Below the pieces are notes generated by a model. The model searched no databases. It saw only the letters and a list, made by a program, of their open reading frames with translations, and was not told the origin of the DNA. Both the position numbers and the translations under genes were made by a program. From Candidatus Omnitrophota bacterium (GTDB lineage Bacteria > Omnitrophota > Gorgyraeia > Gygaellales > Profunditerraquicolaceae), in contig VGKG01000003.1 in the NCBI GenBank assembly GCA_016867115.1, positions 64,673 through 128,672 of the forward strand: 64,000 nucleotides of DNA, written 5' to 3'. Positions 1 to 64,000 of the stretch are shown here, piece after piece. Each line of letters opens with the position of its first letter. Position 1 is the stretch's first letter.

Positions 1-5
1 GCCTG

Positions 6-602
6 ATGAAACCTAAAAAAGCCCTATTGATCGTCGACCTGCAGAATGATTTTTGCCCGGGCGGAGCCTTAGGTATTCCAGCCGGAGACAGGATCATCCC
101 GCCGGTCAATAAATACATCCGCATCTTTGCGAAAGAGAAGCTTCCGGTCATTGCCTCGCGCGACTGGCACCCGGTAAGGACCGTGCACTTCAGGGATTTC
201 GGGGGAGTATGGCCGGTGCACTGCATACAGAACTCTAAAGGCGCAAGCTTCCACCCCGGCCTGAAGCTGCCGAAAAAGGGCGTGATCTATGTCTATAAAG
301 GCATGGACCCGGCCAGGGACAGCTACTCCGTCTTTCAGGCGGAAGACGATCAGGGGACGGACTTTGCGCATATACTGAAGAGGTCCGGGATAAACGAGCT
401 TTATATCGCAGGCCTGGCTACAGATTACTGCGTAAAATTCACCGCCAGGGACGCGCTCAAGGCAGGCTATAAAGTGAAGGTCCTGATGGATGCGGTCAGG
501 GGTGTGGATTTAAAACCCGGGGATTCGGAGAAGGCGATCAAAGAAATCACTAAGCTTGGGGCAAAGAAGACCACCCTAAAAAATCTGGAGAAGAGAAAAT
601 GA
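6..602 (+). CDS. Isochorismatase-family hydrolase, nicotinamidase/pyrazinamidase (PncA)-like
   Basis: N-terminal [16 protein letters not shown] motif typical of PncA; length 198 aa; 4-nt overlap with the next gene. Confidence 0.7.
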
Positions 603-1375
603 TCCTGGACGATATCAAGATCTCTCAGGCGATTATCGAATCCTACAAAGATAAACTGCTTAAGGCGCTGGATGTGGATGTGGCGATTGTCGGCGCAGGG
701 CCGGCAGGCATGACCTGCGCTTATTATCTGGCTCAGGCCGGCAAGAAGGTGGTCATCTTTGAGCGCAAGCTCTCCGTCGGGGGCGGGATGTGGGGCGGCG
801 GGATCATGTTTAACGAGATCGTCATCCAGGATAAAGCCAGAGAGATCACCCAGGAGTTCGGGATCAGGACGCGCCTCTGGGAAAAGGGCTATTACCTGGC
901 GGATTCTATCGAAGCGGTCTCGACCATCTGCTCAAAGAGCGTTAAGGCAGGCGTGAAGATCTTGAATCTTTTAAGCGCAGAGGATGTGATGATCAGAAAA
1001 GGCTGCATTTGCGGCTTGGTCCTGAACTGGACCTCGGTTGAGATCGCCAATCTCCACGTGGACCCGGTGACCATGCGCGCTAAATTCGTGATCGACGCTA
1101 CCGGCCATGCCGCGGAGGTGGTGCACATTGCCCAGAGAAAGAGCGGCCTGCGTCTGCGCACAAAGACCGGCAAGATCATGGGCGAGCAGTCCATGTGGGC
1201 TGACCGCGCCGAAGACACTATCGTCAAGAATTCCAAAGAAGTGGCGCCCGGCCTCTATGTCTGCGGCATGTGCGCCAACGCCGTCTTCGGCGGGCCGCGC
1301 ATGGGCCCGATCTTCGGGGGCATGCTCTTATCCGGGAAAAAGGTGGCCGCGGATATACTCAGAAGATGCAGGTAA
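599..1375 (+). CDS. thi4: Thiazole synthase Thi4 family (sulfide-dependent type; ATGH in place of the yeast catalytic Cys)
   Basis: [17 protein letters not shown] dinucleotide fold, [19 protein letters not shown] and [14 protein letters not shown] motifs characteristic of archaeal/bacterial Thi4. Confidence 0.85.
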
Positions 1376-2007
1376 TTATCCGGCCGTACCGGAAAGCTGA
1401 CCGCAAGGCCGTGCGTCAGATCGCCTGGGATACTGCTTTTATGGGCAGGCCGGCAGACGCCTTTTTTTCCGGGAAAGCGCTTCTGACCGGGTTTCTCACC
1501 CGCTACTTTACGGAATACGAGCCGCAGAGCTCTTTTGTCGCAGAGTCAGAAGGAAGCGTGGTCGGGTATCTGCTGGGCGCAAAAGACACTGCTGTACTTG
1601 CGCGTATTTTTAAAGCGAAGATTTTGCCGGGATTGATCCTGCAGGCGGTATTCAGCGGAGCGCTCTTCAGGAAGAAGAACCTGGCTTTTTTTCGCAACTG
1701 CTGGCAGAGCCTCCGGAATAAGGAGTTCCGGATGCCTGATTTATCCCGGGATTATCCGGCGACGCTGCACATTAATCTTACCGAAGCTGCGCGCGGGGAG
1801 GGTACGGGCGCGAAATTGATCGCCGCGTATCTGGATCACCTAAGGAAGAATAATGCGGCCGGCGTGCATCTGGCGACATTATCTCAAAGGGCATCCGTTT
1901 TTTTTCAGGCGCAGGGTTTTACCCTGCTTTACGAGGCAAGGCGAACATATTTCCGGCACATCCTGAAAGATGACTTGACCCTTTCTGTCTTCGGCATGAG
2001 GCTTTAA
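1366..2007 (+). CDS. GNAT-family N-acetyltransferase
   Basis: [15 protein letters not shown] start typical of GNAT; ORF trimmed to ATG 1366, which overlaps the thi4 stop; acyl-CoA-binding-like segment. Confidence 0.55.
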
Positions 2008-2670
2008 ATGAAGATCATCAATCCCGATAAGTGCATCGTCTTTTTCGATTTCGACAATACCATCGCCACCTGCGATGTCTTTGACAGCATGCTTCCGCGC
2101 TTCTCGCGCAATGACCTCTGGATAGAGCTGGAGAAGGACTGGAGAAAAGGAAAGATCGGCTCTAAAGAGTGCCTGGAGCTCCAGATCAGGGGGATGAGCC
2201 TGGATAAGGCGAGACTGGATAAATACCTCTCCGGGATTAAGCTTGACCCCTATTTTAAGAAACTGGTGAAGCTCTTTCAGAACCGCAAGATCAGGACCAT
2301 AGTCTTAAGCGACAATTTCGATTATATCCTCAAACGCGTGCTTAACTATAATGCCATCAATAAGCTTAAGATCTACTCCAATAAGCTCCGTTTTGCCAAG
2401 GGCAGGATCAGCCCCTGTTTTCCCTACCGCAGCGCAAACTGCCAGATCTGCGCCCACTGCAAGACAAAAAATCTCTTGGCAAATATAAAGCGGGATTCTA
2501 TAATAATCTATATCGGCGACGGCCGTTCGGACATCTGTCCGGCAGGCTATGCCGATATTGTCTTTGCTAAGGAAGAGCTCCTGGACTATTACCGGGACAA
2601 GAAAATGATGTGTCTTGCCTACAGGTCCTTAAAGGACGTCTACGAATATTTTAAAAGGAGTTTTGCATGA
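2008..2670 (+). CDS. HAD-IB family phosphatase, MtnX-like
   Basis: FFDFDNTI (DxDxT) HAD motif I, Cys cluster C-x2-C-x-H-C and IGDGRSD motif IV resembling B. subtilis MtnX. Confidence 0.6.
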   Translation: MKIINPDKCIVFFDFDNTIATCDVFDSMLPRFSRNDLWIELEKDWRKGKIGSKECLELQIRGMSLDKARLDKYLSGIKLDPYFKKLVKLFQNRKIRTIVLSDNFDYILKRVLNYNAINKLKIYSNKLRFAKGRISPCFPYRSANCQICAHCKTKNLLANIKRDSIIIYIGDGRSDICPAGYADIVFAKEELLDYYRDKKMMCLAYRSLKDVYEYFKRSFA

Positions 2671-4079
2671 GCACAAAACAGACTCTCAACCGGGCTAAAG
2701 GGCCCAAAAATATCACCACCAATGAGCTCCTGGGGCTTGAAGCCAAATATTGCTCCTGGGGGGACACGGTCCATTATGTCAGGACACCTAATATTTTTAA
2801 AAGCGCCGAGGGTTGCTATCTATATGACCAGGAGGGGGTCGAGTTCCTGGACCTGCAGATGTGGTATTCTGCGGCGAACTTCGGCTACCGGAACAGGCGC
2901 CTGAATACTGCCTTAAAGAAGCAGATCGATACCCTGCCGCAGCTGGCCTGCCAATACCTGCATGAAGAGAAGATCCGCCTGGCGGCAAAGCTTTCGCAGA
3001 GGGTGGAGAGGACCTTTGAGGAGAAGGGTAGGGTGCATTTTAATGTCGGAGGCTCAAGCGCCCTGGAAGATTCGCTCAAACTCGTCAGGAATACCTCGGG
3101 CAGAAGCCTGGCCTTTGCCTTTATGGGCGGTTATCACGGCAGGACCCTGGCTGCCTCGGCGATCACCTCGAGTTTCCGCTACCGCGAGCGCTTCGGCCAC
3201 TTCGGCGAAAGGGCGATGTTTATCCCTTATCCCTACTGCTTCCGCTGCCCCTATGAAAAGAAGAGGGACTTCTGCGATTTCTATTGCCTGAAGCAGTTTG
3301 AAAGACTCTTTGAGACCGAATACCATTCGGTGGTGAACAAGAAGACTAATAAGTGCGAGTTCGCCGCCTTTTACGTCGAGCCAGTCCAGGGTACGGGCGG
3401 CTACATCGTGCCGCCGCAGGAGTATTTCGCCGGACTTAAGGAGGTCCTGGACCGCTACGGCATACTTCTGGTGGATGATGAGATCCAGATGGGCTTTTTC
3501 CGCACCGGAAAGTTCTTCTGCTTGGAACATTTTAACGTCACTCCGGATATCATCGTCTTCGGTAAGGCCCTGACTAATGGCCTGAACCCTATTTCCGGAG
3601 TCTGGGCAAAGGAGAAGTTCATTTCCCCTGAAGTTTTTCCGCCCGGCTCTACCCACTCCACCTTCTCGGCAAATCCCCTGGGTACGGCCTGCGGACTTGA
3701 GGTGATGAAACTGATCGAAGAGTCTGATTTTGCCGTCTCTGTCCCCAAAAAGGGACAGTATTTTATCTCCCGGTTAAAACAGCTGCAGAAAAAATACCCG
3801 CAGATAGGGGATGTGGACGGACTGGGGCTGGCTCTGCGCATTGAGATGTGCCAGAAGGACGGCTACACCCCGAACAGGGAGCTGACTGATGCGATAGTAG
3901 AGATCGGCTTAAGTGGGAAGCTGAAAGCAGGAGGTAGGCGGCGCGGCCTCATCCTGGACGTAGGCGGTTATTACAAGAACGTCTTTACCCTGGCGCCCTC
4001 TTTCTATATCACGGAAAAAGAGATAGACCTGGGGGTTGAGCTTTTTGAGGAAGCGCTCTCTAAAGCCCTGAAGAAGTAA
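2667..4079 (+). CDS. PLP-dependent class III aminotransferase
   Basis: 470 aa; GGSSALEDSLKL, DEIQMGFFRTGKFF and FGKALTNG (Lys-PLP) motifs of the AT-III family; 4-nt overlap with the HAD gene. Confidence 0.75.
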   Translation: MSTKQTLNRAKGPKNITTNELLGLEAKYCSWGDTVHYVRTPNIFKSAEGCYLYDQEGVEFLDLQMWYSAANFGYRNRRLNTALKKQIDTLPQLACQYLHEEKIRLAAKLSQRVERTFEEKGRVHFNVGGSSALEDSLKLVRNTSGRSLAFAFMGGYHGRTLAASAITSSFRYRERFGHFGERAMFIPYPYCFRCPYEKKRDFCDFYCLKQFERLFETEYHSVVNKKTNKCEFAAFYVEPVQGTGGYIVPPQEYFAGLKEVLDRYGILLVDDEIQMGFFRTGKFFCLEHFNVTPDIIVFGKALTNGLNPISGVWAKEKFISPEVFPPGSTHSTFSANPLGTACGLEVMKLIEESDFAVSVPKKGQYFISRLKQLQKKYPQIGDVDGLGLALRIEMCQKDGYTPNRELTDAIVEIGLSGKLKAGGRRRGLILDVGGYYKNVFTLAPSFYITEKEIDLGVELFEEALSKALKK

Positions 4080-4104
4080 TAAGAGCCGCTATAAAAATAA
4101 TCAT

Positions 4105-4140
4105 AAAAAAAGCCTCTTCTTTTAGAGAAGAGGCTTTTTT
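4105..4140. terminator. Bidirectional rho-independent terminator (A-run, hairpin AGCCTCTTCT/AGAAGAGGCT, T-run)
   Basis: Perfect 10-bp stem at 4111-4134 with loop TTTAG, flanked by AAAAAA and TTTTTT; lies between convergent genes. Confidence 0.75.
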
Positions 4141-4158
4141 GTTGCCGGTTAAATAAGG

Positions 4159-4746
4159 TTAGAACTTTCGCGTGATGCCGGCGACGGCAAAGACAGAGTT
4201 GATACCGCTGTTGGGATGGTCGATACCGGCGTTAGAAAGGTGGCGGAAGCGGCCCTCCAGGGTAAATGCGGTATCCTCCTTGAAGAAATAATGCATGCCT
4301 ACGCCGCCGGTCGAGGCGAAGTTGAACTGGGTGCTCTGTTCGCGGGTATGCAGGGTCATGTAATCAAACCCCGAGCCGACCTTGATGTAGGGCTGGAACT
4401 TCGACGTCTCAGGGAGGATGCCTGCTTTCAGAAAGAAGGAGACCCCGGTCTCAAAATTCGATTCCGGTTCAGAGATACCGGCCATGTAGGGCTCGACCTG
4501 GAACTGCAGAAGCGAACGGGGCGAGAAATTGATCTTCTTGGTCAGGGGCCTTAAGTCGAAGTTCAGGTCCACGATCACCGGATACATATGGTAATCGCCT
4601 TTTACCCGCACCTTACCCCAGCCAAAACCGGTCAGGAAATCGATCGACTGCAGGCTTTTTTCTTCGGCTCTGCACACACCCAGAAAAACAAACGTAACAA
4701 CTACTGCCAGAATGATAACGGTTAGTTTTTTCATAGTAAGCTGCAT
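4159..4746 (-). CDS. Outer-membrane beta-barrel protein, PagL (lipid A 3-O-deacylase)-like
   Basis: Signal peptide MKKLTVIILAVVVTFVFLG, alternating amphipathic strands, C-terminal HLSNAG...F resembling the PagL His/Ser motif and a terminal Phe; start could be Met 4734 instead. Confidence 0.5.
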   Translation of the reverse strand: MQLTMKKLTVIILAVVVTFVFLGVCRAEEKSLQSIDFLTGFGWGKVRVKGDYHMYPVIVDLNFDLRPLTKKINFSPRSLLQFQVEPYMAGISEPESNFETGVSFFLKAGILPETSKFQPYIKVGSGFDYMTLHTREQSTQFNFASTGGVGMHYFFKEDTAFTLEGRFRHLSNAGIDHPNSGINSVFAVAGITRKF

Positions 4747-4822
4747 TATACATAAAAATAATAAAAAAGCAAGGAAAAATATTGATGATTTATGCCTCCC
4801 TTTATGTTAGAATAGTCCCGTC

Positions 4823-6094
4823 ATGGATTACAAATACATTGTTTTAGGTATTTTTATCCTCTGTTACATCCTGTTCATCATTTTACCCCGCAGGCGCACT
4901 TACATCGCCGTGGCCGGAGCGCTTTTATTGGTCCTCATCCGGGCCCTTTCGCTAAAAGACGCATTCTTAGCCATCAACTGGAATGTCATGGGCATCTTTG
5001 TCGGCACACTTGTGGTGGCCGACATCTTCATGGAGAGCCGGGTCCCTGCCTACATCGCCGAGATCATCGTGGATAAAGCCAGAAATACCTGCTGGGCGAT
5101 CCTCTTCATCTGCCTGATGACCGGCCTTATTTCAGCCTTTGTGGAGAATGTGGCTACTGTCCTGATCGTAGCCCCCATCGCCCTATCTTTGGCCAGAAAA
5201 TTAGAGATCAACCCCACCAAAATGATGATTGCAATTGCGGTATCCAGCAACTTACAGGGTACCGCCACCCTGATCGGAGACCCGCCGAGCATGCTTTTGG
5301 GCGGTTTTGCCAGGATGAACTTCATGGATTTTTTCTTTTATAAAGGAAAGCCGAGCATCTTCTTTGCCGTGGAGTTAGGCGCCCTGGTCTCGCTGGTCGT
5401 GCTTTACTTTATCTTCCGGGACCAGCGTACGAAAGTGGAACTTGTGCCGGCAGAAAAGGTGCGCTCCTGGGTGCCGGCCATTATCCTTGCCTCTTTGATC
5501 TTGCTATTGGCGGTAACCTCATTTTTTGATACCGGCTTTACTTATATGGCAGGCGTACTCTGCATGATCGCCGCAGCTGTCTCCATGTTCTGGGAGAAAT
5601 TCGTGAACCGTTCTTCTATTCTCGGCGGCCTGAAGTCCCTGGACTGGGAGACGACCTTTTTCCTCATGGGCGTATTCATCCTTGTAGGCAGCCTCACTCT
5701 CACCGGCTGGATCGATATTATCTCTGATTTCCTGTCCAATCTCGTAGGCAGGAATATCTTTTTGGGTTATACCCTGATCGTCTGGATCGCGGTATTTTTT
5801 TCCGCATTTGTCGATAATGTGCCGTTTTTAGCCGCGATGCTTCCCGTGGCTGTCTCGATGTGCGCCAAGATCGATCAGGCGCCGTCTTTATTTCTTTTTG
5901 GCCTCCTGGTCGGCAGCAGCCTCGGAGGGAATATCACGCCTATCGGCGCCTCGGCCAATATCGTCGCCTGCGGGATACTGAAAAAAGAAGGGCATGAAGT
6001 GAAGTTTTTTGACTTTGTAAAAATAGGCCTCCCCTTTACGCTGGCAGCGGTGACTGCCGCATATCTGTTCATCTGGTTCATCTGGGGAGGATAA
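4823..6094 (+). CDS. Ion-transporter superfamily permease (ArsB/NhaD/CitMHS-like)
   Basis: 423 aa with 10-12 predicted TM helices, an internal repeat and GTATLIGDPP / GGNITPIGASANIV motifs. Confidence 0.55.
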   Translation: MDYKYIVLGIFILCYILFIILPRRRTYIAVAGALLLVLIRALSLKDAFLAINWNVMGIFVGTLVVADIFMESRVPAYIAEIIVDKARNTCWAILFICLMTGLISAFVENVATVLIVAPIALSLARKLEINPTKMMIAIAVSSNLQGTATLIGDPPSMLLGGFARMNFMDFFFYKGKPSIFFAVELGALVSLVVLYFIFRDQRTKVELVPAEKVRSWVPAIILASLILLLAVTSFFDTGFTYMAGVLCMIAAAVSMFWEKFVNRSSILGGLKSLDWETTFFLMGVFILVGSLTLTGWIDIISDFLSNLVGRNIFLGYTLIVWIAVFFSAFVDNVPFLAAMLPVAVSMCAKIDQAPSLFLFGLLVGSSLGGNITPIGASANIVACGILKKEGHEVKFFDFVKIGLPFTLAAVTAAYLFIWFIWGG

Positions 6095-6104
6095 CGGAGG
6101 AAAT

Positions 6105-6431
6105 ATGGATAGCTATCATGGCCTGATCAACGCCGTAAGTTTCTCCCTGAACATCATCGGTGCGCTCATCACCATCTGGGGGATCATCATTTCCTTCTTT
6201 GAGTTCCTCAAGAAAGAGATCCTGAACCGCAAAGAGAGCGTGCAGCTGAATGAGGCGATCCGGATAAAGCTGGGCAGTTACCTGGTCCTGGCCCTTGAGT
6301 TCTTTATCGCCGGAGACATCGTCAAGACCATCATCACTCCCACCTGGGAGAGCCTGGGGATTCTGGGTACGATCGTGGTGATCAGGACTATCTTAAGTTA
6401 TTTCTTGACCAAGGACCTGAAAAAGATTTAG
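6105..6431 (+). CDS. DUF1622 small membrane protein
   Basis: 108 aa, two TM helices, ALEFFIAGDIVKT motif. Confidence 0.5.
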   Translation: MDSYHGLINAVSFSLNIIGALITIWGIIISFFEFLKKEILNRKESVQLNEAIRIKLGSYLVLALEFFIAGDIVKTIITPTWESLGILGTIVVIRTILSYFLTKDLKKI

Positions 6432-6439
6432 AGGCGTCT

Positions 6440-7186
6440 ATGAAATTATTGGCGGTGAAAAGCTGGCTGATCGCATTTCTCGGGCTCCTGGCATTGTGCC
6501 TGGCTATTACAGGTAAGGATGCTTTATTCTTATCCGGCGTAGCCGTAGCCCTGATCTCAGCGCTTATCTTTGATTCGCTCTTTATCTACCTTAAAGAAAA
6601 AAAAGTCCGGGTTACCGATAGCTCCATTATCACCGGCCTGATCATTGGGTATGTATTGGCCAGCGATGAGCCTTTCTGGAAGTTCATCGCTGCGGCATTG
6701 CTTGCTATCGGCTCAAAACACATCATCCGGGTCAACAAGAAGCATCTTTTTAACCCGGCTGCTTTCGGCGTCTTCCTGACTATGTTTTTATTCGGCGCCA
6801 ATACCCAGTGGAGAGGCGCGTATCTTTGGTATGTGTTGATCCCGGTAGGGCTCTTTTTTGCCTATAAGGTACAGAAGAAAGAAGTGCTTGCGGGCTATCT
6901 ATTTTCGGCCCTGGGGCTTTTTGCGGCCCAGGCCTTATTGCAGAAGGCGCCGCTTTTGAATATCTTCGGATTCTTGAGTTATTTCTATATTTTTGTCATG
7001 GTCATCGAACCTAAGACGACGCCTGTATTTAAGCGCGCCAAGTTTGCCTTTGGCCTTGGAGTGGGGATATTGGTATTTTTATTCACGGAGCTGGGCGTAA
7101 ACTTTGACGCGGAACTAGCTGCCCTGCTGCTTATGAACTTAAGCGTTCCCCTCTTGAATAAGATCCCGCAAAGGAGAGGGGCATGA
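6440..7186 (+). CDS. Hypothetical polytopic membrane protein (FNPAAFG and EPKTTP motifs; weak RnfD/NqrB-like flavour)
   Basis: 248 aa, about 7 TM helices; overlaps the next gene by ATGA. Confidence 0.4.
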   Translation: MKLLAVKSWLIAFLGLLALCLAITGKDALFLSGVAVALISALIFDSLFIYLKEKKVRVTDSSIITGLIIGYVLASDEPFWKFIAAALLAIGSKHIIRVNKKHLFNPAAFGVFLTMFLFGANTQWRGAYLWYVLIPVGLFFAYKVQKKEVLAGYLFSALGLFAAQALLQKAPLLNIFGFLSYFYIFVMVIEPKTTPVFKRAKFAFGLGVGILVFLFTELGVNFDAELAALLLMNLSVPLLNKIPQRRGA

Positions 7187-7536
7187 AGAAAATAATACTT
7201 TTCTTTTTAGCCTGCTTTATCCTGGTTAATACCCTGCCTGCTTATGCCCATCCTCCTTCAAATATAGTCATCGCCTATGACCCGGCGAAGAAGATGCTGC
7301 ATGCTGAGATCAAGCATCAGGTCGGCAACCCCAGGCAGCACTATATCAAAAAAGCGGACATCGGGCTTAACGGCAAAGAGATCGCAAGCCTTAGCTTTAC
7401 CTCTCAGGCAAGCTATTTTTCCCAGTTGCTTGACTACAGCCTGGCTGAAGTAGAGATAAAAAAGGGCGATAAGATCTATGTCGAGGGCTATTGCAGCATC
7501 AGCGGAAAACTGAAAGTCGAGTACACCGTAGAATAA
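7183..7536 (+). CDS. Secreted small protein of unknown function (signal peptide, beta-rich)
   Basis: MKKIILFFLACFILVNTLPAYA signal peptide; translationally coupled to the upstream membrane protein. Confidence 0.4.
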   Translation: MKKIILFFLACFILVNTLPAYAHPPSNIVIAYDPAKKMLHAEIKHQVGNPRQHYIKKADIGLNGKEIASLSFTSQASYFSQLLDYSLAEVEIKKGDKIYVEGYCSISGKLKVEYTVE

Positions 7537-7542
7537 GGGAGC

Positions 7543-7570
7543 TTCCTTCCCTGTTTTTTTCTTGACAAAT
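7543..7570 (+). terminator. Weak intrinsic terminator (AGGGA/TCCCT stem plus T7)
   Basis: Short stem followed by TTTTTTT right after the stop of the 7183-7536 gene. Confidence 0.35.
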
Positions 7571-7571
7571 G

Positions 7572-7606
7572 ATACTAATATAGTATCATTTATAAGTAGA
7601 GGCAAA
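7572..7606 (+). promoter_or_regulatory. Promoter with a perfect 25-bp palindromic operator AAATGATACTAATATAGTATCATTT (Rrf2-type) in front of the Rrf2 regulator gene
   Basis: TTGACA at 7572-7577 followed directly by an 11-bp perfect inverted repeat (7577-7601) with a 3-bp centre; an AT-rich palindrome of the NsrR/IscR class. Confidence 0.65.
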
Positions 7607-7607
7607 G

Positions 7608-8003
7608 ATGAAATTGATTACCCGCAATACCGACTATAGTCTAAGGGCGCTGATCTATATGGCGAAGAAGGGGGGGATAGTTTCGGTGCGTGAGCTTGAG
7701 CGCGCCTTAAAGATACCCCGGGCGTTTTTGAGAAAAATACTGCAGGCCCTGAACAAGAAGGGGATCCTCGCTTCCCAGAAAGGCCCGGGCGGGGGTTTCA
7801 GGCTGCTGGTCGCGCCGAAAGACCTGCGCCTTCTGGATGTGGCAAGCATCTTTCAGGGAAGGGTCAGGTTGAACGAATGCCTCTTTAAGAGAAAGGCCTG
7901 TCCCGATATCCGCAAGTGCCCCTTAAAAAGGGAGCTGGATAATATAGAAAGCTATGCGCTCAGGCGGCTGGGCGCGATATCCCTTGCCGCTCTCTTGAAG
8001 TAG
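7608..8003 (+). CDS. Rrf2-family transcriptional regulator (NsrR/IscR-like, Cys-liganded)
   Basis: N-terminal wHTH (YSLRALIYMA...VSVRELE) and C-x5-C-x5-C cluster (CLFKRKACPDIRKC). Confidence 0.8.
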   Translation: MKLITRNTDYSLRALIYMAKKGGIVSVRELERALKIPRAFLRKILQALNKKGILASQKGPGGGFRLLVAPKDLRLLDVASIFQGRVRLNECLFKRKACPDIRKCPLKRELDNIESYALRRLGAISLAALLK

Positions 8004-8014
8004 AAAGGAAAAGC

Positions 8015-8845
8015 ATGCCTAAAAGAAAGATCATCAAGATCGACGAAGAAAAATGCAACGGCTGCGGCCTCTGTATCCCCAACTGTCCGGAAGGCGCCAT
8101 CCAGGTCATAGACGGTAAGGCGCGCCTGATCAGCGATTTATTTTGTGACGGCCTGGGCGCCTGTATCGGCCATTGCCCGCAGGGCGCGATCGCCATCGAG
8201 GAGCGGGAGGCGGAAAAATACGATGAAAGGAAAGTGATGGAGAATATAGTCAGGCAGGGTGAGAATACAATCATTGCCCACCTTGCGCACCTGAAGGAAC
8301 ACGATGAAGAGGGGTATCTGAAGGAGGCTATGCAATTCTTAAAAGAGAAACATCTCGATATCCCGCTTGAGAGCGGACCTGCTCACCATGTCCACGGACA
8401 TGCCGGATGCCCCGGAGCTAAAATCACGGAGTTTAAGAAAAGGGCCGGGTCAGGGCATGCTCCGGCAGGGCATCAGGAATCAGGGCTTGAGCAGTGGCCG
8501 ATACAGCTTGCGCTTGTGCCGGCATTCGCGCCTTTTTTGAATGATGCTGACCTGCTGATTGCCGCAGACTGCGTGCCTTTTGCTTATGCCTCTTTCCACC
8601 GGGACTTATTAAGAGGAAAGGTTTTGCTGGTGGGCTGTCCTAAGTTCGACGATACGCAACTCTATAGCCAGAAATTAACCCAGATGTTCCAGAATAACCG
8701 CATCAAGTCGGTGACTTACGCGCATATGGAGGTGCCCTGTTGTTCCGGCCTGACACCGCTTATTCAATCAGCCATAACAGCTTCGGGAAAGGAGATCCCT
8801 TTCCGTGAAACGGTGATCAGTATTAAGGGGGAGAGGTCGGAATGA
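8015..8845 (+). CDS. Di-cluster 4Fe-4S ferredoxin-domain protein with a C-terminal Cys/His-rich domain (Hcp-associated)
   Basis: CNGCGLCIPNCP and CDGLGACIGHCP motifs; C-terminal HVHGHAGCPG and PCCSG. Confidence 0.6.
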   Translation: MPKRKIIKIDEEKCNGCGLCIPNCPEGAIQVIDGKARLISDLFCDGLGACIGHCPQGAIAIEEREAEKYDERKVMENIVRQGENTIIAHLAHLKEHDEEGYLKEAMQFLKEKHLDIPLESGPAHHVHGHAGCPGAKITEFKKRAGSGHAPAGHQESGLEQWPIQLALVPAFAPFLNDADLLIAADCVPFAYASFHRDLLRGKVLLVGCPKFDDTQLYSQKLTQMFQNNRIKSVTYAHMEVPCCSGLTPLIQSAITASGKEIPFRETVISIKGERSE

Positions 8846-9069
8846 TCCGGAAGTGCCCGGGACAGGATGACCGTAAAATCAACGCCGAAGAGATCAGGTG
8901 CCCTGATTGCGGTTACGAGGCGGAGATCTTCTCGGATGAATTAAAGGTAAAATGCCCCGGATGCAAAGGCCTTATCTGCAGGGCGTTATTGCCGTCCTGC
9001 ATTGACTGGTGTAAACACGCCCGGGAGTGCCTGGGCGGGGTAAGATGGAGGAAGATAAGAGGGAGGTAA
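8842..9069 (+). CDS. Small zinc-ribbon/Cys-rich protein
   Basis: CPDCG...CPGCKG double CxxC; ATGA overlap with the upstream gene. Confidence 0.35.
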   Translation: MIRKCPGQDDRKINAEEIRCPDCGYEAEIFSDELKVKCPGCKGLICRALLPSCIDWCKHARECLGGVRWRKIRGR

Positions 9070-9071
9070 AA

Positions 9072-10361
9072 ATGTTCTGTTACCAGTGCGAACAAACATC
9101 GGGGGGAAGCGGCTGTACAAAAATCGGAGTCTGCGGTAAGAATGAGGATATCCAGAGCCTGCAGGATACTCTTCTGTTTGGCCTCAAGGGTATTGCCGCT
9201 TATGCGTATCATGCCCGCGAATTAGGCAGCCGCGACGAAGAGGTAGACGCCTTCATGCATGAAGCGCTCTTTAAGACCCTGACCAATGTCAATTTCAGCC
9301 TGCAGGACTATCTGGAGGCGGTCTTAAAATGCGGGGGGATGAATCTAAAAATAATGGAAGTTCTGGATCAGGCGCATACCAAAAGATTCGGCAATCCTGT
9401 CCCGGCCGAGGTAGATACCGGGACAAAGGCCGGGCCCGGGATACTGGTGACCGGGCATGACCTGCTTGACCTTTATGAGTTATTGAGGCAGACCGAAGGC
9501 ACGGGAGTAAATGTCTATACGCACGGCGAGATGCTTCCGGCGCATGGTTACCCGGAACTAAGGAAGTTCAGGCATTTGGCCGGTAATTACGGCGGCGCCT
9601 GGCAGGAGCAGCGCAAGGAATTTAAAGATTTTTCCGGCGCGATCCTGGTGACCACTAACTGCGTGATGATCCCGCCGCAGGACTCTTATCTTGACCGCCT
9701 TTTCACCACCGGACTTCCCGGGGTAGAGGGCGCGATACAAGCGAAAAAGAGGGACTTTAAGGCTTTGGTCGAGAAGGCAAAGTCCCTTGCGCCTTTTCCG
9801 GAGGCGCCGGGTAAAAAAATCATGACCGGATTCCACCACACGGTGATACTCAGCCTGGCGGATAAGATCATTGCCGCAGTCAAAGCCGGAAAGATCCGGC
9901 ATTTCTTCCTGATCGGCGGCTGCGACGGGGCAAAGCCGGGGCGCAACTACTACACTGAGTTTGCCGAGAAGGTGCCCAAGGACTGCATAATCCTCACCCT
10001 TGCCTGCGGTAAATACCGCTTTAACAAACTTGATTTCGGCGCAATTGACGGGATACCGAGGCTTCTTGACGTCGGGCAGTGCAATAATGCCTATTCTGCC
10101 ATCCAGGTCGCTTTAGGGTTAGCCAAGGCCTTTAACTGCGGGGTGAATGACCTGCCGTTATCCCTTGTCCTCTCCTGGTATGAGCAGAAGGCGGTAGCGA
10201 TACTGCTTACCCTACTGCATCTAGGGATAAAGAACATGCGTTTGGGGCCTACCCCTCCTGCGTTCCTGACCCCCAATGTCTTTAAGGCGCTTCAGGAGAA
10301 GTTCAACCTTAAACTGATCACTACGCCGGATGAGGATTTAAAGGAGATTTTAAAGAAATAG
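9072..10361 (+). CDS. hcp: Hybrid-cluster protein (hydroxylamine reductase Hcp), short class
   Basis: Canonical N-terminus MFCYQCEQT...GCTKIGVCGK, GGCDGAK and CGK motifs; start set at ATG 9072, which has a GGGAGG RBS. Confidence 0.8.
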   Translation: MFCYQCEQTSGGSGCTKIGVCGKNEDIQSLQDTLLFGLKGIAAYAYHARELGSRDEEVDAFMHEALFKTLTNVNFSLQDYLEAVLKCGGMNLKIMEVLDQAHTKRFGNPVPAEVDTGTKAGPGILVTGHDLLDLYELLRQTEGTGVNVYTHGEMLPAHGYPELRKFRHLAGNYGGAWQEQRKEFKDFSGAILVTTNCVMIPPQDSYLDRLFTTGLPGVEGAIQAKKRDFKALVEKAKSLAPFPEAPGKKIMTGFHHTVILSLADKIIAAVKAGKIRHFFLIGGCDGAKPGRNYYTEFAEKVPKDCIILTLACGKYRFNKLDFGAIDGIPRLLDVGQCNNAYSAIQVALGLAKAFNCGVNDLPLSLVLSWYEQKAVAILLTLLHLGIKNMRLGPTPPAFLTPNVFKALQEKFNLKLITTPDEDLKEILKK

Positions 10362-10380
10362 GTATGTAAGATATTGTAGC

Positions 10381-10408
10381 TTGAAAAGATAGCAATATTT
10401 TGTATAAT
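10381..10408 (+). promoter_or_regulatory. Sigma70-type promoter (TTGAAA, 16 nt, TATAAT) for the tiny-peptide/SOR unit
   Basis: -35 at 10381-10386, -10 at 10403-10408. Confidence 0.45.
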
Positions 10409-10444
10409 ATGATTGTATCTGCGCTTTCTGACAAGGAGGTGGAT

Positions 10445-10507
10445 ATGAGTTGCGGAGGATGCGGACCAAAGAAACCGAAGAAGAAAGCAAAGAAGAAAAA
10501 GAAGTAG
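10445..10507 (+). CDS. Candidate 20-aa peptide MSCGGCGPKKPKKKAKKKKK (CGGC motif plus poly-Lys tail)
   Basis: Consensus promoter plus AAGGAGGTGG RBS 5 nt before the ATG; 66 nt upstream of sor; absent from the ORF track because it is shorter than 60 aa. Confidence 0.3.
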   Translation: MSCGGCGPKKPKKKAKKKKK

Positions 10508-10572
10508 ATCAGGCCCCATACCTGGCGAAAATAGCAGTTGCTGGGCGTGGGGCGATTTATTAGGAGGCCAAA

Positions 10573-10968
10573 ATGTCAGAGTTCAAAGATCTTTTACAGA
10601 GCGCGGACTGGAAAACGGAGAAGCATGTCCCGGTGATCGAGGCGCCGGCCAAAACAAAGAAAGGAGAAATGCTTAAAGTCGCCTTAAGCGTGGGCAGGGA
10701 GATCGCCCATCCGAATACCACCGAGCACCACATCCGCTGGATCACGCTGTACTTCCTTCCCGACGGAGAGAAGTTTCCCTGCCAGGTCGCCAGGTTTGAG
10801 TTTACCAGCCACGGCGAATCTGTGCAGGGGCCCAACACCAGCACAATATTCACCCACCCTGAGGTTACGGCCAGTTTGAAGACTGAGAAGAGCGGACAGC
10901 TTCTGGCTGCTTCATATTGCAATATCCACGGCCTCTGGCAAAACTCGGTAAAAATAACCGTAGAGTAA
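10573..10968 (+). CDS. sor: Superoxide reductase (1Fe-SOR, neelaredoxin)
   Basis: Near-colinear with P. furiosus SOR: EKHVPVIE, HPNTTEHHIRWI, YCNIHGLW Fe ligands. Confidence 0.9.
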   Translation: MSEFKDLLQSADWKTEKHVPVIEAPAKTKKGEMLKVALSVGREIAHPNTTEHHIRWITLYFLPDGEKFPCQVARFEFTSHGESVQGPNTSTIFTHPEVTASLKTEKSGQLLAASYCNIHGLWQNSVKITVE

Positions 10969-10987
10969 GCAGACATTATACGAGGAG

Positions 10988-11317
10988 GTGTCTATGATCA
11001 TGGAAAGGCTAATGGGTTTATGCGCGGTTGTTCCCGCCACTCTCCTGCTGACCGTCAGTTTCTTTGTCCTGGTCGTCATCCAGCGGATAGAAAAAGCAGG
11101 ACTCAAGGCTTTTGGTTATGTGGTAGCTGCGCTCCTCTGGTTGGGTGTAGCGCTGGTGGGTTCTCTGGGAATTTATACTCTGGCTACCGGCCGTCCTCCG
11201 ATGATGTGCATGATGCGCGCTAAGATGTGCGAGATGATGGTGTCCGGGATGATGGGCGTCAAAGAAGGCATGATGAAGCCCGGCCCCATGGAAAAGATGC
11301 CTGCGGCACAGAAATAA
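10988..11317 (+). CDS. Small membrane protein with a Met-rich C-terminal tail
   Basis: Two TM helices followed by PPMMCMMRAKMCEMMVSGMMGVKEGMMKPGPMEKMP (18 Met and 2 Cys in 40 aa). Confidence 0.5.
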   Translation: MSMIMERLMGLCAVVPATLLLTVSFFVLVVIQRIEKAGLKAFGYVVAALLWLGVALVGSLGIYTLATGRPPMMCMMRAKMCEMMVSGMMGVKEGMMKPGPMEKMPAAQK

Positions 11318-11341
11318 AAGGCCTGCTATAAACGCCCAATA

Positions 11342-13129
11342 ATGAACGGATTAAAACTTACGGTAAATGCGCTTAAGGTCCTTGAGCGAAGGTATCTTCT
11401 GAAGGATGACCGTAGACGCGTCATTGAGACGCCCGATGGGCTTTTCCGGCGTGTAGCCCGGCACGTCGCCGGGGCGCAAGATAATTTCCGTAGGCGCACG
11501 GTAAGCCGGCGGGAGGCAGAAGAAAGGTTCTTCGGCATGATGCGTTCCCTTGAGTTCATGCCCAACTCTCCCACCCTGATGAATGCCGGCACAAAGATCG
11601 CTCAGCTCTCCGCCTGTTTTGTCATTCCAGTTCCGGACTCGATCCCCAGGATCTTCGGCGCCCTGAAACAGATGGCCACGATCCACCAGACCGGCGGAGG
11701 AACGGGTTTTGATCTTTCCTCTCTGCGCCCCAAAGGGGACCTGGTCTATTCCACTAAGGGCGAAGCTTCCGGAGCGGTCTCCTTTATGAGTATCTTTGAC
11801 GCGGCGACCGGAGTGATCGTGCAGGGCGGCCGGCGCCGCGGGGCGAATATGGGGATCCTGCGCGTGGACCATCCGGATATCCTGGAATTCATCCGGGCAA
11901 AACTCAGGGAAGGCGCATTCGCCAACTTTAATCTCTCGGTCGCAGCCACGGACAGGTTCATGCGGGCCTGCTATGCGGACGGCTCTTATGCGCTGATCAA
12001 CCCCCGGACAAAAAAAGAATCCGGCAGGCTTAAGGCGCGTAAGGTCTTTGATTTGATCGTGGAGTGCGCCTGGAAGACCGGAGACCCGGGCATGGTCTTT
12101 ATCGACGAGATCAACCGGCATAATCCTACACCCGGGGTAGGCTCGATTGCCGCGACTAATCCTTGCGGAGAGCTGCCGCTCCTGCCTTATGAGAGCTGTA
12201 ATCTCGCCTCGCTTAACCTCTCTAAGTTCGTCGATAGAGGCGGAAAGATGAACTGGCATAAGCTTTCGGAGCGCATACGCTGGGGCGTGCGCTTTTTGGA
12301 TAATGTCATTGAAGTAAATAAATTTCCTCTGCCTGAGATCAGGAAGATCACCTTTGCTAACCGTAAGATCGGACTCGGGGTAATGGGTTTTGCCGATATG
12401 CTTATCCTCTTAGGTATACCCTACAATTCAAAAGTAGCGATTGATTTCTCCTGCAAGCTTATGCGCTTTATGCGCCAGGAATCGCTAAATGCCTCGCATA
12501 ATCTGGCCAGGGAGCGCGGGGTATTTCCGAATTTCACAAAATCTATATATGCGAAAAAGAACCTAAAGTTACGTAACGCCGCGGTAAACACCATAGCGCC
12601 CACCGGTACGATCAGCATTATCGCCGGATGCTCAAGCGGCATTGAGCCGCTCTTTGCCATCAGCTTTACCCGCAATGTTTTAGGAGGCCAGAAGCTGCTT
12701 GAGGCCAATCCCGTGTTTGAACGCGTAGCCAGAGAGCGAAAATTTTACAGCGCTTCTCTGATGGCCGAGATCTCAAGGCGCGGCTCGATCCAGAAGATAA
12801 AAGGCATACCCGGCGACGTAAAAAATATCTTTATTACGGCTTTTGATGTCAGGCCTTCCGAGCATCTTTACATCCAGGCCGCATTCCAGAAATATACGGA
12901 TAATTCAGTTTCCAAGACGGTGAACCTCCCCAGCCAGGCGCGGCCGGAAGATATCCGGCGTATTTATTTACTGGCCCATAAGCTTAGATGCAAGGGGATC
13001 ACGGTCTACCGCTACGGCACGAAGAAGGAACAGGTGCTCTCTTTTCCCGGCGCCGGAAGAAAGGCTAAGCCAGTAGTCGCCTCTTCGGTTTATTCCGGCG
13101 GCACCTGCGCCAGCGAAGTCTGCGCGTAA
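11342..13129 (+). CDS. nrdJ: Adenosylcobalamin-dependent ribonucleotide reductase (class II, NrdJ)
   Basis: ERRYLLKD...ETP N-terminus, NPCGE active-site motif, 595 aa. Confidence 0.8.
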   Translation: MNGLKLTVNALKVLERRYLLKDDRRRVIETPDGLFRRVARHVAGAQDNFRRRTVSRREAEERFFGMMRSLEFMPNSPTLMNAGTKIAQLSACFVIPVPDSIPRIFGALKQMATIHQTGGGTGFDLSSLRPKGDLVYSTKGEASGAVSFMSIFDAATGVIVQGGRRRGANMGILRVDHPDILEFIRAKLREGAFANFNLSVAATDRFMRACYADGSYALINPRTKKESGRLKARKVFDLIVECAWKTGDPGMVFIDEINRHNPTPGVGSIAATNPCGELPLLPYESCNLASLNLSKFVDRGGKMNWHKLSERIRWGVRFLDNVIEVNKFPLPEIRKITFANRKIGLGVMGFADMLILLGIPYNSKVAIDFSCKLMRFMRQESLNASHNLARERGVFPNFTKSIYAKKNLKLRNAAVNTIAPTGTISIIAGCSSGIEPLFAISFTRNVLGGQKLLEANPVFERVARERKFYSASLMAEISRRGSIQKIKGIPGDVKNIFITAFDVRPSEHLYIQAAFQKYTDNSVSKTVNLPSQARPEDIRRIYLLAHKLRCKGITVYRYGTKKEQVLSFPGAGRKAKPVVASSVYSGGTCASEVCA

Positions 13130-13141
13130 AGAGGGTTATTG

Positions 13142-14803
13142 ATGAACGAAGTTTCGTTTTTGATCGGAGGAAAAGCCGGGTTTGGCATTGATAAATCCGG
13201 GACGGTTATCGCCGGGATCCTGAACCGGATGGGATACCGGATTTATATCTACCGCGACTATCCTTCGCTTATCCGCGGCGGGCATACTTTTTCCATTATC
13301 CGGGCATCCAAAACCAGGGTTGCCTGTCACCTGAATAAAGTCGATATCATCTTAGCCCTGAATCAGGACACCTTTAATTTCCATAAGGCCAGATTAAAAG
13401 AAGATTCCCTGATCATCTCTGATTCCGATGTCGTGAAAATCGAAGGGGTAAGCAACAGGGTAATAGGCATTCCCATTACCGGGATGGTCAAAGAAGAGAA
13501 TGCAGCTGAAATCATGCGGAATACCTGTGTTATCGGAGCACTCTGTAAAGCCGCAGGCATCAGCTGGGATATCTTAGATGAGATATTCAGGAAAGAGTTC
13601 ACTAAAGAGATAGATATAAATTTAAAGATTGCCCGCCGGGGCTTTGACGCTGCCAGAGAGGAGAAGAGGATTGAAGGCTTAGGCCAGGCGCCGCTGGCCA
13701 TGCTTACCGGCAATCAGGCAGCGGGGCTGGGGCTGATCCGGGGAGGCCTTAAAACTTATATTTCCTATCCCATGACCCCTTCTTCGCCCATCTTGCATTT
13801 TCTTGCCGAGATGGCGCCGGATTTCGGCCTGAAGGTGATCCATCCGGAGAGCGAGATCGGCGTGGTCCTGATGGCCCTGGGAGCTTCCTACATGGGCGAG
13901 AGGGTTGCGGTCGGTACTTCAGGCGGAGGTTTTTGTCTGATGACCGAGGGCCTGAGCTTTAGCGGGATGAGTGAGCTTCCGGTAGTATTTATCGTCGGAC
14001 AAAGGCCAGGCCCGAGCACCGGACTCCCCACTTATTCAGCGCAGACAGAACTCCATTTTGTCTTAAATGCCGGGCAGGGAGAGTTTGTGCGTCTTGTGGT
14101 TGCGCCGGCTGACCCCGAAGAAGCCTATTACTGGTCAGCAGTAAGTTTAGCTTTAAGCCAAAAATACCAGATACCAGGGATTATTCTCACGGATAAGAAT
14201 ATGGGCGAGGGGACCTTCAACTTTGACCTTTCAAGCATGGGGGAGATAAGAGAAGAACCGCCGCTTCTCTGGGACAGAAAATCCGAATATAAGCGGTATC
14301 TGGATACAGAGAACGGGGTCTCGCCTTTGGCTTTTGTGCCGGATAGAAATGCTATTGTCAAGGTGAATAGCTATGAACATGACGAATACGGCATCACTGC
14401 TGAGGACCAGCAGATAACGACCCGGATGAATGATAAGCGGTTGCGTAAGGCTACGTATTTAGCCAAAGATCTGGAAGGATACCCATGCGTAAAGACCTAC
14501 GGCAATAAAGATTCTTCGACCGTCTTATTATGCTGGGGTTCAAATAAGGGAGTCTGCGTCGAGGCAGCGGAGAGAAGCGGCCTTAAAGTGGTCCAGCCTT
14601 TGGTACTTTGGCCTTTTCCGGTGAAGCAATTTCAGGATGCGCTTCAGGGAGTTAAGAAGTTGATCTGTGTAGAGAATAATGCTACAGGGCAGCTTACCCG
14701 GCTCCTTAAGGCGCAGGGATTTGGCACAGATAAACAGATCTTAAAATACGACGGCAGGCCTTTTTCCCTGGATGAATTGCAGGAAAGACTAAGCGGGGTT
14801 TAA
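13142..14803 (+). CDS. korA: 2-oxoacid:ferredoxin oxidoreductase, fused gamma-alpha subunit (KorA/PorGA-like)
   Basis: N-terminal gamma-domain GGKAGFGI, alpha-domain motifs, 554 aa; start taken at ATG 13142 rather than the TTG at 13139. Confidence 0.8.
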   Translation: MNEVSFLIGGKAGFGIDKSGTVIAGILNRMGYRIYIYRDYPSLIRGGHTFSIIRASKTRVACHLNKVDIILALNQDTFNFHKARLKEDSLIISDSDVVKIEGVSNRVIGIPITGMVKEENAAEIMRNTCVIGALCKAAGISWDILDEIFRKEFTKEIDINLKIARRGFDAAREEKRIEGLGQAPLAMLTGNQAAGLGLIRGGLKTYISYPMTPSSPILHFLAEMAPDFGLKVIHPESEIGVVLMALGASYMGERVAVGTSGGGFCLMTEGLSFSGMSELPVVFIVGQRPGPSTGLPTYSAQTELHFVLNAGQGEFVRLVVAPADPEEAYYWSAVSLALSQKYQIPGIILTDKNMGEGTFNFDLSSMGEIREEPPLLWDRKSEYKRYLDTENGVSPLAFVPDRNAIVKVNSYEHDEYGITAEDQQITTRMNDKRLRKATYLAKDLEGYPCVKTYGNKDSSTVLLCWGSNKGVCVEAAERSGLKVVQPLVLWPFPVKQFQDALQGVKKLICVENNATGQLTRLLKAQGFGTDKQILKYDGRPFSLDELQERLSGV

Positions 14804-14804
14804 T

Positions 14805-15656
14805 ATGGAACAGAAGGATCTAGGGACATATGCTCAGAATACCTGGTGCCCGGGTTGCGGCAACTTCGCAATACTAAACGCCATCAAGACGGTGCTTGGC
14901 GAATTGAATGCCGAAGGACTTCCGCTTGAGAATGTAGTCCTGGTCTCGGGGATCGGCTGCCACGCAAAGATAGTCGATTATATCAATGTGAACAGTTTTT
15001 ATTCTATTCACGGAAGGGTGACTCCTGCGGCAGAGGCGATCAGGCTTGGTGATCCAAAGATGAAGGTCATTGGTTTTGCCGGAGACGGGGATGCCTACGG
15101 AGAGGGGATCGAGCATCTGATCTTCGCTGCCAAGCGTAACATCGATATTACCATGGTCATCCATAATAACCGCGTCTATGGCCTGACTACCGGCCAATAT
15201 ACGCCCACCTCTCCTCAGGGCTACCGGGGCCGCTCTACTCCGGAGGGGACAAAGGAGCTGCCGATCAATCCTTTGGAATTGATGCTGGCAAGCGGTGCAA
15301 CGTACCTCGGCCGCGGGACATCCCACGGCATAGAGCTTTTAAAAAAGCTCTTTAAAGAGGCGATCCTGCATAAGGGCTTCTCCCTGGTAGATGTCCTGCA
15401 GGTCTGCGTCACTTATTTCAATATGTACGAATATTACGATAAGCGGGTCTACGAATTAAAGGATCATAATCCCCTGGATTATCAGCAGGCGCTGAACAAG
15501 ATCCGGGAGTGGGATTACAACCGGGATGCCCGGATCGCCCTCGGCACTTTTTATAAAAGAGGATCCCCTACTTTTGAGGAAGGCTTCTTTAAACAGGCCG
15601 TGCCTCCTCCGGAGAGGATGGAAAAGATAAGGCTGATTTTAGAGTCCTCAATTTAG
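14805..15656 (+). CDS. korB: 2-oxoacid:ferredoxin oxidoreductase beta subunit (TPP-binding)
   Basis: WCPGCGNF, GIGCH and GDGD TPP motifs. Confidence 0.8.
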   Translation: MEQKDLGTYAQNTWCPGCGNFAILNAIKTVLGELNAEGLPLENVVLVSGIGCHAKIVDYINVNSFYSIHGRVTPAAEAIRLGDPKMKVIGFAGDGDAYGEGIEHLIFAAKRNIDITMVIHNNRVYGLTTGQYTPTSPQGYRGRSTPEGTKELPINPLELMLASGATYLGRGTSHGIELLKKLFKEAILHKGFSLVDVLQVCVTYFNMYEYYDKRVYELKDHNPLDYQQALNKIREWDYNRDARIALGTFYKRGSPTFEEGFFKQAVPPPERMEKIRLILESSI

Positions 15657-15663
15657 CCCCACT

Positions 15664-15689
15664 TGTAAACAGAATAAGTATGATATAAT
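15664..15689 (+). promoter_or_regulatory. Promoter with extended -10 (TTGTAA ... TGATATAAT) for the rubredoxin-led O2-defence operon
   Basis: TTGTAA at 15664-15669, TGaTATAAT at 15681-15689, then a GAGAGGAGA RBS. Confidence 0.4.
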
Positions 15690-15728
15690 AATTTCTTCTA
15701 AAATAATACTCGAGAGAGGAGACTGATT

Positions 15729-15887
15729 ATGGACAAATACAGATGTACGGTTTGCGGCTATATTTATGACCCGGCAGCAGGGGATCCTACCCAGGGTATT
15801 GCTCCGAATACGCCTTTTGAGACTCTGCCGGAGAGCTGGGTATGTCCCGAATGCGGGGTGACCAAGGATATGTTTGAAAAAGCCTAA
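15729..15887 (+). CDS. Rubredoxin
   Basis: 52 aa; CTVCGY...WVCPECG tetracysteine motif; not in the ORF track because it is shorter than 60 aa. Confidence 0.9.
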
Positions 15888-15896
15888 AGGAGAGAA

Positions 15897-16748
15897 ATGC
15901 CCCGGACAATCACTTTTAAAGGCAATCCTTTGACCTTAGCCGGCAGGCCGGTAAAACTGGAAGCGCCTGCCCCGGATTTTTTAGTCACCTCGCAGGATTT
16001 AAAAGAAGTGCGCCTGGCTGATTTTAAGGGAAAGATCAAGATCCTCACCTCCTTTCCCTCCCTGGATACCCCGGTCTGTGACCTGCAGGTTAAGGAGTTT
16101 AATAAACGCGCCACCGGCTTTTCGTCAGATGTAGTCATAGCCGGGATAAGCAAGGACCTTCCCTTTGCCCAAAAAAGGTTCTGTGAGACCTTTGAGATCA
16201 AAGGTGTTTCCGTAGTCTCAGACTATAAGACTTCCTCCTTCGGGATAAACTACGGCCTGCTCATTAAAGAGCTGAATCTTCTGGCCAGGTCAGTCTGTAT
16301 CGTAGACAAACAGGATATTGTGAGGTATTTCCAGCTGGTGGGGGAATTGACCTATGCGCCCGACTATGAGGATGTGCTAAAAGCGCTGGATGCAGTCATC
16401 CGCAATCCCATCCTTACCCCTAGGCAAGAGTTGCCGGGTAAATGTAAGCCTTGTGAAGGCGGAGTTCAGACTTTACCTAAAGATACGATTGAGAAATTGC
16501 TCGCCCAGCACCGCGGCTGGCAGCTGGTCGAGGATAAAAAGATCAGCAAAGATTTCAAATTTAAGGACTTCCCGGAAGCAAAATACTTCGTGGATCTGGT
16601 CGCGGTGACTGCGGAGGAACAGGGGCATCATCCTGCTATCACCATCGTCTACAATAAGGTGAAGATCGCCCTGACTACGCACGCCGCAGGCGGGCTTACG
16701 GAAAATGACTTTATTATGGCGCGCCTGATCGATGAGCTCGGAGGTTAG
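15897..16748 (+). CDS. Fusion protein: thiol peroxidase Tpx (atypical 2-Cys peroxiredoxin) plus pterin-4a-carbinolamine dehydratase (PCD/DCoH) domain
   Basis: Residues 1-165 colinear with E. coli Tpx (PSLDTPVCD peroxidatic Cys, DLPFAQKRFC resolving Cys); residues about 190-283 carry the PCD signature E-x2-GHHPAI...TH. Confidence 0.75.
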   Translation: MPRTITFKGNPLTLAGRPVKLEAPAPDFLVTSQDLKEVRLADFKGKIKILTSFPSLDTPVCDLQVKEFNKRATGFSSDVVIAGISKDLPFAQKRFCETFEIKGVSVVSDYKTSSFGINYGLLIKELNLLARSVCIVDKQDIVRYFQLVGELTYAPDYEDVLKALDAVIRNPILTPRQELPGKCKPCEGGVQTLPKDTIEKLLAQHRGWQLVEDKKISKDFKFKDFPEAKYFVDLVAVTAEEQGHHPAITIVYNKVKIALTTHAAGGLTENDFIMARLIDELGG

Positions 16749-16750
16749 CG

Positions 16751-17254
16751 ATGAAAAGAATAGCGGTATTGGTCGAAGAGGCCTATCAGGTGCTGGAGGT
16801 ATGGTACCCGTATTTAAGGCTGCGGGAAGAAGGGTTCCAGACCGTATTAGTCGGCACCGGAAAGAAGGCCTATAAAAGCAAAGACGGCTATCCGGCTGAA
16901 GAGGAGCTGGCCATAAAAGACGCAGACCCCGCTGATTTTGACGCCGTGGTCATCCCCGGCGGCTGGGCCCCGGATTTTTTACGCAGGTCGCCTGAAGTGT
17001 TGAATCTTATCAGAGATATGGATAAACAGGGAAAGGTCATCGCCTCTATCTGCCACGGCGGATGGGTCCTGGCTTCTGCGGGGATACTAAGGGGCAGGAC
17101 CGTAACCAGTTTTTCGGCGATTAAAGATGACGTGGTCAATGCCGGGGCAAAGTTCCTGGATCAGGAGGTAGTGGTAGATAAGAACCTGATTACTTCGCGC
17201 AACCCCTGTGATCTGCCGGCCTTCTGTAGGGAAATTATAAAGGGGATAAAATAA
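16751..17254 (+). CDS. DJ-1/PfpI family protein (class I glutamine amidotransferase-like)
   Basis: ICHGGWVL nucleophile elbow, 167 aa. Confidence 0.75.
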   Translation: MKRIAVLVEEAYQVLEVWYPYLRLREEGFQTVLVGTGKKAYKSKDGYPAEEELAIKDADPADFDAVVIPGGWAPDFLRRSPEVLNLIRDMDKQGKVIASICHGGWVLASAGILRGRTVTSFSAIKDDVVNAGAKFLDQEVVVDKNLITSRNPCDLPAFCREIIKGIK

Positions 17255-17255
17255 A

Positions 17256-17966
17256 ATGACTCAGACCATCGATGCAAAAATAAAAGAAGTGATCCAGCGA
17301 ACCGGTAACGTAAAGAGCGTGCGCCTGGAATTGCCCGAGATCGCAGAATATAAAGCAGGGCAGTTCGGCTGCGTATTTCTTAAAACTGAGCCGGTCTGCC
17401 ACCGGTATCTCTCCATCTCCAGCTCTCCGACGGAAGAGGGATACCTTGAGTTCACCAAAAAATTAAGAGGGAGCGACTTTGCCTCCGGTTTCCTTAAGTT
17501 AAAACCCGGGGATGTAGTCGGCGTACAGTATCCGATGGGAAAGTTCACCCTGGAAGATAACGGGATGCCGGAAAAATGCGCCTTTCTTTCCGGAGGCATC
17601 GGCATTACTCCTATCAGAAGCATAGTGAAATCCGCGGTAGACAAGAATCTGGGCATAGATATGGTATTGATCTATGCCAACCAGACAGTAAGGGACATAG
17701 TCTTTCACGATGACCTGGAAAAGATGCAGGAAGTTTACCCTAAGTTCAGGCTCGCGCATGTGCTCTGCGAGCCGGCGCCGGATTTTAAATGTTCTGTCGG
17801 CCTGATCAACAGCCGGGTGATCAAGAATGAAATACCGGATTATTCCGAGAGGAAGTTTTTCCTCTGCGGCCCGCCGCCGATGGTGGAAGGGATGAAGAAG
17901 ATCCTGAGCGAAGAACTAAAGCTGCCCCAAGAGCAGATCGTCACTGAGAACTTTGCCGGGTATTAA
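17256..17966 (+). CDS. FNR-family FAD/NAD(P)-binding oxidoreductase (candidate NAD(P)H:rubredoxin reductase)
   Basis: RYLSISS (RxYS FAD motif), GGIGITP, C-terminal CGPPPM; no Fe-S domain. Confidence 0.65.
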   Translation: MTQTIDAKIKEVIQRTGNVKSVRLELPEIAEYKAGQFGCVFLKTEPVCHRYLSISSSPTEEGYLEFTKKLRGSDFASGFLKLKPGDVVGVQYPMGKFTLEDNGMPEKCAFLSGGIGITPIRSIVKSAVDKNLGIDMVLIYANQTVRDIVFHDDLEKMQEVYPKFRLAHVLCEPAPDFKCSVGLINSRVIKNEIPDYSERKFFLCGPPPMVEGMKKILSEELKLPQEQIVTENFAGY

Positions 17967-18011
17967 AATACAGTAGATAGCAGTTAGCAGGTAGCATTCA
18001 GGGAGGAAAAT

Positions 18012-19199
18012 ATGTCAGCGATTAAAATATTACCGGATATCTACTCTGTGGGAGCGGCAGACTGGAATGTGCGCACCTTTCACGGCCACACCTACAGCAC
18101 AAAGAGAGGCACGACTTATAACGCCTATCTGATTGTGGACGAAAAAATCGCGTTGGTGGATACCGTTTACGGCCCATTTGCCAAGGAGCTGATCGAGAAT
18201 ATCCGCGAGGTTATTCCGGTTGAGAAAATAGATTATGTGATCGCTAACCACGTTGAGACTGACCACTCCGGAGCCCTGCCTGAAGTGATGAAGCTCTGCC
18301 CCAAGGCCAAGGTGATCGGCACGCAGAAATGTAAAGAGGGGCTCTTTAAGCACTATTACGGAAACTGGGATTTTCAGGTGGTCAAGACCGGGGATAAGAT
18401 CAGCCTTGGCAAAAGGGAGCTGGCCTTTATCGAAGCGCCGATGATCCACTGGCCGGACAGCATGTTCACTTACTGCCCGCAGGAAGAGCTGCTCATGCCT
18501 AATGACGCCTTTGGCCAGCATATCGCTACCAGCGAACGTTTTGCCGATGAAGTCGACCCCTGTGCGCTCTGGGATGAGGCCTCTAAATACTATGCCAATA
18601 TCCTCTGGCCGCTGGGTGCGGTCATTGCCAGAAAGATCGATGAAGTCCTTAAGATGAATATCCCCATAAAATCAATCGCTCCCAGCCACGGTGTGATCTG
18701 GAGAAAAGAGCCCTTAAAAATAGTCCAGGCCTATGCTGCCTGGGCAAGAAATGAAACTAAGCCCAAAGTAGTAGTGGCCTATGAATCCATGTGGGGCGCA
18801 ACTCAGATGATGGCCAAAAAAATAGTTGAAGGGATCATCGATGCCGGTATCAGCGTCAAGCTCTATGACGTAGCCGCTAGCGACCGCACCGAGATCATCA
18901 ACGATATGCTGGAGGCAAAAGGTTTTCTCTTCGGCTCATCCACCCATGATAATGACATGCTTCCTAATTTTGCCGGATTCCTTGAGTTTGTCAGGGGCCT
19001 GGCGCCGAAAAACAGGATTGCTTCCGTATTTGGATCCTATGGCTGGGCAGGAGGGGCAGCGAAAGAGATCGAAACTGTGCTTAAAGAAACGGGAATAGAG
19101 CTGGCCATGCCTTCTTTAACCGTAAAATATGTTCCCGATGAAGCGGAAACCAAGCGCTGCTATGATTTTGGCCGGGACTTTGCCGCCAGGATAAAATAA
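18012..19199 (+). CDS. fprA: Flavodiiron protein (FprA / rubredoxin:oxygen oxidoreductase)
   Basis: Metallo-beta-lactamase-like diiron domain (HVETDHSG) followed by a flavodoxin domain (SMWGAT). Confidence 0.85.
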   Translation: MSAIKILPDIYSVGAADWNVRTFHGHTYSTKRGTTYNAYLIVDEKIALVDTVYGPFAKELIENIREVIPVEKIDYVIANHVETDHSGALPEVMKLCPKAKVIGTQKCKEGLFKHYYGNWDFQVVKTGDKISLGKRELAFIEAPMIHWPDSMFTYCPQEELLMPNDAFGQHIATSERFADEVDPCALWDEASKYYANILWPLGAVIARKIDEVLKMNIPIKSIAPSHGVIWRKEPLKIVQAYAAWARNETKPKVVVAYESMWGATQMMAKKIVEGIIDAGISVKLYDVAASDRTEIINDMLEAKGFLFGSSTHDNDMLPNFAGFLEFVRGLAPKNRIASVFGSYGWAGGAAKEIETVLKETGIELAMPSLTVKYVPDEAETKRCYDFGRDFAARIK

Positions 19200-19202
19200 A
19201 GG

Positions 19203-19664
19203 ATGAAAAAGATCCCGGAAAATATCCTGCGTTTTTTTCAGAACCAGGGTTTTGTCATAGTCTCTACTATAGATAAGTCAGGCCTGGTGCACAGTGCCTG
19301 CAAGGGCATAGTAAAGATCGAAGGCACGGGAAGAATATACCTGCTCGACCTTTATCGGGCCAGGACCTATATAAATCTAAAAAATAATCCCGCCATCAGC
19401 GTCACTGCCGTTGATGAGCATAAGTTCAGCGGCTGGTGCCTTAAGGGCAGGGCGAAGATACTCAACGCCGGTGAAGTGAGCGGGGAATTGATCAGGGAGT
19501 GGGAGGCAAAGATCTCCGGAAGGATCGCCTACCGGCTCCTTAAGAATATCCGCGAGGAAAAAGGGCACCCCCGGCATCCTGAGTCTCAGCTGCCCAAGCC
19601 GCAGTATATGATTCTGATGGAAGCCGAAGAGATCGTGGACCTTACCCCGCAGCACCTTAAGTAA
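19203..19664 (+). CDS. Pyridoxamine 5'-phosphate oxidase-like FMN-binding protein
   Basis: Split-barrel PNPOx-like fold (GFVIVSTIDKSGL...); 153 aa. Confidence 0.5.
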   Translation: MKKIPENILRFFQNQGFVIVSTIDKSGLVHSACKGIVKIEGTGRIYLLDLYRARTYINLKNNPAISVTAVDEHKFSGWCLKGRAKILNAGEVSGELIREWEAKISGRIAYRLLKNIREEKGHPRHPESQLPKPQYMILMEAEEIVDLTPQHLK

Positions 19665-19685
19665 AGAAATAAGACAGGAGGAGGA

Positions 19686-20162
19686 ATGGGCAATATATTT
19701 GCTGGCAGTGAAGTCGTAGAGATCGGCATACAGATCGAAAAGAACGGCAGGGATTTTTATAACGCCCTCGTCACGCAATCCAAAGCCCCTGAGGCAGCGG
19801 AGCTTTTCAAGTTCTTGGCTAAGGAAGAAGAGAAGCACATTGAGATGTTCCGCAAAATCCTGGAAACTGCCACAAAGTACGAACCGCAAGGGTTAGATTC
19901 CGACGAATATTATGCCTATATGCAATCTCTTGCAAGCGATTATGTGTTTACGCAGAAGGATAAAGGTGCAGAGATCGCTAAGCAGATAAAAAGCGACCAC
20001 GAAGCCGTAGAAATGGGTATCGGCTTTGAGAAGGACTCCATTATCTTTTACGAAGGAATAAAAAAAGCGGTCCCGGATTACGACCAGAAGATCGTGGATG
20101 CCCTGATCGCCCAGGAGCAGGAGCATTTAAGGAGATTGATCGACTTAAGAAGCGCGCTCTAA
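19686..20162 (+). CDS. Ferritin-like/rubrerythrin-like diiron protein with no rubredoxin domain
   Basis: Two E-x2-H half-sites (EEEKHIE, EQEHLRR) in a four-helix-bundle-sized protein. Confidence 0.55.
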   Translation: MGNIFAGSEVVEIGIQIEKNGRDFYNALVTQSKAPEAAELFKFLAKEEEKHIEMFRKILETATKYEPQGLDSDEYYAYMQSLASDYVFTQKDKGAEIAKQIKSDHEAVEMGIGFEKDSIIFYEGIKKAVPDYDQKIVDALIAQEQEHLRRLIDLRSAL

Positions 20163-20180
20163 CTGAAGAGAAAGGATAAA

Positions 20181-20417
20181 ATGGCTAAAAACGTAAGGAT
20201 TTACAGCACGCCTACCTGCCCCTGGTGCATCCGCACCAAACAGTTCTTAAAGGACAATAATGTGGTTTTTGAGGATGTAGATGTCTCCGGTGACCAGCAG
20301 GCCGCAGAAGAGATGGTCCGCAAATCCGGCCAGATGGGCGTGCCGGTCCTGGATATCGAGGGCGAGATCATCGTCGGGTTTGATAAGGATAGGATCAAAA
20401 AAGCACTGGGAATATAA
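20181..20417 (+). CDS. Glutaredoxin-like protein (CPWC)
   Basis: 78 aa, YSTPTCPWC active site. Confidence 0.7.
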   Translation: MAKNVRIYSTPTCPWCIRTKQFLKDNNVVFEDVDVSGDQQAAEEMVRKSGQMGVPVLDIEGEIIVGFDKDRIKKALGI

Positions 20418-20419
20418 AT

Positions 20420-21325
20420 ATGTATGACCTGATTATCATAGGCGCCGGCCCCGCCGGGATTACTGCCGGAGTCTATGCTGCGCGCAAAAACATGGACCTT
20501 CTGGTGGTTACCGGGGATATCGGCGGCCAGGCCGCGGTCAGCGGAGACATTGAAAATTATACCGGTTATCAGTTCATTACCGGGCCGGAGCTTGCGGCGA
20601 AGTTCGAGGAGCACATCCATAATTACGCGGTTACGGTAAAAGAGAATGAGTCTGTAAGGGAATTACGCAAGTCCGGGGATAAGGTCATCGTGGTTTCGGA
20701 TAAGGAAACCTATGAGGCCCGCTCGGTGATCATTGCCTCGGGAAAAAGATCAAGGGAGCTGAACGTTCCCGGAGAAAAGGAGTTTAAGAATAAGGGCCTG
20801 ACCTATTGCGCTACCTGCGATGCTCCGCTCTTTAGGGGGAAGGATGTCGCGGTGATCGGAGGAGGCAATTCCGCGCTCGATGCCGTCCTGCAGCTGACGA
20901 AGATCGCCCGCAGTATCTATCTGATCAACATTAATCCCGCTCTTGGCGGTGATGCGGTGATGCGCCAGAAGGTCTTAGGAAGCCCTAATGCCAAGGTGTT
21001 GAATAATGCGCAAACGACGGCAATCACCGGCGATAGTATGGTAAGCGGGATCAGAGTCAAATGCGATGGCCGCGAAGAAGTGCTTCCGGTTCAGGGAATA
21101 TTTGTGGAGATCGGTCTGGTCCCGAATTCTGATTTCGCTAAAGACATTGAGAAGAATGATTTGGGCGAAATAAAGATAAATTGCCGCAATGAAACGAATA
21201 TCCCGGGGATCTTTGCTGCCGGAGATGTCACCGATGTCCCGGAGAAGCAGATCATTATCGCAGCAGGTGAAGGCTCAAAGGCCTGCCTTAGCGCCTTCCG
21301 GTACTTAGCGGAACATAGATTCTAA
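20420..21325 (+). CDS. trxB: Thioredoxin reductase-like FAD-dependent disulfide oxidoreductase
   Basis: IIGAGPAG, CATCDAP redox-active disulfide, GGGNSA and AAGDV motifs. Confidence 0.8.
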   Translation: MYDLIIIGAGPAGITAGVYAARKNMDLLVVTGDIGGQAAVSGDIENYTGYQFITGPELAAKFEEHIHNYAVTVKENESVRELRKSGDKVIVVSDKETYEARSVIIASGKRSRELNVPGEKEFKNKGLTYCATCDAPLFRGKDVAVIGGGNSALDAVLQLTKIARSIYLININPALGGDAVMRQKVLGSPNAKVLNNAQTTAITGDSMVSGIRVKCDGREEVLPVQGIFVEIGLVPNSDFAKDIEKNDLGEIKINCRNETNIPGIFAAGDVTDVPEKQIIIAAGEGSKACLSAFRYLAEHRF

Positions 21326-21331
21326 ATTTCT

Positions 21332-22285
21332 ATGGTAAATCTAAAACTGATAAAACAAAAGATTCTCAGGGCAAAGCGTATCGCAGTGGCCAGCCACATC
21401 AACCCTGACGGCGATTCGCTGGGTTCGCTCCTCTCCCTGGGGTTGGCCTTAAAAAAGCTGGGCAAGCGCGTCTATCTCCTGAGCCCTGACGGCGTACCTA
21501 AAAGATACCGCCGGCTCCCCGGGGCAGGAGGGATTATCCGTAAATTAAATAAGCCGGTGGACCTGGCGGTCGCAGTTGACTGCAGCAACCGCGAGATCCT
21601 GGGTAGATCCTGGGGGACCTTTCAGAAGGCAAAGGATATTTTAGAGATTGACCACCACGAATTCCGGCGGCCGTTCGGAAATATCCGCCTCGTGGATACC
21701 CGGGCTGCAGCAGTGGGCGAATTGATCTACCCCCTCTTAAAGGACCTAAAGATAAACATCGATACAGCCATAGCGCAAAACCTCCTGACCTCAGTGGTGG
21801 TTGAGACCGATTCCTTCCGGCTACCGAACGTCCGGCCCTTTACCTTTGAGATCTGCCACGATTTAATGAAAAAGAAAGTGGATTTCTATAAGCTGGTGGA
21901 TATGGTCTTTTGGTCAAAAACTAAGGAGTCCACGATTCTTTCCGGTATTTGTATGGCCAGATGCAAGTTCCTGAAGAACGGCCGGCTGGCCTGGTCTATT
22001 GTGCGCCAGAAAGATTTCCGCAACCAGAAGGGTAAAGACGAAGACGTAGACCCGGTAGCCGATGAGATGCGTTCGATCAAGGGCGTGAGGATCGCGGTAT
22101 TTTTCCGGGAAAAGGATAACTCGACATTACGGGTGAGCCTGCGCTCAAAGGGCAAGATTAATGTCGCGGGGATAGCCGAGCATTTCGGGGGAGGCGGCCA
22201 CTTTGATGTGGCGGGCTGCTCCATAGCGAATAAACCGAAAGCAATGAATAAGCTCCTTGCCATGGCCAAAACCTTATTGAAATAG
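21332..22285 (+). CDS. nrnA: DHH/DHHA1 phosphoesterase, NrnA-like nanoRNase/pAp phosphatase
   Basis: HINPDGDSLGS, DHH and C-terminal GGGGH motifs. Confidence 0.75.
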   Translation: MVNLKLIKQKILRAKRIAVASHINPDGDSLGSLLSLGLALKKLGKRVYLLSPDGVPKRYRRLPGAGGIIRKLNKPVDLAVAVDCSNREILGRSWGTFQKAKDILEIDHHEFRRPFGNIRLVDTRAAAVGELIYPLLKDLKINIDTAIAQNLLTSVVVETDSFRLPNVRPFTFEICHDLMKKKVDFYKLVDMVFWSKTKESTILSGICMARCKFLKNGRLAWSIVRQKDFRNQKGKDEDVDPVADEMRSIKGVRIAVFFREKDNSTLRVSLRSKGKINVAGIAEHFGGGGHFDVAGCSIANKPKAMNKLLAMAKTLLK

Positions 22286-22687
22286 ATGATCCAAAAGACA
22301 AAGTTCACTGAACTAAAAAAAGTTTTTAGTACTTTGCACGGGCCGAAAGGCTGCCTCTGGGATAAAGAGCAGACGCATAAGAGCCTTATCCCCTATCTTA
22401 AGGAAGAAGCGGATGAGTTTATCGCTACTGTCAGGAAGGGCACTTACGCGCACATGCGCGATGAGCTGGGAGACCTCCTGCTGCAGGTGATGTTCCATTC
22501 CCAGATCGCGAAGAAAGACGGAAAGTTTGACGTAGAAGACGTGATCGATACCCTGATCAAGAAACTGAAACGCCGCCATCCCCATGTCTTTGGCAAGGTA
22601 AAGGTAAGGTCCAGCCGCGAGATCATCGCTAACTGGCACAAAATTAAAGCGCAGGAGAAGAGAGGTAAAAGGCATGCTAAAGTATAA
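22286..22687 (+). CDS. mazG: MazG-family nucleoside triphosphate pyrophosphohydrolase
   Basis: EEADEF and ELGDLLLQV EE-x2-E motifs. Confidence 0.75.
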   Translation: MIQKTKFTELKKVFSTLHGPKGCLWDKEQTHKSLIPYLKEEADEFIATVRKGTYAHMRDELGDLLLQVMFHSQIAKKDGKFDVEDVIDTLIKKLKRRHPHVFGKVKVRSSREIIANWHKIKAQEKRGKRHAKV

Positions 22688-22964
22688 AAAGATAAGAGTA
22701 GGAAAAAATTATATTGAGGCTTTTTCCGTTTCGTTACAGAGTAAAACATTCATCCTGCTTAAGGGAAGAAAGGGCTATGTAATGTGCGGCTACATTAATC
22801 TAAAAGCTGCCGAAAAATTTAAAGACGCAGCCGTAAAGATCACGGGCGTCTCTACTATTGAAGAGGCCCTGAAAGCAAAAGTCCATTCCTGTACTTCCTG
22901 TGCGAGAAAATTAGGCATATCTAAAGGACAATCGATCCGGGAGGCACTCAAGAAAATTTACTAA
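22674..22964 (+). CDS. DUF1805 (YunC-like) small protein
   Basis: 96 aa, GYVMCGYIN motif; 14-nt overlap with mazG. Confidence 0.4.
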   Translation: MLKYKKIRVGKNYIEAFSVSLQSKTFILLKGRKGYVMCGYINLKAAEKFKDAAVKITGVSTIEEALKAKVHSCTSCARKLGISKGQSIREALKKIY

Positions 22965-22971
22965 ATAATAC

Positions 22972-23001
22972 TTGATATACCCCCAGGGGGTATGTTATAA
23001 T
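22972..23001 (+). promoter_or_regulatory. Promoter with CsoR-type operator ATACCCCCAGGGGGTAT placed between the -35 and -10 elements
   Basis: TTGATA at 22972-22977, 17-bp perfect GC-core palindrome at 22977-22993, TATAAT at 22996-23001; matches the known CsoR operator architecture. Confidence 0.7.
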
Positions 23002-23020
23002 TATTGTACAGAGGTGATGA

Positions 23021-23302
23021 GTGGCTAAGTATCCGGATCATACAGATAATTTAGTATCTCTAAGAAGGATAGAAGGGCAAGTCCGCGGCATTCAGAAGAT
23101 GATTGAGAATAAAGGATATTGCGTAGATATACTTAATCAGATACACGCGGTTATTTATGCCCTCGCCAGAATCGAGGATAAAATTCTCCAGAAGCATTTT
23201 GAGGGATGTGTAGCCGAAGCTGTCCGCGGCGGTTCGGCAAATGATAAAAGAAAAAAGCTGGAAGAGATACTTCGGCTAATCCATCAATTCAGGAAGGTCT
23301 AA
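23021..23302 (+). CDS. csoR: CsoR/RcnR-family metal-sensing repressor (Cu-type C-H-C ligand set)
   Basis: GQVRGIQKMIE...GYCVDILNQIHAV...HFEGC pattern; GTG start with AGAGGTGA RBS. Confidence 0.75.
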   Translation: MAKYPDHTDNLVSLRRIEGQVRGIQKMIENKGYCVDILNQIHAVIYALARIEDKILQKHFEGCVAEAVRGGSANDKRKKLEEILRLIHQFRKV

Positions 23303-23314
23303 AAGGAGGTACAC

Positions 23315-23503
23315 ATGAAAAAATCTCTTATTTCTTTGTTTATCGCCACACTCTTACTTAATGCCGGATTGTCTTTGGCAGCCGCAGGCTCTTGCTGCGC
23401 AAAAGACAAGTGCGCAACTGCCAAAGGTACATGCTGCATAAAAGGAGATTGTAAGAGTTCCGATAAGAGTTGTTGTAGTAATGGACAGTGTAAATGTCCG
23501 TAG
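23315..23503 (+). CDS. Secreted Cys-rich mini-protein (13 Cys in a mature peptide of about 38 aa), candidate periplasmic copper-binding peptide
   Basis: Signal peptide MKKSLISLFIATLLLNAGLSLAAAG followed by CCAKDKCATAKGTCCIKGDCKSSDKSCCSNGQCKCP; AAGGAGG RBS; 12 nt downstream of csoR. Confidence 0.55.
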   Translation: MKKSLISLFIATLLLNAGLSLAAAGSCCAKDKCATAKGTCCIKGDCKSSDKSCCSNGQCKCP

Positions 23504-23529
23504 GATCTTAGCAGGAAAATAGGTCAATC

Positions 23530-23690
23530 ATAGGCGGGGAGGTCGTAATACGGCCTGAGAGTCTCCGTTTAGACGGGGTTACCCGATGAACCTGAACTGG
23601 ATAATGCCAGCGGAGGGAAGGAGCGTGATGGATAATAGACCCGATGCATCTGGCAAAGGGTCTTTTTATTTCTGCGGGCAGCCAGAAAAC
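23530..23690 (+). promoter_or_regulatory. TPP riboswitch (THI element) with terminator-type expression platform
   Basis: CUGAGA ... ACCUGA ... GGAUAAUGCCAGCG ... AGGGAA THI-box hallmarks at 23557-23618; GACCC/GGGTC hairpin plus TTTTTATTT at 23640-23672; GGAGGG RBS before the Thi4 ATG. Confidence 0.75.
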
Positions 23691-23704
23691 CCGGAGGGTT
23701 AAAA

Positions 23705-24517
23705 ATGTTTAGCAAAATAACGGAAGCACAGATCAGCAGGGCGATCGTAGGAGAGTTTACCAGGTGGTTTGATGATTATATTACTTCCGATGTCATCATC
23801 GTCGGCGCCGGGCCCAGCGGCCTTATGGCAGGGCGCGACCTGGCTAATGCAGGGATCAAGACCCTGATCATCGAAAGCAACAATTATATCGGCGGAGGTT
23901 TTTGGGTCGGCGGTTATTTCATGAATACCCTGACCTTCAGGTCTCCGGCAGAGGATATCCTGGATGAACTGAAGATACCTCATAAGAGGATAGAAGACGG
24001 GTTGTCTGTCGCGGACGGCCCTTCTGCCTGCTCAAAGCTCATCTCCGCCACATGCGATTCAGGGGCAAAGATCCTGAACCTCACTAAGTTCGATGACGTG
24101 GTCCTGCGCAATCAGCGGGTTGAGGGGGCGGTGGTCAACTGGGCCCCGGTCTCGGCGTTACCCCGGCAGATCACCTGCGTAGACCCGATCGCCCTGGAAG
24201 CAAAGGTAGTGGTTGATGCTACAGGCCATGATGCCTGGGTAGCCCGGAGCCTCGAGAAGAGAGGGTTATTGAAATTGCAAAGTTTCGGCCCTATGGATGT
24301 CGTGCTTTCAGAAGGGCTGGTGGTAGAAAAGAGCGGTGAGATCTTCCCGGGGCTCTTTGCTATCGGTATGGCAGTATCTTCTGTCTACGGGATACCGCGC
24401 ATGGGGCCTACTTTTGCCGGGATGCTTTTTTCAGGAAGAAAAGCTGCTCAGGAAATAATCAAGCTATTCTCCTGCACAGGGAGCTCTACTTGTAAAGAGC
24501 CTGCCGCAGTAGTCTAA
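23705..24517 (+). CDS. thi4: Thiazole synthase Thi4 family, second paralogue, riboswitch-controlled
   Basis: IIVGAGPSGL, GGGFWVGG, VVDATGHDAWV and PRMGPTFAGMLFSG motifs. Confidence 0.85.
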   Translation: MFSKITEAQISRAIVGEFTRWFDDYITSDVIIVGAGPSGLMAGRDLANAGIKTLIIESNNYIGGGFWVGGYFMNTLTFRSPAEDILDELKIPHKRIEDGLSVADGPSACSKLISATCDSGAKILNLTKFDDVVLRNQRVEGAVVNWAPVSALPRQITCVDPIALEAKVVVDATGHDAWVARSLEKRGLLKLQSFGPMDVVLSEGLVVEKSGEIFPGLFAIGMAVSSVYGIPRMGPTFAGMLFSGRKAAQEIIKLFSCTGSSTCKEPAAVV

Positions 24518-24548
24518 AAACTACCAGTATAAAAATTGCAAAAAAAGA

Positions 24549-24595
24549 TTGACAAATCTTATTTCTATAGTAAACTCTACTTTGTTAATAGAGTT
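24549..24595 (+). promoter_or_regulatory. Promoter (TTGACA) with inverted repeat AACTCTA-N8-TAGAGTT over the -10/start-site region; candidate Rrf2 autoregulatory operator
   Basis: TTGACA at 24549-24554; 7-bp arms at 24574-24580 and 24589-24595. Confidence 0.45.
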
Positions 24596-24617
24596 AATAG
24601 ACAAAAGGAAAAGCAAA

Positions 24618-25052
24618 ATGAGAATTACCTATCGGGGCGATTACGCTTTAAAGGCAGTTCTGGATCTGGCGTTGCATCAGGGGACTTTAGTGACGACGCA
24701 TGATTTAGCCAGGCGCACAGACGCTCCCCTTAAATTCTTGGAACAGGTTTTACTGGATTTAAAGAGGGGCGGTTTTGTAGAGAGCCGGCGGGGTAAGGTC
24801 GGCGGTTATCTTCTGGCAAGAGATCCTTCGCAGGTCAGATTAGGCGAGGTCATCAGGTTCATTGACGGCCCTATTGAGCCGATTGAATGCGTAGATAAAA
24901 AATACGACGGCTGCCGCGACTTGTATAAGTGCATCTTTAGAGGCATATGGCAGGAAGTGGCGGAGTCGACCTCCAGAATCATAGATAACATCACTTTTAA
25001 AGATCTGGCAGAAAGGGTGAAGAGGGGCCAGGGTCTGGTCTATTCGATTTAG
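24618..25052 (+). CDS. Rrf2-family regulator (CymR/IscR-like) heading the sulfur-assimilation operon
   Basis: YALKAVLDLA...VTTHDLARR wHTH; C-x6-C-x5-C (CVDKKYDGCRDLYKC); trimmed to ATG 24618. Confidence 0.75.
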   Translation: MRITYRGDYALKAVLDLALHQGTLVTTHDLARRTDAPLKFLEQVLLDLKRGGFVESRRGKVGGYLLARDPSQVRLGEVIRFIDGPIEPIECVDKKYDGCRDLYKCIFRGIWQEVAESTSRIIDNITFKDLAERVKRGQGLVYSI

Positions 25053-25070
25053 GAAGGAGATCATGAATAA

Positions 25071-25994
25071 ATGCCAAAAATTGCCAAAGACATTACGGCA
25101 CTGATTGGTAATACTCCTTTGGTCTACATAAACAGGCTATCTCAAGGCTGCGGGGCCAGGGTGGCGGCGAAGTTAGAATTATTCAACCCCTGCTCTTCGG
25201 TTAAAGACAGGATAGGCCTGAGTATGATCGAACAGGCAGAGAGGGAAGGCAAGATAAAGCCGGATACGGTCATTGTCGAGCCGACTTCGGGCAATACCGG
25301 TATAGCCCTGGCTTTTGTCGCTGCTGTCAGAGGGTATAAACTGGTCTTGATTATGCCGGAGACGATGAGCCTTGAACGCAGAAAATTATTGGCCGCCTTT
25401 GGCGCAGAGATTATCCTTACTTCCGGCAGTGAGGGGATGAGCGGCGCGGTAAAAAAAGCGGAAGAGCTGGTAAAGAGCAATAAGCACTATTTTATGCCGC
25501 AGCAGTTTAAGAATCCGGCTAACCCCGAGATTCACCGTCGGACTACTGCCTTAGAGATCTGGGAGGATACCGAAGGCAAGATAGATATTTTAGTTGCAGG
25601 CGTCGGGACCGGTGGTACAATTACAGGTATAGCCGAAGTGATCAGGGAAAAGAAGCCTTCATTTCGCGCGATTGCGGTCGAACCGGAGGAATCACCGGTT
25701 CTCTCCGGCGGAAAGCCCGGGCCGCACAAGATCCAGGGCATCGGCGCAGGTTTTGTGCCAGATGTCCTGAACCGGGAGATAATTGATGAGATCATCCAGG
25801 TCTCTAATGACGATGCCGCTGCCACCGCCCGCAGGCTGGTAAAAGAAGAGGGGATCCTTGCCGGGATCTCTTCCGGGGCAGCTGTCTTTGCCGCCCTGAA
25901 AGTCGGCCGGAGAAGCGAGAATAAGGATAAGCTGATTGTGGTCATCCTGCCCGATACCGGCGAGCGCTACTTAAGTACAGGGCTTTTTGTTTAA
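25071..25994 (+). CDS. cysK: Cysteine synthase A (O-acetylserine sulfhydrylase)
   Basis: IGNTPLV, SVKDR (PLP Lys), [10 protein letters not shown] and GTGGT motifs. Confidence 0.85.
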
Positions 25995-26012
25995 CCCTAA
26001 GGAGGAATAATC

Positions 26013-26234
26013 ATGAGAGAAAAAGTCGAGAAGGCGATAGAAAAGGTGCGGCCCATGCTTCAGGCAGACGGAGGGGATGTTGAGCTCATCGATGTGACCT
26101 CAGAAGGAGTTGTGAAGCTGAAATTACAGGGAAGCTGTGGCTGCTGCCCGATGAGCCAGATCACCCTTAAGACGGCAATAGAGAAGATCATCAAGCAGGA
26201 AGTCCCCGAAATAAAAGAGGTCATCGCGATTTAA
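26013..26234 (+). CDS. NifU-like (Nfu) Fe-S cluster scaffold domain protein
   Basis: 73 aa, GSCGCCPMS CxxC motif. Confidence 0.7.
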   Translation: MREKVEKAIEKVRPMLQADGGDVELIDVTSEGVVKLKLQGSCGCCPMSQITLKTAIEKIIKQEVPEIKEVIAI

Positions 26235-26252
26235 GGAGAGCGAGTCAGAGAG

Positions 26253-27458
26253 ATGAGAACGATAAAAGAGATAAACGCAAAGATCAAAAAGGGCGACGTC
26301 GTAGTCGTCACCGCGGAAGAAGTCATAGATCTGGTGGCTAAAAAGGGCGTAAAAAAGGCGGCCCAGGAAGTGGATGTGGTCACCACCGGTACCTTTGGCC
26401 CGATGTGTTCATCCGGCGCCTATTTTAATATCGGACATTCAAAACCGAGGATTAAACTCGGCGGCGGGACCTGCACATTAAACGGAGTCCCGGTTTATAC
26501 CGGTTTTGCGGCCGTGGATATATACCTCGGCGCAACCGCGCTTGCGGATGATGACCCGCGCAATAAGATCTATCCGGGAGAGTTCAAATACGGCGGAGGT
26601 CATGTGATCCAGGAGCTGGTCGCGGGAAAGAACGCGCACCTTGAGGCGAGCGCCTACGGCACGGATTGCTATCCGCGTAAGAAACTTTCCACCCATATTA
26701 ATATCAAGGATATTAACGAAGCAGTCCTCTTTAATATCCGCAATTGTTACCAGAATTATAATATTGCGGTGAACCTTTCGGATAAGCCGATCTATACTTA
26801 CATGGGTATGCTTAAGCCGAATCTCGGTAATGCCAATTACTGTTCTGCGGGACAGCTCTCGCCGCTCTTGAAAGACCCCTACTATAAGACCATAGGCGTA
26901 GGGACAAAGATATTCCTGGGCGGCGGCATCGGCTATGTCTCCTGGCACGGCACCCAGCACAACCCGTCGGTGAAACGCAAGGAGAATGGTATCCCGCAGG
27001 CTCCGGCCGGGACCCTGGCGGTCATCGGCGACCTGAAACAGATGAAACCGGAGTGGTTGGTGGGGGTGAGCATGCTTGGTTATGGCGTAACGCTGAATGT
27101 AGGGATAGGTGTACCCATACCGATACTTGATGAAGAGATACTTAAATACACGGCTGCCAGGGACGAAGAGATCTACGCGCAGGTAGTGGATTACAGCGAG
27201 GCGTATCCTCAGGCGGTACCGGGCAGCTTAGCAGAGGCAAATTATGCCCAGTTAAAATCCGGAAAGATCACGGTAAAGGGAAAGGAAATCCCTACCGGAA
27301 ATCTCTCCAGTTACTCCAAGGCGGTGGAGATCGCCGAGCAGTTAAAGGCATGGATCAAGAAGGGGGATTTTACCCTGACAGAGGCGGTGGCGGCATTGCC
27401 GGGTGTAGAGTCAGGGTATACCTTTAAGCCTTTAAAAGAGAGCCCGTCAATCAGCTAG
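26253..27458 (+). CDS. DUF39 / COG1900 homocysteine-biosynthesis protein (MA1821-type sulfide-incorporating enzyme)
   Basis: 401 aa; typical size and architecture; directly followed by an NIL-domain ferredoxin, as in the methanogen MA1821-MA1822 pair. Confidence 0.65.
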   Translation: MRTIKEINAKIKKGDVVVVTAEEVIDLVAKKGVKKAAQEVDVVTTGTFGPMCSSGAYFNIGHSKPRIKLGGGTCTLNGVPVYTGFAAVDIYLGATALADDDPRNKIYPGEFKYGGGHVIQELVAGKNAHLEASAYGTDCYPRKKLSTHINIKDINEAVLFNIRNCYQNYNIAVNLSDKPIYTYMGMLKPNLGNANYCSAGQLSPLLKDPYYKTIGVGTKIFLGGGIGYVSWHGTQHNPSVKRKENGIPQAPAGTLAVIGDLKQMKPEWLVGVSMLGYGVTLNVGIGVPIPILDEEILKYTAARDEEIYAQVVDYSEAYPQAVPGSLAEANYAQLKSGKITVKGKEIPTGNLSSYSKAVEIAEQLKAWIKKGDFTLTEAVAALPGVESGYTFKPLKESPSIS

Positions 27459-27477
27459 GCAGCGGGAGGAAAAGAAT

Positions 27478-27885
27478 ATGGTTTCCAAAAAGATAGTCTT
27501 GCATTTTCCGTCAAAGCTGGTGGATCAGCCCATCGTTTATAAACTGGTCAAAGATTTTGACCTGCAGTTTAATATTCTGAAGGCCTCGGTTACCTCGGGG
27601 GAAGAGGGCCTGATGGTCCTGGAATTGACCGGCAAAAAAGAGAACTTTGATCAGGGCATCGAATATCTTAAGTCCTGCGGGGTAAAGATCCAGCCTTTAA
27701 GCAAGGACGTGGTGCGCGATGAAGTCAAATGCACGCATTGCGGAGTCTGTATCCCGATCTGTCCTACGGGTGCGCTGATCGTCGACCCTAAGACGCGTAA
27801 AGTAATCTTCCATAACGATAAATGCATCGCCTGCGAACTCTGTGTTCCCATCTGCCCGCCGCGCGCCATGGAAGTGAAGTTCTAG
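27478..27885 (+). CDS. NIL-domain plus 2x[4Fe-4S] ferredoxin (MA1822-type partner of DUF39)
   Basis: N-terminal NIL domain; CTHCGVCIPICP and CIACELCVPICP motifs. Confidence 0.7.
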   Translation: MVSKKIVLHFPSKLVDQPIVYKLVKDFDLQFNILKASVTSGEEGLMVLELTGKKENFDQGIEYLKSCGVKIQPLSKDVVRDEVKCTHCGVCIPICPTGALIVDPKTRKVIFHNDKCIACELCVPICPPRAMEVKF

Positions 27886-27893
27886 TATTGCAC

Positions 27894-28691
27894 GTGGATA
27901 AATTACCCAGACTTAAAAATATAATCAGGCGTTATGGCTCCTGCGTCATCGCTTTTTCCGGCGGCGTAGACAGCACGTTACTTTTAAAAGTGGCTTCCCT
28001 GGTGTTACCTAAAGATAAAATCCTTGCAGTTACTGCCACCTCTGCTACATACCCAAAAGAAGAATTATTTTTTTCTAAAACCCAGGCTAAGGAGATCGGC
28101 GTAAGGCATAAGATCATCGCGACTGCGGAAGTTAAAGATAAAAGATTTACTTCCAACCCCCTTGACCGTTGTTATATATGCAAAAAAGAGCTTTTTAATA
28201 AGCTGAAGATTATCGCGAGGAATTTTAGATACGATTTTGTACTCGATGCCACCAATGCCTCTGATAAGGCAGATTTTCGCCCCGGAAATAAGGCGCTTCA
28301 GGAATTAAAAATACGCTCACCGCTTAAGGAGGCAGGTTTGTCTAAGGATGATATCCGCGCGCTAAGTAGGCGATTTGGTTTGGTTACCTGGGATAAACCG
28401 AGTTTGGCTTGCCTGGCCTCTCGCATTCCTTACGGCACAAAAATTACGCCGTCTTTACTTAGCCGCATTAACCAGGCAGAGGAATATTTAAGAAGTTTTG
28501 GTTTCAAACAGGCGAGATTGCGGCATTATAACAACCTCTGCCGGATTGAGGTTTTGAAAAGGGATATCCCGCGGCTTCTTGCCCGGCGCAATCAGATAGT
28601 CGACAAGCTAAAAAGTTTGGGTTATAATTATGTTACTGTGGACCTTGAAGGATACCGTACCGGCAGCATGAATGAGGTGATCGGTCGATGA
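27894..28691 (+). CDS. PP-loop ATP pyrophosphatase, LarE-like/TIGR00268 family, candidate sulfur transferase
   Basis: SGGVDS PP-loop; conserved CYICK Cys; GTG start chosen at 27894 with low certainty. Confidence 0.6.
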   Translation: MDKLPRLKNIIRRYGSCVIAFSGGVDSTLLLKVASLVLPKDKILAVTATSATYPKEELFFSKTQAKEIGVRHKIIATAEVKDKRFTSNPLDRCYICKKELFNKLKIIARNFRYDFVLDATNASDKADFRPGNKALQELKIRSPLKEAGLSKDDIRALSRRFGLVTWDKPSLACLASRIPYGTKITPSLLSRINQAEEYLRSFGFKQARLRHYNNLCRIEVLKRDIPRLLARRNQIVDKLKSLGYNYVTVDLEGYRTGSMNEVIGR

Positions 28692-29857
28692 GGAAAGCCT
28701 ATTTAGACTACGCAGCTACTACTCCTTGCGATCCCGAAGTGCTTGAGGCGATGAAGCCGTATTTTTTTGAAAAGTTCGGCAATGCCTCCAGTATCTATTC
28801 TCTAGGACAGGAAGCGAAGAAGGCTATTGAGGATAGCCGCGAGAAGCTCGCCGCATTTTTAGGCGCAAGGCCTGATGAGATCGTCTTTACTTCAGGCGGG
28901 ACAGAATCCGATAATTTCGCCATTAAAGGCATAACCTATGCCCTTAAGCAAAAAGGTGACCACATTGTTACTAGTGCCATCGAGCACCATGCTGTCAGCG
29001 AGCCGGCTAAATTCCTGGAGAAGCAGGGATTTAAGGTCACTTATGTCGGCGTAGACAGCCAGGGGCTGGTCTCTCCTGATGACATAAAGCGCGCGATCAC
29101 CGATAAGACCATCCTCATCAGCGTAATGCATGCCAATAACGAGATCGGTACTATTCAACCGATTGCCGAGATCGGCAGGATTGCTAAAGAAAAAGGGGTC
29201 TGTTTTCATACTGATGCCGTGCAGACAGTCGGCCACATTCCGGTGAATGTGGATGAGCTGAATGTCGATCTTCTATCACTCTCTGCGCATAAATTTTACG
29301 GGCCCAAGGGTGCCGGCGCCCTTTATATCCGTAAGGGTACGCGTATTGAATCGTTCCTGCATGGCGGAGACCAGGAGAGGGACAGGCGTGCATCTACCTA
29401 TAATACTCCGGGGATCGTAGGCCTGGGCAAAGCAATAGAATTATGCTCAAAGACTATGCCGGAAGAAGCCAAGTTTCAGACCGCCCTGCGTGACCGTCTG
29501 ATCAAGGCGCTGGTGGAAAAGATCCCTGAGGTCCGGCTTAACGGAGACCCGCTTAAGCGGCTCCCTAATAATATAAATATTTCTATCCGATACATTGAGG
29601 GCGAATCCATGCTTCTGAGCCTGGATATGGCGGGAATCGCCTGTTCTACCGGCTCAGCCTGTACCTCTACTTCTTTAGAGCCGTCGCATGTGCTCCTGGC
29701 GATCGGCCTGCCGCATGAGATCGCTCATGGATCGCTACGCATTACTTTCGGCAGATGGACGAAAGAAGAGGATGCCGAGTATCTCTTAGAAAGCCTTCCC
29801 AAGATCGTTTCGAAACTGCGCGCCATGTCGCCCCTTTACGATAAAAATAGGTTGTAG
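28688..29857 (+). CDS. nifS: Cysteine desulfurase (NifS/IscS)
   Basis: YLDYAATTP, SAHKFYGPKG (PLP Lys) and CSTGSAC motifs. Confidence 0.85.
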   Translation: MRKAYLDYAATTPCDPEVLEAMKPYFFEKFGNASSIYSLGQEAKKAIEDSREKLAAFLGARPDEIVFTSGGTESDNFAIKGITYALKQKGDHIVTSAIEHHAVSEPAKFLEKQGFKVTYVGVDSQGLVSPDDIKRAITDKTILISVMHANNEIGTIQPIAEIGRIAKEKGVCFHTDAVQTVGHIPVNVDELNVDLLSLSAHKFYGPKGAGALYIRKGTRIESFLHGGDQERDRRASTYNTPGIVGLGKAIELCSKTMPEEAKFQTALRDRLIKALVEKIPEVRLNGDPLKRLPNNINISIRYIEGESMLLSLDMAGIACSTGSACTSTSLEPSHVLLAIGLPHEIAHGSLRITFGRWTKEEDAEYLLESLPKIVSKLRAMSPLYDKNRL

Positions 29858-29888
29858 ATAGCAGTTAGTAGGTAGTAGTTAGGTAAAA

Positions 29889-30845
29889 ATGCAGGAACGC
29901 ATACTCGATTTTTTAAAGAGAAAACAAGGCTATGTTTCCGGCGATACTATTGCCAGCCGGCTTGGCATTACCCGTCAGGGGCTCTGGAAACACATCCAGG
30001 AGCTCAAAGAATTAGGGTATGACATCGTCGCTGTGCCGCACCTGGGGTATCGGCTTGAATCTTTACCTGACAGGCTCTTTCCTTTTGAGGTCAGCCACAA
30101 CCTGAATACTAAGTTCGTCGGTAAAAGAGCCCATTATTTCGATACCGCAACCAGCACCATGGAGATCGCCATGGACCTGGGCCTGAAGGGTGCTCCTGCG
30201 GGTTCGGTCGTCATCGCAGAATCTCAGACTAAGGGCAAGGGAAGGCTTGGCCGCATCTGGTTTAGCCCCAAATACAAAGGAATATATCTTTCGCTGATAC
30301 TTAGGCCCACCCTCCTTCCGAGCGAGGCCTCTATTTTTACCTTGTTGTCGGCTGTAAGTATCTGCGAGGCGCTTAAAAACTTTGCCGCAATAGATGCCCA
30401 GATCAAATGGCCCAACGATATATTTTTGGGCCAGAAAAAATTAGGCGGCATCCTCACCGAACTGAACGCCGAGACGGATAAGATCAATTTCATCGTCATC
30501 GGCATCGGCCTGAATGTGAACAACGATAAGAAATCCCTGATCAGCGGCTCAACTTCCCTGAAGGAGCACAAAAAAGAAAGCGTAGACAGGGCCGGGTTGC
30601 TCAAGGAGGTCTTGCGCCGGATAGAGGCGAATTATTTTCTTCTGGAGAAGAAGGGTTCAGGGGTGATCCTGGATAAATGGCGCGAGCATAATCTGACACT
30701 CGGCAGGAGGGTCAAGGTCTACTGCCAGAAGAAACATCTTGAGGGGGAGGCCTTGGGCCTGGATCGCGACGGCGGGCTTCTGGTCAGAAACGACGGCGGC
30801 CTGATCGAGAAGGTCCTGGCCGGCGATGTGGTGCACTGCAGGTAA
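29889..30845 (+). CDS. birA: Bifunctional biotin-protein ligase / biotin operon repressor BirA
   Basis: N-terminal HTH (VSGDTIASRLGITRQGLWKHI) and BPL domain GKGRLGRIW. Confidence 0.8.
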   Translation: MQERILDFLKRKQGYVSGDTIASRLGITRQGLWKHIQELKELGYDIVAVPHLGYRLESLPDRLFPFEVSHNLNTKFVGKRAHYFDTATSTMEIAMDLGLKGAPAGSVVIAESQTKGKGRLGRIWFSPKYKGIYLSLILRPTLLPSEASIFTLLSAVSICEALKNFAAIDAQIKWPNDIFLGQKKLGGILTELNAETDKINFIVIGIGLNVNNDKKSLISGSTSLKEHKKESVDRAGLLKEVLRRIEANYFLLEKKGSGVILDKWREHNLTLGRRVKVYCQKKHLEGEALGLDRDGGLLVRNDGGLIEKVLAGDVVHCR

Positions 30846-30869
30846 CGTAAACCTATAATTTAATTCAGG

Positions 30870-30912
30870 TTGACAATTATCCCGGCGGATGCGATAATAA
30901 CTGCCGGGATTT
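30870..30912 (+). promoter_or_regulatory. Consensus promoter (TTGACA-17-GATAAT) overlapping a hairpin plus T-run (CCCGGCGG...CTGCCGGG ATTTTTATTT); birA terminator and TonB-receptor promoter overlap
   Basis: -35 at 30870-30875, -10 at 30893-30898; stem at 30881-30908 followed by the T-run. Confidence 0.45.
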
Positions 30913-30921
30913 TTATTTCCG

Positions 30922-32715
30922 ATGAATAAGATACTTATTTTTATCATTTCCGGGCTCTGTTTCAACCTTTGTGCCTTTGCCGAGGAGCCGCATACTCTGG
31001 AAAAGATCACGGTCAGGCCGCAGAGCGGGTTCTCTACGCAGGTGGTCACTGCCTCTGAAATAAGCGGGATGCACCTGGATACCGTCGCGGATATTCTCGA
31101 TCATGTCTCCGGTATCGATTTACGCTACCGGGGAACGCAGGGTATCCAGGCGGACCTTACCCTGCGCGGTTCTACTTTCGAGCAGGTTGCGCTCCTCATC
31201 GACGGGGTAAGGGTAAACGACCCTCAGACCGGACACCATAATCTGGATATACCCCTGACGCTATTTGACGTGGAGAGGATAGAGGTGGTCAAGGAAGGTG
31301 ATTCTGCCTTCTACGGCGCAGGCGGGATTGCCGGAAGCGTAAACATCATCACTAAGAAGCCCAAAAAGAAGGCCTTGCGCCTGGATACGCTTTTTGGCCA
31401 GCATGCGCTCTTTGGTCAGGCAGGATCTTTGAGCCTGCCGGCAGATCAGGCTTCCGGAAGGGTATCTTTTGACCACAAGATCTCAAAAGCTGCCCGGCCG
31501 AATACCGATTTCGAATATAAGACCGCCTCTATCTACCTAACCCGGGAGTTTGATTCATCTACTCTGGACACGCTTTTCGGTTACCAGAAAAAAGATTTCG
31601 GTGCGGACAGCTTTTATTCCAATCTCTTTCCCGAAGAAGAGGAGCATACCGAGACAATTTTTTCCCGCACCGGCCTTGAATCCAAACTTGGCTTCGGCAC
31701 GCTCAAAAACAACCTTTTTTTCCGCAAGCACCGCGATAAGTTCATCCTGCGTAGGAACAGCCCCACCCCTGTCAATTACCACACTACCTATGTATACGGG
31801 CTTAATTCAGACCTGACCCTTCCCACAAAATACGGGGATTTAGCTCTGGGGCTGGATGTAGGGAGAGACGAGATATATTCTTCAAACCTCGGGAAACACA
31901 CCCGCATCCACGAGGCAGGTTCTTTTGGCTTTACCCCGAAATTAGGCGAGAGGCTGAGTGCCGATCTACGGGCGAGGCTCGATTATTACCAGAAGTGGCA
32001 TACTCAGGAGTCTTTTAATGTCGGTTTAGGGTATGACCTCATCCCTCAAGAATTGAAGGTGCGGGGTTCGGCTTCCCGGGCTTTCCGCATCCCCAGTTTT
32101 ACCGAACTTTATTACTCTGATGCTGCAAATAAGGGGAATCCGGACCTGGGAGTCGAGACCTCGGATAATTTCCGTCTCGGTCTTTCTTTGCGCAAGTGGT
32201 TTATGGAGTTGGGAGTTGACGGTTTCCTGCGCCAGGGCCGCAATCTCATCGACTGGACGCGCACCCGGCCGACTGACCGCTGGCAGGCGACGAACCTTGG
32301 CCGGATCGATTTCCGGGGCATAGAGCTTAACAGCAAGATCAAGCCGAACTTGAAATACGGCGGGCTGAGGCTGGATAAGATGACTTTCTCCTATAATTAT
32401 ACGGGTCCGGATAAACAGGCAGGCGGGTTCTATTCCAAGTACGCCCTGGATATCCTGAAGCACCAGTATCTTTTGGGCATGGATTTTGTCCTCTTTGGCC
32501 TGGATGTGAACTGGCAGTTCTCCTACAACCGGCGTTATTACGGCGAGACCTATTTTGTGGGAAACGTGTATCTGGGGAAGAGGTTCCTCGCTAAAGACTT
32601 CAGTTTCGAGCCATTCCTTAAGATTGATAATTTCAGCAATACCCGATACACCGAGGTTGCCGGAGTGCTGCAACCGAGGCGCTGGATCAAGTCCGGGGTA
32701 AAGTTTGAGTGGTAG
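30922..32715 (+). CDS. TonB-dependent outer-membrane receptor (BtuB-sized)
   Basis: Signal peptide, plug domain (DTVADILDHVSGI, RG...ALLIDGVRVND), C-terminal KFEW. Confidence 0.75.
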   Translation: MNKILIFIISGLCFNLCAFAEEPHTLEKITVRPQSGFSTQVVTASEISGMHLDTVADILDHVSGIDLRYRGTQGIQADLTLRGSTFEQVALLIDGVRVNDPQTGHHNLDIPLTLFDVERIEVVKEGDSAFYGAGGIAGSVNIITKKPKKKALRLDTLFGQHALFGQAGSLSLPADQASGRVSFDHKISKAARPNTDFEYKTASIYLTREFDSSTLDTLFGYQKKDFGADSFYSNLFPEEEEHTETIFSRTGLESKLGFGTLKNNLFFRKHRDKFILRRNSPTPVNYHTTYVYGLNSDLTLPTKYGDLALGLDVGRDEIYSSNLGKHTRIHEAGSFGFTPKLGERLSADLRARLDYYQKWHTQESFNVGLGYDLIPQELKVRGSASRAFRIPSFTELYYSDAANKGNPDLGVETSDNFRLGLSLRKWFMELGVDGFLRQGRNLIDWTRTRPTDRWQATNLGRIDFRGIELNSKIKPNLKYGGLRLDKMTFSYNYTGPDKQAGGFYSKYALDILKHQYLLGMDFVLFGLDVNWQFSYNRRYYGETYFVGNVYLGKRFLAKDFSFEPFLKIDNFSNTRYTEVAGVLQPRRWIKSGVKFEW

Positions 32716-32765
32716 CCGCCTCAAAATCTGTTGGAAAGGATAACACTGCGCGGTATAATATTGAC

Positions 32766-33053
32766 ATGTTTATTCACGCCGTATTATTCGAGGTCGAGCC
32801 GAAAGAGGTAGTCAAGTACCGCAGGGATAGCCTGATGTGGGCGCGCTACGCGAAAAAAGCCAGGGGCTTTGTGGCCTACCGCACGATGAAGAGATCCGGT
32901 TATAAAAATCAGTATGCCTCGGTTTATGAATGGAAGTCCGAAGCAGACCATACCCGCTTTATGAAGAAATTCCACGACCGGCTCGTCACCAAATCCTGCG
33001 CCCGCGTAAAAGTCCTGGGCTATTACAATCTGAAAGCCATAGACCAATCTTAG
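32766..33053 (+). CDS. Small hypothetical protein (ABM/Dabb-like alpha-beta barrel flavour)
   Basis: 95 aa; weak. Confidence 0.3.
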   Translation: MFIHAVLFEVEPKEVVKYRRDSLMWARYAKKARGFVAYRTMKRSGYKNQYASVYEWKSEADHTRFMKKFHDRLVTKSCARVKVLGYYNLKAIDQS

Positions 33054-33080
33054 GGATCCCCTTCCGGGTCCCCATTTTAG

Positions 33081-34151
33081 ATGAAAAAAGAGCGCGTAGT
33101 CGTAGCCATGAGCGGTGGGGTGGATTCTTCGGTAGCCGCCGCCCTTTTACAGAAAGAGGGCTATGAGGCGATCGGGATGACCATGTGCTTCAATCTTGCA
33201 GATACCGGGCGCAGGAAATCTGGCTGCTGCGGCCTGCAAGGCATAGAGGATGCCCGTCGCGTCGCCCATAAATTAGGCATCAGGCACTACGTCATCAATA
33301 TGCAGAAGCCCCTGAGAGATTTTATCATCAAGGATTTCTGCAAAGAATACCTGAGGGGCAGGACCCCGAATCCCTGCGTGCGCTGCAATCAGTTTTTAAA
33401 GTTCGACATCCTCTTAAAAAAAGCGCTTGAACTGGATGCCCGATATTTGGCTACCGGGCATTATGTCAGGAAGATCAGAACACCCCGCGGTTTTAAGTTA
33501 AAAAAGGCCAAGGACCCGGATAAAGACCAGTCGTATTTTCTCTACCGTCTTAATCAGTATCAACTAAGGCACGCGCTCTTTCCACTCGGCGATTATACTA
33601 AGACTGAGGTGAGGGAGCTGGCCCGTAAATTCGGCCTGGCAGTGGCTGAAAAGCCGGGGAGCCAGGAGATCTGCTTTCTGCCTGATAGCGATTACCGCGG
33701 GTTTCTAAAAAACCGGGTTAAAAAAAAGCTGCAGCCGGGTCCGATCGTAGACAAGGATGGCGATCTTTTAGGCAGGCACAGGGGAGTCGCGTTTTACACT
33801 GTCGGCCAGCGTGAAGGGCTAGGTTTAGCCCTGGGTTATCCGGCTTATATCAGCCGGATCGACGCAGCTAAGAATCAAATCGTAGTCGGCAGAAGAGAAG
33901 AGGCGATGGAAAAGGCATTTCTCGTCAGCCAGCTGAACCTTATTTCCGCACCCCACAAAAAGAAGGTTGCGGCCCGGGTGCGGATAAGGTATAATCACAA
34001 AGAGGCTCCCGCAGATATATTTTTTTGGGGCAGGAGAGCCAAAGTTATTTTCAGGGAGCCGCAGTTTGCCGTTACCCCGGGACAATCCGCGGTATTTTAC
34101 CGCCGGGGCACAGTCCTTGGCGGCGGCGCGATCGAGGAGGTCTTAGATTAG
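33081..34151 (+). CDS. mnmA: tRNA-specific 2-thiouridylase MnmA
   Basis: VVAMSGGVDSSV PP-loop; catalytic Cys motifs. Confidence 0.85.
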   Translation: MKKERVVVAMSGGVDSSVAAALLQKEGYEAIGMTMCFNLADTGRRKSGCCGLQGIEDARRVAHKLGIRHYVINMQKPLRDFIIKDFCKEYLRGRTPNPCVRCNQFLKFDILLKKALELDARYLATGHYVRKIRTPRGFKLKKAKDPDKDQSYFLYRLNQYQLRHALFPLGDYTKTEVRELARKFGLAVAEKPGSQEICFLPDSDYRGFLKNRVKKKLQPGPIVDKDGDLLGRHRGVAFYTVGQREGLGLALGYPAYISRIDAAKNQIVVGRREEAMEKAFLVSQLNLISAPHKKKVAARVRIRYNHKEAPADIFFWGRRAKVIFREPQFAVTPGQSAVFYRRGTVLGGGAIEEVLD

Positions 34152-35075
34152 ATGACTAAGAAAGAAGCCACAGGACTGGAAGATAAAATCCTAGAGCTGA
34201 AGAAGAAGCGTAATGCCGTAATCCTGGTGCACAATTACCAGCTTCCTGAGGTTCAGGATATCGCGGACTACCGGGGTGATTCTCTGGAGCTGAGCCGTAT
34301 CGCGGCCAAGACCGATGCCAAGGTGATCGTCTTCTGCGGGGTGCATTTCATGGCTGAGACCGCATCAATATTATGCCCGGAAAAGAAAGTGATCATGCCG
34401 GATATGCATTCCGGCTGCCCCATGGCCGATATGATCACCGCCCAGGACTTGAGAAGATTGAAAAAAGAGCACCCTAAGGCGGTGACGGTCGGTTACGTGA
34501 ATACTTCAGCGGAAGTAAAGGCAGAACTGGATTACTGCTGTACCTCGACTAACGCGGTGAAGGTAGTGAATTACCTGAAAGATAAGTTTGAGGAAATCGT
34601 TTTTGTGCCGGATAAGTACCTGGCGGATTATGTCTCCAAAGAGACACATAAAAAGCTCATCTTCTGGAACGGATTCTGTCCTACCCACGTAAAGATCCTG
34701 CCCGATGATATCAAGCGGGAGAAGAAATTTCATCCTTTTGCCAAGGTGATGGTGCACCCGGAGTGCCTTCCGGCAGTGGTAGCCATGGCAGATGCCGCGC
34801 TATCGACCAGTCAGATGTGCAAGTTTGCGCATGAATCCGAGGCCAAGGAGTTCATCGTGGGAACAGAGGTCGGATTGATCTATCGCCTCAAAAAAGATAA
34901 TCCCGCCAAGGAGTTTTACCCTGCCTCGGAAGCGGCAGTCTGCCCGAATATGAAACGGACTACCCAGGAAAAGGTGCTCTGGGCGCTGGAAGAGCTCAAA
35001 GAAGAGGTCAGGGTCGCGGATGAGGTGCGCCAGCGCGCGCGCCTGGCTATTGACCGGATGCTGGAAATCGTATAG
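34152..35075 (+). CDS. nadA: Quinolinate synthase NadA
   Basis: ILVHNYQ, VHFMAET, 307 aa. Confidence 0.85.
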   Translation: MTKKEATGLEDKILELKKKRNAVILVHNYQLPEVQDIADYRGDSLELSRIAAKTDAKVIVFCGVHFMAETASILCPEKKVIMPDMHSGCPMADMITAQDLRRLKKEHPKAVTVGYVNTSAEVKAELDYCCTSTNAVKVVNYLKDKFEEIVFVPDKYLADYVSKETHKKLIFWNGFCPTHVKILPDDIKREKKFHPFAKVMVHPECLPAVVAMADAALSTSQMCKFAHESEAKEFIVGTEVGLIYRLKKDNPAKEFYPASEAAVCPNMKRTTQEKVLWALEELKEEVRVADEVRQRARLAIDRMLEIV

Positions 35076-35704
35076 TGAACATCCCGATCGCCTACGAGGA
35101 TGACTGGCTCTTGATTGCCGATAAACCCACCGGACTCCTGACTATCCCTACCCCGAAAAAAGAATCCCGCACGCTGGTAAGCATCCTCAACGATGACCTA
35201 AAGAAAAAAGGCTCAACCTACCGCCTGCATCCCTGCCACCGCCTTGACCGGGAGACCTCCGGCCTGATCGTCTTTGCCAAGGGAAAGTCCGTGCAGAAAA
35301 AGATGATGGGGCTTTTCCGGGAGCGCAGGGTCAAGAAGACCTATGTCGCCTTTATCAGGGGGGATGATCTGCCTTCCGAAGGCGAGATAAAAAAAGCGAT
35401 TGAAGGAAAACCAGCACTCACCAGGTACAAACTCATCGAAAAGAGAAAAGACTTTTCCGTGGCAGAGGTCCTGCCCCTTACCGGCCGCACTAATCAGATC
35501 AGGATCCATTTCAAGGAGATCGGGCATCCCCTTTTAGGAGAGACAAGGTTCGCCTTTCGCCGCGATTTTAAGGTCAGGGTAAAACGGCTCATGCTCCATG
35601 CAGAGAACCTGGAGTTCGTGCATCCGGTGACCATGAATACCGTTTCGGTGAATAGCAAACTGCCTCAGGATATGCGGCAGCTCCTGGATAGAAGGGCGCA
35701 ATGA
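35075..35704 (+). CDS. RluA-family pseudouridine synthase
   Basis: HRLDRETSGL catalytic Asp motif. Confidence 0.8.
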   Translation: MNIPIAYEDDWLLIADKPTGLLTIPTPKKESRTLVSILNDDLKKKGSTYRLHPCHRLDRETSGLIVFAKGKSVQKKMMGLFRERRVKKTYVAFIRGDDLPSEGEIKKAIEGKPALTRYKLIEKRKDFSVAEVLPLTGRTNQIRIHFKEIGHPLLGETRFAFRRDFKVRVKRLMLHAENLEFVHPVTMNTVSVNSKLPQDMRQLLDRRAQ

Positions 35705-36927
35705 GCATAAAAAGAGCGTTTTTGATCTTCTCCTGGGCGCTTTACGACCTGGCAAACCAGTTCTTCGCCTTGAATGTGGTCTCGCTTTATTATGTGCGCT
35801 GGCTGACCCTGGAAAAGCAGGTGCCCGAGATATTTTACAGCATCTCCTTCGGCGTTTCACTATTCTTCGTCGGAATACTCTCGCCCGTTCTGGGCGCTAT
35901 TTCTGACCTCACCCAGAGAAGAAGGATATTCCTCATCCAGCTTACCGTCTTGTCTGTCGTCTTTACGCTGTTTCTGGGACTCACCGCAAATGTCGCCTTG
36001 AGCCTTATCTTCTTTGCCGTGGCGAACTTCGGCTGTCAGCTGGCGATCATCTTTAATAACGCCCAGATGATCGAGATAGCCCCGCAGGGAAAGGTGGGGC
36101 TGGTCTCCGGCTTCGGCAGGATGCTCGGTTATAGCGGCGCGATCATCGCCATGTACCTGGCCAAGCCCATAGTTTTGGAAAGAGGATACCAGGCGACCTT
36201 TATCCCCAGCGGCCTCCTCTTTTTGTTGTTTGCCCTGCCCTGCATGATCTTTGTCCGGGACCCGCATAGCAGGCAAAACATAAGATTGGCTTATTTCTTC
36301 CGGGGAGAAAGGGTCATAGCCAGCTTCGCGGCCTTAAGAAAGGCGCTTCTGGAGGTGAGGAAGGTCGCATCCCTGGCCAATTTTCTGAAGGCGGCATTTT
36401 TCGGGCTGGCTGCGGTCAACGTGATCATCCTCTTTATGTCAGTATACGCCACGCGCGTCTTCGGATTAAGCGAAATACAGATCATCCACCTGATCGTCTT
36501 CTCCACGCTTTTTGCCATTGCCGGAAGCATCGTCTCCGGCTTCATCAGCGACTATATCGGTTATAAACGCTGCCTGATGGGCGTATTTATCCTCTGGATA
36601 GCCGCCTTTATCGGCGCAAGCATAAGCCGGGATATCCGCCTATACTGGGCGATGGGAGCAATAGTGGGGGCAGCCCTGGGTGCTACCTGGGTCGTCTCGC
36701 GGGCGCTCGCCATAAAACTTGTTCCTCCGGAAAAGATCGGCGAGGTATTCGGGTTATTTAATTTTGTCGGCTACATTTCTGCGATCATGGGTGCTGTGTT
36801 TTGGGGCCTGGCCCTGTTATTCCTCTCCAGGTTCGGTGAGTCCGGTTACCGGATCGCGTTGGCAAGCCTTATCTTATTCATGGGCCTGGGGTTTGTGTAT
36901 TTACGCCGCCTCCCTCAGGATAAATGA
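35701..36927 (+). CDS. MFS transporter, LplT-like candidate lysophospholipid transporter
   Basis: 12-TM MFS topology; translationally coupled (ATGA) to the Aas-like gene, mirroring the E. coli lplT-aas operon. Confidence 0.55.
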   Translation: MSIKRAFLIFSWALYDLANQFFALNVVSLYYVRWLTLEKQVPEIFYSISFGVSLFFVGILSPVLGAISDLTQRRRIFLIQLTVLSVVFTLFLGLTANVALSLIFFAVANFGCQLAIIFNNAQMIEIAPQGKVGLVSGFGRMLGYSGAIIAMYLAKPIVLERGYQATFIPSGLLFLLFALPCMIFVRDPHSRQNIRLAYFFRGERVIASFAALRKALLEVRKVASLANFLKAAFFGLAAVNVIILFMSVYATRVFGLSEIQIIHLIVFSTLFAIAGSIVSGFISDYIGYKRCLMGVFILWIAAFIGASISRDIRLYWAMGAIVGAALGATWVVSRALAIKLVPPEKIGEVFGLFNFVGYISAIMGAVFWGLALLFLSRFGESGYRIALASLILFMGLGFVYLRRLPQDK

Positions 36928-39575
36928 TGCAGACGACAGGACCGGTGATCCAGGATATTTTTCATGAGACGGCCGAAAGGCTGTCTGAAAACGTCTCTTT
37001 ACAGTCAAAAAAGGGATCCGGATGGCAGAAAGTGACCTTCGGTGAGCTGGATGCTTCGGCGCAGAAGCTGGCGCGCTTTTTGCTCAGCGAGGGTTTTCAG
37101 AAAGGCGACGCCGCAGGGATAGTCCTGGAGAACCGTCCGGAGTGGGCGCAGATTTTCCTCGGCGTGATGTACGCGGGGCTGGTCGCAGTCCCCCTTGATC
37201 CCGCATTAAGCCAGCAGGAATTAAGGAACCTGCTGCTGGACAGCGCAGCAAAGGTCATTTTCTGCTCCCACGATACTTTTGCCAAAAAGGTCTCCCCGGA
37301 ACTTCACAGCAGGCTTGCCAAGATCGTCATCCTGGACAGCCCGGTCGCCCGGCCGCAGGATCTGGTAAGTTTTTCCGAGATAGAGGCTCAGGCGTTCCCG
37401 GAGATCGCCCTGCCGCAGACAGGGCCGCAGGCTCCGGCGCTTTTATTCTACACTTCCGGGACCACCGCTACTCCCAAGGGCGTGCTCCTGACCCATAATA
37501 ATATCTGCGCCAATTTTTTCAGCATCAAAAAGACGGGCGTTTATTCCTCTTCGGACAATACACTTTCGATCCTGCCCTTTTATCATACCTATGCCTTTAT
37601 GACGACACTGGTCGTGCCTCTTTTGACGGGAGGCAGGATCACTATTTTTGGCCTGAGTTTTAAACCTCAGGAACTTATTCGGGTTATCCGGGAAACGCAA
37701 ATTACGGTTATTATCGGGATACCGCATCTTTTTGTGCTGATCCACAAGGCCATCATCGAGGGGCTGAAAAAGCTCCCGCTAGTCCTAAGGCCGTTTTCCA
37801 GGTTCGGATTAGGCCGGTATCTGGGCAGGAGCCTACGCTTCATGGCCAGCGGAGGGGCCCGTCTTGATCCGAAGGTCTGCCGTGACCTGAACCGCTGGGG
37901 CCTGAAGTTGATCGAGGGTTACGGCCTGACCGAGGCCTCTCCGGTAGTTACTCTGAACCCCCTGCAAAAGATCAAGTGCGGTTCAGCGGGAAAGCCGCTC
38001 CCCGATATCCAGGTAAAGATAATCGATCCGGATAATTCCGGAGTGGGGCAGGTGGCTGTCCGCGGCGAAAACGTGATGCAGGGGTATTTTAAACAGCCGG
38101 GGCTCACTGCCCGGGCGGTCAGGGACGGCTGGCTTTATACAAAGGACCTGGGGTACCTGGACAAAGAGGGGTATTTATTCCTTACCGGGAGAGAAGAGGA
38201 GCTGATCGTCTTAAGCTCGGGGAAGAACATCTATCCCGAGGAACTGGAGGCCTATTACGCTGCAAACCCCTACATCAAAGAGCTCTGCATCCTGGAAAAA
38301 TACGAAGAGAAGTTCGGGCACCGCATGGAATCTTTGCATGCGGTGGTGGTGCCCGATCTTGAGTATTTCCGCTCCCGCAACGAGGCGAACATCCGGGAGA
38401 AGATCCGCTGGGAACTGGATAACCTGAGCCGCCAGCTTCCGGCATACGCGCACATCATGGGCTTTACCGTGACTAAAGAAGAGCTCCCCCGCACTACCCT
38501 GGGCAAGATCAAGAGGTTTGAAGTGAGGGAAAGGTATTTAGAGGCAAGGATGCCGAAAGTAAAACCTGAGGAGGTCGCTTTCTCGGAGGAGGACCTGCGG
38601 TTGCTGGAAGAGCCGGCCAGCCGCAAGATCATTAAGTTCCTCTCATCCGAATTAAAAAAGCCGGTCTATCTGGACAGCCATCTTGAGCTGGACCTGGGGA
38701 TCGATTCTCTGACACGGGTGGAGCTGGGCCTGGGCTTAGAAAGTTTATTTTCGCTGAAGATCCCGGAGGATATCCTCTATAGCATCTCGACGGTAAAGGA
38801 GGTCATCCTTAAGATAAAAGAATTGCTCAGCCGGCCTGCTCAGGGTCAGGCAGGCCAGCAGGAGCCGGCCTCCTGGAGCCGGATCCTGGAAGAGATGCCT
38901 TCAGAAGAGACCCTCGACAAAATCGGTACAGAGCCGTCATTTTTCAATAAGATAGCGACCTGGCTCTTTAAAGTTTTCTTCCTGGGGATGTTCAAAATCT
39001 TCTGGCTCCTTAGCGTAAGAGGCAGGGAGGACTTGCCTAAGGACGGCCCGTACATAGTTTCTCCGAATCATGCCAGTTACCTGGACGGTTTCGCCGTCTT
39101 CAGCAGCCTGCCTTTTAGCCTCGGGCTCAAGACCTATTTCATCGGTTACAGCGCTATCTTTGAGCATCCTCTGGTGAGATGGGCGATAAAAACCGGCCGC
39201 CTCATCCCTATCGATCCGAATACCAATCTTACTCAGGCCTTGCAGGCAGTGGCCTATTGTTTGCGGAAGAAGAAGATCGTCTGCATTTTCCCCGAAGGCA
39301 TGCGCGCCATCGATGAAAAGGTGGGAGAGTTTAAAAAAGGCATCGGCATATTGCTCAAAGAGATGGATATCCCGGCGGTCCCGGTGTATATTAAGGGTTC
39401 ACACGCCTCCTGGCCAAGGACTAGGCGTCTGCCCAGATTCTGCCGGATCAGGGTCTGTTTCGGCAAGCCGGCTGCCTGGAAAGAGCTGAAAGACGAGAAT
39501 ACGGAAAGCGCAGGCGACGATTACGAGGCGATAACCAGGGCGCTGAGGCAGAGGGTGATGAGGCTGGCATGTTGA
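36924..39575 (+). CDS. Three-domain acyl-ACP synthetase (AMP-binding) / acyl-carrier (PP-binding) / lysophospholipid acyltransferase (PlsC-type), Aas-like
   Basis: LFYTSGTTATPKG AMP-binding motif and ELPRTTLGKIKR; carrier motif DLGIDSL; C-terminal NHASYLD (HxxxxD) and FPEG acyltransferase motifs. Confidence 0.75.
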   Translation: MMQTTGPVIQDIFHETAERLSENVSLQSKKGSGWQKVTFGELDASAQKLARFLLSEGFQKGDAAGIVLENRPEWAQIFLGVMYAGLVAVPLDPALSQQELRNLLLDSAAKVIFCSHDTFAKKVSPELHSRLAKIVILDSPVARPQDLVSFSEIEAQAFPEIALPQTGPQAPALLFYTSGTTATPKGVLLTHNNICANFFSIKKTGVYSSSDNTLSILPFYHTYAFMTTLVVPLLTGGRITIFGLSFKPQELIRVIRETQITVIIGIPHLFVLIHKAIIEGLKKLPLVLRPFSRFGLGRYLGRSLRFMASGGARLDPKVCRDLNRWGLKLIEGYGLTEASPVVTLNPLQKIKCGSAGKPLPDIQVKIIDPDNSGVGQVAVRGENVMQGYFKQPGLTARAVRDGWLYTKDLGYLDKEGYLFLTGREEELIVLSSGKNIYPEELEAYYAANPYIKELCILEKYEEKFGHRMESLHAVVVPDLEYFRSRNEANIREKIRWELDNLSRQLPAYAHIMGFTVTKEELPRTTLGKIKRFEVRERYLEARMPKVKPEEVAFSEEDLRLLEEPASRKIIKFLSSELKKPVYLDSHLELDLGIDSLTRVELGLGLESLFSLKIPEDILYSISTVKEVILKIKELLSRPAQGQAGQQEPASWSRILEEMPSEETLDKIGTEPSFFNKIATWLFKVFFLGMFKIFWLLSVRGREDLPKDGPYIVSPNHASYLDGFAVFSSLPFSLGLKTYFIGYSAIFEHPLVRWAIKTGRLIPIDPNTNLTQALQAVAYCLRKKKIVCIFPEGMRAIDEKVGEFKKGIGILLKEMDIPAVPVYIKGSHASWPRTRRLPRFCRIRVCFGKPAAWKELKDENTESAGDDYEAITRALRQRVMRLAC

Positions 39576-40312
39576 AATACGCACTATTAGGCATTCTCCA
39601 GGGCCTGACCGAGTTTCTGCCGGTGAGCAGTTCAGGGCACCTGGTGATCTTTCAGAAGCTTCTCGGAGTGGCAGAGGAAGGGGTGGTCATTTCGGTAGTC
39701 TTGCATGCGGGAACCCTCTTTGCCCTGGCTATTTTTTTCATCCGGGACCTGTTGGCGATTTTGCGTCACGTAAGATTATTGCTCTTTATCCTGGCGGTGA
39801 CGTTGATCACGGGGTCAATCGGTATTGCGGGAAAAGACTTTTTTGAGGGGCTCTTCGGTTCTCCCCGGCTGGTCGCCTTTGCCCTGATCTTCACCGGCCT
39901 CGTACTTCTGGTCACGAAGAGATCCTGCGCCGGAACAAGGGAAAAGCCCGGGTTTAAAGATGCGCTTGTCTTAGGGCTGGCGCAGGCAACCTCGATCATA
40001 CCGGGCCTCTCGCGTTCAGGCATGACTATCTCGACGCTGTTATTCAGGAAGTTCGCCCCGGAGACTAGTTTTAAGCTCTCTTTCCTGGCCGCGATACCGG
40101 CGATATCCGGCGCGCTGCTTCTTGAGGCAGGAAAGGTGGATCTTGCCTTAAAGGCGCATGCCCCAGAGTTGCTTATAGGCTTTATTTTTAGTTTTTTAAC
40201 TGGACTTATTAGCCTTCAGGTATTAAAATCAATATTACGCAAGGAAAAATTCTATTTGTTCGGCTTCTATTGCTTCTTTCTGGCAATCATTACCCTTATA
40301 TTTTTAAGATGA
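39569..40312 (+). CDS. uppP: Undecaprenyl-diphosphatase UppP (BacA)
   Basis: GLTEFLPVSSSGH and PG.SRSG motifs. Confidence 0.85.
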   Translation: MLKYALLGILQGLTEFLPVSSSGHLVIFQKLLGVAEEGVVISVVLHAGTLFALAIFFIRDLLAILRHVRLLLFILAVTLITGSIGIAGKDFFEGLFGSPRLVAFALIFTGLVLLVTKRSCAGTREKPGFKDALVLGLAQATSIIPGLSRSGMTISTLLFRKFAPETSFKLSFLAAIPAISGALLLEAGKVDLALKAHAPELLIGFIFSFLTGLISLQVLKSILRKEKFYLFGFYCFFLAIITLIFLR

Positions 40313-41220
40313 GTATCATTGTCTTAGGCACAGTTGCCCTGGATTCGGTAAAGACTCCTCACGGAGAGCGCAGGCGGATGCTCGGCGGTTCGGCTGCGCA
40401 TTTTGCCATGTCCTGCCGCCTGTTTACCGACGTGCATCTGGTGGCGATCGTGGGAGAGGATTTTCCCGAAAGGCACGTCAGCTTTCTTCGCCGCAAAGGC
40501 ATTATCCTGACTTCGCTCATCCGAAGCAGGGGCGAGACTTTCAGGTGGAGCGGAGAATATAAGGGAGACCTGAATACCGCCCTTACCTTGAGTACGCAGC
40601 TTGGGGTGCTTTCCGCTTTCCGGCCGGTGATCCGGGAGGAGCAGCGTAATATCAAGCACATCTTTCTGGCCAATGTGGACCCCCAGATACAGAGGGGCCT
40701 GTTGAAACGGATGCATTCTCCGCAGCTGGTAGGCCTGGACAGCATGAACTACTGGATTAAGCATAAGCGCCGGGCGCTGGTAGGCCTCTTGAAAGAGGTG
40801 GATATCTACGTCGCTAATGACCAGGAGGCGCGCTCCCTCTCCGGAGAGCATAACCTGCTTAAGGCTGCGCGTTGCCTTAAGGCATTCGGGCCGAAGATGG
40901 TCCTGATCAAAAAGGGAGAGCACGGGGTCTTGTTCTACGCGCCGGGTGTTATTTTTTCGCTTCCGGCGTATCCTACGCATAAAGTAGTCGATCCTACCGG
41001 AGCAGGGGACACCTTTGCCGGAGGTTTCATGGGATATCTGGCGAAAGTGGGGAAGGTCAATACGCAAAGCATTAGAAAAGCCATTGCTTACGGGACAGTG
41101 GCCGCTTCTTTTAATGTCGAGGGATTTGGCCTTGAGCAGACCGCGCGCCTCACCGCCAAGGACCTGGAGGCGCGCCTTGCGCGTTTTAAAAAATATATTT
41201 CTCTGGAGGGAGAGGCTTGA
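40309..41220 (+). CDS. PfkB-family carbohydrate/nucleoside kinase
   Basis: GG motif and DPTGAGDTFAGGF anion hole; trimmed to ATG 40309, ATGA-coupled to uppP. Confidence 0.7.
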   Translation: MSIIVLGTVALDSVKTPHGERRRMLGGSAAHFAMSCRLFTDVHLVAIVGEDFPERHVSFLRRKGIILTSLIRSRGETFRWSGEYKGDLNTALTLSTQLGVLSAFRPVIREEQRNIKHIFLANVDPQIQRGLLKRMHSPQLVGLDSMNYWIKHKRRALVGLLKEVDIYVANDQEARSLSGEHNLLKAARCLKAFGPKMVLIKKGEHGVLFYAPGVIFSLPAYPTHKVVDPTGAGDTFAGGFMGYLAKVGKVNTQSIRKAIAYGTVAASFNVEGFGLEQTARLTAKDLEARLARFKKYISLEGEA

Positions 41221-41465
41221 TGAACAAGGAATTAAGAGAGATGCGGGAGGAGTTTGCCGGGTTTTTCCGCGCTTACGGCATCATATGAGTGGCTATCGGT
41301 ATTGTCATGGGCAATGCCGTGGCCAAGGTCATTTCAGGGATTGTCGAGGGTTTGATCATCGCCGCCCTGGTCAATTTCTTTGCTATCTCCATAGTCGTGT
41401 TCTTTATGGTCAAATACGTCTTTAAGGCTATAGCTCCGGAAGGAAAGGAAGAGAAAGATGCTTGA
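41220..41465 (+). pseudogene. Mini MscL-like mechanosensitive channel gene interrupted by an in-frame TGA at 41286-41288 (or a 58-aa product from GTG 41289)
   Basis: Conceptual product MNKELREMREEFAGFFRAYGII*VAIGIVMGNAVAKVISGIVEGLIIAAL...FFAISIVVFFMVKYVFKAI aligns with MscL S1-TM1 and TM2 across the stop; good RBS (GGAGGGAG) only before ATG 41220. Confidence 0.4.
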
Positions 41466-41922
41466 GGAAAAGATCCACAGTGATTATAAAGAGGCGATGA
41501 AGAGTCGTGACACACTGAGGAGTTCGGCTTTAAGTTTCCTGCGCGCGGACATGATGAACCTGGCAGTAGCCAGGAAAAAGAAACTCCTGGATGATGCGGA
41601 AGCCGTTTCGGTGATCAAGAAGCAGATCAAACAGCGCCAGGATTCCATCGACCAGTTCACCAAGGGCGGACGGCCGGATATGGCGGAAAAAGAGAAGAAA
41701 GAGCTTGAGATCTTAAAGGGGTATCTGCCCCCGGAATTATCGGCAGAGGAGATCAAAAAGATGATCGATGAGGCTGTCGCGGCCACCGGCGCCCAGGGCA
41801 TGAAGGATATGGGCAGGGTGATGAAGGAGGTCACGGCTAAGACAGGCGGCAGCGCAGACGGAAAACTGGTCAGCGACCTGGTAAGAGAGAAACTGGCAAC
41901 CCTTGAGCCGAAAAAGGAATAG
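41458..41922 (+). CDS. GatB/YqeY-domain protein
   Basis: 154 aa, YqeY family conserved blocks. Confidence 0.65.
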   Translation: MLEEKIHSDYKEAMKSRDTLRSSALSFLRADMMNLAVARKKKLLDDAEAVSVIKKQIKQRQDSIDQFTKGGRPDMAEKEKKELEILKGYLPPELSAEEIKKMIDEAVAATGAQGMKDMGRVMKEVTAKTGGSADGKLVSDLVREKLATLEPKKE

Positions 41923-41923
41923 G

Positions 41924-43303
41924 ATGAACCTTCAGAGTTTTAAGGTAAAAGTCACTTTGATCCTGATCTTCTCCATGGTCTTTTCCCTGGCGGTAAGCAA
42001 TATGCTCATCTACCGCTTTGCGCTGGAGTCGCAGCTTAGCCAGTTAAGGGATAAGCTGATGATCATCGCCCAGACCGCAAGCCTGGTGGTCGATCCCAAA
42101 GCGCTGCTTGAGATACCCCTTAACCCCGAAGGGAAAAATACCCCTCAATATAAAGCAATCGAGAATAAGCTGGTAAAGATCCGGCAGGGAAACCCCTCTA
42201 TTACCTATATTTACGTGATGAGTATGACCGGCCAGGAGGGTATCTGGCAGTTTATTGTGGATGCCGAGGTCCCGGCTACCGTTAATCAGAGGACTGCCGA
42301 CCCGGGCGAAAAATACGACGCCAGCCGTTTTTCCGAGATACTTAAAGGCTTTCAGGGGCCCTCCGCAGACAGAGAACTTGAAGTCGATGAATGGGGGGCT
42401 ACCCTTTCCGGTTACGCCCCTGTTTATGACGAATCCGGCCGTCCTATCGCGCTATTGGGGGTGGATATCATGGCCGACGATGTCTTTAAGACGCAGCGCG
42501 AGGTGAACGTGCGCGTCTTTTCCATACTTTTCGGCGGGATCCTGCTTTCCATCTTTATCGGCATCTTATTCTCCCGTAAGATCACCGATCCGATCAAAAA
42601 ATTAGTCGAGGCGACCGGACACATCGCCGAAGGCAACTTCAATTTCCGCGTCCAGATAAAGAGCCAGGATGAGATCGGCCAGCTGGGGAACGCCTTTAAC
42701 CAGATGAGTGAGAGCCTGCATGAGGCAAAGGAGGAGCTGCACGGCTATTTTTACAAGATCGTGCAATCCTTAATCCGCGGCATCGAGGCAAAGGACCGCT
42801 ACACCCGCGGCCATTCTGAGCGGGTGGCGGAATACGCGGCTAAGATCGCCGCTGGCCTGGGCTTTCCGGAGGAAAAGATAGAGCTGTTAAGAGAGGCGGC
42901 CAGCCTCCATGATATAGGCAAACTCGGGGTCAAAGAGGATATCCTCAACAAGAAGGACAAGCTTAATGAGGAAGAGTGGGATATCATCCGCAGGCACCCG
43001 GCAGTCGGAGAGGATATATTGAAGCCGGTGATGTCGGACAAAGAGATGCTTACCGTCATCCGCGAGCATCATGAGCACTGCGACGGCTCGGGTTATCCCG
43101 ACAGGCTGAGCGCGGATAAGATCACCCTTTTTGCCAAGATCGTCGCCGTAGCCGACGCCTATGACGCGATGACCTCATCCCGCGCCTACCGGCCCGCCCT
43201 GAGCAGGGAAAAGGCGATAGAGGAGCTAAGAAAAGGCGCCGGCACCCAGTTTGACGAAAAGATTGTCGACGTTTTTATCGGGATACTCGCGCAGGAGGGC
43301 TAA
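41924..43303 (+). CDS. HD-GYP domain c-di-GMP phosphodiesterase with N-terminal TM/periplasmic sensor and HAMP
   Basis: RGHSERVAEYA...HDIGKLGV...HHEHCDGSGYPDRL. Confidence 0.75.
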   Translation: MNLQSFKVKVTLILIFSMVFSLAVSNMLIYRFALESQLSQLRDKLMIIAQTASLVVDPKALLEIPLNPEGKNTPQYKAIENKLVKIRQGNPSITYIYVMSMTGQEGIWQFIVDAEVPATVNQRTADPGEKYDASRFSEILKGFQGPSADRELEVDEWGATLSGYAPVYDESGRPIALLGVDIMADDVFKTQREVNVRVFSILFGGILLSIFIGILFSRKITDPIKKLVEATGHIAEGNFNFRVQIKSQDEIGQLGNAFNQMSESLHEAKEELHGYFYKIVQSLIRGIEAKDRYTRGHSERVAEYAAKIAAGLGFPEEKIELLREAASLHDIGKLGVKEDILNKKDKLNEEEWDIIRRHPAVGEDILKPVMSDKEMLTVIREHHEHCDGSGYPDRLSADKITLFAKIVAVADAYDAMTSSRAYRPALSREKAIEELRKGAGTQFDEKIVDVFIGILAQEG

Positions 43304-43364
43304 AATTTAGTAGACAATTCCGGGCAAATGTGGTAATCTAACCTTTCAATATTTTCGGGTTGTT

Positions 43365-43381
43365 TTGTGATCAGCTCACAA
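43365..43381 (+). promoter_or_regulatory. CRP/FNR-family binding site TTGTGATCAGCTCACAA upstream of the hydrogenase operon
   Basis: Perfect TGTGA-N6-TCACA palindrome 38 nt upstream of ATG 43419. Confidence 0.55.
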
Positions 43382-43418
43382 GTCACCCCGCCTTTTCCGC
43401 AAACCTAAAAATCCTTTT

Positions 43419-44516
43419 ATGGAGACGTATTTTTTAAAGAGCACGGATATCTTTAAGTTCTACGACCGGATAGCCTCTGAATACGAGCTCTATGTCCCGG
43501 TCAGGGTAAAGACTCCCGTCAAGGTAAAATGCGAATATCAGTCGCACCTTCCCACCGACGACTACCTGCTGAAGAAATACTCTGAAGCCAATAAAGAAGA
43601 GGTCTGTTTTAACGAATACCGCTGCGTGGAGCCTACCGCAAGGGCTTTTTTCACCCACTTTAAAGAAGAAGTCTGCGATTATTTTGCGCATCCGCCGAAA
43701 GAAGCGAAAGATAAACCCATCGCCTTATGCGGGGTAAAGAATTGCGACATCTTCTCCACTAGAATCCAGGATTTTGTCTTTCTGGGCGGCATTGACGAAG
43801 ACCCGGTCTATAAGGCAAGAAGAGAAAATGCCCTGATCATCTCCGGCGATTGCCCTAATTTCAAAGAGGCCTGTTTCTGCCGCGCCTTTGAAATAAACCC
43901 GCACTGCAACGAGGGATTTGATTTTAACTTTTCCCCTCTTACCGACGGATTTCTCGTCGATGTGGGCTCGGAAAGGGCGGGTAAGCTCGCAGGACTCATC
44001 AAGGATATGCTTGTCCCGGCCGGCTTTGGCCAGCTCTCCGGCAGGCAGGCCAAGAGAGAGACACTGATCCGGCAGATGGAGAGCCACCTTGCCCACCATA
44101 AGATCCCTAGAAAAGAGACGCTTCAAGAAATAGTACTGGCGGGTTACAATTCCAAGATCTGGAACGAAGAGATGTTTACTTGTGTGGAGTGCGGCGGCTG
44201 CATCTTTATCTGCGATACCTGTCACTGCTTCTTTCTCTCGGATGAGCCCCGGGACGGCAATACCAAAAGATACCGCGCCTGGGATGGCTGTTTATTGAAG
44301 AACTTCAGCCGCGTTGCCGGAGGGGCAAACCCCTTAAAGATGCGTCATATGCGCCTACGTAACCGCTATATGAAAAAGTTCGACTTTTTTGTGGATAATC
44401 TCGGGGTTCAGGCCTGCTGCGGCTGCGGCAGGTGCATCGAGGTCTGCCCGGGAAAGATCGATATCCGCCACATCTTAAGGAAGTTATATGAAGAAAAACA
44501 TCTACCGGCCGTTTGA
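43419..44516 (+). CDS. Fe-S subunit of an AsrA / sulfhydrogenase-beta (HydB)-like oxidoreductase
   Basis: Multiple Cys clusters: CVECGGCIFICDTCHC, CCGCGRCIEVCP. Confidence 0.65.
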   Translation: METYFLKSTDIFKFYDRIASEYELYVPVRVKTPVKVKCEYQSHLPTDDYLLKKYSEANKEEVCFNEYRCVEPTARAFFTHFKEEVCDYFAHPPKEAKDKPIALCGVKNCDIFSTRIQDFVFLGGIDEDPVYKARRENALIISGDCPNFKEACFCRAFEINPHCNEGFDFNFSPLTDGFLVDVGSERAGKLAGLIKDMLVPAGFGQLSGRQAKRETLIRQMESHLAHHKIPRKETLQEIVLAGYNSKIWNEEMFTCVECGGCIFICDTCHCFFLSDEPRDGNTKRYRAWDGCLLKNFSRVAGGANPLKMRHMRLRNRYMKKFDFFVDNLGVQACCGCGRCIEVCPGKIDIRHILRKLYEEKHLPAV

Positions 44517-45306
44517 GGCGGTTGTAGAGGACATCATCAGCGAGACTCCGACGATAAAGACCTTTGTCTTCCGTCCCAAAGAGCCGTTCAGTTTCAGGAC
44601 CGGCCAGTTCATCGAGCTGACTGTTCCGGGAATAGGGGAGGCGCCTTTTACCCCTTCTTCGGACCCCAATATCACCGAAAGGTTCGATGTCACCATCATG
44701 AAAGTGGGCCGGGTCACCGAACTCCTGCACGGCATAACCAAGGGCACGACCTTAGGCGTGCGCGGGCCTTACGGAAAGGGTTACCCGCTGGATAAATTTT
44801 ACGGCAAAGACGTCCTGATCGTCGGCGGAGGCGTGGGCCTTGCGCCTTTAAGGTCGCTGCTTTTCAGCCTATTTGCCGGGATCGATAAATATAATAAGGT
44901 GGTGCTGCGCTACGGTTCGCGCACCTCAGGAGACATCGTCTATAAGGAGGCTATTCCCGAATGGGCGAAGAAGAAAAAGGTTAACCTGGTCACCACCGTG
45001 GACGTGGGCGATCCTTCCTGGAAGGGCAATGTCGGCCTGGTAACCACTATCCTTAAAGACCTGCCCGTAGACCTTAATAATGCGGTGGCAATCGTCTGCG
45101 GCCCGCCGATCATGATGAAATTTGTGACCATGAAATTACTGGACCTCGGGTTTAAACCGGAACAGATTTATCTTTCTATGGAAAAAAGCATGTCCTGCGG
45201 CCTGGGTAAGTGCGGACACTGCCGTATCGGTAAGTTCTACGCCTGTAAGGACGGCCCGGTCTTTACTTACGAAGAATTGAAAGATATACACGATATTTGG
45301 GACTAA
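44488..45306 (+). CDS. FAD/NAD(P)-binding 2Fe-2S subunit (AsrB / HydG / PyrK-like)
   Basis: RxxS FAD motif region, GGGVGLAPL NAD(P) motif, C-terminal CGLGKCGHCRIGKFYAC 2Fe-2S motif. Confidence 0.7.
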   Translation: MKKNIYRPFEAVVEDIISETPTIKTFVFRPKEPFSFRTGQFIELTVPGIGEAPFTPSSDPNITERFDVTIMKVGRVTELLHGITKGTTLGVRGPYGKGYPLDKFYGKDVLIVGGGVGLAPLRSLLFSLFAGIDKYNKVVLRYGSRTSGDIVYKEAIPEWAKKKKVNLVTTVDVGDPSWKGNVGLVTTILKDLPVDLNNAVAIVCGPPIMMKFVTMKLLDLGFKPEQIYLSMEKSMSCGLGKCGHCRIGKFYACKDGPVFTYEELKDIHDIWD

Positions 45307-45366
45307 AATACAGTGGATAGTAGGTAGCAGTTAGTAGTCAGGGAAAGACAAAAACAAAAGAAAAGA

Positions 45367-45864
45367 ATGAAAAGATTGTTTATAGACTTAGATGTCTGCA
45401 ATAAATGCGAGGAGTGTAAGGTAACTTGCGACTATTTTTATCATCCGCAGAATAACGGGATCACGTCGCTGCGCGAGTATGCCACCTTTGCGACGATCTG
45501 CCGGCACTGTGAAGAAGCGCCCTGCGTCAACGCCTGTTACCATAACGCACTTGAGCGAGCCGCTGACGGCCACATCAAGCGCTACAAGATGCGCTGCACC
45601 AGCTGTAAAAGTTGCTCGGTAGCCTGCCCTTTTGGAGTGATCTTCCAGGATTTTATCCCTTATCTTGATTCCCGCTGCGATTACTGCACGGGCGAGACTA
45701 AGGAGCTGCCGAAGTGCCTCTCTACCTGCCCGGAAAAGGCAATTGAGGTCAAAGAAGTGGCTGAAGACCCGGAAAAGGATATCTATCTTGTGGGTGAGCA
45801 TCTGGCAGTGCATTCGCTCAAGTGGTCAAGGGAGGATGTGCAGCCTGCGCCGAAAAAAAGATGA
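45367..45864 (+). CDS. Polyferredoxin-type 4Fe-4S subunit (HycB/HyfA-like)
   Basis: Four Cys clusters: CNKCEECKVTC, CRHCEEAPCVNAC, CTSCKSCSVACP, CDYCTG...C. Confidence 0.6.
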   Translation: MKRLFIDLDVCNKCEECKVTCDYFYHPQNNGITSLREYATFATICRHCEEAPCVNACYHNALERAADGHIKRYKMRCTSCKSCSVACPFGVIFQDFIPYLDSRCDYCTGETKELPKCLSTCPEKAIEVKEVAEDPEKDIYLVGEHLAVHSLKWSREDVQPAPKKR

Positions 45865-46772
45865 AACTGCTGTTCGACTATCTAGTATTCCCCGGTTTTA
45901 TATTTAGCGCCTGTGTCGGCCTCATGGCCGGCTGGGTGGACAGGAAGGTTACTGCCAGGCTCCAGTGGCGCATAGGCCCGCCCTGGCATCAGAACTTCAC
46001 GGATATTTTAAAACTGCTCGGCAAGGAGACAATCGTTCCTGCCGGCACAAAGGCGACATTCCTACTGGCACCTTTTCTGGGCCTGGGCAGCCTGATCCTG
46101 GCAGCAACAATTCTTGGCCTCTCCGTAAGGAACCCCTTAGAGAGTTTTATCGGCGATCTGATCGTGGTCGTATATCTATTGACTATTCCGGCGATCTCCC
46201 TGATCATCGGAGCCTCCAGTTCCCAGAACCCTCTGGCTTCAGTCGGGGCTTCGCGGGAGATGAAGATGATTTTGGCTTATGAATTGCCGTTCATTCTGTC
46301 TATTGTCGCGGTGATTGTAAAAAGCTCAGGCGCAATAGAACTTGGCCAGATCTTGAACCACCAGCTTAATTCCGGTTCCAATATTTTTTCCTGGTCAGGG
46401 GCGCTTGCCTTTCTGGTCGCCATCTTGTGTATGCAGGCAAAGCTTGGGCTCGTCCCTTTTGATGCTTCAGAGGCAGAGCAGGAGATCATGGGAGGTACAT
46501 TGATCGAATATTCGGGCGCCCCCCTCGCAGTATTTAAATTGACCAAGGCGGTTATGCTCTACACCATGCCGTTTTTTCTGATCGTCCTGTTTCTGGGCAG
46601 GGATCTTAGTCCCCTGTTTATGATCGCAAAATACGCGATGCTCCTTGTGGTTATAGTACTGATCAAGAATACTAACCCGCGGCTGCGCATCGATCAGGCA
46701 TTAAGGTTTTTCTGGAGATTTCCGACGTTACTGGCTTTGATCGCCGTGATCCTGGCTTTATTCGGTAAGTAA
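45861..46772 (+). CDS. Membrane subunit MbhM/HycD/NuoH-like
   Basis: NuoH-family TM pattern; ATGA-coupled. Confidence 0.75.
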   Translation: MKLLFDYLVFPGFIFSACVGLMAGWVDRKVTARLQWRIGPPWHQNFTDILKLLGKETIVPAGTKATFLLAPFLGLGSLILAATILGLSVRNPLESFIGDLIVVVYLLTIPAISLIIGASSSQNPLASVGASREMKMILAYELPFILSIVAVIVKSSGAIELGQILNHQLNSGSNIFSWSGALAFLVAILCMQAKLGLVPFDASEAEQEIMGGTLIEYSGAPLAVFKLTKAVMLYTMPFFLIVLFLGRDLSPLFMIAKYAMLLVVIVLIKNTNPRLRIDQALRFFWRFPTLLALIAVILALFGK

Positions 46773-46773
46773 G

Positions 46774-47199
46774 ATGAGCTGGAAGATAAAAGCGCTAACT
46801 AAATCCATCTGGGTTTTTCACCTGAGCGTAGGTTCCTGCAACAACTGCGATATCGAGATCCTGGATTGCCTGACGCCCCGTTTTGATGTAGAGCGTTTCG
46901 GCATCCAGCTCATCGGTTCACCGCGCCACGCGGACGCGTTACTGGTCACTGGAGTCGCCACAAGGAAGAACATCCCGCGCATGAAAAAGATCTACGAACA
47001 GGTGCCTAAGCCCTGTGTAGTCATTGCCGTGGGCCAGTGTGCGATCTCGCAGCACATGTTCAGGTTCGGCTACAATGCGCCGCTTCCGGTGGATAAGATC
47101 CTTCCCGTGGACCTCTATATCCCCGGCTGCCCGCCGAAGCCTGAGGCGATGATCGACGGGATCGTGAAATTGGTGACTAAATTAAGAAAGGCAAAGTAA
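46774..47199 (+). CDS. [NiFe] hydrogenase small subunit, NuoB-like (MbhJ)
   Basis: GSCNNCDIE, GQCA and GCPP proximal-cluster Cys motifs. Confidence 0.8.
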   Translation: MSWKIKALTKSIWVFHLSVGSCNNCDIEILDCLTPRFDVERFGIQLIGSPRHADALLVTGVATRKNIPRMKKIYEQVPKPCVVIAVGQCAISQHMFRFGYNAPLPVDKILPVDLYIPGCPPKPEAMIDGIVKLVTKLRKAK

Positions 47200-47633
47200 T
47201 GGACGTAAGAAGCGCGATAAAAGATAAACTGGGCAATAAGATCATCGATTGGCAGGAAAAATCGACGCGGCGGAGCTACTTTAGCATCAAAAAAGAGCAC
47301 ATCCTCGAGACGGTAAAATTACTCTTTCACACCCTGGGCCTAAGATTCTCTATCGCCTCGGCTACAGATATGCCAGAAGGCCTTGAGATCCTCTACCATT
47401 TCAGTTTCGACGCGGCGGGTGAGTTTTATTCGGTGCGGGTGATCATCCCGGATAAGGCGCATCCCGAGGTGGATTCTATTACTCCGTTATTCCCGGGCGC
47501 TGAGTGGATCGAACGCGAGATGTGGGAACTCTTAGGGATCAATTTCAAGGGGCATCCGAATCTGAAGAGGCTGCTTTTGAGCGAAGACTGGCCGGAAGGC
47601 GAATATCCGTTGAGGCATAAAGATGAGTCATAA
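47199..47633 (+). CDS. NuoC-like 30-kDa subunit (MbhK)
   Basis: NuoC-family fold; E-x-E-x-W-E-L-LGI motif. Confidence 0.75.
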   Translation: MDVRSAIKDKLGNKIIDWQEKSTRRSYFSIKKEHILETVKLLFHTLGLRFSIASATDMPEGLEILYHFSFDAAGEFYSVRVIIPDKAHPEVDSITPLFPGAEWIEREMWELLGINFKGHPNLKRLLLSEDWPEGEYPLRHKDES

Positions 47634-48816
47634 AGTCATCGTACCCATAGGGCCGTATCATCCACTGCAGGAAGAGCCGGAGTTTTTCCAGCTTTATGTG
47701 GAGGGAGAAAAGGTCGTCGATATCGATATCATCATCGGGTATAATCACCGCGGCATTGAGAAGCTCTCCGAGTCCAAGCACATTGACCAGGTGCCTTTCC
47801 TGGTCGAGCGCATCTGCGGGATCTGCTCTTCCAGCCACCCTTACGCCTATGTGCTGGCAGTAGAGGACATCTTAGGAGGAGAGGCAAGCGTTGTACCGGA
47901 GAGGGCCCTCTATATCCGCACTATTATTGATGAATTACAAAGGATTCACAGCCACCTGTTGTGGCTGGGTCTTGCCGGCCATTTCATAGGTTATAATACG
48001 GTCTGGATGTGGGCCTGGAAATACCGCGAGCCGGTGCTGGACATGTTTGAGATGGTTACCGGAAACCGGAATAACTACGCCATGTTTAAGGTCGGCGGAG
48101 TGCGCCGGGATATTAAAGACGAGGACATTCCGGTATTAAAGAAGGCCCTGGATGATTTAGTCCCTGCCCTTGGAATGTTTCGCGGTGCGGTAATGGATGA
48201 TCCGGTAATCCAGGCGCGCCTGAAAAACGTCGGAGTCTTAACCAAAGAGCAGGCCATTGACTGGTGCGTGATCGGCCCCACGGCCCGCGCCTCGGGAGTA
48301 AATATCGATGTCAGGAGAGATGAGCCCTATGGGGTTACGGATAAGATCAACTGGAACGTGATCGTTGAAAAAGAGGGAGACATCTTTTCCAAGACCGTGG
48401 TCAGGATTCTTGAGATGTATGAAAGCGTGAGCATGATCCGGCAGTGCCTGGATAAGATGCCTAAAGGCAGCATTGATGCCGATATCCAGGATATTCCTCC
48501 TGGTGAGGGAATCGGCAGGGTTGAGGCGCCGCGGGGTGAGTGCTTTCACTACGTAAAAACCGACGGGACGAACCGGCTGATCCGGCATAAGGTGCGCGCG
48601 CCCAGCTTCATGAATGTCGCCTCAAATAAAGTGGCGGCGGTGGGCGGGACAATTTCAGATGCCACCATTACCCTGGCTGCGGTCGATCCCTGCTATTGCT
48701 GCACCGAGCGCGTGGCGGTCATCAATAAGATAGATAATAAAAAGATCCTGAACGGCTGGGACCTGATCAGGCTCTCCCAGGAAAAAACCCAAAAATTAAA
48801 GCTTCAGAAGAGATAG
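47623..48816 (+). CDS. Group 4 [NiFe] hydrogenase large subunit (MbhL/EchE/NuoD-like) with intact Ni-binding cysteines
   Basis: N-terminal RICGICSSSH and C-terminal DPCYCCTER CxxC pairs retained. Confidence 0.85.
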   Translation: MSHKVIVPIGPYHPLQEEPEFFQLYVEGEKVVDIDIIIGYNHRGIEKLSESKHIDQVPFLVERICGICSSSHPYAYVLAVEDILGGEASVVPERALYIRTIIDELQRIHSHLLWLGLAGHFIGYNTVWMWAWKYREPVLDMFEMVTGNRNNYAMFKVGGVRRDIKDEDIPVLKKALDDLVPALGMFRGAVMDDPVIQARLKNVGVLTKEQAIDWCVIGPTARASGVNIDVRRDEPYGVTDKINWNVIVEKEGDIFSKTVVRILEMYESVSMIRQCLDKMPKGSIDADIQDIPPGEGIGRVEAPRGECFHYVKTDGTNRLIRHKVRAPSFMNVASNKVAAVGGTISDATITLAAVDPCYCCTERVAVINKIDNKKILNGWDLIRLSQEKTQKLKLQKR

Positions 48817-48820
48817 ACAT

Positions 48821-49438
48821 ATGGAAAATCTATCCGCGATAAAGGAAAAGATTAATGAAATGGCAGCCCTGGTTGTATCAATGCTTGAGGCAACCTTCAA
48901 AGGGTTCATGAAGCATGATATAAAAATCCTTACCCGCGTATTAAAAGATGAAGACGCGCTGAATAAGACGGAAGAAGCCCTTACTGCATCTTTGGTGAAT
49001 CTCTCCAAAGGCGCTACGTCTGATACGGAGAGAGAAAATATCGCGCGCCTCTCCGACATAGTTACGGATCTGGAAGAGATCGGGGATTATATCAAAGATA
49101 TGGTTGAGAGGATTGAGATAAAGATAGAAGAGAAGCTCCTCTTTAGCGAAGAGGCATTGGATGAATACAAGCACGTTTACCGGGTGATTGAAACTGCGCT
49201 CTACGATATAGTAAACTCATTAAAACTGAATGATAAGAATTTTGCCCAGAGGATTTTAAGCGATGAGGGCCATGTGGATAGGCTGGCGCAGGAATACAGG
49301 CAGGCGCATACAGAGAGGCTCATTGCCGGAAAATGCGACCCCCGCGCCGGCAATATGTTTGTCGATCTTCTTGATTTTGCAGCCCAGATCTCTCACCATG
49401 CGATATCCGCGGCCAAGAGCATCCTGAAATTAAAATGA
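48821..49438 (+). CDS. PhoU-domain protein (two PhoU repeats) embedded in the hydrogenase operon
   Basis: 205 aa helical protein with duplicated E-x3-D PhoU-like motifs. Confidence 0.5.
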   Translation: MENLSAIKEKINEMAALVVSMLEATFKGFMKHDIKILTRVLKDEDALNKTEEALTASLVNLSKGATSDTERENIARLSDIVTDLEEIGDYIKDMVERIEIKIEEKLLFSEEALDEYKHVYRVIETALYDIVNSLKLNDKNFAQRILSDEGHVDRLAQEYRQAHTERLIAGKCDPRAGNMFVDLLDFAAQISHHAISAAKSILKLK

Positions 49439-51099
49439 TAGACTCTTTATACCCTTTATTTAAAGTGGACACCCTGAACGGCTTCGTGGCCCTGGCAGCC
49501 GGATTATTTACCGTTCTGACAGTGATTTTCTCTCTCAGGTTCATGAAGGGTAAGCCCGGGCTTACCCGGTATTATACCTATATTATAATGACCGCGGTCG
49601 CCTCTGCGGCGGCGGTCCTTTCCAATAACCTGATCTTACTCCTGGCCTGCTGGGGATTTCTCGGCCTGACCCTATATCTTCTGATTCTGACGAATAACGA
49701 TGCCGGCCTGATAGCAAAGAAAACCTTCATTATTGTGGGCGGCTCGGACGCCCTGATGCTTCTGGGGATAGGCATCATCTATTATCTTTCCGGTACGGTC
49801 CAGATGGACGAGATCAGTATTCCTTTGACCGGAGGCTCTCAGCTTCTGGCCGTCGTTGCTTATGTTTCGATCGCCATCGCCTGCTTCGCCAAAGCCGGGG
49901 CCATGCCTTTTCATTCCTGGATCCCGGATTGCGCGAAACTTGCGCCTGTGCCGGTAGTAGCATTTCTGCCTGCCTCCCTGGATAAATTATTGGGCATTTA
50001 CCTGTTGGCTAGGATCTCCCTCAATCTATTCGTGATGAGCGAGGCGATGAATATCTTCCTGATGCTGATCGGCGCCATCACCATCATCGCCGCGGTAATG
50101 ATGGCTTTGATCCAGCATAATATGAAGAAGCTCCTGGGTTACCATGCGGTTTCCCAGGTCGGATACATGGTTTTAGGTATCGGTACCGGAACACCCATCG
50201 GTATTGCGGGCGGGCTATTCCACATGCTGAATAATGCCGTATATAAATCCTGCCTCTTTCTGACCAGCGGTAACGTGGAGTATCGCACAGAGACTACTGA
50301 GCTGGATGAGCTGGGAGGCTTAAGCAGGGCCATGCCCCTGACTTATTTTGCCTGTTTAATTGCCAGCCTCTCTATCTCGGGTATCCCGCCTTTTAACGGC
50401 TTTGTCTCCAAGTGGATGGTCTATCAGGGGCTTATCGAACAGGCGGGGAGCTCCGGTTTCGTAATACGCTTTACGGCCGTTTTCTGCCTGGTGGCAGCCA
50501 TGTTTGGCTCAGGCCTGACCCTGGCCAGCTTTATGAAATTGATCCATGCCACATATCTTAGCCGCCAGCCCGACGCATTGAAGGCCAGAAAAATAAGCGA
50601 GGTTCCCTGGACGATGTGGCTTCCCTGCCTGGTCTTGGCGCTGATCTGTATTGTCTTTGGCGTCTTTGCCAATCAGCTGCCGCTTAAATACTTTATCCTT
50701 CCGGCAGTAGAAGGAGTATCCTTTATCGGGAGCTGGTATTCAGGATTGGCGACTTTGCTTATCGTCATCGGCCTCATCCTCGGTATTTTCGCCTTTAGGT
50801 TAAAAGGGCTGAAGCCCCTTGTCCGGGTAGATAGTGCCTGTGTGGGCGGAGAAGAACTTGACCTGGCTGCCAGCCGGGTTACCGGAACGGAATTTTATAA
50901 TACCATCAGGGACTTAGGCCCTTTAAAAAGGATTTATGCAAAAGCCGAAGCAGGCATTTTTGATATCTATGAGCAGGGAAAGGCCGCTGTTTTCAGTGTG
51001 GGGAAATTCCTGCAGTATCTGCATAACGGTATTTTACCGACGTACCTGGTCTGGACGCTTTTAGGGATGATCCTTTTATTTTTTATCCTGGTGAGATAA
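49435..51099 (+). CDS. Mrp antiporter-type subunit, NuoL/M/N family (MbhH-like)
   Basis: 14-TM antiporter-like fold; HMLNNAVYKSCLFL and GIPPFNGF motifs. Confidence 0.75.
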   Translation: MIDSLYPLFKVDTLNGFVALAAGLFTVLTVIFSLRFMKGKPGLTRYYTYIIMTAVASAAAVLSNNLILLLACWGFLGLTLYLLILTNNDAGLIAKKTFIIVGGSDALMLLGIGIIYYLSGTVQMDEISIPLTGGSQLLAVVAYVSIAIACFAKAGAMPFHSWIPDCAKLAPVPVVAFLPASLDKLLGIYLLARISLNLFVMSEAMNIFLMLIGAITIIAAVMMALIQHNMKKLLGYHAVSQVGYMVLGIGTGTPIGIAGGLFHMLNNAVYKSCLFLTSGNVEYRTETTELDELGGLSRAMPLTYFACLIASLSISGIPPFNGFVSKWMVYQGLIEQAGSSGFVIRFTAVFCLVAAMFGSGLTLASFMKLIHATYLSRQPDALKARKISEVPWTMWLPCLVLALICIVFGVFANQLPLKYFILPAVEGVSFIGSWYSGLATLLIVIGLILGIFAFRLKGLKPLVRVDSACVGGEELDLAASRVTGTEFYNTIRDLGPLKRIYAKAEAGIFDIYEQGKAAVFSVGKFLQYLHNGILPTYLVWTLLGMILLFFILVR

Positions 51100-51629
51100 T
51101 GGAACTACACCTGCTTTTACTCTTTATGATCATAACGGCCATCATCGCCATCGAGGTAAAGGACCTTTTATCCAGTGTCGTGGCCGTGGGCGCAGTGGGT
51201 TTTGCCCTTTGTGTCGCCTTTCTGATCCTGAAAGCGCCGGACCTGGCCATTACCCAGCTTGTGGTTGAGATCCTCTGCCTGATCATCCTGATCCGGGCGA
51301 CCATAAAGAAGGATTTGCCGCTGGTGATTGAAGGCCGCTGGGTCTTCAATACGGTCTCGACGGTGGTCTTTGTCGCGGTCTTTCTTTTCTTTGCCTATGC
51401 TGCACTCCGGGAACTTCCCCAGTTCGGTGAGCCGATGATGTCGGTGGTCAAAAAATATCTGGAAGAGGGGACGAGTGAGACCGGAGCGGTAAATCTGGTT
51501 ACTGCCGTGATCCTTGATTTTCGCGCCTATGATACGCTGGGAGAAGCCACGGTTCTATTTACCGCGGTGATCGGCATTATGGCGGTGCTTCGGCCTCGGG
51601 GAAGAAAAAAAGTTGAGGAGAAGGAATAA
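51099..51629 (+). CDS. MnhB-related membrane subunit (DUF4040 / MbhD-E-like)
   Basis: Hydrophobic 176 aa; position within the Mrp module. Confidence 0.5.
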   Translation: MELHLLLLFMIITAIIAIEVKDLLSSVVAVGAVGFALCVAFLILKAPDLAITQLVVEILCLIILIRATIKKDLPLVIEGRWVFNTVSTVVFVAVFLFFAYAALRELPQFGEPMMSVVKKYLEEGTSETGAVNLVTAVILDFRAYDTLGEATVLFTAVIGIMAVLRPRGRKKVEEKE

Positions 51630-52078
51630 TGGCCTTTGAGCAAAAAAGCGGGATGTCTCTGATCGTTAAGACCATTACCCGCCTGACCGTCGGCCTGATC
51701 TTAATCTTTGGCATTTACATAGTCTTGCACGGGCACCTGTCTCCCGGCGGCGGATTTGCCGGAGGCGTGATCATTGCCCTGGCCTTTGTGCACCTGATGC
51801 TTGCCTTTGGCAAAGACGCCGTCACTACCAGGATCTCTAAAGAGATGGCTTCAAATCTTGAGAGTATCGGCGCGCTCATGTTCCTGGTCATCGCCCTGAT
51901 CGGTTATTTCGGAGGTTCATTCTTTCTGAATATCCTGAGCAAAGGTACTCCGTTTGAGCTGTTTAGTTCCGGTACTATTCCCTTAAGTAACGCCGCAATC
52001 AGTTTAAAAGTAGGGGTAGGGCTATTTGCCATATTCCTGGCATTGGTGATATTAGAGGGGTCGAAGAGGGAGAAATGA
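51629..52078 (+). CDS. Mrp subunit B (MnhB)
   Basis: LSPGGGFAGG signature. Confidence 0.65.
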   Translation: MAFEQKSGMSLIVKTITRLTVGLILIFGIYIVLHGHLSPGGGFAGGVIIALAFVHLMLAFGKDAVTTRISKEMASNLESIGALMFLVIALIGYFGGSFFLNILSKGTPFELFSSGTIPLSNAAISLKVGVGLFAIFLALVILEGSKREK

Positions 52079-52413
52079 CGCTCTATTTATTGTGCCTGGC
52101 ATTGTTTTCTGTTGGCCTTTACGGGGTTTTACGTAAGCGTAACCTCGTAAAGATCATCATTGGCCTGGGGATCATCGAATATTCGATGAACCTCTTCTTT
52201 GTGCTCCTAGGTTACCGCTATCACGGCCGCGCGCCTATTGACGCCCAGGCCCAGGACATCCTGAATATGGTTGACCCGCTTCCCCAGGCGCTGGTACTTA
52301 CTTCGATCGTCATCGGCCTCGGGGTGACTGCATTAGTCATCTCTATTGCCATCAGGATTTACGAGAAGTACGGCACATTCGATATCACAAAGATCAAACG
52401 GCTAAAAGGCTAA
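52075..52413 (+). CDS. Mrp subunit C (NuoK-like)
   Basis: 112 aa, 3 TM helices, NuoK-like. Confidence 0.65.
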   Translation: MTLYLLCLALFSVGLYGVLRKRNLVKIIIGLGIIEYSMNLFFVLLGYRYHGRAPIDAQAQDILNMVDPLPQALVLTSIVIGLGVTALVISIAIRIYEKYGTFDITKIKRLKG

Positions 52414-53925
52414 ATGCAAAACGCAAATATCATTCCTTTGTTTGTGATTATACCGCTGGCAGCTGCTTTTCTGATCTCCCTGATCGGCAGATATGTGAGC
52501 CTGCGCTTCACTAATGCTATTTCGGGCCTGGCCTGTTTTATGCTTTTGGGATTCTCGCTTTACAGTGTATACGTATTGCAGGCCCAGGGCATCCCCGCCC
52601 TGGTTTACAAAGTCGGCGGCTGGGCTATACCCTTTGGTATATGCATGGTCCTTGACGGGCTGACTGCTTTTATGCTGGTCACCGTGAATCTGGTCGCTTT
52701 TTTTGTCAGTATTTATTCGCTCAGCTACATGGATAAATACACAGACCGGCCGAAGTTCTTTACTCTCTTTTTCCTGATGCTCACAGGAATGAACGGCCTG
52801 ATCGTGACCGGAGACCTGTTTAATCTTTTTGTCTTCCTTGAGATCGCCTCCATCGCCAGCTACGCCTTAGTCGCCTTCGGCACCGAGGCAGAAGAATTAG
52901 AGGCCTCTTTTAAATACGCGATCATGGGTTCAGTCGCCTCAAGTTTCATTTTTATCGGAATCGCCTTTTTATACGGCTTTACCTCTACCCTGAATATGGC
53001 GGATATGGCGCAGGTCCTGAACTCCAAGCCCAATCTCTGGGTAGTCCCTTTTGTTACCGTGCTCTTTTTAATGGGTTTTGGCTTAAAGGCAGCGATCGTG
53101 CCCTTCCATGCGTGGCTGCCGGATGCGCATCCGTCTGCTCCGGCCTCAATTTCTGCGATGCTCTCCGGAGTCCTGATCAAAACTCTCGGGGTCTATGCCA
53201 TGGTCAGGGTCTTCTTTAATGTCCTGGGCGTAAGCCAGGCGGTCTTATCTATGTTGATGTTTCTGGGCGCGCTCTCCATGCTGGTAGCGGTCTTTTTGGC
53301 GGTTTCGCAGTGGGACTTAAAGCGGCTCTTGGCCTACCACTCTATCAGCCAGATCGGTTATGTGATTTTAGGTATAGGCCTCGGTACGCCTTTAGGGATC
53401 CTAGGCGGCCTTTTTCATTTGTTCAATCATTCGGTATTTAAATCCCTCCTTTTTTTAAATTCCGGTTCAATAGATTACGCTGTCGGCACGCGCGACTTAA
53501 ACGAAATGGGCGGCTTAAAAGAGAAGATGCCGCTTACCAGCAGCACAAATCTGGTCGCCTCCATGTCTATTGCCGGGATTCCGCCTTTTAACGGGTTTTT
53601 CAGCAAATTGATCATTATTTTTGCCTGCCTTCAGAAAGGCTATTTAGGCTATGCCGTGGCTGCGGTGATCGGCTCGCTTCTGACCCTGGCCAGCTTTATG
53701 AAGGTGCAGAAGTACGCCTTTTTAGGTACCCTGAAAGAAAAATACAGCCAGATAAAGGAAGTGCCTCTGGCCATGCAATTCTCTATGATTTGTTTAGCCA
53801 TTATTTGTATCCTCGGCGGTTTACTCTTATTGCCTGCGCTTAAGTTCTTCCTGAATGACGCTGTGAATGTGCTCCTGGAGGGCAGGGAATATGCCCGGGT
53901 AGTTATGGGATTGAGCGGAAGATGA
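52414..53925 (+). CDS. Mrp subunit D (NuoM/N-like antiporter)
   Basis: FHAWLPDAHP and GIPPFNGF motifs. Confidence 0.75.
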   Translation: MQNANIIPLFVIIPLAAAFLISLIGRYVSLRFTNAISGLACFMLLGFSLYSVYVLQAQGIPALVYKVGGWAIPFGICMVLDGLTAFMLVTVNLVAFFVSIYSLSYMDKYTDRPKFFTLFFLMLTGMNGLIVTGDLFNLFVFLEIASIASYALVAFGTEAEELEASFKYAIMGSVASSFIFIGIAFLYGFTSTLNMADMAQVLNSKPNLWVVPFVTVLFLMGFGLKAAIVPFHAWLPDAHPSAPASISAMLSGVLIKTLGVYAMVRVFFNVLGVSQAVLSMLMFLGALSMLVAVFLAVSQWDLKRLLAYHSISQIGYVILGIGLGTPLGILGGLFHLFNHSVFKSLLFLNSGSIDYAVGTRDLNEMGGLKEKMPLTSSTNLVASMSIAGIPPFNGFFSKLIIIFACLQKGYLGYAVAAVIGSLLTLASFMKVQKYAFLGTLKEKYSQIKEVPLAMQFSMICLAIICILGGLLLLPALKFFLNDAVNVLLEGREYARVVMGLSGR

Positions 53926-54416
53926 AAAGCAAACTAGCCCTTTTTATCATCGGTTTTATCATCTGGATGCTTTTATCCTGGCCGCCGGATATCCAGCATG
54001 CCGTCGTAGGCATCTTTGTTTCTGGCCTGGCCGCCTTCTTAACCGGAGATTTATTTACCCGCCGGCCGCAACACTTTGCCGACATAAAGAGGTATTTGTG
54101 GTTCGGCTATTACATCCCGGTCTTTCTCTGGGAGTGCCTGAAGGCAAATATCGATGTGGCGCTACGCGTGCTTAGCCCGGGATTGCCGATAAACCCGGGG
54201 ATTGTGAAGGTAAAAACTACCCTTAAGTCCGACACCGGGCTGACCTTTCTGGCTAATTCTATCACCCTTACTCCCGGCACATTCTGTGTGGATATAAAAC
54301 CCGAAGAGGGCATCCTTTACATCCACTGGATCGACGTCAAGGCCCAGGATACCGAAAAGGCGACCCAGTTGATCGTGACCAAGTTTGAGAGTATCTTAAA
54401 GAGGATTTTTGAATAA
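53922..54416 (+). CDS. Mrp subunit E (MnhE)
   Basis: MnhE-family conserved blocks. Confidence 0.6.
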   Translation: MKSKLALFIIGFIIWMLLSWPPDIQHAVVGIFVSGLAAFLTGDLFTRRPQHFADIKRYLWFGYYIPVFLWECLKANIDVALRVLSPGLPINPGIVKVKTTLKSDTGLTFLANSITLTPGTFCVDIKPEEGILYIHWIDVKAQDTEKATQLIVTKFESILKRIFE

Positions 54417-54784
54417 TGGGTTATCGAAAGTACCTTTCCTGGTTTTTACTCTTTTTTCTGATTTCGGCAACATTATTCTTTATCGGTTTCTTTACCGTCC
54501 CTTCGCTTCTAGAATGGCAGTCGCCATTTCTGTCGCGCTGTTTCTTTATCCTGATGATCTGTTTTGCCTTATGCTTGATCCGGCTGATAGTCGGGCCTAC
54601 GCCGGCTGACCGGGCAGTGGCAGTGGACACCTTAGGGATCCTGATCGTAGGTTTTTGCGCTATCTTAAGTATCCCCACCGGAAGGGACTGGTACATTGAT
54701 ATTGCCATTGCCTGGGCATTGCAGAGCTTTATCGGCGCCTTGGCCCTGGCAAAATACCTGGAAGGAAGGGGTTTTGATGAGTAG
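54416..54784 (+). CDS. Mrp subunit F (MnhF)
   Basis: 3-TM MnhF pattern. Confidence 0.6.
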   Translation: MGYRKYLSWFLLFFLISATLFFIGFFTVPSLLEWQSPFLSRCFFILMICFALCLIRLIVGPTPADRAVAVDTLGILIVGFCAILSIPTGRDWYIDIAIAWALQSFIGALALAKYLEGRGFDE

Positions 54785-54789
54785 AATAA

Positions 54790-54829
54790 AGATTACACAG
54801 ATTAAAGAAATCAGATTACACAGATTAAA
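54790..54829 (+). repeat. Two perfect 17-nt direct repeats AGATTACACAGATTAAA in the mrpF-mrpG intercistronic gap
   Basis: Copies at 54790-54806 and 54813-54829. Confidence 0.8.
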
Positions 54830-54832
54830 AAA

Positions 54833-55162
54833 ATGATAGAGATCGTGGGATATATATTCATTATTATAGGCCTGGTCTTTGATATCTTTGGCTGTATCGG
54901 CCTTTTACGGCTGCCGGATGTTTATAACCGCCTGCAGGCGACGACAAAATGCGTGACTTTAGGCACCACAAGTATCCTTTTGGGGACCATGGTAATCAAA
55001 GGTTTTACTTCCACGGGAGTAAAGGCATTGCTTTGCATTGTCTTTTTGATTCTGACTGCGCCCGTGGCTGCCCATGCGCTTTCTCGCGGCGCCCATATTT
55101 CCGGGGTCAAGCTCTGGGAAAAATCTGTCTGCGACAAATACGCTGAAGACAAAAAGCAGTAG
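54833..55162 (+). CDS. Mrp subunit G (MnhG)
   Basis: MnhG-family pattern, 109 aa. Confidence 0.7.
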   Translation: MIEIVGYIFIIIGLVFDIFGCIGLLRLPDVYNRLQATTKCVTLGTTSILLGTMVIKGFTSTGVKALLCIVFLILTAPVAAHALSRGAHISGVKLWEKSVCDKYAEDKKQ

Positions 55163-55197
55163 TTAGCAGATAGCAGGTAGTAGTTAGGGAGAAGTAA

Positions 55198-55809
55198 ATG
55201 CGTTATCCGAAACTAAGAGAATTAAAAGAGGCGATCAAGGCGCTCATCAAAGGGCCTTATACCAGCAAGTTCCCTTACCAGGCGCATGAGCCGTACGAGC
55301 GCTTCCGCGGCCGGCCTTATTTTCACGAGGAAGACTGCACAGGCTGCACTGCCTGCGCCGAGGTCTGCCCCACAACCGCTATTGAGGTGGAAGATAAGGT
55401 TTCAGGAGGCAAAGCAAAGAGGCGACTTACCGTCCACTGGGATATCTGTATCTGCTGCGGCCAGTGCGAGCTGAATTGCCTTACCGGCAAAGGCATCACC
55501 CTTTCCCGGGAGTTCGCCTACGCCACTACCGAAAGCAAGAGCGAACTCAAACAGGAGATAGACAAGGAGTTCGTCACCTGCGAATGCTGCGGCGAGCCGG
55601 TCGTCCCCTATGACCAGTATGCCTGGGTCGCAAAGCGCCTCGGGCCCCTTTGTTTCTCCAATTCCTCTCTCATGCTTTTCTACCTTAAGCTCTTGGGCCT
55701 GGCTTTTAGGAGTAAGCCTTCTACCCGCAAGAAGACAGAGGTCTTACGCCAGGACCGCATCGGAATCCTTTGCCCCCGCTGCCGCCGCGAAGCAGTTTTA
55801 AAATCATAA
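55198..55809 (+). CDS. NuoI-like 2x[4Fe-4S] ferredoxin subunit (MbhN-like)
   Basis: CTGCTACAEVCP and CICCGQCELNC motifs. Confidence 0.7.
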   Translation: MRYPKLRELKEAIKALIKGPYTSKFPYQAHEPYERFRGRPYFHEEDCTGCTACAEVCPTTAIEVEDKVSGGKAKRRLTVHWDICICCGQCELNCLTGKGITLSREFAYATTESKSELKQEIDKEFVTCECCGEPVVPYDQYAWVAKRLGPLCFSNSSLMLFYLKLLGLAFRSKPSTRKKTEVLRQDRIGILCPRCRREAVLKS

Positions 55810-55835
55810 AAATAAAAAGATTAGGGATTTTAAAT

Positions 55836-55911
55836 GATTACACAGATTTCTTTAGATTACACAGATTGAAAACTTTAATCTGTAGAATCTGTATTCATAA
55901 TCTGTGTAATC
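55836..55911 (+). repeat. Nested inverted-repeat structure built from the GATTACACAGATT motif (two direct copies plus three inverted or degenerate copies)
   Basis: Direct copies at 55836-55849 and 55854-55867; inverted copies AATCTGTAGAATC at 55877-55889 and AATCTGTGTAATC at 55899-55911, forming a perfect 13-bp inverted repeat with the direct copy. Confidence 0.75.
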
Positions 55912-55924
55912 AATTATTAATAAG

Positions 55925-57163
55925 ATGTTTTCCTCCCTCAAGGTCCGCGATTTCCGCCTCTACTGGTTCGGGATGCTTGTTTCGCTTGTCGGCACCTGGA
56001 TCCAGTCCGTAGCCCAGAGTTGGCTCGTCTTTCAATTGACCGGCTCAGCTTTTCTTCTGGGGGTGGTCGGTTTCTTAAGCTCGATTCCGATATTTGTTTT
56101 TTCGCTCTTTGGCGGCCTGCTGGCTGACCGCCTGAACAAGAGAAAGATCCTCCTTGCCACCCAGACCTCCTTTATGCTCCTTGCTTTTCTACTGGCCGCA
56201 CTTACCCAGCTGAAGCTGGTTACTCCGGCTCAGATCATGTTCATTGCATGTTTAAACGGTGCGGTCATGGCTTTTGACGCGCCCAGCCGCCAGGCAGTGG
56301 TAGTGGAGCTGGTAGGTAAAGAGCATCTTTTAAACGCCATTGCCTTAAACTCCGTGGCCTTCAACTCCAGCCGCATCATCGGCCCGGCCGTGGCCGGGAT
56401 CCTGGTGGCTACGATCGGCATGAGCGGCTGTTTCTACCTGAACGGCATAAGCTTCCTGGCGGTGATTCTGGCGCTCGCCGTGATCCGCACGCACAACCAC
56501 GTAAAAGCCAATAAGAAGGCAGGGCTGATCTTAGACCTGAAAGAGGGCTTTAGCTTCGTAAAAAAACATTACCTGATCCTGGTCTTGGTAGCCATGGTGG
56601 GGATGGTGAGTCTATTCGGCGTGGGCTACATCATCCTGATGCCGGTCTTTGCAGAGCAGGTCTTAAAAGCCGGGGTGAAGGGCTTAGGGGTATTGATGTC
56701 TGCTTCCGGCTTTGGCGCCCTGATCGGCGCATTGACCCTGGCGCGGCTGGGTGACTTTCGTTATAAGGGAAAGCTTCTTTTGGCATCCAGCCTCATTTAC
56801 TCGGTTTCCCTGATTCTTTTTTCACTCTCTCAGGCCTTTTTCTTTGCGTTGATAGCTCTATTCCTGATTGGCGCAGGCGGCGTCACTTCCATCGCCCTGA
56901 TCAATACCCTTTTACAGTCAGGAGTGCCGGATGAGTTCCGGGGCCGGGTAATGAGCATCTTTATGCTTACCTTTGCCGGTTTTATGCCCTTCGGCAATCT
57001 CTTTGCCGGCAGTCTCGCGCAGGTAATCGGGGTCTCCGCAACCATATTCTTAAGCGGGGTAATTTGCACCATTTTCTTCATTCTTATTAACCTGATTTAC
57101 CCCCAAATACGCAGCCTAAAGCAACAGATTGGACATTCATTCCAGGCTGAGACCCCCCTTTAA
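55925..57163 (+). CDS. MFS transporter (DHA/EntS-like)
   Basis: 12 TM helices; GGLLADR MFS motif A. Confidence 0.7.
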   Translation: MFSSLKVRDFRLYWFGMLVSLVGTWIQSVAQSWLVFQLTGSAFLLGVVGFLSSIPIFVFSLFGGLLADRLNKRKILLATQTSFMLLAFLLAALTQLKLVTPAQIMFIACLNGAVMAFDAPSRQAVVVELVGKEHLLNAIALNSVAFNSSRIIGPAVAGILVATIGMSGCFYLNGISFLAVILALAVIRTHNHVKANKKAGLILDLKEGFSFVKKHYLILVLVAMVGMVSLFGVGYIILMPVFAEQVLKAGVKGLGVLMSASGFGALIGALTLARLGDFRYKGKLLLASSLIYSVSLILFSLSQAFFFALIALFLIGAGGVTSIALINTLLQSGVPDEFRGRVMSIFMLTFAGFMPFGNLFAGSLAQVIGVSATIFLSGVICTIFFILINLIYPQIRSLKQQIGHSFQAETPL

Positions 57164-57410
57164 TCGGATTAATAATCTATTTGTAAAAGTATTTTATAAA
57201 CTACTAATAAAGCAATTTCGCTTAGATTGGACATTATAAACTTAAGCTCAGGATTACTCTGGCACTACCAAGCGCATTTGATTTTACGCTACAACTAAAA
57301 GAGGTATTTTTATTGTTATAAACCCATGATTTTAATAAAAAAATGATTTGATTGGACACCATTAAGTATTATAAAACTGTCCAAACTTTCTTTGAGGGGC
57401 AAAAAAACAT

Positions 57411-57440
57411 TTGACAAGAAGGTGCACTTGTGTTATAATC
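57411..57440 (+). promoter_or_regulatory. Near-consensus sigma70 promoter TTGACA-17-TGtTATAAT
   Basis: -35 at 57411-57416, extended -10 at 57431-57439; the track ORF start at 57411 is the -35 TTG itself. Confidence 0.65.
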
Positions 57441-57455
57441 GCTTCCCCTGGAGAA

Positions 57456-59159
57456 ATGCAGCATTCTGCACTAGGCCAGGAAAAAAGGAGGAGAGCCATT
57501 AACAAAGCCTTTAGAGAGACTATAACTTTGGTTTTGTCCATTGTGCTCCTGTTTTCATTTTGTCCAATTTGTTTTCCCGCCGAGCCGCAGGCCCAGGACT
57601 TCATCACTATTAAAAATAAGAGCCCCCAGGATATCTTCGATGACGCCAACTACCTTTACCAGCTGGGAGATTTTGAAGGCGCACTTGCCCTTTTTAACCG
57701 CGCCTATGACCAGGCAGATAATCCGGCATTAAAAAGAAAGGCCAAGCTCGGAGCCGAAGTCACCGCCCTATTACTTAAATCCGAAAGAGTCAGCCCCAAA
57801 GATGCGCAAAAGGTGATCAGGCGCGCAGGTAAGATCAAAGAGCGCCAGAAAAAAGAGCAGCTGGATGAGCTCTATAAAGACGCCTTTGGCTGTTATTTTA
57901 AAGAAGATTACGAAAAATCAGCTGAGATATTCCGCAAGATCCTTGAGCTTTACCCCGAAGAGGCAATGGCTAAGGATTATCTGCGGGTAAAGATCCCCCA
58001 AGAAGAGAAAAAAATTAAGGCCGCCTCTCTCTACCAGCAGGCCCTTTCTGATTTAGCAGATAATAACTACGATCAGGCAATAACGGGTTTTCAGAAGGCC
58101 CTTGCCCTTGATCCTGCCCATAAGGAGGCCAAAGACTACCTGGAGCAGAAGATTCCCGCGAAATTGGCGCAAGACAAAAGACAGAAGATAGACGTGCTTT
58201 ACCGCCAGGCGCTTTCGGATTTTGCGGATAAGAAGTACGATTCGGCGGCTGAGTCATTCAAGGAGATCCTGGTCCTTGAGCCCGGGGAAGCGCAGGCAGC
58301 GGATTATATAAAGGTAAAGATACCTGACCTGCTTAAGGCAGAAAAGATCGCCTCCCTTTATCCGCAGGCGCTGGAATATTTCAAGCAGGCAGATTACGAG
58401 AAGTCCCTGCAGGTCTTTAACGAGATCCTCTCCCTTGACCCCGGACAGAAGGAGGCTAAGGATTATGCTCAGGTAAAGATCCCGGCGATCCTGACCGAGC
58501 AGAAAGTAAAGGCCTTATACCTCCAGGCCAACGCCTATTACCAGATCAAGAGTTACGCCAAGGCAGAAGAGTTTTACCGGCAGATACTCGCCCTTGACCC
58601 CAAGCAGGAGAAGGCAAGAGGCTACGTAGAAAAGGAGATTCCTCAGAGGCTCAAAGAAATAGAGGATGCCAAGCGGCTTATGGTGCGCAAAGACGCAGAG
58701 AAGTTTGCGCTGGAAATGGAAAAGGCCAAAGCTAAGGAGCTGCGGGAAAGGCAGGAGCAGGATAGGCAAGCCCGCCGGGTAGAGCAAGAGAAGGAGTTGG
58801 CCGCCAGGAAAAAGAGCGCCCAGGTACAGGTAGCGGCTAAGGAAAAGAAGGTTATGAAGAAGCAAGAGAAGCCAAAGTCCGCAGAACAACCGGTGCTGGC
58901 GCCGCCAGCTCCGAAAAAAGAGCCTGTGCCGGAAAAGAAACAGGAAGTAGCCCTTAAGCGCGAACAGGCTTCACCCTCCAGGCTTGGCGTGCCGATGAAC
59001 TATCCCCGCGACGGAGTGGTGGGTTATATGTATGAAACGGCTTTTAAATATTACAAAGAAGGAGATTTAGAATTAGCCGGGGAGTATTTCCGCAAGATCC
59101 TCCTGACTGACCCCGGACAACAATTAGCCAAAAGATACCTGCAAGAAACCTTTAAGTAA
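57456..59159 (+). CDS. TPR-like repeat protein with N-terminal signal/anchor and C-terminal KE-rich coiled coil plus Pro-rich tail
   Basis: About 7 repeats of a 50-55 aa unit (...EAKDY..VKIP...LY.QAL...Y..A...F..IL.LDP...); start at ATG 57456 is uncertain because of the very short leader. Confidence 0.55.
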   Translation: MQHSALGQEKRRRAINKAFRETITLVLSIVLLFSFCPICFPAEPQAQDFITIKNKSPQDIFDDANYLYQLGDFEGALALFNRAYDQADNPALKRKAKLGAEVTALLLKSERVSPKDAQKVIRRAGKIKERQKKEQLDELYKDAFGCYFKEDYEKSAEIFRKILELYPEEAMAKDYLRVKIPQEEKKIKAASLYQQALSDLADNNYDQAITGFQKALALDPAHKEAKDYLEQKIPAKLAQDKRQKIDVLYRQALSDFADKKYDSAAESFKEILVLEPGEAQAADYIKVKIPDLLKAEKIASLYPQALEYFKQADYEKSLQVFNEILSLDPGQKEAKDYAQVKIPAILTEQKVKALYLQANAYYQIKSYAKAEEFYRQILALDPKQEKARGYVEKEIPQRLKEIEDAKRLMVRKDAEKFALEMEKAKAKELRERQEQDRQARRVEQEKELAARKKSAQVQVAAKEKKVMKKQEKPKSAEQPVLAPPAPKKEPVPEKKQEVALKREQASPSRLGVPMNYPRDGVVGYMYETAFKYYKEGDLELAGEYFRKILLTDPGQQLAKRYLQETFK

Positions 59160-59161
59160 CC

Positions 59162-60859
59162 ATGCTGAGAAACATTTGGCCGAAAACCGCTTACGTTTTC
59201 GTTTTTTTGTCTATAGGGGCAGGACTCTGTTTTGCCCAGGCGCCAGCTTCTACCAAGGCCGGGATCATCCAGGAGAAGATCCAGGGGGAGATGAAAAGAG
59301 AGGAGCCCTTTAGGGTAGAGGAGAAAAAACCCCTGCCCGGGGTGGAAGATGAGAGGCAGCCGCCGCCGGCCCTGAAAATGGAGCCTAAGGTGCGCGTGCT
59401 GATCAAGAAGTTTGCGCTCGTGGGGGTGACTAAGTTCAAGCCGGAGGATTTCACTGCCTACCTGGCGCAGTTTCGCGGCAAAGAGCTGGGGATGGATGAG
59501 CTAAATACAATCGCCGCTTACATCCAGGGCTTCTACCGCCAGAAAGGCTACATCACCACCTTTGTCTACATCGGGCCGCAGGACATCAAAGACAATACCC
59601 TTGAGATCCAGGTCATCGAGGGTTATATCGGCCAGGTGGAGGTAGAGGGCGGAAAATATTTCAGCCGCGAACGGGTACGCGAAGAGTCGCGTATCCGGCC
59701 GGGCGAGACGATCCTGTATAAGGACCTCATCCGCAATGTCAGGAGGCTTAACCTCCATCCTGACCGCCGAGTAAAGGCGGTGCTGATCAGGGGAGAGAAG
59801 TTTGAAACTACGGATGTAGTCCTTAAGATGACGGATTCGCGGCCGCAGCATGCCTTTATCGAATATGACAACCGCGGCACCAGGTATATAGGTAAGCAGC
59901 GTTTTTCAACCGGCTACATCAATAATAACCTTTTAGGCATTGAGGATATCCTTTCTTTAAGGTTTCTTAAGGGCAATGAAAAGCTGATCGGCGGAAGCTT
60001 CGACTACAATTTCCCCCTCACTTACGATGAGTTGCGGCTGGGGATGAACTTTAGTTACTCCAATGTGGATATCTTAAGGGAGTTTGGCGCCCTGGGCGCT
60101 GAGGGGAATGCCCTGATCGGCGGGGTGTATGCGACTTATCCGTTTTTTGATGAGGAGCATCTGCGCGCCAGGTGGACCATAGGCCTGGACATCAAGAGGA
60201 GCGAGAACCGGATCCTCGATACTAAGACCAGCGAAGATAACCTGAGCGTCGCCAAGATGAATGTGAGCTTAAGCCAGGATGACCGCTTTGGTTCCACATT
60301 CCTGGCCCAGGAGCTGGATTTCGGGATCCCGGATTTTGCCGGCTCTTTAGGCAAGGATGATACGCGCGCCAGCCGCCTGGGCGCCGGAGGGCAATTCAGC
60401 AAGTATACGATGAACCTGAGGCGTCAGATCAACCTGCCCTTTTCAAGCTACCTGCTTTTGATCTCCCGGGGCCAGTATACGCCGGATAAACTGGTGGCCG
60501 GAGAGCAGTTTTACATCGGAGGCGCGGATACGGTCAGGGGCTATCCTGAACTGGAGTACATGGGCGATTACGGCTACAACGTAAACGTGGAGCTGCGCAC
60601 CCCGCTCTGGTTCCTGCCCAAGTCGATTCAGGATAAGATCCAGATGGTCTATTTCTGGGACTTCGGCGAGGGGTATCTGCGTAATGCCCTGGTCGGGGAG
60701 AAGAAATCCGAATCCCTGATGGGTACCGGCTGGGGAGTGAGGCTTAATCTGCATAAGAACTTTTACCTGAAGGCTGATTGGGGCTTTCCTATAGACCCCA
60801 AGCCTTCGGATAATTCCAAGAGCACGGCGCATTTGTGGGCGCACTGGGACTTATTCTAA
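59162..60859 (+). CDS. TpsB (ShlB/FhaC family) two-partner-secretion outer-membrane transporter
   Basis: Signal peptide, POTRA domain, beta-barrel, C-terminal WAHWDLF. Confidence 0.8.
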   Translation: MLRNIWPKTAYVFVFLSIGAGLCFAQAPASTKAGIIQEKIQGEMKREEPFRVEEKKPLPGVEDERQPPPALKMEPKVRVLIKKFALVGVTKFKPEDFTAYLAQFRGKELGMDELNTIAAYIQGFYRQKGYITTFVYIGPQDIKDNTLEIQVIEGYIGQVEVEGGKYFSRERVREESRIRPGETILYKDLIRNVRRLNLHPDRRVKAVLIRGEKFETTDVVLKMTDSRPQHAFIEYDNRGTRYIGKQRFSTGYINNNLLGIEDILSLRFLKGNEKLIGGSFDYNFPLTYDELRLGMNFSYSNVDILREFGALGAEGNALIGGVYATYPFFDEEHLRARWTIGLDIKRSENRILDTKTSEDNLSVAKMNVSLSQDDRFGSTFLAQELDFGIPDFAGSLGKDDTRASRLGAGGQFSKYTMNLRRQINLPFSSYLLLISRGQYTPDKLVAGEQFYIGGADTVRGYPELEYMGDYGYNVNVELRTPLWFLPKSIQDKIQMVYFWDFGEGYLRNALVGEKKSESLMGTGWGVRLNLHKNFYLKADWGFPIDPKPSDNSKSTAHLWAHWDLF

Positions 60860-60875
60860 AAAACGGAAAGATAAA

Positions 60876-63800
60876 ATGAAGAAAAATGCCTTTTTAAACT
60901 CTTTATTAGTACTGTTGATGGTCTTTCAGAACAGTTATCTTCTGGCTGATCCGCTTCCCAGTAACCCTGTTGACCGCATTGGTTCATCTACCGTGACCAG
61001 AGACGGCAATACCATGAATGTCACTACGCCAGACGGCCGCTGGTGGGGGGACTTGAACTCGTTTAATATTGCCCAGGGCTACACTTTGAACAGTATGGGG
61101 CCTTCGGCTGATGCGGTGATGCTCTACAATGTTACCGGGCCCTCGGGGTCGAATATTTCCGGCCTATGGAACAGCAACTGTAACCAGTTCCTGATCAATC
61201 CTAACGGCATATTATTCTCGTCCACCGCCCAGGTGAATGTAGGCGGGTTAGTCGCCTCTACTTTAAGCATCTCGCAGGATGATTTCTTAAGCGGAAAGTA
61301 TTATTTTGAAAATAGCAAAGCCAGCCCTTCTTACCTGATCAACGAGGGCATGATCAGGGCCAGTGACGGCGGCAATGTCGCTCTGATCGCCGGGGCAGTG
61401 AGAAATAGCGGTACGATCACTACGCGTTTAGGCAGCATAAACTTGGTCTCCGGGGATAAAGTCACCCTGGACCTGGATAGCCGGGGGTATCTGGCTGCCG
61501 CAGTTGATGATCAGGTCAAAGAAGAGGTCCTGGACCAGAACGGCGAGAAGATGTCGGATGCCGTAAAAAATAGCGGCATCCTTTCTGCCGAAGGCGGCAA
61601 GGTAGAGCTCAAAGCCGAAGCCCTGGAGGGTATCTTTGATAACCTGGTGAATCAGGAAGGTACAGTCAGGGCGAATTCCCTGGTTGAGCATGACGGCGTG
61701 GTGAGCCTGGTTTCAGAAAGTGACGGGATCATCCAGAACTCCGGCACTATCGATGTTTCGGCAACAGAGACAGGAGCTAGTGGCGGAAGTATTGCCATGC
61801 GCGGGGATAAGGTCGGCCAGTTCGGCATCCTGCATGCGGATGCCGTAGACGGCGATGGCGGAAACATCGATCTGATTGCCCGGACTATAGTCGCCTTAAG
61901 CCCCTTTAGCCTGGCTACTGCCAATGCCGGCTTAAATGGCGACGGAGGCAGGATCATCAATTATTCGCCGGATACTGCGCTTTTCTGGGAAGGCGCCAGG
62001 ATAGAGGCAAAGGGCGGCACTCTCTCTGGTAACGGCGGTTTTGTTGAGGTATCCGGTAAAGAGCATGTGGAGGTCTACGGCTTGGTGGATACCAGCGCGC
62101 CTTCCGGCCTGACCGGGAACTTCCTTATTGATCCTTATAATGTAGAAATAAGATCGATCGGAAATGATAACAACGGAAGCTGGGGCGGCGGGAACCCCAA
62201 TATTTGGACCCCCAGCGGCACTCCTTCTCAGATACGGAATAATAATATCACCTCCAATTTGGCGACTTCCAATGTCACAATTACGACTACCGGCGCAGGC
62301 CTTGAAGACGGCGATATCACTGTCAGCGGCGCTATCAATGTGGATGGCGGTAACGGCAATACTTTGACTTTACAGGCGCATGATGACATCATCGTGAATG
62401 CGGCAATCTCAGATTCTGCTCCCGGGAGTGTCGATGTGGTGGGCGTGACCTTGATCGCAAACAGCGATGCCTCAGGCGGCGGCAGCGTAGACATAAATGC
62501 AAACATCAGCACCTACGGGGGTACTTTTGCTTCAAGCGGGGTAAACTTTGACAGCACCGGAGCCACAATCGATACCAGCGGCGGCACTGCCAACCTTAAT
62601 CATACCGGAACAGCTACGCTGGGCGCAGTGAATAGCGGTACCTTGAGCGTCACGGCAGGCGGCGCAATAACCGATTCCGGGGCCCTCACCGTTACCGGCT
62701 CAACTACCCTTGCTGCCGGAGCAGGCAATAATATTACTTTAGATAACGCCAATAACTTTAACAGCGTCGGGATCACCTCCGGAAATAACGTCACCCTGAA
62801 TGACATTAATGCCATTGCCTTAAATGCCTCCACTGTCTCCGGCACCCTGAATGTCACCAGCGTAGGAGCGATCACCGATAACGGAATCCTTACTGTCAGC
62901 GGCACCACCACCCTGGCTGCCGGTGCGGCTAATAACATCACCCTGGATAATAATAACAACTTCTCAAGCGTCGGGATCACCTCTGGCAATAATGTCACTC
63001 TGGTAGACATTAATGCCATTGGCCTGGATGCCTCAAGCGTTTCCGGCACCCTGAATGTCACCTCAAGCGGCGCGATCACCGATAACGCTGCGCTCACCGT
63101 GGCGGGGGCCACTACCCTGGCTGCAGGTGCGGCTAACAACATTACCTTAGATAACGCCAATGACTTCTCAAGTGTGGGAATTACCTCAGGCAATAACGTC
63201 ACCTTAAACGATACTAATGCCATTGCCTTGGATGCTTCTACTATTTCAGGAGCCCTGAATGTCACTACCAACGGCACCATTACTGATAACGGGGCCCTTA
63301 CTGTCACCGGCGCTACCACTCTGGCTGCCGGAGCAGGCAATGACATTACCCTGGATAATGCCAATAACTTTAACAGCGTAGGTATTACTAGCGGTAACAA
63401 CGTTACCTTAAATGACACCAATGCCTTAAGCCTCAATGCCTCTACCGTCTCAGGTACCCTGGATGTCACCACTGCCGGCGCAATCACTGATAATGCTGCC
63501 ATCAATGTAACCGGCACTGCCACCTTTGCTGCGGGCAGCGGAAATAATATTACCTTAAATAACAGTAATGATTTTTCTACAGTAGGGATCACTACCGGCA
63601 ATAACGTTACCCTGGTAGATGCTAATGCCATAGATTTGGCTGCTTCCACTGTCTCAGGCACCCTGAATGTCACCTCAAACGGCGTAATTACAGATAGCGG
63701 TGCACTTACCGTTACCGGCGCCACTACCCTGGCTGCCGGAGCAGGCAATGACATTACCTTAAATACCGCAGGCAATAATTTCTCAAGCGTAGGCATTACT

Positions 63801-64000
63801 ACCGGCAATAACGTCACCCTGGTGGATACGAATGCTTTAGCCTTGAACGCCTCGACTATTTCCGGGAATCTGAATATCAGCACCTCGGGAGCCATTACGG
63901 ATAATGCCGCATTCAGCGTATCCGGCACCACCACCCTGGCTGCCGGTGCGGCTAATAACATCACCCTGGATAATAATAACAACTTCTCAAGCGTCGGGAT
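60876..64000 (+). CDS. TpsA-type exoprotein (filamentous-haemagglutinin-like), 3' partial, with TPS secretion domain and tandem 68-aa beta-helical repeats
   Basis: Signal peptide; TPS-domain NPNGILF motif (FLINPNGILFSS); at least 20 repeats of G-x-ITD-x-G-x-LTV-x-G-TTLAAGAGN-x-ITLDNANNF-x-SVGITSGNNVTL; open to the window end, so missing from the track. Confidence 0.75.
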   Translation, partial: MKKNAFLNSLLVLLMVFQNSYLLADPLPSNPVDRIGSSTVTRDGNTMNVTTPDGRWWGDLNSFNIAQGYTLNSMGPSADAVMLYNVTGPSGSNISGLWNSNCNQFLINPNGILFSSTAQVNVGGLVASTLSISQDDFLSGKYYFENSKASPSYLINEGMIRASDGGNVALIAGAVRNSGTITTRLGSINLVSGDKVTLDLDSRGYLAAAVDDQVKEEVLDQNGEKMSDAVKNSGILSAEGGKVELKAEALEGIFDNLVNQEGTVRANSLVEHDGVVSLVSESDGIIQNSGTIDVSATETGASGGSIAMRGDKVGQFGILHADAVDGDGGNIDLIARTIVALSPFSLATANAGLNGDGGRIINYSPDTALFWEGARIEAKGGTLSGNGGFVEVSGKEHVEVYGLVDTSAPSGLTGNFLIDPYNVEIRSIGNDNNGSWGGGNPNIWTPSGTPSQIRNNNITSNLATSNVTITTTGAGLEDGDITVSGAINVDGGNGNTLTLQAHDDIIVNAAISDSAPGSVDVVGVTLIANSDASGGGSVDINANISTYGGTFASSGVNFDSTGATIDTSGGTANLNHTGTATLGAVNSGTLSVTAGGAITDSGALTVTGSTTLAAGAGNNITLDNANNFNSVGITSGNNVTLNDINAIALNASTVSGTLNVTSVGAITDNGILTVSGTTTLAAGAANNITLDNNNNFSSVGITSGNNVTLVDINAIGLDASSVSGTLNVTSSGAITDNAALTVAGATTLAAGAANNITLDNANDFSSVGITSGNNVTLNDTNAIALDASTISGALNVTTNGTITDNGALTVTGATTLAAGAGNDITLDNANNFNSVGITSGNNVTLNDTNALSLNASTVSGTLDVTTAGAITDNAAINVTGTATFAAGSGNNITLNNSNDFSTVGITTGNNVTLVDANAIDLAASTVSGTLNVTSNGVITDSGALTVTGATTLAAGAGNDITLNTAGNNFSSVGITTGNNVTLVDTNALALNASTISGNLNISTSGAITDNAAFSVSGTTTLAAGAANNITLDNNNNFSSVG
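62590..64000 (+). repeat. Tandem coding repeats of about 204 nt inside tpsA; copies 1.0 kb apart share over 40 identical nucleotides
   Basis: 62941-62990 is nearly identical to 63964-64000; the periodic sequence also generates a spurious antisense ORF. Confidence 0.8.

Follow-up and report, generated by a model that had tools for sequence, protein, structure and literature searches.

CxxCG is the knuckle motif of rubredoxin; in rubredoxin, desulforedoxin and zinc ribbons, half of the four thiolates come from one such knuckle. In the HMA proteins CopZ, Atx1 and MerP, an MxCxxC motif with an internal Met lies within a ferredoxin-like fold of ~70 aa (beta-alpha-beta-beta-alpha-beta), and two thiolates suffice for Cu(I) or Hg(II). 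Lys/Ala/Pro-rich tails that bind DNA are found in the C-terminal domain of histone H1, in the bacterial H1-like proteins Hc1 and AlgP, and in Cys-containing protamines. Short ORFs can also work as leader peptides, as in the trp and his leaders and TnaC, where terminator attenuation or stop-codon arrest is used.

Here we analyzed a 20-aa peptide, MSCGGCGPKKPKKKAKKKKK, that is encoded between the genes for a hybrid-cluster protein (hcp) and a superoxide reductase (SOR; gene sor) in a 64,000-nucleotide stretch of DNA from a Candidatus Omnitrophota bacterium, hereafter called the window. The peptide resembles rubredoxin and desulforedoxin (PF00301 and PF06397) in having C-x-x-C-G with an invariant Gly. 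The likeness extends to the company that the genes keep (SOR, rubrerythrin, flavodiiron protein and rubredoxin) and to natural fusions of the two modules. However, four Cys ligands are present in rubredoxin and desulforedoxin, whereas the peptide has only C3 and C6 in a single CGxCG; it is also a 20-aa chain without a fold and is strongly basic, whereas rubredoxins are acidic. No match to the peptide was found with the rubredoxin and desulforedoxin profiles, and solely the 44-aa fusion proteins described below approached PF06397, with 20-21 bits against a cut-off of 23. By analogy, the peptide could function in a rubredoxin-like manner only if one metal were held between two chains.

Similarities to the other systems were also partial. 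The literal string M-x-C-x-x-C is shared with the HMA proteins, but the peptide is 20 aa long, has no match to PF00403, and its Met is the initiator and probably removed. No copper or mercury genes were found among the neighbours of the family loci. The tail composition of the family (K 70%, A 10%, P 5.5%, T 4% and R 2.7%) resembles that of H1-like and protamine tails, and the cysteines could cross-link chains; however, the peptide is far shorter, and the likeness is one of composition, not homology. In the order of its parts the locus matches the trp, his and TnaC leaders: a strong ribosome-binding site and a short ORF come first, next a terminator-like hairpin, and last a gene without its own promoter, and the stop codon is within ribosome reach of the stem. 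Unlike in those leaders, no anti-terminator was found at the window locus, the peptide is conserved independently of the hairpin and the downstream gene, and the family ORF is not tied to one operon, being present also at operon ends and in archaea.

The haloarchaeal C(P)XCG zinc-finger micro-proteins, such as HVO_0758 and Brz, are described as proteins of 40-70 aa with two or four motifs and one zinc (PMC10716476, PMC2253796). They are likewise very small, defined by their motif and often missed by annotation, and some are regulatory, but they fold by themselves around zinc and have no polylysine tail. The definition given there for C(P)XCG proteins requires at least two motifs (PMC10716476), whereas the family analyzed here has one, with Gly in place of Pro after the first Cys.

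Layout of the hcp-sor spacer

The features of the locus are collected in Table 1. The hcp gene is itself preceded by a zinc-ribbon ORF, a gene for a ferredoxin-domain protein and one for an Rrf2 regulator, and a sequence identical to that of the SOR is named neelaredoxin or class II SORL domain protein, Candidatus Omnitrophota, in source databases. The initial annotation had placed in this region a TTGAAA-16-TATAAT promoter, a well-spaced AAGGAGG ribosome-binding site, a 63-nt ORF with a Cys motif and a Lys tail, and a superoxide reductase gene downstream, and all four were recovered. The ORF does precede sor, but the gap from its stop to the sor ATG is 65 nt, not 66 nt as had been given.

Table 1. 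Features of the window between hcp and sor
Feature	Position	Strand	Remarks
hcp, hybrid-cluster protein gene	9072..10361	+	upstream neighbour; start 9072 as called publicly on L001
Imperfect inverted repeat TATGTAAGATATTG / CAATATTTTGTATA	10363..10406	+	14-nt arms, 79% complementary
Sigma-70-like promoter TTGAAA-16-TATAAT	10381..10408	+	11/12 consensus matches
Promoter hexamers	TTGAAA 10381-10386; TATAAT 10403-10408	+	16-nt spacer
Ribosome-binding site AAGGAGG	10433..10439	+	5 nt ahead of ATG 10445
Microprotein ORF MSCGGCGPKKPKKKAKKKKK	10445..10507	+	63 nt including TAG (10505-10507); CGxCG knuckle, polylysine tail
37-aa ORF MRRMRTKETEEE...	10450..10563	+	+2 frame; called by public pipelines on L001, L003 and L004
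GC-rich hairpin, 41 nt	10513..10553	+	-22.8 kcal/mol; begins 5 nt past the ORF stop
Weak U-tract GATTTATTA	10554..10562	+	runs into the sor ribosome-binding site
sor ribosome-binding site AGGAGG	10562..10567	+	8 nt past the hairpin
sor, class II (1Fe, neelaredoxin-type) superoxide reductase	10573..10968	+	131 aa; PF01880, E 3e-34

Five promoter-like sites were found in 9800-11500 (1.8 +/- 1.5 in shuffles), among which TTGAAA-16-TATAAT ranked best. The inverted repeat at 10363..10406 spans both the -35 and -10 hexamers and may be a candidate operator. In the encoded 20-aa peptide, the 13-residue tail is composed of 10 K, 2 P and 1 A. No second copy of the ORF was detected when the remainder of the window was scanned.

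The hairpin that begins shortly after the stop codon (10513-10553) was absent from the initial annotation. When family members were examined for a single hairpin of -15 kcal/mol or below that started no more than 20 nt past the stop, with ordinary ORF ends at the same loci as controls, such a hairpin was present in 17 of the 42 bacterial members among the matches listed versus 7 of 143 control ORF ends (Fisher p 6.5e-8). Where present, the family hairpins begin 3-13 nt past the stop. The tail of the window hairpin, GAUUUAUUA, contains 5 U in 9 nt, and the site was missed by the terminator scan owing to a loop of 9 nt and mismatches in the stem. The tails of homologous hairpins include perfect U-tracts (L014 and L162) and poor ones (L182 and L139). 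No hairpin followed the ORF in L016, L142, L167, L146 and L195.

The next start codon is located 17-33 nt past the hairpin in the window, L014, L162, L182 and L175, the distance to sor in the window being 19 nt. No promoter-like site was found on the + strand between 10411 and 10572. Because sor follows closely behind the hairpin with no promoter-like site between them, it must be transcribed by read-through. Promoter-like sites were present upstream of 10 of the 42 bacterial members among the matches listed, compared with 25 of 430 control windows, and some members without such a promoter abut the upstream gene. The hairpin probably serves either for leaky intrinsic termination or for stabilising the 3' end of the mRNA. 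The simplest reading of this arrangement would be a short and strongly translated cistron, with a message that is terminated or stabilised by the hairpin and partial read-through onward. No anti-terminator that competes with the 5' arm of the hairpin was found in the minimum-free-energy fold or in a repeat search; the only other pairing was between the 5' UTR (10418-10429) and the Lys-coding region (10482-10493).

Evolutionary evidence for translation of the ORF

Using an SOR profile, we fetched 80 genome loci and translated them in six frames for homologous ORFs. The initial annotation had proposed a search for related ORFs near sor. Homologues do exist, but at just 3 of the 80 related sor loci, all in Omnitrophota MAGs, namely MSCGRCGSGAKRKKKKAKKK (L014), MGCGKCGAKKKKKAKKK (L067) and MGCGVCGPMKPPKKKAKKKKK (L016). 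At these three loci, where a ribosome-binding site was not required by the search, AGGAGGTG sits 5-7 nt ahead of the ATG.

Metagenome contigs were then searched with a degenerate DNA pattern that required GGAGG, ATG, C-x-x-C-G and KKK and ignored genomic context, and at least 120 stretches were returned. Among the matches listed, at least about 50 ORFs of 13-28 codons share the microprotein design, with length and stop position kept, and the others are N-termini of ordinary zinc-ribbon proteins. Because GGAGG and KKK were required by the pattern, the ribosome-binding site strength and the Lys richness of the family are partly built in.

The pairwise differences among 12 close homologues numbered 115, 87 and 462 at codon positions 1, 2 and 3, respectively. 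In the frame of the ORF, the differing codon pairs comprised 390 synonymous versus 159 non-synonymous changes, whereas the two shifted frames gave synonymous/non-synonymous counts of 9/534 and 36/483. The third positions of the four-fold degenerate Gly, Pro and Ala codons took all four bases while the amino acids remained fixed, indicating that the constraint is on the amino acids and not on purine-rich RNA. Lys codons switched freely between AAA and AAG, indicating no selection for slippery A-runs. The flanks of the homologues were unconserved, with the exception of the ribosome-binding site. Because context-free scans found dozens of similar ORFs and the substitutions follow the pattern of a coding frame, the design of the ORF goes beyond chance. 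From these sequence comparisons, we conclude that the ORF at 10445-10507 is translated and under purifying selection.

It could be argued that the ORF arose by chance in the hcp-sor spacer, or that it belongs to a conserved RNA element with a fortuitously open frame, since it is very short and of low complexity, and since its polylysine part is a purine-rich AAR repeat in which all synonymous changes are purine-to-purine. We consider this extremely improbable. The variation through all bases at the Gly, Pro and Ala sites leaves the amino acids unchanged, the flanks are unconserved, the length and stop of the ORF are maintained in at least about 50 loci, and other frames are broken by stops. 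An RNA element was also sought with Rfam, and the scan of 9900-11100 at E <= 10 returned only noise (best E 2.2 and 9.1). The codon-position analysis effectively refutes a non-coding origin. The initial annotation had stated that a lack of conservation, or conservation of an RNA-like kind only, would count against the ORF; what was found is conservation as a coding frame.

The spacer recurs unchanged on four public contigs that encode an identical SOR, and the 20-aa ORF was called in none of them. The exact locus is present in the samples SRR7989281, SRR7008010, SRR16108674 and JGI 3300020084. Instead, the 37-aa ORF in the +2 frame was called on three contigs, and a partial ORF on the fourth, which is an incomplete contig. 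The 37-aa ORF is not a gene: many homologues contain stop codons in this frame, its C-terminal part is unconserved, and nearly all substitutions in it are non-synonymous. A 35-aa form extended to an upstream TTG (10400-10507) was also rejected, because the upstream extensions in databases are mutually unlike and the ribosome-binding site precedes the internal ATG. In a collection of 5.8 billion proteins, searched with a padded first sequence, the peptide was present only as 'hypothetical protein' entries. The entries that end in the peptide carry N-terminal extensions without mutual similarity, and by this comparison the extensions are judged spurious. The view that the ORF is too short for gene callers was thus borne out, as the public calls are either the 37-aa ORF in the wrong frame or falsely extended proteins.

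Peptide design and gene neighbourhood

Members of the family follow the pattern M-[S/G/A]-C-G-x-C-G, which is succeeded by a Lys-rich tail up to the stop, for a total of about 15-28 aa, and preceded by a ribosome-binding site before the start. In 32 aligned members among the matches listed, M1, C3, G4, C6 and G7 are invariant. The window peptide fits every invariant column of this alignment and is 84-95% identical to 11 metagenomic members. Among the matches listed, the family spans 13-32 aa (median 20), with tails of 6-25 residues, and the length of the core subfamily is narrow (19-21 aa). One 52-aa member with KKKPAKKKAAAKKKPVKKK repeats was also seen. Of the 58 peptides among the matches listed, 55 have S, G or A at position 2, which was left free in the pattern. 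Methionine aminopeptidase removes the initiator Met when residue 2 is small, and removal is therefore predicted for the family; the form of the window peptide without the initiator Met would be SCGGCGPKKPKKKAKKKKK (residues 2-20).

Neither Pfam nor NCBIfam contained a match to the 20-aa peptide, even at E <= 10. A profile search of the PDB gave no significant match, the best being zinc knuckles of S27ae (E 1.8 and 5.2), and full-text searches of the literature, covering the peptide sequences and small Lys-rich proteins with CxxC, did not find a description of the family. The peptides thus form a cysteine-knuckle microprotein family for which no database model or publication was located. A type I toxin, a secreted antimicrobial peptide and a lipoprotein were considered and rejected, as a hydrophobic segment, a signal peptide and a lipobox are all lacking from the peptide.

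The N-terminal module also occurs in longer proteins. In proteins of 39-46 aa, MxCGxCGPKKK forms the N-terminus and a desulforedoxin-like domain with CxxCG...CCG is fused behind it; their genes adjoin rubrerythrin or ferritin. A database search with the 44-aa fusion protein returned 3 clusters only. The 125-aa neighbour of this protein is a secreted coiled-coil protein, which was uninformative. We also considered whether the peptide is the decayed desulforedoxin domain of a former 2Fe-SOR, and rejected this origin because the family is conserved without sor and the fusions hold both modules.

Genes within 2.5 kb were counted at 33 bacterial loci among the pattern matches. As raw counts with no genome-wide background, rubrerythrin was present at 6 of the 33 loci; thioredoxin-reductase-like proteins, glutaredoxin and PNPOx-like flavoproteins at 5 each; SOR, flavodoxin or flavodiiron proteins, and 2-oxoacid:ferredoxin oxidoreductase (POR) at 4 each; and hcp at 3. 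Rubredoxin was found in 6 of 48 loci among the matches listed, and the knuckles of the rubredoxins there are CTVCG and CPECG. Neighbours of this kind make up the network through which anaerobes defend themselves against oxygen with the help of rubredoxin. The bacterial copies, in Omnitrophota and others, thus sit in gene islands for oxygen, ROS and thiol-redox functions, on raw counts without a genome-wide background.

The hcp gene is directly upstream of the microprotein gene also in L067, L091, L120 and L186, and in L067 the ORF starts 14 nt after hcp. The genes that come after the ORF vary and include sor, rubredoxin, peroxiredoxin-like, ferredoxin and rubrerythrin-like genes; in L175 the ORF is downstream of sor. 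In the nearest GTDB relatives, rubredoxin, ferredoxin, flavodiiron protein, a zinc-ribbon ORF or hcp is located directly before sor.

A second subfamily, represented by MSCGKCGKKTKKKAKKAKKKK and similar peptides, is present in Thermoplasmata archaea. There the ORF is followed after 35-52 nt by a conserved basic ORF of ~32 aa (MAGKKK.SKKAGKAAKKKGYY.GKEVRASRSR), and the ORF pair sits in a non-ROS neighbourhood, flanked by genes for a Ras/Arf-type GTPase and a primase-like protein. Either this context weakens the link to oxygen defence, or two subfamilies converged on a simple design. The bacterial and archaeal subfamilies could be convergent, since the design is simple.

Possible modes of action

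As the best explanation, we propose a trans-acting microprotein in which a CxxCG metal or redox half-site is combined with a polylysine docking tail, although we rate its chance of being correct as somewhat below even. Two further suggestions of the initial annotation, a metal-chelating mini-peptide and a polycation that binds nucleic acid, are both contained in this proposal as possible functions. The peptide would act in trans, not as a sor leader, because it occurs with varied downstream genes, after sor, without a hairpin and in archaea, and because the ORF is absent from 77 of the 80 related sor loci. A role in metal or redox chemistry is inferred from the redox neighbours, the desulforedoxin-like fusions and the rubredoxin-like motif. 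After loss of the Met, the CxxCG knuckle would constitute half of a tetrathiolate site of the rubredoxin, desulforedoxin or zinc-ribbon type. Because one knuckle is a half site, we propose that metal is shared between two chains, such that two peptides, or one peptide and a partner, would hold a single Fe or Zn. A point against this explanation is that the single knuckle offers two thiolates only; dimerisation around a shared metal would be chemically plausible.

The polylysine tail would dock electrostatically on a polyanion, which may be nucleic acid or an acidic rubredoxin, ferredoxin or flavodoxin encoded nearby, and the peptide would thereby serve as an accessory of the rubredoxin-dependent oxygen-defence network. 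The surface of SOR that meets rubredoxin is positively charged, and a polycationic peptide is therefore unlikely to pass electrons directly to SOR. By leaky termination or by stabilising the 3' end, the hairpin would place the peptide message in excess over that of sor. Where terminators lie close to stop codons, the terminating ribosome should interfere with folding of the stem. Because the stop codon is just 5 nt from the stem at this locus, a ribosome ending the ORF would hinder hairpin folding, and transcription of sor would then be coupled to translation of the ORF.

In its most complete form, this scheme would make the peptide a gene-encoded 'half-rubredoxin' and would unite a dimeric CxxCG Fe/Zn centre, a polylysine tether, a switchable polycation and translation-gated sor. 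Two 19-residue chains would form the smallest natural tetrathiolate centre; through its tails, the centre would be anchored on nucleic acid or acidic electron carriers; a polycation switchable by metal or redox state would shield anaerobes during oxygen exposure; and translation of the ORF would gate sor transcription via the stop-proximal hairpin. That all these parts hold jointly is distinctly unlikely.

Three other functions were weighed against the trans-acting metal or redox microprotein. The initial annotation had suggested a leader peptide or uORF controlling sor. In a cis-acting leader or attenuator of this type, a ribosome paused on the polylysine stretch or at the stop would block the terminator hairpin and allow read-through into sor. 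The recurrent layout of ORF, hairpin and gene, with the next start 17-33 nt past the hairpin and no space for a promoter, is what such a leader would require; in addition, a hairpin 3-13 nt past the stop is within reach of the terminating ribosome, and the core subfamily is tightly held at 19-21 aa. However, the same peptide precedes many other, unrelated genes in bacteria, is found after sor in L175, and recurs in the different neighbourhood of Thermoplasmata. The ORF is missing from 77 of 80 sor loci, the hairpin is absent at the five loci listed above, and no alternative anti-terminator pairing was found. Furthermore, with lengths of 13-32 aa across the family, the distance from CGxCG to the peptidyl-transferase centre is not fixed, and the free interchange of AAA and AAG leaves no sign of selection for slippery A-runs. 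The control of sor by a leader was thus not upheld as a specific claim, and we regard a cis-acting function in general as very unlikely.

Alternatively, the peptide may act in trans with its cysteines as a dithiol/disulfide pair, either as a thiol or 'mini-thioredoxin', or as a protamine-like condenser or protector of nucleic acid that is cross-linked by O2. In the former case, the gene would supply a low-molecular-weight thiol, to be recycled by the thioredoxin reductase and glutaredoxin that are encoded nearby. These two (5 loci each) are among the commonest neighbours at the 33 listed loci, and the tail composition recalls histone-H1-like and protamine-like DNA-binding tails, but an invariant Gly behind the second Cys, as in this family, characterises metal knuckles and would serve no evident purpose in disulfide exchange, and the domains fused to the module are of the metal-binding, desulforedoxin-like type instead of thioredoxin folds. 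We consider a dithiol function rather unlikely. A housekeeping role, in which a basic zinc-knuckle peptide binds the ribosome, RNA or nucleoid, much like very small basic ribosomal proteins or nucleocapsid-type zinc knuckles, and its location near oxidative-stress genes is incidental or reflects mere co-regulation, seems to us quite unlikely. It would account for the presence in both bacteria and archaea, the extreme positive charge, the conserved non-ROS neighbourhood of the Thermoplasmata copy with its basic 32-aa partner, and the identity of the best, non-significant PDB matches as zinc knuckles of a ribosomal protein. On the other hand, bacterial members that were collected without regard to context are surrounded mainly by redox and ROS genes, and the sporadic occurrence in close relatives (3 of 80, counted at sor loci only) differs from that of a core component of the ribosome or nucleoid.

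In bacteria the family has been kept by purifying selection, and it also occurs in Thermoplasmata; standard annotation misses or mis-frames it. The locus is a concrete case of a genuine gene of 20 codons being displaced, in pipeline annotation, by a longer ORF in an incorrect frame. Cysteine-knuckle microproteins are known, whereas a single-knuckle, polylysine-tailed family of ~20 residues was not found in Pfam, NCBIfam, the PDB or the literature. Because the peptide can be synthesised cheaply, its metal binding, redox potential and nucleic-acid binding are directly testable. The steady placement, in uncultured anaerobes, among genes for rubredoxin-dependent oxygen defence points to a missing component or regulator of oxygen survival in strict anaerobes.

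Gene calls and sequence anomalies at microprotein and sor loci

Public gene calls cover the real 20-aa microprotein gene with a wrong-frame ORF of 37 aa (Table). Other database entries give the microprotein an upstream extension of unrelated sequence, and one of them, P0136, even carries the name 'formate dehydrogenase assembly factor FdhD'. In the first bases of L002 (positions 1-10), a JGI contig whose SOR is identical to that of the window, ATGAGG is found in place of the window's ATGCGG. This difference would convert Cys6 (TGC) of the microprotein to TGA, and is most likely a contig-end artefact. Separately, the sor gene of an Omnitrophota MAG (L067:2990-3010) contains an in-frame TGA three codons past the ATG (MVD*LLQSADWK...). 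The stop may point to a pseudogene, come from a sequencing error, or mean that the start lies elsewhere.

Positions of the features discussed
Feature	Location	Strand	Remarks
Perfect 21-nt palindrome ATGATACTAATATAGTATCAT	window 7563-7610		between TTGACA -35 hexamer and Rrf2 regulator gene start (7608)
Cys-rich zinc-ribbon ORF, 75 aa	window 8842-9069	+	between ferredoxin-domain gene and hcp
37-aa wrong-frame ORF	window 10450-10563; L001:5161-5274	+	overlies 20-aa gene
Membrane protein, ~107 aa	window 10988-11317	+	Met/Cys-rich C-terminal tail PPMMCMMRAKMCEMMVSGMMGVKEGMMKPGPMEKM
Low-GC microprotein members	L146:1984-2031; L195:2674-2721		peptides MVCGGCGGSKKKGKK, MGCCGCGGGKKKEKK
Basic Thermoplasmata ORF, ~32 aa	L207:5176-5277; L209:1554-1655; L210:644-742; also L086, L088, L097, L106, L173, L185, L196, L200		
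MxCGxCGPKKK-desulforedoxin-like fusions	L098:3222-3356; L211:4001-4135; also L128, L174, L109, L163		

Fusion proteins, low-GC members and the Thermoplasmata pair

The MxCGxCGPKKK module was also found fused to a desulforedoxin-like CxxCG...CCG domain in proteins of 39-46 aa that end in KKK, with PF06397 scores slightly under the Pfam cut-off (20-21 against 23 bits). The fusion genes lie either immediately 3′ of rubrerythrin or between an upstream response regulator and a downstream ferritin. The two low-GC members are in a neighbourhood unlike the redox islands, with a radical-SAM-type gene upstream and a lipoprotein-like gene (MRKIIFFLFLIILINGC...) 8-9 nt downstream.

In Thermoplasmata archaea, the CGxCG-polylysine ORF is followed by a second small basic ORF of ~32 aa (MAGKKK.SKKAGKAAKKKGYY.GKEVRASRSR), which received no family assignment. 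This pair is flanked by a Ras/Arf-like GTPase gene on one side and a primase-like gene on the other.

Genes flanking the microprotein and sor

The palindrome upstream of the Rrf2 gene is a likely operator, bound by Rrf2, of the Rrf2-ferredoxin-zinc ribbon-hcp operon. The microprotein promoter carries an imperfect inverted repeat (10363-10406) unlike this palindrome. The zinc-ribbon ORF of the operon gave only sub-threshold Pfam matches, and recurs directly 5′ of sor or the microprotein gene in L007, L009 and L014.

The gene for the ~107-aa membrane protein, which had no Pfam match, is kept immediately 3′ of sor in all four public contigs with an identical SOR (L001-L004), and in L175 and L186 its homologues adjoin the microprotein gene. 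This protein may function in metal handling, through Met motifs of the Cu(I) type, or as a methionine sink for ROS.

What the first reader, a model, noticed from the sequence alone, without database searches (positions are those of the whole stretch)
15897..16748. Fusion of thiol peroxidase Tpx with a pterin-4a-carbinolamine dehydratase (DCoH) domain
The N-terminal 165 residues are colinear with E. coli Tpx, including the peroxidatic and resolving cysteines. The C-terminal roughly 95 residues carry the PCD signature GHHP...TH. No aromatic amino-acid hydroxylase, the usual PCD partner, is nearby. The fusion hints at a moonlighting role for the PCD fold, for example as a dimerisation or cofactor scaffold for the peroxidase, or at a link between pterin recycling and peroxide stress.
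Basis: seen in the sequence. Interest (0 to 1): 0.6.

Follow-up and report, generated by a model that had tools for sequence, protein, structure and literature searches.

The report
Peroxidase fused to pterin dehydratase
One gene in an uncultured anaerobic bacterium (Candidatus Omnitrophota) joins a peroxide-destroying enzyme (Tpx) to a pterin-recycling enzyme (PCD); the fusion is real, is conserved in about 190 relatives inside oxygen-defence gene clusters, and has not been studied, so it may point to the unknown job of PCD in organisms that lack its usual partner enzyme.

Summary
Window 15897-16748 (+) is one uninterrupted 283-aa ORF. Residues 4-165 match the Tpx thiol-peroxidase model and residues 191-281 match the PCD model, both above curated cut-offs. 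It is not a frameshift artefact: the identical protein occurs on at least 8 independent contigs, and 192 non-redundant fusion proteins were collected, about 21 clusters at 50% identity, mostly Candidatus Omnitrophota. 90% of them keep the peroxidatic Cys, the resolving Cys, an N-terminal PCD CxxC and the PCD His triad together. A deep-alignment AlphaFold model (pLDDT 93, pTM 0.89) suggests fixed packing of the two domains. The gene lies in a tightly packed O2/ROS-defence operon that also encodes a Cp9/Cp34-like Grx/TrxR pair, the probable Tpx reductant. In about 20 neighbourhoods the neighbours are antioxidant genes and never pterin, folate, Moco or hydroxylase genes. Best reading: an active peroxidase with a catalytically competent PCD domain that clears 4a-carbinolamines of oxidised pterins. 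This part is inferred. Rivals are a scaffold role, a CxxC thiol relay, and mere co-expression. The architecture is already in databases as 'thiol peroxidase', and no paper on it was found. Verdict: a new variant of known kinds, of moderate interest.

The parts
15897..16748 (+). Complete Tpx-PCD fusion gene (283 aa plus TAG stop)
   Evidence: the identical protein is on at least 8 independent contigs
15887..15892 (+). Shine-Dalgarno-like AAGGAG, overlapping the rubredoxin stop codon
   Evidence: read directly from the sequence
15897..16391 (+). Tpx (atypical 2-Cys peroxiredoxin) domain, residues 1-165
   Evidence: NF001808 at 176.6 bits against cut-off 123; PDB Tpx hits at E 1e-40; fold TM 0.91-0.96 to solved Tpx
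16077..16079 (+). Peroxidatic cysteine C61 (TGT) in the P54-x3-T58-x2-C61 motif
   Evidence: invariant in A1; present in 190 of 192 fusions
16182..16184 (+). Resolving cysteine C96 (TGT), in FAQKRFC
   Evidence: invariant in A1; lost only in 8 divergent singletons
16392..16442 (+). Inter-domain linker, residues 166-182 (lower model confidence, pLDDT 73-77)
16443..16454 (+). C183-K-P-C186 motif at the N-terminus of the PCD module
   Evidence: invariant in A1; the homologous CxxC is present in stand-alone PCDs of Clostridia, Proteobacteria and haloarchaea
16470..16745 (+). PCD/DCoH domain, residues 192-283
   Evidence: PF01329 at 106.7 bits; NF002017 above cut-off; PDB DCoH2 at E 3e-15
16626..16634 (+). 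Catalytic H244-H245-P246 (CAT CAT CCT); with Y252, H262 (16680-16682) and D271 this completes the published PCD signature
15729..15887 (+). Rubredoxin, 9 nt upstream of the fusion
   Evidence: PF00301 at E 2e-24; the same position in L027-L033 and L091
16751..17254 (+). DJ-1/PfpI-family protein (C101-H102), 2 nt downstream of the fusion
   Evidence: PF01965 at E 3e-51; TIGR01382 at 168.9 bits against cut-off 139; follows the fusion in 7 further GTDB loci and in L091-L094
17256..17966 (+). FNR-like FAD/NAD(P)H reductase
   Evidence: 58-65% identical orthologues follow the stand-alone Tpx in L027-L033
18012..19199 (+). Flavodiiron protein (ODP plus flavodoxin)
20181..20417 (+). 78-aa glutaredoxin-like redoxin with active site C-P-W-C; probable direct reductant of the Tpx domain
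   Evidence: orthologue annotated PF00462 in L091 and L088; Cp9-type redoxins reduce peroxiredoxins (PMC3720550)
20420..21325 (+). TrxR/AhpF-C-terminal-like flavoprotein disulfide reductase (C130-A-T-C133)
10573..15656 (+). Upstream part of the same tightly packed gene string: superoxide reductase, a small ORF, ribonucleotide reductase, and two-subunit 2-oxoacid:ferredoxin oxidoreductase
   Evidence: intergenic gaps of 72 nt or less from 10573 to 22687

Best explanation
The gene encodes a two-domain antioxidant enzyme of an anaerobic Omnitrophota bacterium. Shown by computation: the N-terminal half is a complete atypical 2-Cys thiol peroxidase (Tpx); the C-terminal half is a complete PhhB-type pterin-4a-carbinolamine dehydratase with every signature residue; the two halves are predicted to pack into one rigid body; and the gene is co-transcribed in an O2/ROS-defence operon. 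Inferred, step 1: C61 reduces H2O2 or organic hydroperoxides, forms a disulfide with C96, and is recycled by the Cp9-like CPWC redoxin (20181-20417) and the TrxR-like flavoprotein (20420-21325) using NAD(P)H. Inferred, step 2: the PCD domain dehydrates 4a-hydroxy (carbinolamine) adducts that form when reduced pterins (folates, molybdo- or tungstopterin, other tetrahydropterins) meet O2 or peroxide. This returns them to the reducible quinonoid dihydro form before they rearrange irreversibly. Fusing the domains places this clean-up next to peroxide removal. In the strongest form of the idea, Tpx itself produces the carbinolamine by reducing a pterin 4a-hydroperoxide.
For: Domain identity is above curated cut-offs. 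Tpx residues T58, C61, C96 and R131, and PCD residues E240, H244, H245, P246, Y252, H262 and D271, are invariant across 32 fusions of 67-77% identity. 118 of 120 close relatives keep HHP..[YWF]..H..D. 173 of 192 non-redundant fusions keep Cp, Cr, the CxxC and the His triad together. The fold model has pLDDT 93.4 and pTM 0.89, and the Tpx half superposes on reduced Tpx structures at 1.0-1.7 A. The operon from 10573 to 22687 has gaps of 72 nt or less. It holds SOR, OFOR, Rd, the fusion, DJ-1, an FNR-like reductase, FDP, a PNPOx-like protein, rubrerythrin, a Grx-like protein and a TrxR-like protein. The same kinds of neighbours recur in about 20 other loci, including hemerythrin, ferritin, SOD, WrbA-like reductase and PntAB. 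A stand-alone Tpx occupies the identical slot in sister Omnitrophota, so the Tpx half keeps its ordinary job. Cp9-type redoxins are known peroxiredoxin reductants (PMC3720550). Non-enzymatic oxidation of a reduced pterin does yield a 4a-hydroxy adduct that decays irreversibly: 5-methyl-THF goes to hmTHF and then MeFox (PMC12622545). PCDs active in organisms without hydroxylases are documented and have been linked to Moco metabolism (PMC3223725 table; Naponelli et al. 2008, from own knowledge, paper not held).
Against: No pterin, folate, Moco or hydroxylase gene lies next to the fusion in the 64-kb window or in any of about 20 other neighbourhoods. A sister lineage (L027-L033) appears to have dropped the PCD half while keeping the same operon. 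So PCD is dispensable for the peroxidase. A few divergent fusions keep the PCD fold after losing its histidines, which needs a non-catalytic explanation in those lineages. Free pterin 4a-hydroperoxides are short-lived (own knowledge), so direct hand-over from Tpx to PCD is speculative. No activity has been measured. The model's inter-domain geometry could not be inspected because no coordinates were available.
Confidence: 0.42

Rival explanations
1. The PCD domain is a structural module. Its fold, known for forming dimers and tetramers and for binding partner proteins, would control the oligomeric state of Tpx or dock it onto another protein, and pterin chemistry would be irrelevant.
For: The PCD fold moonlights as a protein-binding module in DCoH-HNF1 complexes and in acRAF; both DCoH-HNF1 entries and acRAF 4low appear among the PDB hits (roles from own knowledge). 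The model predicts rigid packing of the two domains (pTM 0.89). 8 of 21 divergent 50%-identity clusters keep the domain after losing the His triad. No pterin genes lie nearby.
Against: In the window's clade the whole catalytic signature, including residues with no obvious structural role, is kept in 118 of 120 sequences and in 173 of 192 fusions overall. The known non-catalytic PCD-like proteins have lost these residues (own knowledge). The degenerate fusions are single-sequence clusters.
Confidence: 0.2
2. The junction CxxC (C183/C186) is a built-in thiol relay. It would accept the oxidising equivalent from the Tpx C61-C96 disulfide or from C61-SOH and pass it to the TrxR-like reductase. This would resemble the fused redoxin modules of AhpF or of Prx-Grx hybrid proteins.
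For: The CxxC is invariant in the main clade. All four divergent fusions that lost the resolving Cys but kept an intact PCD also keep the CxxC (P0126, P0129, P0133, P0147). Other partners fused to Tpx also carry reactive cysteines, as in Rhodanese-Tpx-PCD and Rhodanese-Tpx. The neighbouring reductase resembles the AhpF C-terminal part without its redoxin domain.
Against: The CxxC is ancestral to stand-alone PCDs in Clostridia, alpha- and gamma-Proteobacteria and haloarchaea, so it was not acquired for the fusion. It does not lie in a thioredoxin fold. A separate CPWC redoxin gene is present to do this job. The same Grx/TrxR pair accompanies stand-alone Tpx in sister genomes. The Cr-loss/CxxC association rests on 6 sequences against 13 and is not significant.
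Confidence: 0.13
3. The two enzymes are independent and fused only for co-expression. The PCD would do a housekeeping job for Moco or folate unrelated to peroxide removal, with no physical or kinetic coupling to Tpx.
For: The PCD half was apparently lost in L027-L033 without rearranging the operon. PCDs without a hydroxylase partner are widespread and have been linked to Moco. GC content is uniform across the gene, with no sign of selection on the linker.
Against: The fusion has been maintained over a family reaching down to about 35% identity, with a short conserved-length linker and a confident fixed inter-domain arrangement. Within the limits of a single unbootstrapped NJ tree, the Tpx halves of all fusions form one side of a single split, consistent with one origin followed by long retention. 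The fusion always lies in ROS-defence contexts.
Confidence: 0.2

Closest known systems
Thiol peroxidase Tpx (atypical 2-Cys peroxiredoxin; E. coli, B. subtilis, Aquifex, S. aureus)
   Same: It is colinear over residues 1-165 at 39-46% identity. It has the same PxxxTxxC peroxidatic motif, a resolving Cys 35 residues downstream, the conserved Arg and the same fold, with TM 0.91-0.96.
   Different: It carries a 118-residue C-terminal extension (linker plus PCD domain). No solved structure covers both domains; the best query TM-score is 0.56. The likely reductant is a Cp9-like CPWC redoxin with a TrxR-like flavoprotein, not classical thioredoxin; no WCGPC ORF is present in the window.
Bacterial PhhB-type pterin-4a-carbinolamine dehydratase (COG2154, PF01329), including those in organisms without aromatic amino-acid hydroxylases
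   Same: It has the full catalytic signature, the N-terminal K-x-C-x-[AP]-C-x-x-G-x-x-P-L motif and the NDFIMA helix. It is 36-45% identical to stand-alone PCDs of Acetoanaerobium, Sinorhizobium and Methylocystis and 45-50% identical to mammalian DCoH2 over 76 residues.
   Different: It is not a free protein of about 100 aa but is fused behind a peroxidase. It has no hydroxylase or Moco gene context. It is embedded in an anaerobe's O2-defence operon.
Clostridium pasteurianum Cp20/Cp9/Cp34 peroxiredoxin system and AhpC/AhpF
   Same: It has a small glutaredoxin-like redoxin plus a TrxR-like flavoprotein encoded together with a peroxiredoxin.
   Different: The peroxiredoxin here is a Tpx, not an AhpC type, and it carries the PCD domain. 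The reductase lacks the N-terminal redoxin domain of AhpF.
Non-catalytic PCD-like scaffolds (alpha-carboxysome acRAF, plant RAF2) and DCoH as HNF1 dimerisation cofactor
   Same: It has the same fold. These proteins are the precedent for PCD acting through protein-protein contacts (acRAF 4low is a weak PDB hit at E 5e-4).
   Different: Those proteins have lost the catalytic histidines (own knowledge). The window protein and 90% of its family keep them.

Membership tests
Tpx subfamily of peroxiredoxins | Match to the curated Tpx family model above its cut-off | tested here: met
   NF001808 at 176.6 bits against cut-off 123, residues 4-165
Tpx subfamily of peroxiredoxins | Peroxidatic Cys in the P-x3-T/S-x2-C motif plus the conserved active-site Arg | tested here: met
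   P54-S-L-D-T58-P-V-C61 and R131, invariant in A1
Tpx subfamily of peroxiredoxins | Resolving Cys about 34 residues after Cp (E. coli C95), which forms an intramolecular disulfide | tested here: met
   C96 in FAQKRFC aligns with the Tpx resolving Cys. Disulfide formation itself is not testable here.
Tpx subfamily of peroxiredoxins | Thioredoxin-like Prx fold with the N-terminal beta-hairpin of Tpx | tested here: met
   The model has strands 4-7 and 10-15. Foldseek gives TM 0.91-0.96 and rmsd 1.0-1.7 A to 3p7x, 2yzh, 2xpd and 3hvv.
Tpx subfamily of peroxiredoxins | Redoxin-dependent hydroperoxide reductase activity | not testable with these tools
   This needs an enzyme assay. A candidate reductant pair is encoded at 20181-21325.
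Pterin-4a-carbinolamine dehydratase (PCD/DCoH, PF01329/COG2154) | Match to curated family models above cut-off | tested here: met
   PF01329 at 106.7 bits against 26 over the full-length profile. NF002017 at 91.3 bits against 80; four sibling NCBIfam models fall below their cut-offs.
Pterin-4a-carbinolamine dehydratase (PCD/DCoH, PF01329/COG2154) | Activity signature [EDKH]-x3-H-[HN]-[PCS]-x5,6-[YWF]-x9-[HW]-x8,15-D (Naponelli et al. 2008, recalled from own knowledge) | tested here: met
   The motif is E240 EQG H244 H245 P246 AITIV Y252 NKVKIALTT H262 AAGGLTEN D271. The regex is matched by the identical protein P0001 and by 108 of 120 relatives, and 118 of 120 match a relaxed first position.
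Pterin-4a-carbinolamine dehydratase (PCD/DCoH, PF01329/COG2154) | Dehydration of 4a-hydroxytetrahydropterins | not testable with these tools
   This needs an enzyme assay or E. coli complementation.
Pterin-4a-carbinolamine dehydratase (PCD/DCoH, PF01329/COG2154) | Genomic association with an aromatic amino-acid hydroxylase (classical role) or with Moco genes (proposed alternative role) | tested here: not met
   None is present in the 64-kb window or in about 20 other fusion neighbourhoods. Whole genomes could not be searched.
Non-catalytic PCD-like scaffolds (acRAF/RAF2 type) | Loss of the catalytic His residues with retention of the fold | tested here: not met
   H244, H245 and H262 are invariant in the window's clade. 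The loss is seen only in rare divergent fusions.
Peroxiredoxins with a fused redoxin relay (AhpF-NTD-like, Prx-Grx hybrids) | A CxxC located in a thioredoxin or glutaredoxin fold fused to the Prx | tested here: not met
   The CxxC lies in the N-terminal arm of the PCD module, is not in a Trx fold by Pfam, and is ancestral to stand-alone PCDs.
Cp9/Cp34-type peroxiredoxin-reducing system (neighbouring genes) | A small Grx-like redoxin with CxxC adjacent to a TrxR-like flavoprotein with CxxC, encoded with a peroxiredoxin | tested here: met
   CPWC at 20181-20417 and CATC at 20420-21325 with a 2-nt gap. The pair is conserved in L088 and L091. Its activity is not testable here.

The most novel reading that the evidence does not exclude
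The two domains would catalyse consecutive steps of a previously undescribed cofactor-repair route. Tpx would reduce the 4a-hydroperoxide formed when O2 attacks a reduced pterin or folate (or flavin) to the 4a-carbinolamine, releasing no H2O2. The fused PCD would dehydrate the carbinolamine to the reducible quinonoid form before it rearranges irreversibly. This would also give a general answer to why catalytically active PCDs persist in organisms that have no aromatic amino-acid hydroxylase.
Probability: 0.13. Interest if true: 0.8.

Novelty: new variant of a known kind. Interest (0 to 1): 0.5.

Why it matters
PCD proteins are widespread in organisms that lack the only enzymes known to generate their substrate, and their role there has been open since 2008. 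A fusion to a peroxidase that has been kept for a long evolutionary time, and that always sits in oxygen-defence operons of anaerobes, is a 'Rosetta-stone' clue. It suggests that the missing source of pterin carbinolamines is oxidative damage to reduced pterin cofactors. That makes the question directly testable with one recombinant protein and its two neighbouring reductant proteins. It also adds a new architecture to the peroxiredoxin family and to the little-known oxidative-stress biology of Omnitrophota. If the PCD half turns out to be only a scaffold, the finding is a modest addition to the list of PCD-fold moonlighting.

Tried and rejected
1. Frameshift or assembly artefact: rejected.

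2. Searches for a hydroxylase, pterin, folate or Moco partner in the window and in about 20 other neighbourhoods found nothing.

3. The literature searches found no paper on the fusion or on the PCD CxxC. Naponelli et al. 2008 is not in the held library.

4. The yeast Nfs1 pull-down that lists PCD is one entry among more than 100 proteins, so I did not treat it as evidence.

5. The neighbourhood of the closest cultured stand-alone PCD (Acetoanaerobium: CinA, NMO, HutD, barstar) was uninformative.

6. The first AlphaFold run, with 32 shallow sequences, was too poor to use (pLDDT 72.5, pTM 0.55). It was superseded.

7. The Tpx proteins with unrecognised 85-aa tails (P0139, P0144) are not detectably PCD-like (hhalign probability below 1%), so I did not count them as degenerate fusions.

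8. The search aimed at the Cr-less lineage returned mostly main-clade fusions. The Cr-less forms remain singletons, so the Cr-loss/CxxC link stays anecdotal.

10. The small no-family ORF after SOR is not conserved in the syntenic genome.
Full report
OBSERVATION

Window 15897-16748 (+) is a single 283-aa ORF with an ATG start, a TAG stop and no internal stop. An AAGGAG ribosome-binding site precedes it and overlaps the stop codon of the upstream rubredoxin gene. Pfam finds Redoxin/AhpC-TSA at residues 23-161 and a full-length Pterin_4a domain at 192-281 (E 7e-31). NCBIfam places residues 4-165 in the thiol peroxidase (Tpx) equivalog at 176.6 bits against a cut-off of 123. It places residues 191-281 in a 4a-hydroxytetrahydrobiopterin dehydratase model at 91.3 bits against a cut-off of 80.

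The N-terminal half aligns end to end with solved Tpx proteins: B. subtilis 2jsy at E 1.6e-40, and E. coli 1qxh with residues 3-165 aligned to 2-166. The C-terminal half is 45-50% identical to mammalian DCoH2 over 76 residues.

IS THE FUSION REAL?

Yes. The identical protein is found on at least 8 contigs from separate JGI and Logan assemblies. On the three contigs shown it has the same neighbours. All 120 best hits among 5.8 billion proteins are 280-301-aa proteins with both Pfam domains, at 67-100% identity. The named ones are 'MAG: thiol peroxidase [Candidatus Omnitrophota]'.

A search of 1.84 billion 50%-identity representatives finds about 21 separate clusters that match the query end to end, at 32-56% identity. 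Among GTDB species representatives, 27 of the 80 loci retained carry the full fusion. Most are Omnitrophota MAGs. A few are labelled Planctomycetia, Patescibacteria, Chlamydiota, Gammaproteobacteria or Spirochaetota by their submitters. The one locus with a frame break (L034, 1.05x coverage) is broken inside the Tpx domain and not at the junction.

I collected 192 non-redundant fusion proteins in all.

ANATOMY AND CONSERVATION

In 32 fusions of 67-77% identity the following are invariant:
- Tpx half: T58, P59, C61 (peroxidatic), C96 (resolving) and R131.
- Junction: a C183-x-P185-C186 motif.
- PCD half: H244, H245, P246, Y252, H262 and D271.

The PCD half matches the published activity signature [EDKH]-x3-H-[HN]-[PCS]-x5,6-[YWF]-x9-[HW]-x8,15-D, which I recall from Naponelli et al. 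2008 (that paper is not in the held library). 118 of 120 close relatives keep HHP...[YWF]...H...D. Across all 192 fusions, 173 (90%) keep Cp, Cr, the CxxC and the His triad together.

The remaining 10% are mostly single-sequence clusters in which one or other centre has decayed:
- Resolving Cys lost: P0126, P0129, P0133, P0147.
- His triad lost: P0127, P0128, P0134, P0135, P0138, P0142, P0145.
- Tpx dead but PCD intact: P0179.
- Both dead: P0140.

The CxxC is not an invention of the fusion. Stand-alone PCDs of Acetoanaerobium (CEAC), Sinorhizobium and Methylocystis (CTPC), Photobacterium (CEAC) and Halogeometricum (CEAC) carry it in the same K-x-C-x-x-C-x-x-G-x-x-P-L context.

Three-domain relatives exist: Rhodanese-Tpx-PCD and Rubrerythrin-Tpx-PCD.

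STRUCTURE

A shallow alignment gave a poor model. A 92-sequence alignment gave pLDDT 93.4 and pTM 0.89, with only the linker (171-190) dipping to 73-77. That suggests a fixed arrangement of the two domains rather than beads on a string, although it rests on one summary score and the interface could not be inspected.

The Tpx half superposes on reduced Tpx structures at 1.0-1.7 A with TM 0.91-0.96. No PDB entry covers both halves; the best query TM-score is 0.56.

GENOMIC CONTEXT

From 10573 to 22687 the genes are packed with gaps of 72 nt or less. In order they are:
- superoxide reductase
- a small ORF
- ribonucleotide reductase
- two-subunit 2-oxoacid:ferredoxin oxidoreductase
- rubredoxin
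- the Tpx-PCD fusion
- DJ-1/PfpI
- an FNR-like reductase
- a flavodiiron protein
- a PNPOx-like protein
- rubrerythrin
- a 78-aa glutaredoxin-like CPWC redoxin
- a TrxR/AhpF-C-like flavoprotein with a CATC motif
- a DHH phosphoesterase
- MazG

. A hybrid-cluster protein and an Rrf2 regulator lie just upstream.

The Grx-like/TrxR-like pair mirrors the Clostridium pasteurianum Cp9/Cp34 system that reduces a peroxiredoxin (PMC3720550 citing Reynolds et al. 2002). It is the obvious reductant for the Tpx half. The window has no classical thioredoxin ORF.

A nearly complete 1.19-Mb genome shows the same synteny. In other fusion loci the neighbours are hemerythrin, ferritin-like proteins, Cu/Zn- or Fe/Mn-SOD, desulfoferrodoxin, WrbA-like FMN reductases, OFOR and, in one case, PntAB transhydrogenase. 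I found no pterin, folate, molybdopterin or aromatic amino-acid hydroxylase gene in the window or beside any fusion.

EVOLUTION

In a neighbour-joining tree of Tpx domains, a single split separates all 62 'ordinary' stand-alone Tpx sequences from a group holding all 46 fused Tpx domains plus 9 stand-alone ones. One of those stand-alone groups (L027-L033, Omnitrophota) is sister to the window's clade. It sits in the very same operon slot, Rd-Tpx-FNR-like-FDP, with no PCD within 6 kb.

This fits one origin of the fusion followed by secondary loss of the PCD half. It also shows that the Tpx half does the ordinary peroxidase job. The tree has no bootstrap support and should be read as indicative only.

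DJ-1/PfpI directly follows the fusion in the window, in seven GTDB loci and in L091-L094. It never follows a stand-alone Tpx. Given shared ancestry this is suggestive only.

HOW IT MOST LIKELY WORKS

Firmly supported: the Tpx half is an active atypical 2-Cys peroxidase of an anaerobe's O2-defence operon, probably recycled by the CPWC redoxin and the TrxR-like flavoprotein.

Well supported: the PCD half retains a working pterin-carbinolamine active site. Purifying selection keeps every signature residue, whereas the known non-catalytic PCD-like scaffolds have lost them (own knowledge).

Inferred: its substrates are 4a-hydroxy adducts of reduced pterins formed by oxidative damage. Such adducts do form non-enzymatically and then rearrange irreversibly, for example 5-methyl-THF to 4a-hydroxy-5-methyl-THF to MeFox (PMC12622545). 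PCDs that are active in hydroxylase-free organisms have been linked to molybdopterin metabolism (PMC3223725).

The chemically neatest version is that Tpx reduces a pterin 4a-hydroperoxide to the carbinolamine and PCD then dehydrates it. This would make the fusion a two-step repair enzyme, but nothing here tests it directly.

I put the general 'peroxidase plus oxidised-pterin clean-up' reading at about 0.4. The rivals are:
- PCD as an oligomerisation or docking scaffold (0.2).
- The two enzymes merely co-expressed (0.2).
- The CxxC as a thiol relay (0.13).

COMPARISON WITH WHAT IS KNOWN, AND NOVELTY

Each half is a clear member of its family (see the membership table). The combination is deposited in public databases, but only under the name 'thiol peroxidase', with the PCD half unmentioned. 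The full-text searches I made, of a library that lacks most subscription-journal papers, found no paper describing it. It is therefore a new variant of known kinds and not a new kind of system.

Its value is as a Rosetta-stone clue to the unexplained function of PCD in organisms without hydroxylases, and as a new peroxiredoxin architecture. I score interest at 0.5.

LIMITS

- No activity data exist.
- Whole genomes could not be searched for pterin pathways or for second PCD copies.
- MAG taxon labels are the submitters' own.
- The degenerate variants are singletons that may include sequencing errors.
- The inter-domain packing rests on a single pTM value, without inspection of the interface.

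Noticed in passing
L086/L087 8001-13088 (Omnitrophota MAGs GCA_046542295.1 and GCA_964595465.1): A Tpx-PCD variant that lacks the resolving Cys (P0129) lies 2 nt upstream of four genes: a 445-aa rhodanese, an EgtD histidine methyltransferase (TIGR03438 at 337.6 bits against cut-off 290.9), a SufS cysteine desulfurase and SufE. This looks like an anaerobic EanB/EanA-type ergothioneine cluster. Ergothioneine or a persulfide relay may be the reductant of this 1-Cys form.
   Followed up: partly
window 20181-21325: A 78-aa glutaredoxin-like CPWC redoxin lies 2 nt upstream of a TrxR/AhpF-C-terminal-like flavoprotein (CATC). This is a Cp9/Cp34-like peroxiredoxin-reducing pair. It is conserved in L088 and L091, and the window has no classical thioredoxin.
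   Followed up: partly
window 16751-17254 and loci L005, L006, L007, L010, L016, L022, L091-L094: A PfpI-type DJ-1 gene (Cys101-His102) starts 2-27 nt after the fusion in many lineages but never follows a stand-alone Tpx. PCD and DJ-1 may travel together as a damage-repair pair.
   Followed up: partly
proteins P0121, P0133, P0123, P0143, P0193: Other architectures exist: Rhodanese-Tpx-PCD, Rubrerythrin-Tpx-PCD, Rhodanese-Tpx, and a 554-aa protein with four tandem PCD domains and a C-terminal hydrophobic segment.
   Followed up: no
window 13139-15656, and L088, L089, L091, L006, L007: A two-subunit 2-oxoacid:ferredoxin oxidoreductase is repeatedly adjacent to the fusion, immediately upstream or downstream. 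That is an odd companion for an O2-defence cluster. It may be the electron source for the rubredoxin or ferredoxin-dependent detoxification enzymes.
   Followed up: no
window 11342-13129: A 595-aa ribonucleotide reductase large-subunit gene is embedded in the ROS-defence gene string, between superoxide reductase and OFOR. The downstream Grx-like redoxin could serve it as well (NrdH-like).
   Followed up: no
window 23525-23635 and 23705-24517; also 599-1375: A TPP riboswitch (RF00059 at 59.9 bits against 54.3) lies upstream of a Thi4-family thiazole synthase. A second Thi4-family gene lies at 599-1375.
   Followed up: no
window 43419-55809: This is an MBH/Mrp-type membrane-bound [NiFe] hydrogenase-like cluster. 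It has NuoH-like, 20-kDa, 30-kDa and 49-kDa/NiFe large subunits, MbhD/E, and two antiporter-like subunits, with a PhoU-domain gene inserted at 48821-49438. It is consistent with an anaerobic, ferredoxin-based energy metabolism.
   Followed up: no
window 26253-27458: A HcyBio (sulfur-incorporating homocysteine biosynthesis) gene lies next to an Rrf2 regulator, a PLP enzyme and a class-V aminotransferase. This is the methanogen-type homocysteine pathway in a bacterium.
   Followed up: no
window 62600-63982 (-) and 10988-11317 (+): A 460-aa ORF and a 109-aa hydrophobic, Met-rich ORF have no Pfam family. The small one is not conserved in the syntenic genome L091.
   Followed up: partly
L027-L033 (Omnitrophota) 6001-6510: A stand-alone Tpx nests inside the fusion clade and occupies the same operon slot without any PCD remnant; only about 57 nt separate it from the next gene. 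This is apparent clean loss of the PCD half.
   Followed up: partly

Follow-up and report, generated by a model that had tools for sequence, protein, structure and literature searches.

A heptamer-periodic, TAG-rich element recurs between stop and start codons at four gene junctions in a Candidatus Omnitrophota MAG

What are the short TAG-rich stretches that separate neighboring genes in this DNA, and what might they do there? The window, by which we mean the whole 64-kb stretch analyzed, comes from a Candidatus Omnitrophota MAG, and a first-pass annotation had described near-identical TAG-built elements at four of its gene junctions. These sequences were confirmed, all on the + strand. Copy 1 (17967..18005) has a leader, AATA, followed by the heptamers CAGTAGA TAGCAGT TAGCAGG TAGCATT CAGGGAG (17971-18005); it joins the gene of an FNR-like oxidoreductase with FAD_binding_6 and NAD_binding_1 domains (17256..17966) to that of a flavodiiron-type protein with ODP/metallo-beta-lactamase and flavodoxin domains (18012..19199; MBM3249665.1, Candidatus Omnitrophica bacterium). 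Copy 2 (29852..29886), TTGTAGA TAGCAGT TAGTAGG TAGTAGT TAGGTAA, is found between the genes of a class-V aminotransferase, a NifS-like cysteine desulfurase (28688..29857), and a BirA-type biotin ligase/repressor (29889..30845). Copy 3 (45307..45345) again starts with AATA and continues as CAGTGGA TAGTAGG TAGCAGT TAGTAGT CAGGGAA (45311-45345); upstream is the AsrB/DHOD-B-like FAD/NAD and Fe-S subunit of an mbh-type hydrogenase cluster (44488..45306) and downstream a 4Fe-4S dicluster protein, Fer4_11 (45367..45864). Copy 4 (55157..55191), CAGTAGT TAGCAGA TAGCAGG TAGTAGT TAGGGAG, links a MrpG/MnhG antiporter-like subunit (54833..55162) to a 4Fe-4S ferredoxin-type protein (55198..55809; MBM3249710.1, locus tag FJZ09_02555). 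The eight flanking genes are also encoded on the + strand.

The four co-oriented copies are each some 35-40 nt long and form a gap-free alignment of five heptamers, CAGTRGN-(TAGYAGN)2-TAGYAKT-YAGGKAR, with an upstream extension (AAATA) before CAGTRGN and an end that may also be written YAGGGA. Each site holds three units that are strictly TAGYAGN and two degenerate flanking units, and the shared ends of the copies extend beyond the heptamers. Across the 64-kb window, TAGYAGNTAGYAG with at most one mismatch was matched 11 times against 0.55 expected, a count reached by 0 of 100 shuffles, and TAGYAGNTAG was matched exactly 10 times against 0.50 expected. The core-motif matches are confined to the four sites and to the + strand, with zero on the minus strand of the window. 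Tandem Repeats Finder called a period of 7 at sites 1 and 2, and sites 1, 2, and 4 were the only periodic regions of the 64 kb in a lag-7 scan that required 16 of 21 positions to match, a score that site 3 did not attain. Sites 1 and 3 have TAAAATACAGTRGATAG in common, and the element with its 5' leader is nearly identical there, although the upstream proteins are only 26% identical; co-duplication with paralogous upstream genes was rejected on this basis. A purely local microsatellite expansion is likewise insufficient, given the heterogeneous units, the equal length of the copies, and their shared non-repeat ends.

All four copies lie in the sense orientation between the upstream stop codon and the next start codon, their 3' ends being 2-21 nt 5' of the start. 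At site 1, the TAA stop (17964-17966) precedes the element, and the element's 3' end, GGGAGG, is the Shine-Dalgarno sequence (SD) for the ATG at 18012, with a good pairing energy of -11.1 kcal/mol (the window median is -5.8 kcal/mol). At site 4, a TAG within the first unit (55160-55162) is the mrpG stop codon, and GGGAG is a good SD (-8.9 kcal/mol) for the ATG at 55198. The first unit at site 2 also contains the stop codon, the TAG of the cysteine desulfurase gene (29855-29857), and the SD pairing for the ATG at 29889 is weak (-4.0 kcal/mol). At site 3, the TAA stop (45304-45306) precedes the element, an A-rich spacer (45346-45366) leads to the ATG at 45367, and the downstream gene has no SD (-0.9 kcal/mol). 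Thus, the upstream gene ends within the element at sites 2 and 4, the SD comes from the element at sites 1 and 4, and the earlier statement that a ribosome-binding site and a start codon follow every copy stands for the four starts and for the SDs of sites 1 and 4, but not for the SDs of sites 2 and 3.

The claim that each copy places stop codons in all three frames is true by simple arithmetic: at least three TAGs spaced 7 nt apart cover every frame, so UAG is found in all three frames of the element. The strict core units, three per site, contain no ATG, GTG, or TTG; start-like triplets occur in the degenerate flanking units, as GTG in CAGTGGA (site 3) and TTG in TTGTAGA (site 2). Several other window genes end in TAG at normal positions, and a reassignment of TAG was set aside for that reason. 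As for the genomic setting, 35 of the 66 consecutive + strand gene pairs in the window are spaced by at most 4 nt, which makes tight coupling the norm here. It should be noted that nearly all window genes are on the G-rich + strand, and the 4/4 sense bias is therefore inseparable from replication orientation.

The element RNA is predicted to be single-stranded. The four copies are no more stable than shuffled sequences (z-scores of +2.3, +1.1, +0.5, and -1.2), and the stop-to-start minimum free energies range from 0 to -2.1 kcal/mol. A stable stem-loop directly 3' of the stop, of the REP-like or "ribosome termination structure" (RTS)-like kind, is absent from the window copies, and no complementary second arm was found near them or elsewhere in the 64 kb. 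No Rfam 15 covariance model matched the sites at its gathering threshold, and a structured RNA or known RNA family was rejected on these grounds; the sole Rfam match in the window is a TPP riboswitch (23525-23635). A search for an antisense partner found none, in cis or anywhere in the 64 kb, as neither strand contains (CTRCTAN)n. Scans of the four junctions revealed no sigma-70 promoter-like site (-35/-10 hexamers, 16-18 nt spacing) on either strand and no terminator-like site (GC-rich hairpin plus T-run) on the + strand, ruling against an internal promoter or an intrinsic terminator.

These scans also bear on whether the element could be an RNA-processing site, where endoribonuclease cleavage would segment the mRNA, or a strand-oriented DNA motif or site for a double-stranded DNA-binding protein. 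The RNA is indeed single-stranded by prediction and A/U/G-rich, and some copies have a last unit, UAGYAUU, that is similar to an RNase E-type site; moreover, all copies are on the G-rich, presumably leading, strand, and the repeat occurs in both orientations in other taxa. However, the junctions have neither a sigma-70-like promoter nor a terminator, and the window motif is found strictly between stop and start codons, a placement that points to translation rather than replication. We regard a processing or DNA signal as very improbable.

The element is also found beyond the window. Copy 2 is identical in three other assemblies (L121-L123) and copy 4 in L245; assemblies L241-L243, L253, and L254 all break about 750 nt 5' of the window. 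In other Omnitrophota, similar copies with the same ends are located 5' of gap (L140 and L215), of trpA (L234), and of a gene for a nitroreductase (L145). The element 5' of gap is absent in L255, whose GAPDH belongs to the same 90%-identity protein cluster as that of L140. Four assemblies from one population agree in the number of units, and so do L140 and L215.

At the junction orthologous to site 3, the genome L177 differs from the window by one unit and carries a full hairpin, TGA-AAAACAGTAGG TAGGTAT TAGTAGT CAGGG-loop-CCCTAAT...CTACTAAA-GTG, which shares the ends of the element and is predicted to be stable (-24.6 kcal/mol, z -4.3). L177 also has what looks like an antisense copy within its MnhD coding region. 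Since a similar peptide is encoded by different codons in L249, the simplest explanation is that the codons of a native LTT(N/T)YYLLPT loop happen to resemble the element; this copy is not evidence of insertion. The two-arm form is also present in the Omnitrophica MAG L072 and in many metagenome contigs, 18 of the 70 mixed-unit metagenome copies being two-armed. Judging by these sequence comparisons, the window element corresponds to the left arm and loop of a predicted stop-to-start intercistronic hairpin found in other Omnitrophota.

Could the window copies then be decayed or incomplete hairpins, whose function resides in the two-arm form? Such a form might stabilize mRNA or control re-initiation and coupling, with the single arms as remnants or as partners in trans-pairing. 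The L177 hairpin at an orthologous junction, the two-armed share of the metagenome copies, and the stop-to-start hairpins that fill the insert-bearing junctions of relatives are all in keeping with this idea, and the RTS concept is described in PMC7518266. The two-arm relatives are like RTS in that they begin directly behind the stop codon and occupy the whole intercistronic spacer, and an influence on re-initiation or coupling would be expected of them; the differences are that the four window copies are stemless, that RTS are defined by structure and not by repeated sequence, and that heptamer periodicity is not known for RTS. None of the four copies has a complementary arm within 64 kb, however, and their common endpoint, YAGGGA, looks like that of a defined form, unlike random decay. 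We consider this half-site explanation quite unlikely.

The same junctions in relatives are organized in several other ways. At the AsrB to Fer4_11 junction (site 3), the spacer is 3-4 nt in L246 and L252, and at the mrpG to Fer4 junction (site 4), it is 16 nt in L246, while hairpins built of other heptamers occupy these junctions in L249/L251 and L247. Wherever an insert-bearing junction of a relative was examined, the spacer was a hairpin, with the left arm beginning 0-8 nt after the stop and the right arm ending 3-8 nt before the start, usually without an SD. These junction hairpins have predicted energies of -13 to -70 kcal/mol, and 10 of the 11 periodic-repeat hairpins have z-scores of -2.6 to -6.9. 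The element is, as far as these genomes indicate, dispersed and evolutionarily labile, since it occurs at other loci in Omnitrophota, appears as a hairpin in L177, and is replaced by no spacer or by other heptamers in relatives. The proposal of a small repeat family is supported by the shared ends, the gap, trpA, and nitroreductase loci, the L177 hairpin, and the metagenome matches.

Lability also invites the explanation that the repeat is neutral or selfish, a by-product of slippage and of copying between junctions that is tolerated only at harmless places, between cistrons in a non-readable orientation, and has no selected function. We find this possible but doubtful. Heptamers are the over-represented class of long simple sequence repeats in bacteria, an excess that has been put down to slippage (PMC4692102, citing Mrazek 2007); presence or absence turns over between close relatives; and the window and L177 differ by one unit at the same junction. 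Slippage would be impeded by the unit heterogeneity, however, and it accounts poorly for four copies of equal length with conserved ends beyond the heptamers, or for the constant length among the four population assemblies and between L140 and L215. In addition, two copies now provide a functional stop codon and two an SD, so the copies do something even if they are neutral in origin.

Arrays of (TAGYAGN)n are not restricted to Omnitrophota. Among the matches listed, they comprise 3-18 units, in many phyla and in both orientations to genes, which fits a neutral repeat and means that the sense-strand reading may not generalize. The specific 25-nt element pattern was matched in the metagenome scan, among the matches listed, and for the generic 19-nt pattern about 500 chance matches were estimated in the 596 Gb of genome contigs scanned. 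The listed matches to this generic pattern come from many phyla and indicate no more than that (TAGYAGN)n arrays occur widely. A crude test on all fetched arrays detected no general forward association across phyla with a start codon within 40 nt downstream. The commonest placement was directly after a co-oriented stop (70 of 252 fetched arrays), which is partly forced because the array itself ends any reading frame. In cyanobacterial contigs (L030), TAGCAGT units adjoin CAACAGT units in one array.

Heptanucleotide repeats were reported in cyanobacteria about 35 years ago, and the cyanobacterial STRR units, e.g., CAACAGT, were reportedly described by Mazel et al. in 1990. The likeness to STRR lies in dispersed, intergenic, tandem 7-nt units, of which one genome has several sequence types. 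As a rule, however, the units within an STRR array are homogeneous and the array is longer than the window element, and a stop-to-start placement such as that of the window element is not known for STRR. The units found here run head to tail at 7 nt, three strict and two degenerate ones per copy, at four intergenic loci within the 64-kb window. By these features, the element belongs to the heterogeneous intergenic heptanucleotide repeat class (cyanobacterial STRR, Beggiatoaceae TAACTGA, and Xanthomonas GGGANTN), and TAGYAGN is a new unit type, as neither such a unit nor the host phylum was found in the literature searched. This periodicity, and the known class that it indicates, had been overlooked in the first-pass annotation, as had the two-arm hairpin relatives and the restriction of a real SD to two of the four sites.

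A close comparison is with the TAACTGA direct repeats, known from marine Beggiatoaceae and from certain Cyanobacteria and Bacteroidetes (MacGregor 2015, PMC4679880). These are also stop-containing tandem 7-nt units (2-6 per set), intergenic and "forward" a few nucleotides 5' of start codons, with many dispersed sets per genome and translation possible in the reverse orientation only, and they were proposed as the target site of a post-transcriptional regulator (PMC4679880). All four window copies share this forward placement, ending 2-21 nt 5' of starts, and in this they resemble sets that overlap the expected ribosome-binding site. However, the unit differs, being TAGYAGN with Y at position 4 and a free seventh base, and membership of the TAACTGA family was rejected for this reason. 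The hosts differ as well (Omnitrophota here), and the length of the window copies is fixed and their ends are conserved outside the repeat. A good SD accompanies 2/4 window copies, while the TAACTGA sets mostly lack one, and the two-arm hairpin is common among the relatives of our element, while a single "indirect repeat" was reported for BOGUAY TAACTGA (PMC4679880).

G-rich heterogeneous heptamers are known as (GGGANTN)n in Xanthomonas and GGGGAYT in Nostoc (Rehm et al. 2015, PMC4692102), and a preprint adds a further precedent from Nostoc (bioRxiv 10.1101/2022.06.06.494920). GGGANTN resembles the present element in its fixed and free positions, its arrays of mostly about four units, its intergenic location (about 180 sites per genome for GGGANTN-type repeats), the ability of some inverted pairs to form stem-loops, and its occurrence at the same junctions in related species with variable length and sequence (PMC4692102). 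It differs in forming G-quadruplexes; TAGYAGN has no G-runs save the terminal GGG, and the stop/start positioning is much tighter for TAGYAGN than for GGGANTN/GGGGAYT.

The equal length and architecture of the copies, together with their heterogeneous units, are unexpected of neutral slippage and could indicate recognition by a factor. Under this alternative, (UAGYAGN)n would be a platform bound by a dedicated single-strand-binding factor that tunes downstream translation, forming a post-transcriptional regulon; candidates would be ribosomal protein S1, a Csp-like OB-fold protein of which each heptamer binds one monomer, or an sRNA with (CURCUAN)n. In agreement, the TAGYAG hexamer is conserved while the seventh base is free, the unit number and ends are equal in the four copies, and the predicted unstructured, accessible RNA coincides with the region where translation is initiated. 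Where two arms are present, 91% of the fixed positions are paired between them but only 60% of the N positions, compared with 43% in shuffles; it is the hexamer that is kept rather than perfect pairing. Similar recognition has been proposed for TAACTGA repeats (PMC4679880) and in the Nostoc preprint (bioRxiv 10.1101/2022.06.06.494920). Nevertheless, the binding factor is hypothetical, the window lacks a complementary (CTRCTAN)n, most relatives' orthologous junctions lack the element or have unrelated heptamers instead, and the downstream genes share only a redox/Fe-S theme that is typical of the whole window. Such a recognition platform seems unlikely to us.

The explanation that we favor, at a probability of about one half, is that a single short, oriented intergenic element has been dispersed to the four sites and acts there as a passive open spacer. 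It would put 31-60 nt of open sequence in place of the tight stop/start coupling that prevails in the window and in the same operon of relatives. The upstream ribosome would terminate cleanly within this spacer, and initiation at the downstream cistron would take place on an unstructured leader with the next ribosome-binding site exposed, either de novo or following a short scan. The element would have originated and spread by heptamer slippage and copying between junctions, and no conserved operon-specific regulatory requirement need be assumed. The uncoupling effect is something that we infer purely from the anatomy of the junctions. The translational insulator proposed earlier is compatible with that anatomy, namely a lack of structure, stops in every frame, and a position held in relatives by spacers of 3-4 or 16 nt, and may be retained in this conditional sense; it would not be a conserved functional site, because relatives have a working version of this operon that lacks the element. 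The usable SD at only 2/4 copies and the SD-less downstream gene of site 3 speak against a passive spacer.

These observations add to the known heptamer repeats a TAGYAGN unit in a phylum for which none were described in the literature searched, and they place a single-arm and a full-hairpin version of one element at the same operon junction in related genomes. Elsewhere, the same junctions have no spacer or have quite different heptamer hairpins, always fitted exactly from stop to start. For annotation, they are a warning that the stop codon or the ribosome-binding site at the end of a gene may come from such an element. A bolder and quite improbable extension is that translational coupling in Omnitrophota may be set, in an evolvable way, by heptamer-periodic elements between cistrons: two-arm forms would sequester the next start until the upstream ribosome melts the left arm, and the single arm would be an "open" state read by a hypothetical factor, one monomer per heptamer, linking dozens of redox/Fe-S genes in one post-transcriptional regulon. 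If this were true, junctions with no spacer, a single arm, a TAGYAGN hairpin, or hairpins of other heptamers would form a natural allelic series of coupling strengths. The junctions provide a natural comparative series for testing whether heptamer repeats tune the translational coupling of operons.

The window carries a real, oriented heptamer-repeat element with defined ends, present in four copies that all lie between co-directional + strand genes. Site 1 (17971-18005; CAGTAGA TAGCAGT TAGCAGG TAGCATT CAGGGAG) separates the genes of an FNR-like oxidoreductase and a flavodiiron protein, site 2 (29852-29886; TTGTAGA TAGCAGT TAGTAGG TAGTAGT TAGGTAA) those of a NifS-like cysteine desulfurase and BirA, site 3 (45311-45345; CAGTGGA TAGTAGG TAGCAGT TAGTAGT CAGGGAA) those of an AsrB-like flavoprotein and a 4Fe-4S protein (Fer4_11), and site 4 (55157-55191; CAGTAGT TAGCAGA TAGCAGG TAGTAGT TAGGGAG) those of MrpG and another 4Fe-4S protein (Fer4). 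The motif sequences quoted in the first-pass annotation were all found at these junctions, where their regularity exceeds its description: each copy consists of five units in a 7-nt register, and the four align without internal gaps (MAFFT). With at most one mismatch, TAGYAGNTAGYAG matched 11 times in the 64-kb window against 0.55 expected, a number reached in none of 100 shuffles, and exact TAGYAGNTAG matched 10 times against 0.50 expected; all of these matches are confined to sites 1-4 and to the + strand. Tandem Repeats Finder returned period 7 at sites 1 and 2, and in a lag-7 autocorrelation scan (threshold of 16 matches in 21 positions) sites 1, 2, and 4 were the sole regions detected in the 64 kb, site 3 falling under the threshold. 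A 7-nt period is not divisible by 3, so that three consecutive TAGs fall in three different frames; the earlier claim of stop codons in every frame is therefore correct.

The element supplies the stop codon at two sites and the Shine-Dalgarno (SD) sequence at two. At sites 2 and 4, a TAG within the first unit is the upstream gene's stop codon, and sites 1 and 3 have a TAA stop and, behind it, a common leader, both reading TAAAATACAGTRGATAG. From the last unit to the start codon there are 2-21 nt. An RBS and a start codon had been proposed to follow each copy; the start codons are there at all four sites, but good SD sequences, formed by the element's 3' end (GGGAGG, GGGAG), only at sites 1 and 4 (duplex energy -11.1 kcal/mol in the first case and -8.9 in the second; window median, -5.8), that of site 2 being weak (-4.0) and that of site 3 absent (-0.9). 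Tight spacing is the norm in the window (<=4 nt in 35/66 consecutive + strand gene pairs), and all four element junctions depart from it, with spacers of 31-60 nt.

The window copies are without RNA structure. A structured RNA or known RNA family was ruled out, as Rfam at the gathering threshold gave no family at sites 1-4 and their folding was no better than that of shuffles (z of +2.3, +1.1, +0.5, and -1.2); the stop-to-start MFE of the four junctions is 0 to -2.1 kcal/mol. No sigma-70-like promoter was found at these sites on either strand, no intrinsic-terminator pattern on the + strand, and no complementary (CTRCTAN)n within the 64-kb window. The sole Rfam match in the window was a TPP riboswitch (23525-23635) 5' of a Thi4-family gene (23705-24517). 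Other features of the window include a CsoR-type metal-sensing repressor gene (23021-23302) with, 3' of it, a cysteine-rich 62-aa ORF with a signal peptide (23315-23503; 12 Cys; CC, CxxxxC), and a rubredoxin-like ORF of 52 aa (15729-15887; CxxC...CxxC) in the gap of 240 nt that precedes the gene at 15897; with this length the ORF falls under the 80-aa ORF cut-off. A two-partner-secretion pair comprises a TpsB-like transporter gene (POTRA_2/ShlB; 59162-60859) and a large + strand gene running from 60876 past 64000, in which a 204-nt (68-aa) unit is repeated in tandem at least 6.6 times at ~70% identity (62660-64000).

A generic 19-nt pattern was scanned in a 596-Gb collection of species-representative genomes, in which single matches are expected by chance but multi-unit arrays and multi-match contigs are not. 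It retrieved (TAGYAGN)n arrays of 3-18 units, homogeneous in the majority of the matches listed, in at least Bacteroidota, Cyanobacteriota, Planctomycetota, Chloroflexota, Patescibacteria, and Chlorobium, among others. The most frequent placement of the arrays fetched from other taxa was immediately 3' of a co-oriented stop codon (70/252), a placement partly forced because an array terminates any frame entering it. None of these arrays lay inside a same-strand ORF, as is trivially expected, and 18 lay inside opposite-strand ORFs; their orientation relative to neighboring genes was mixed. In the window, all four copies are in the sense orientation, and since nearly all genes are on the + strand, which is the G-rich strand, transcription and replication orientation are inseparable.

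A more specific 25-nt pattern, including the terminal TYAGG, was scanned in metagenomes and yielded at least 70 distinct copies with mixed seventh bases and up to six units, like the window copies. Among the matches listed, 52 of 70 mixed-unit copies were single-arm, and 18 were two-arm, in which a short loop and reverse-complement heptamers follow, giving a long imperfect hairpin (e.g., ...TAGCATTTAGGG-aaa-CCCTACATACTAGCTACT...). Several single-arm copies lie directly 5' of the start codons of unrelated genes, and the named members of the protein clusters are Omnitrophota: gap in L140 and L215 (L numbers denote contigs or assemblies from the database searches), where the copy reads TAAACTAAATACAGGGTAGATAGCAGGTAGTAGATAGTAGTCAGGGAAAAC, trpA in L234, and a nitroreductase gene in L145, Ca. 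Aquitaenariimonas noxiae. MAG L072, named as Omnitrophica, has the two-arm form. Non-orthologous loci share the 5' leader AAATACAG and the 3' end YAGGGA, and identity between the proteins encoded upstream of sites 1 and 3 is just 26%, which rules out the shared ends as a relic of gene duplication; the ends are therefore part of the element. These matches show an element family dispersed within the phylum in single-arm and hairpin forms; the suspected wider repeat family thus does extend, at the level of the phylum, to other Omnitrophota. The arms of 32 two-arm copies with mixed units paired at 91% of fixed, 82% of Y, and 60% of N positions (43% expected for N from shuffles), percentages that are inflated by the selection criterion. 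The two arms are not exact inverted duplicates; it is the hexamer TAGYAG that is retained in both orientations.

Two window proteins are identical to NCBI entries of a 'Candidatus Omnitrophica bacterium' MAG on a 128,906-nt contig (MBM3249665.1 and, with locus tag FJZ09_02555, MBM3249710.1), and the window DNA was also found in SRA run SRR7008372 and JGI samples 3300020109 and 3300020083. The overlapping stretches, sites 2 and 4 included, are gapless at 99.99-100% identity, and these assemblies therefore show no unit-number polymorphism. The five Logan assemblies retrieved (L241-L243, L253, L254) share one start point ~750 nt before the window, which suggests that a repeat, perhaps an IS element or rRNA operon, breaks assembly at that place. 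For the MnhD-like protein, the best homologs are at most 75% identical, the named ones almost all from Candidatus Omnitrophota/Omnitrophica.

Relatives share a syntenic mbh/mrp hydrogenase-antiporter cluster, and its junctions differ. The site 3 spacer is 3-4 nt in L246 and L252, and that of site 4 in L246 is 16 nt, TAGTAAGTAGGTAT, two degenerate units. In L249/L251 and L247, the element junctions and neighboring ones contain other inserts (50-200 nt), whose arms are tandem heptamers or octamers quite unlike TAGYAGN (CGTATTG/CAATACG, GTTAGCC/GGCTAAC, CCCGTTT/AACGGGN, CATAGTT/CATGAAC, CAAAATN, CGAATGN). These form hairpins of -13 to -70 kcal/mol, with z of -2.6 to -6.9 in 10/11 of those with periodic repeats; the one L247 insert that lacks periodic arms, at q6->30k, has z -0.3. 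Their geometry is constant, the left arm starting 0-8 nt past the stop and the right arm ending 3-8 nt before the start, mostly without an SD. The hairpin unit differs per junction and per lineage, with an exact stop-to-start fit (L247 5439-5561, 6963-7083, 8068-8203; L249 5673-5770, 6261-6347, 8128-8197, 15692-15742; L177, reverse strand). The CATAGTT/CATGAAC type sits at different junctions in L249 and L177 and so is also dispersed.

L177, found by the metagenome pattern scan, was identified by tblastn as an orthologous operon (72-78% identity to the window), in which the site 3 junction holds the TAGYAGN element as a hairpin (-24.6 kcal/mol, z -4.3): TGA-AAAACAGTAGG TAGGTAT TAGTAGT CAGGG-ttcaggcag-CCCTAAT CCCTACC TACTACC TACTAAC TACTAAA-GTG. 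Compared with it, window site 3 is one unit longer, ends alike on both sides, and shows A-rich sequence where the right arm would be. The TAGYAGN element 5' of gap is absent in L255, whose GAPDH belongs to the 90%-identity protein cluster of that of L140. Given such presence, absence, and replacement, the elements are evolutionarily labile; they occupy permissive intercistronic junctions and are not operon-specific conserved regulatory sites. The minus-strand MnhD gene of L177 includes, at 381-405 (+), the element's perfect reverse complement CCCTAACTACTAACTACTATCTACTACCTACTATC, which encodes ALTTNYYLLPTIA; this MnhD has the length of its homologs, L249 encodes PLSTTYYLLPTFA by other codons, and the stretch may have arisen by convergence at the codon level or through conversion from the element nearby.

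Other repeat families were also seen. GATTACACAGATT occurs at window 54785-54832 and 55810-55924, with two direct copies at the mrpF/mrpG junction and two direct plus three inverted copies (AATCTGTG/A...), a palindrome, 3' of the 4Fe-4S gene. Relatives keep GATTACAYAGATT or CACAGATT copies at both places (L246 16258-16408; L249/L251 15305-15360), so this family, in contrast to the TAGYAGN element, is conserved in position; it resembles an operator or structured terminator. A further REP-like palindrome family in Omnitrophota begins right at the TAA stop codon; within 21 kb of L255 it is present at five or six junctions (TAAATAGGGACAGCGACC...GGTCGCTGTCCCTATTT; 786-863, 7800-7904, 11053-11136, 14742-14898, 20396-20645), and it also occurs at L249/L251 3625-3795 and 16785-17040 (AAATAGGGGACGGTTCTA...TAGAACCGTCCCCTATTT).

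The literature searched made no mention of TAGTAGT, TAGCAGT, TAGTAGG, or TAGCAGG repeats in bacteria, or of heptamer repeats in Omnitrophota. According to PMC4692102, citing Mrazek 2007, heptameric repeats are the over-represented class of long SSRs in bacteria, with slippage tied to the polymerase footprint as the proposed cause; the present element may have a purely neutral origin. Among described systems, the TAACTGA repeats of marine Beggiatoaceae come closest: 169 intergenic, forward-oriented sets of 2-6 units a few nt 5' of start codons, mostly without an SD, and proposed as binding sites for S1, Csp, or CsrA-like regulators (PMC4679880); the TAGYAGN element, too, may be bound by a specific factor. 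The (GGGANTN)n repeats of Xanthomonas are heterogeneous arrays that mostly have four units, at times occur as inverted pairs, and differ between sister species at the same junction (PMC4692102). In Nostoc, contiguous heptamers near start codons alter reporter expression, in a pattern still unsettled (bioRxiv 10.1101/2022.06.06.494920). Ribosome termination structures (RTS), described in PMC7518266 as hairpins right after stop codons that control re-initiation, match the two-arm relatives and not the window copies.

The functional reading of the first-pass annotation, a translational insulator or RNA-processing site, is a plausible hypothesis; RNA processing at the element is one possible reading. 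The single-arm form may act as a passive, open, non-translatable spacer, permitting independent initiation on an accessible leader instead of termination-reinitiation coupling. Hairpin forms would have the opposite effect, keeping the start region inaccessible until the stem is melted by the upstream ribosome. The finding is genuine and of somewhat greater interest than an ordinary repeat; the element falls into a known, still unexplained class and does not constitute a new kind of system.
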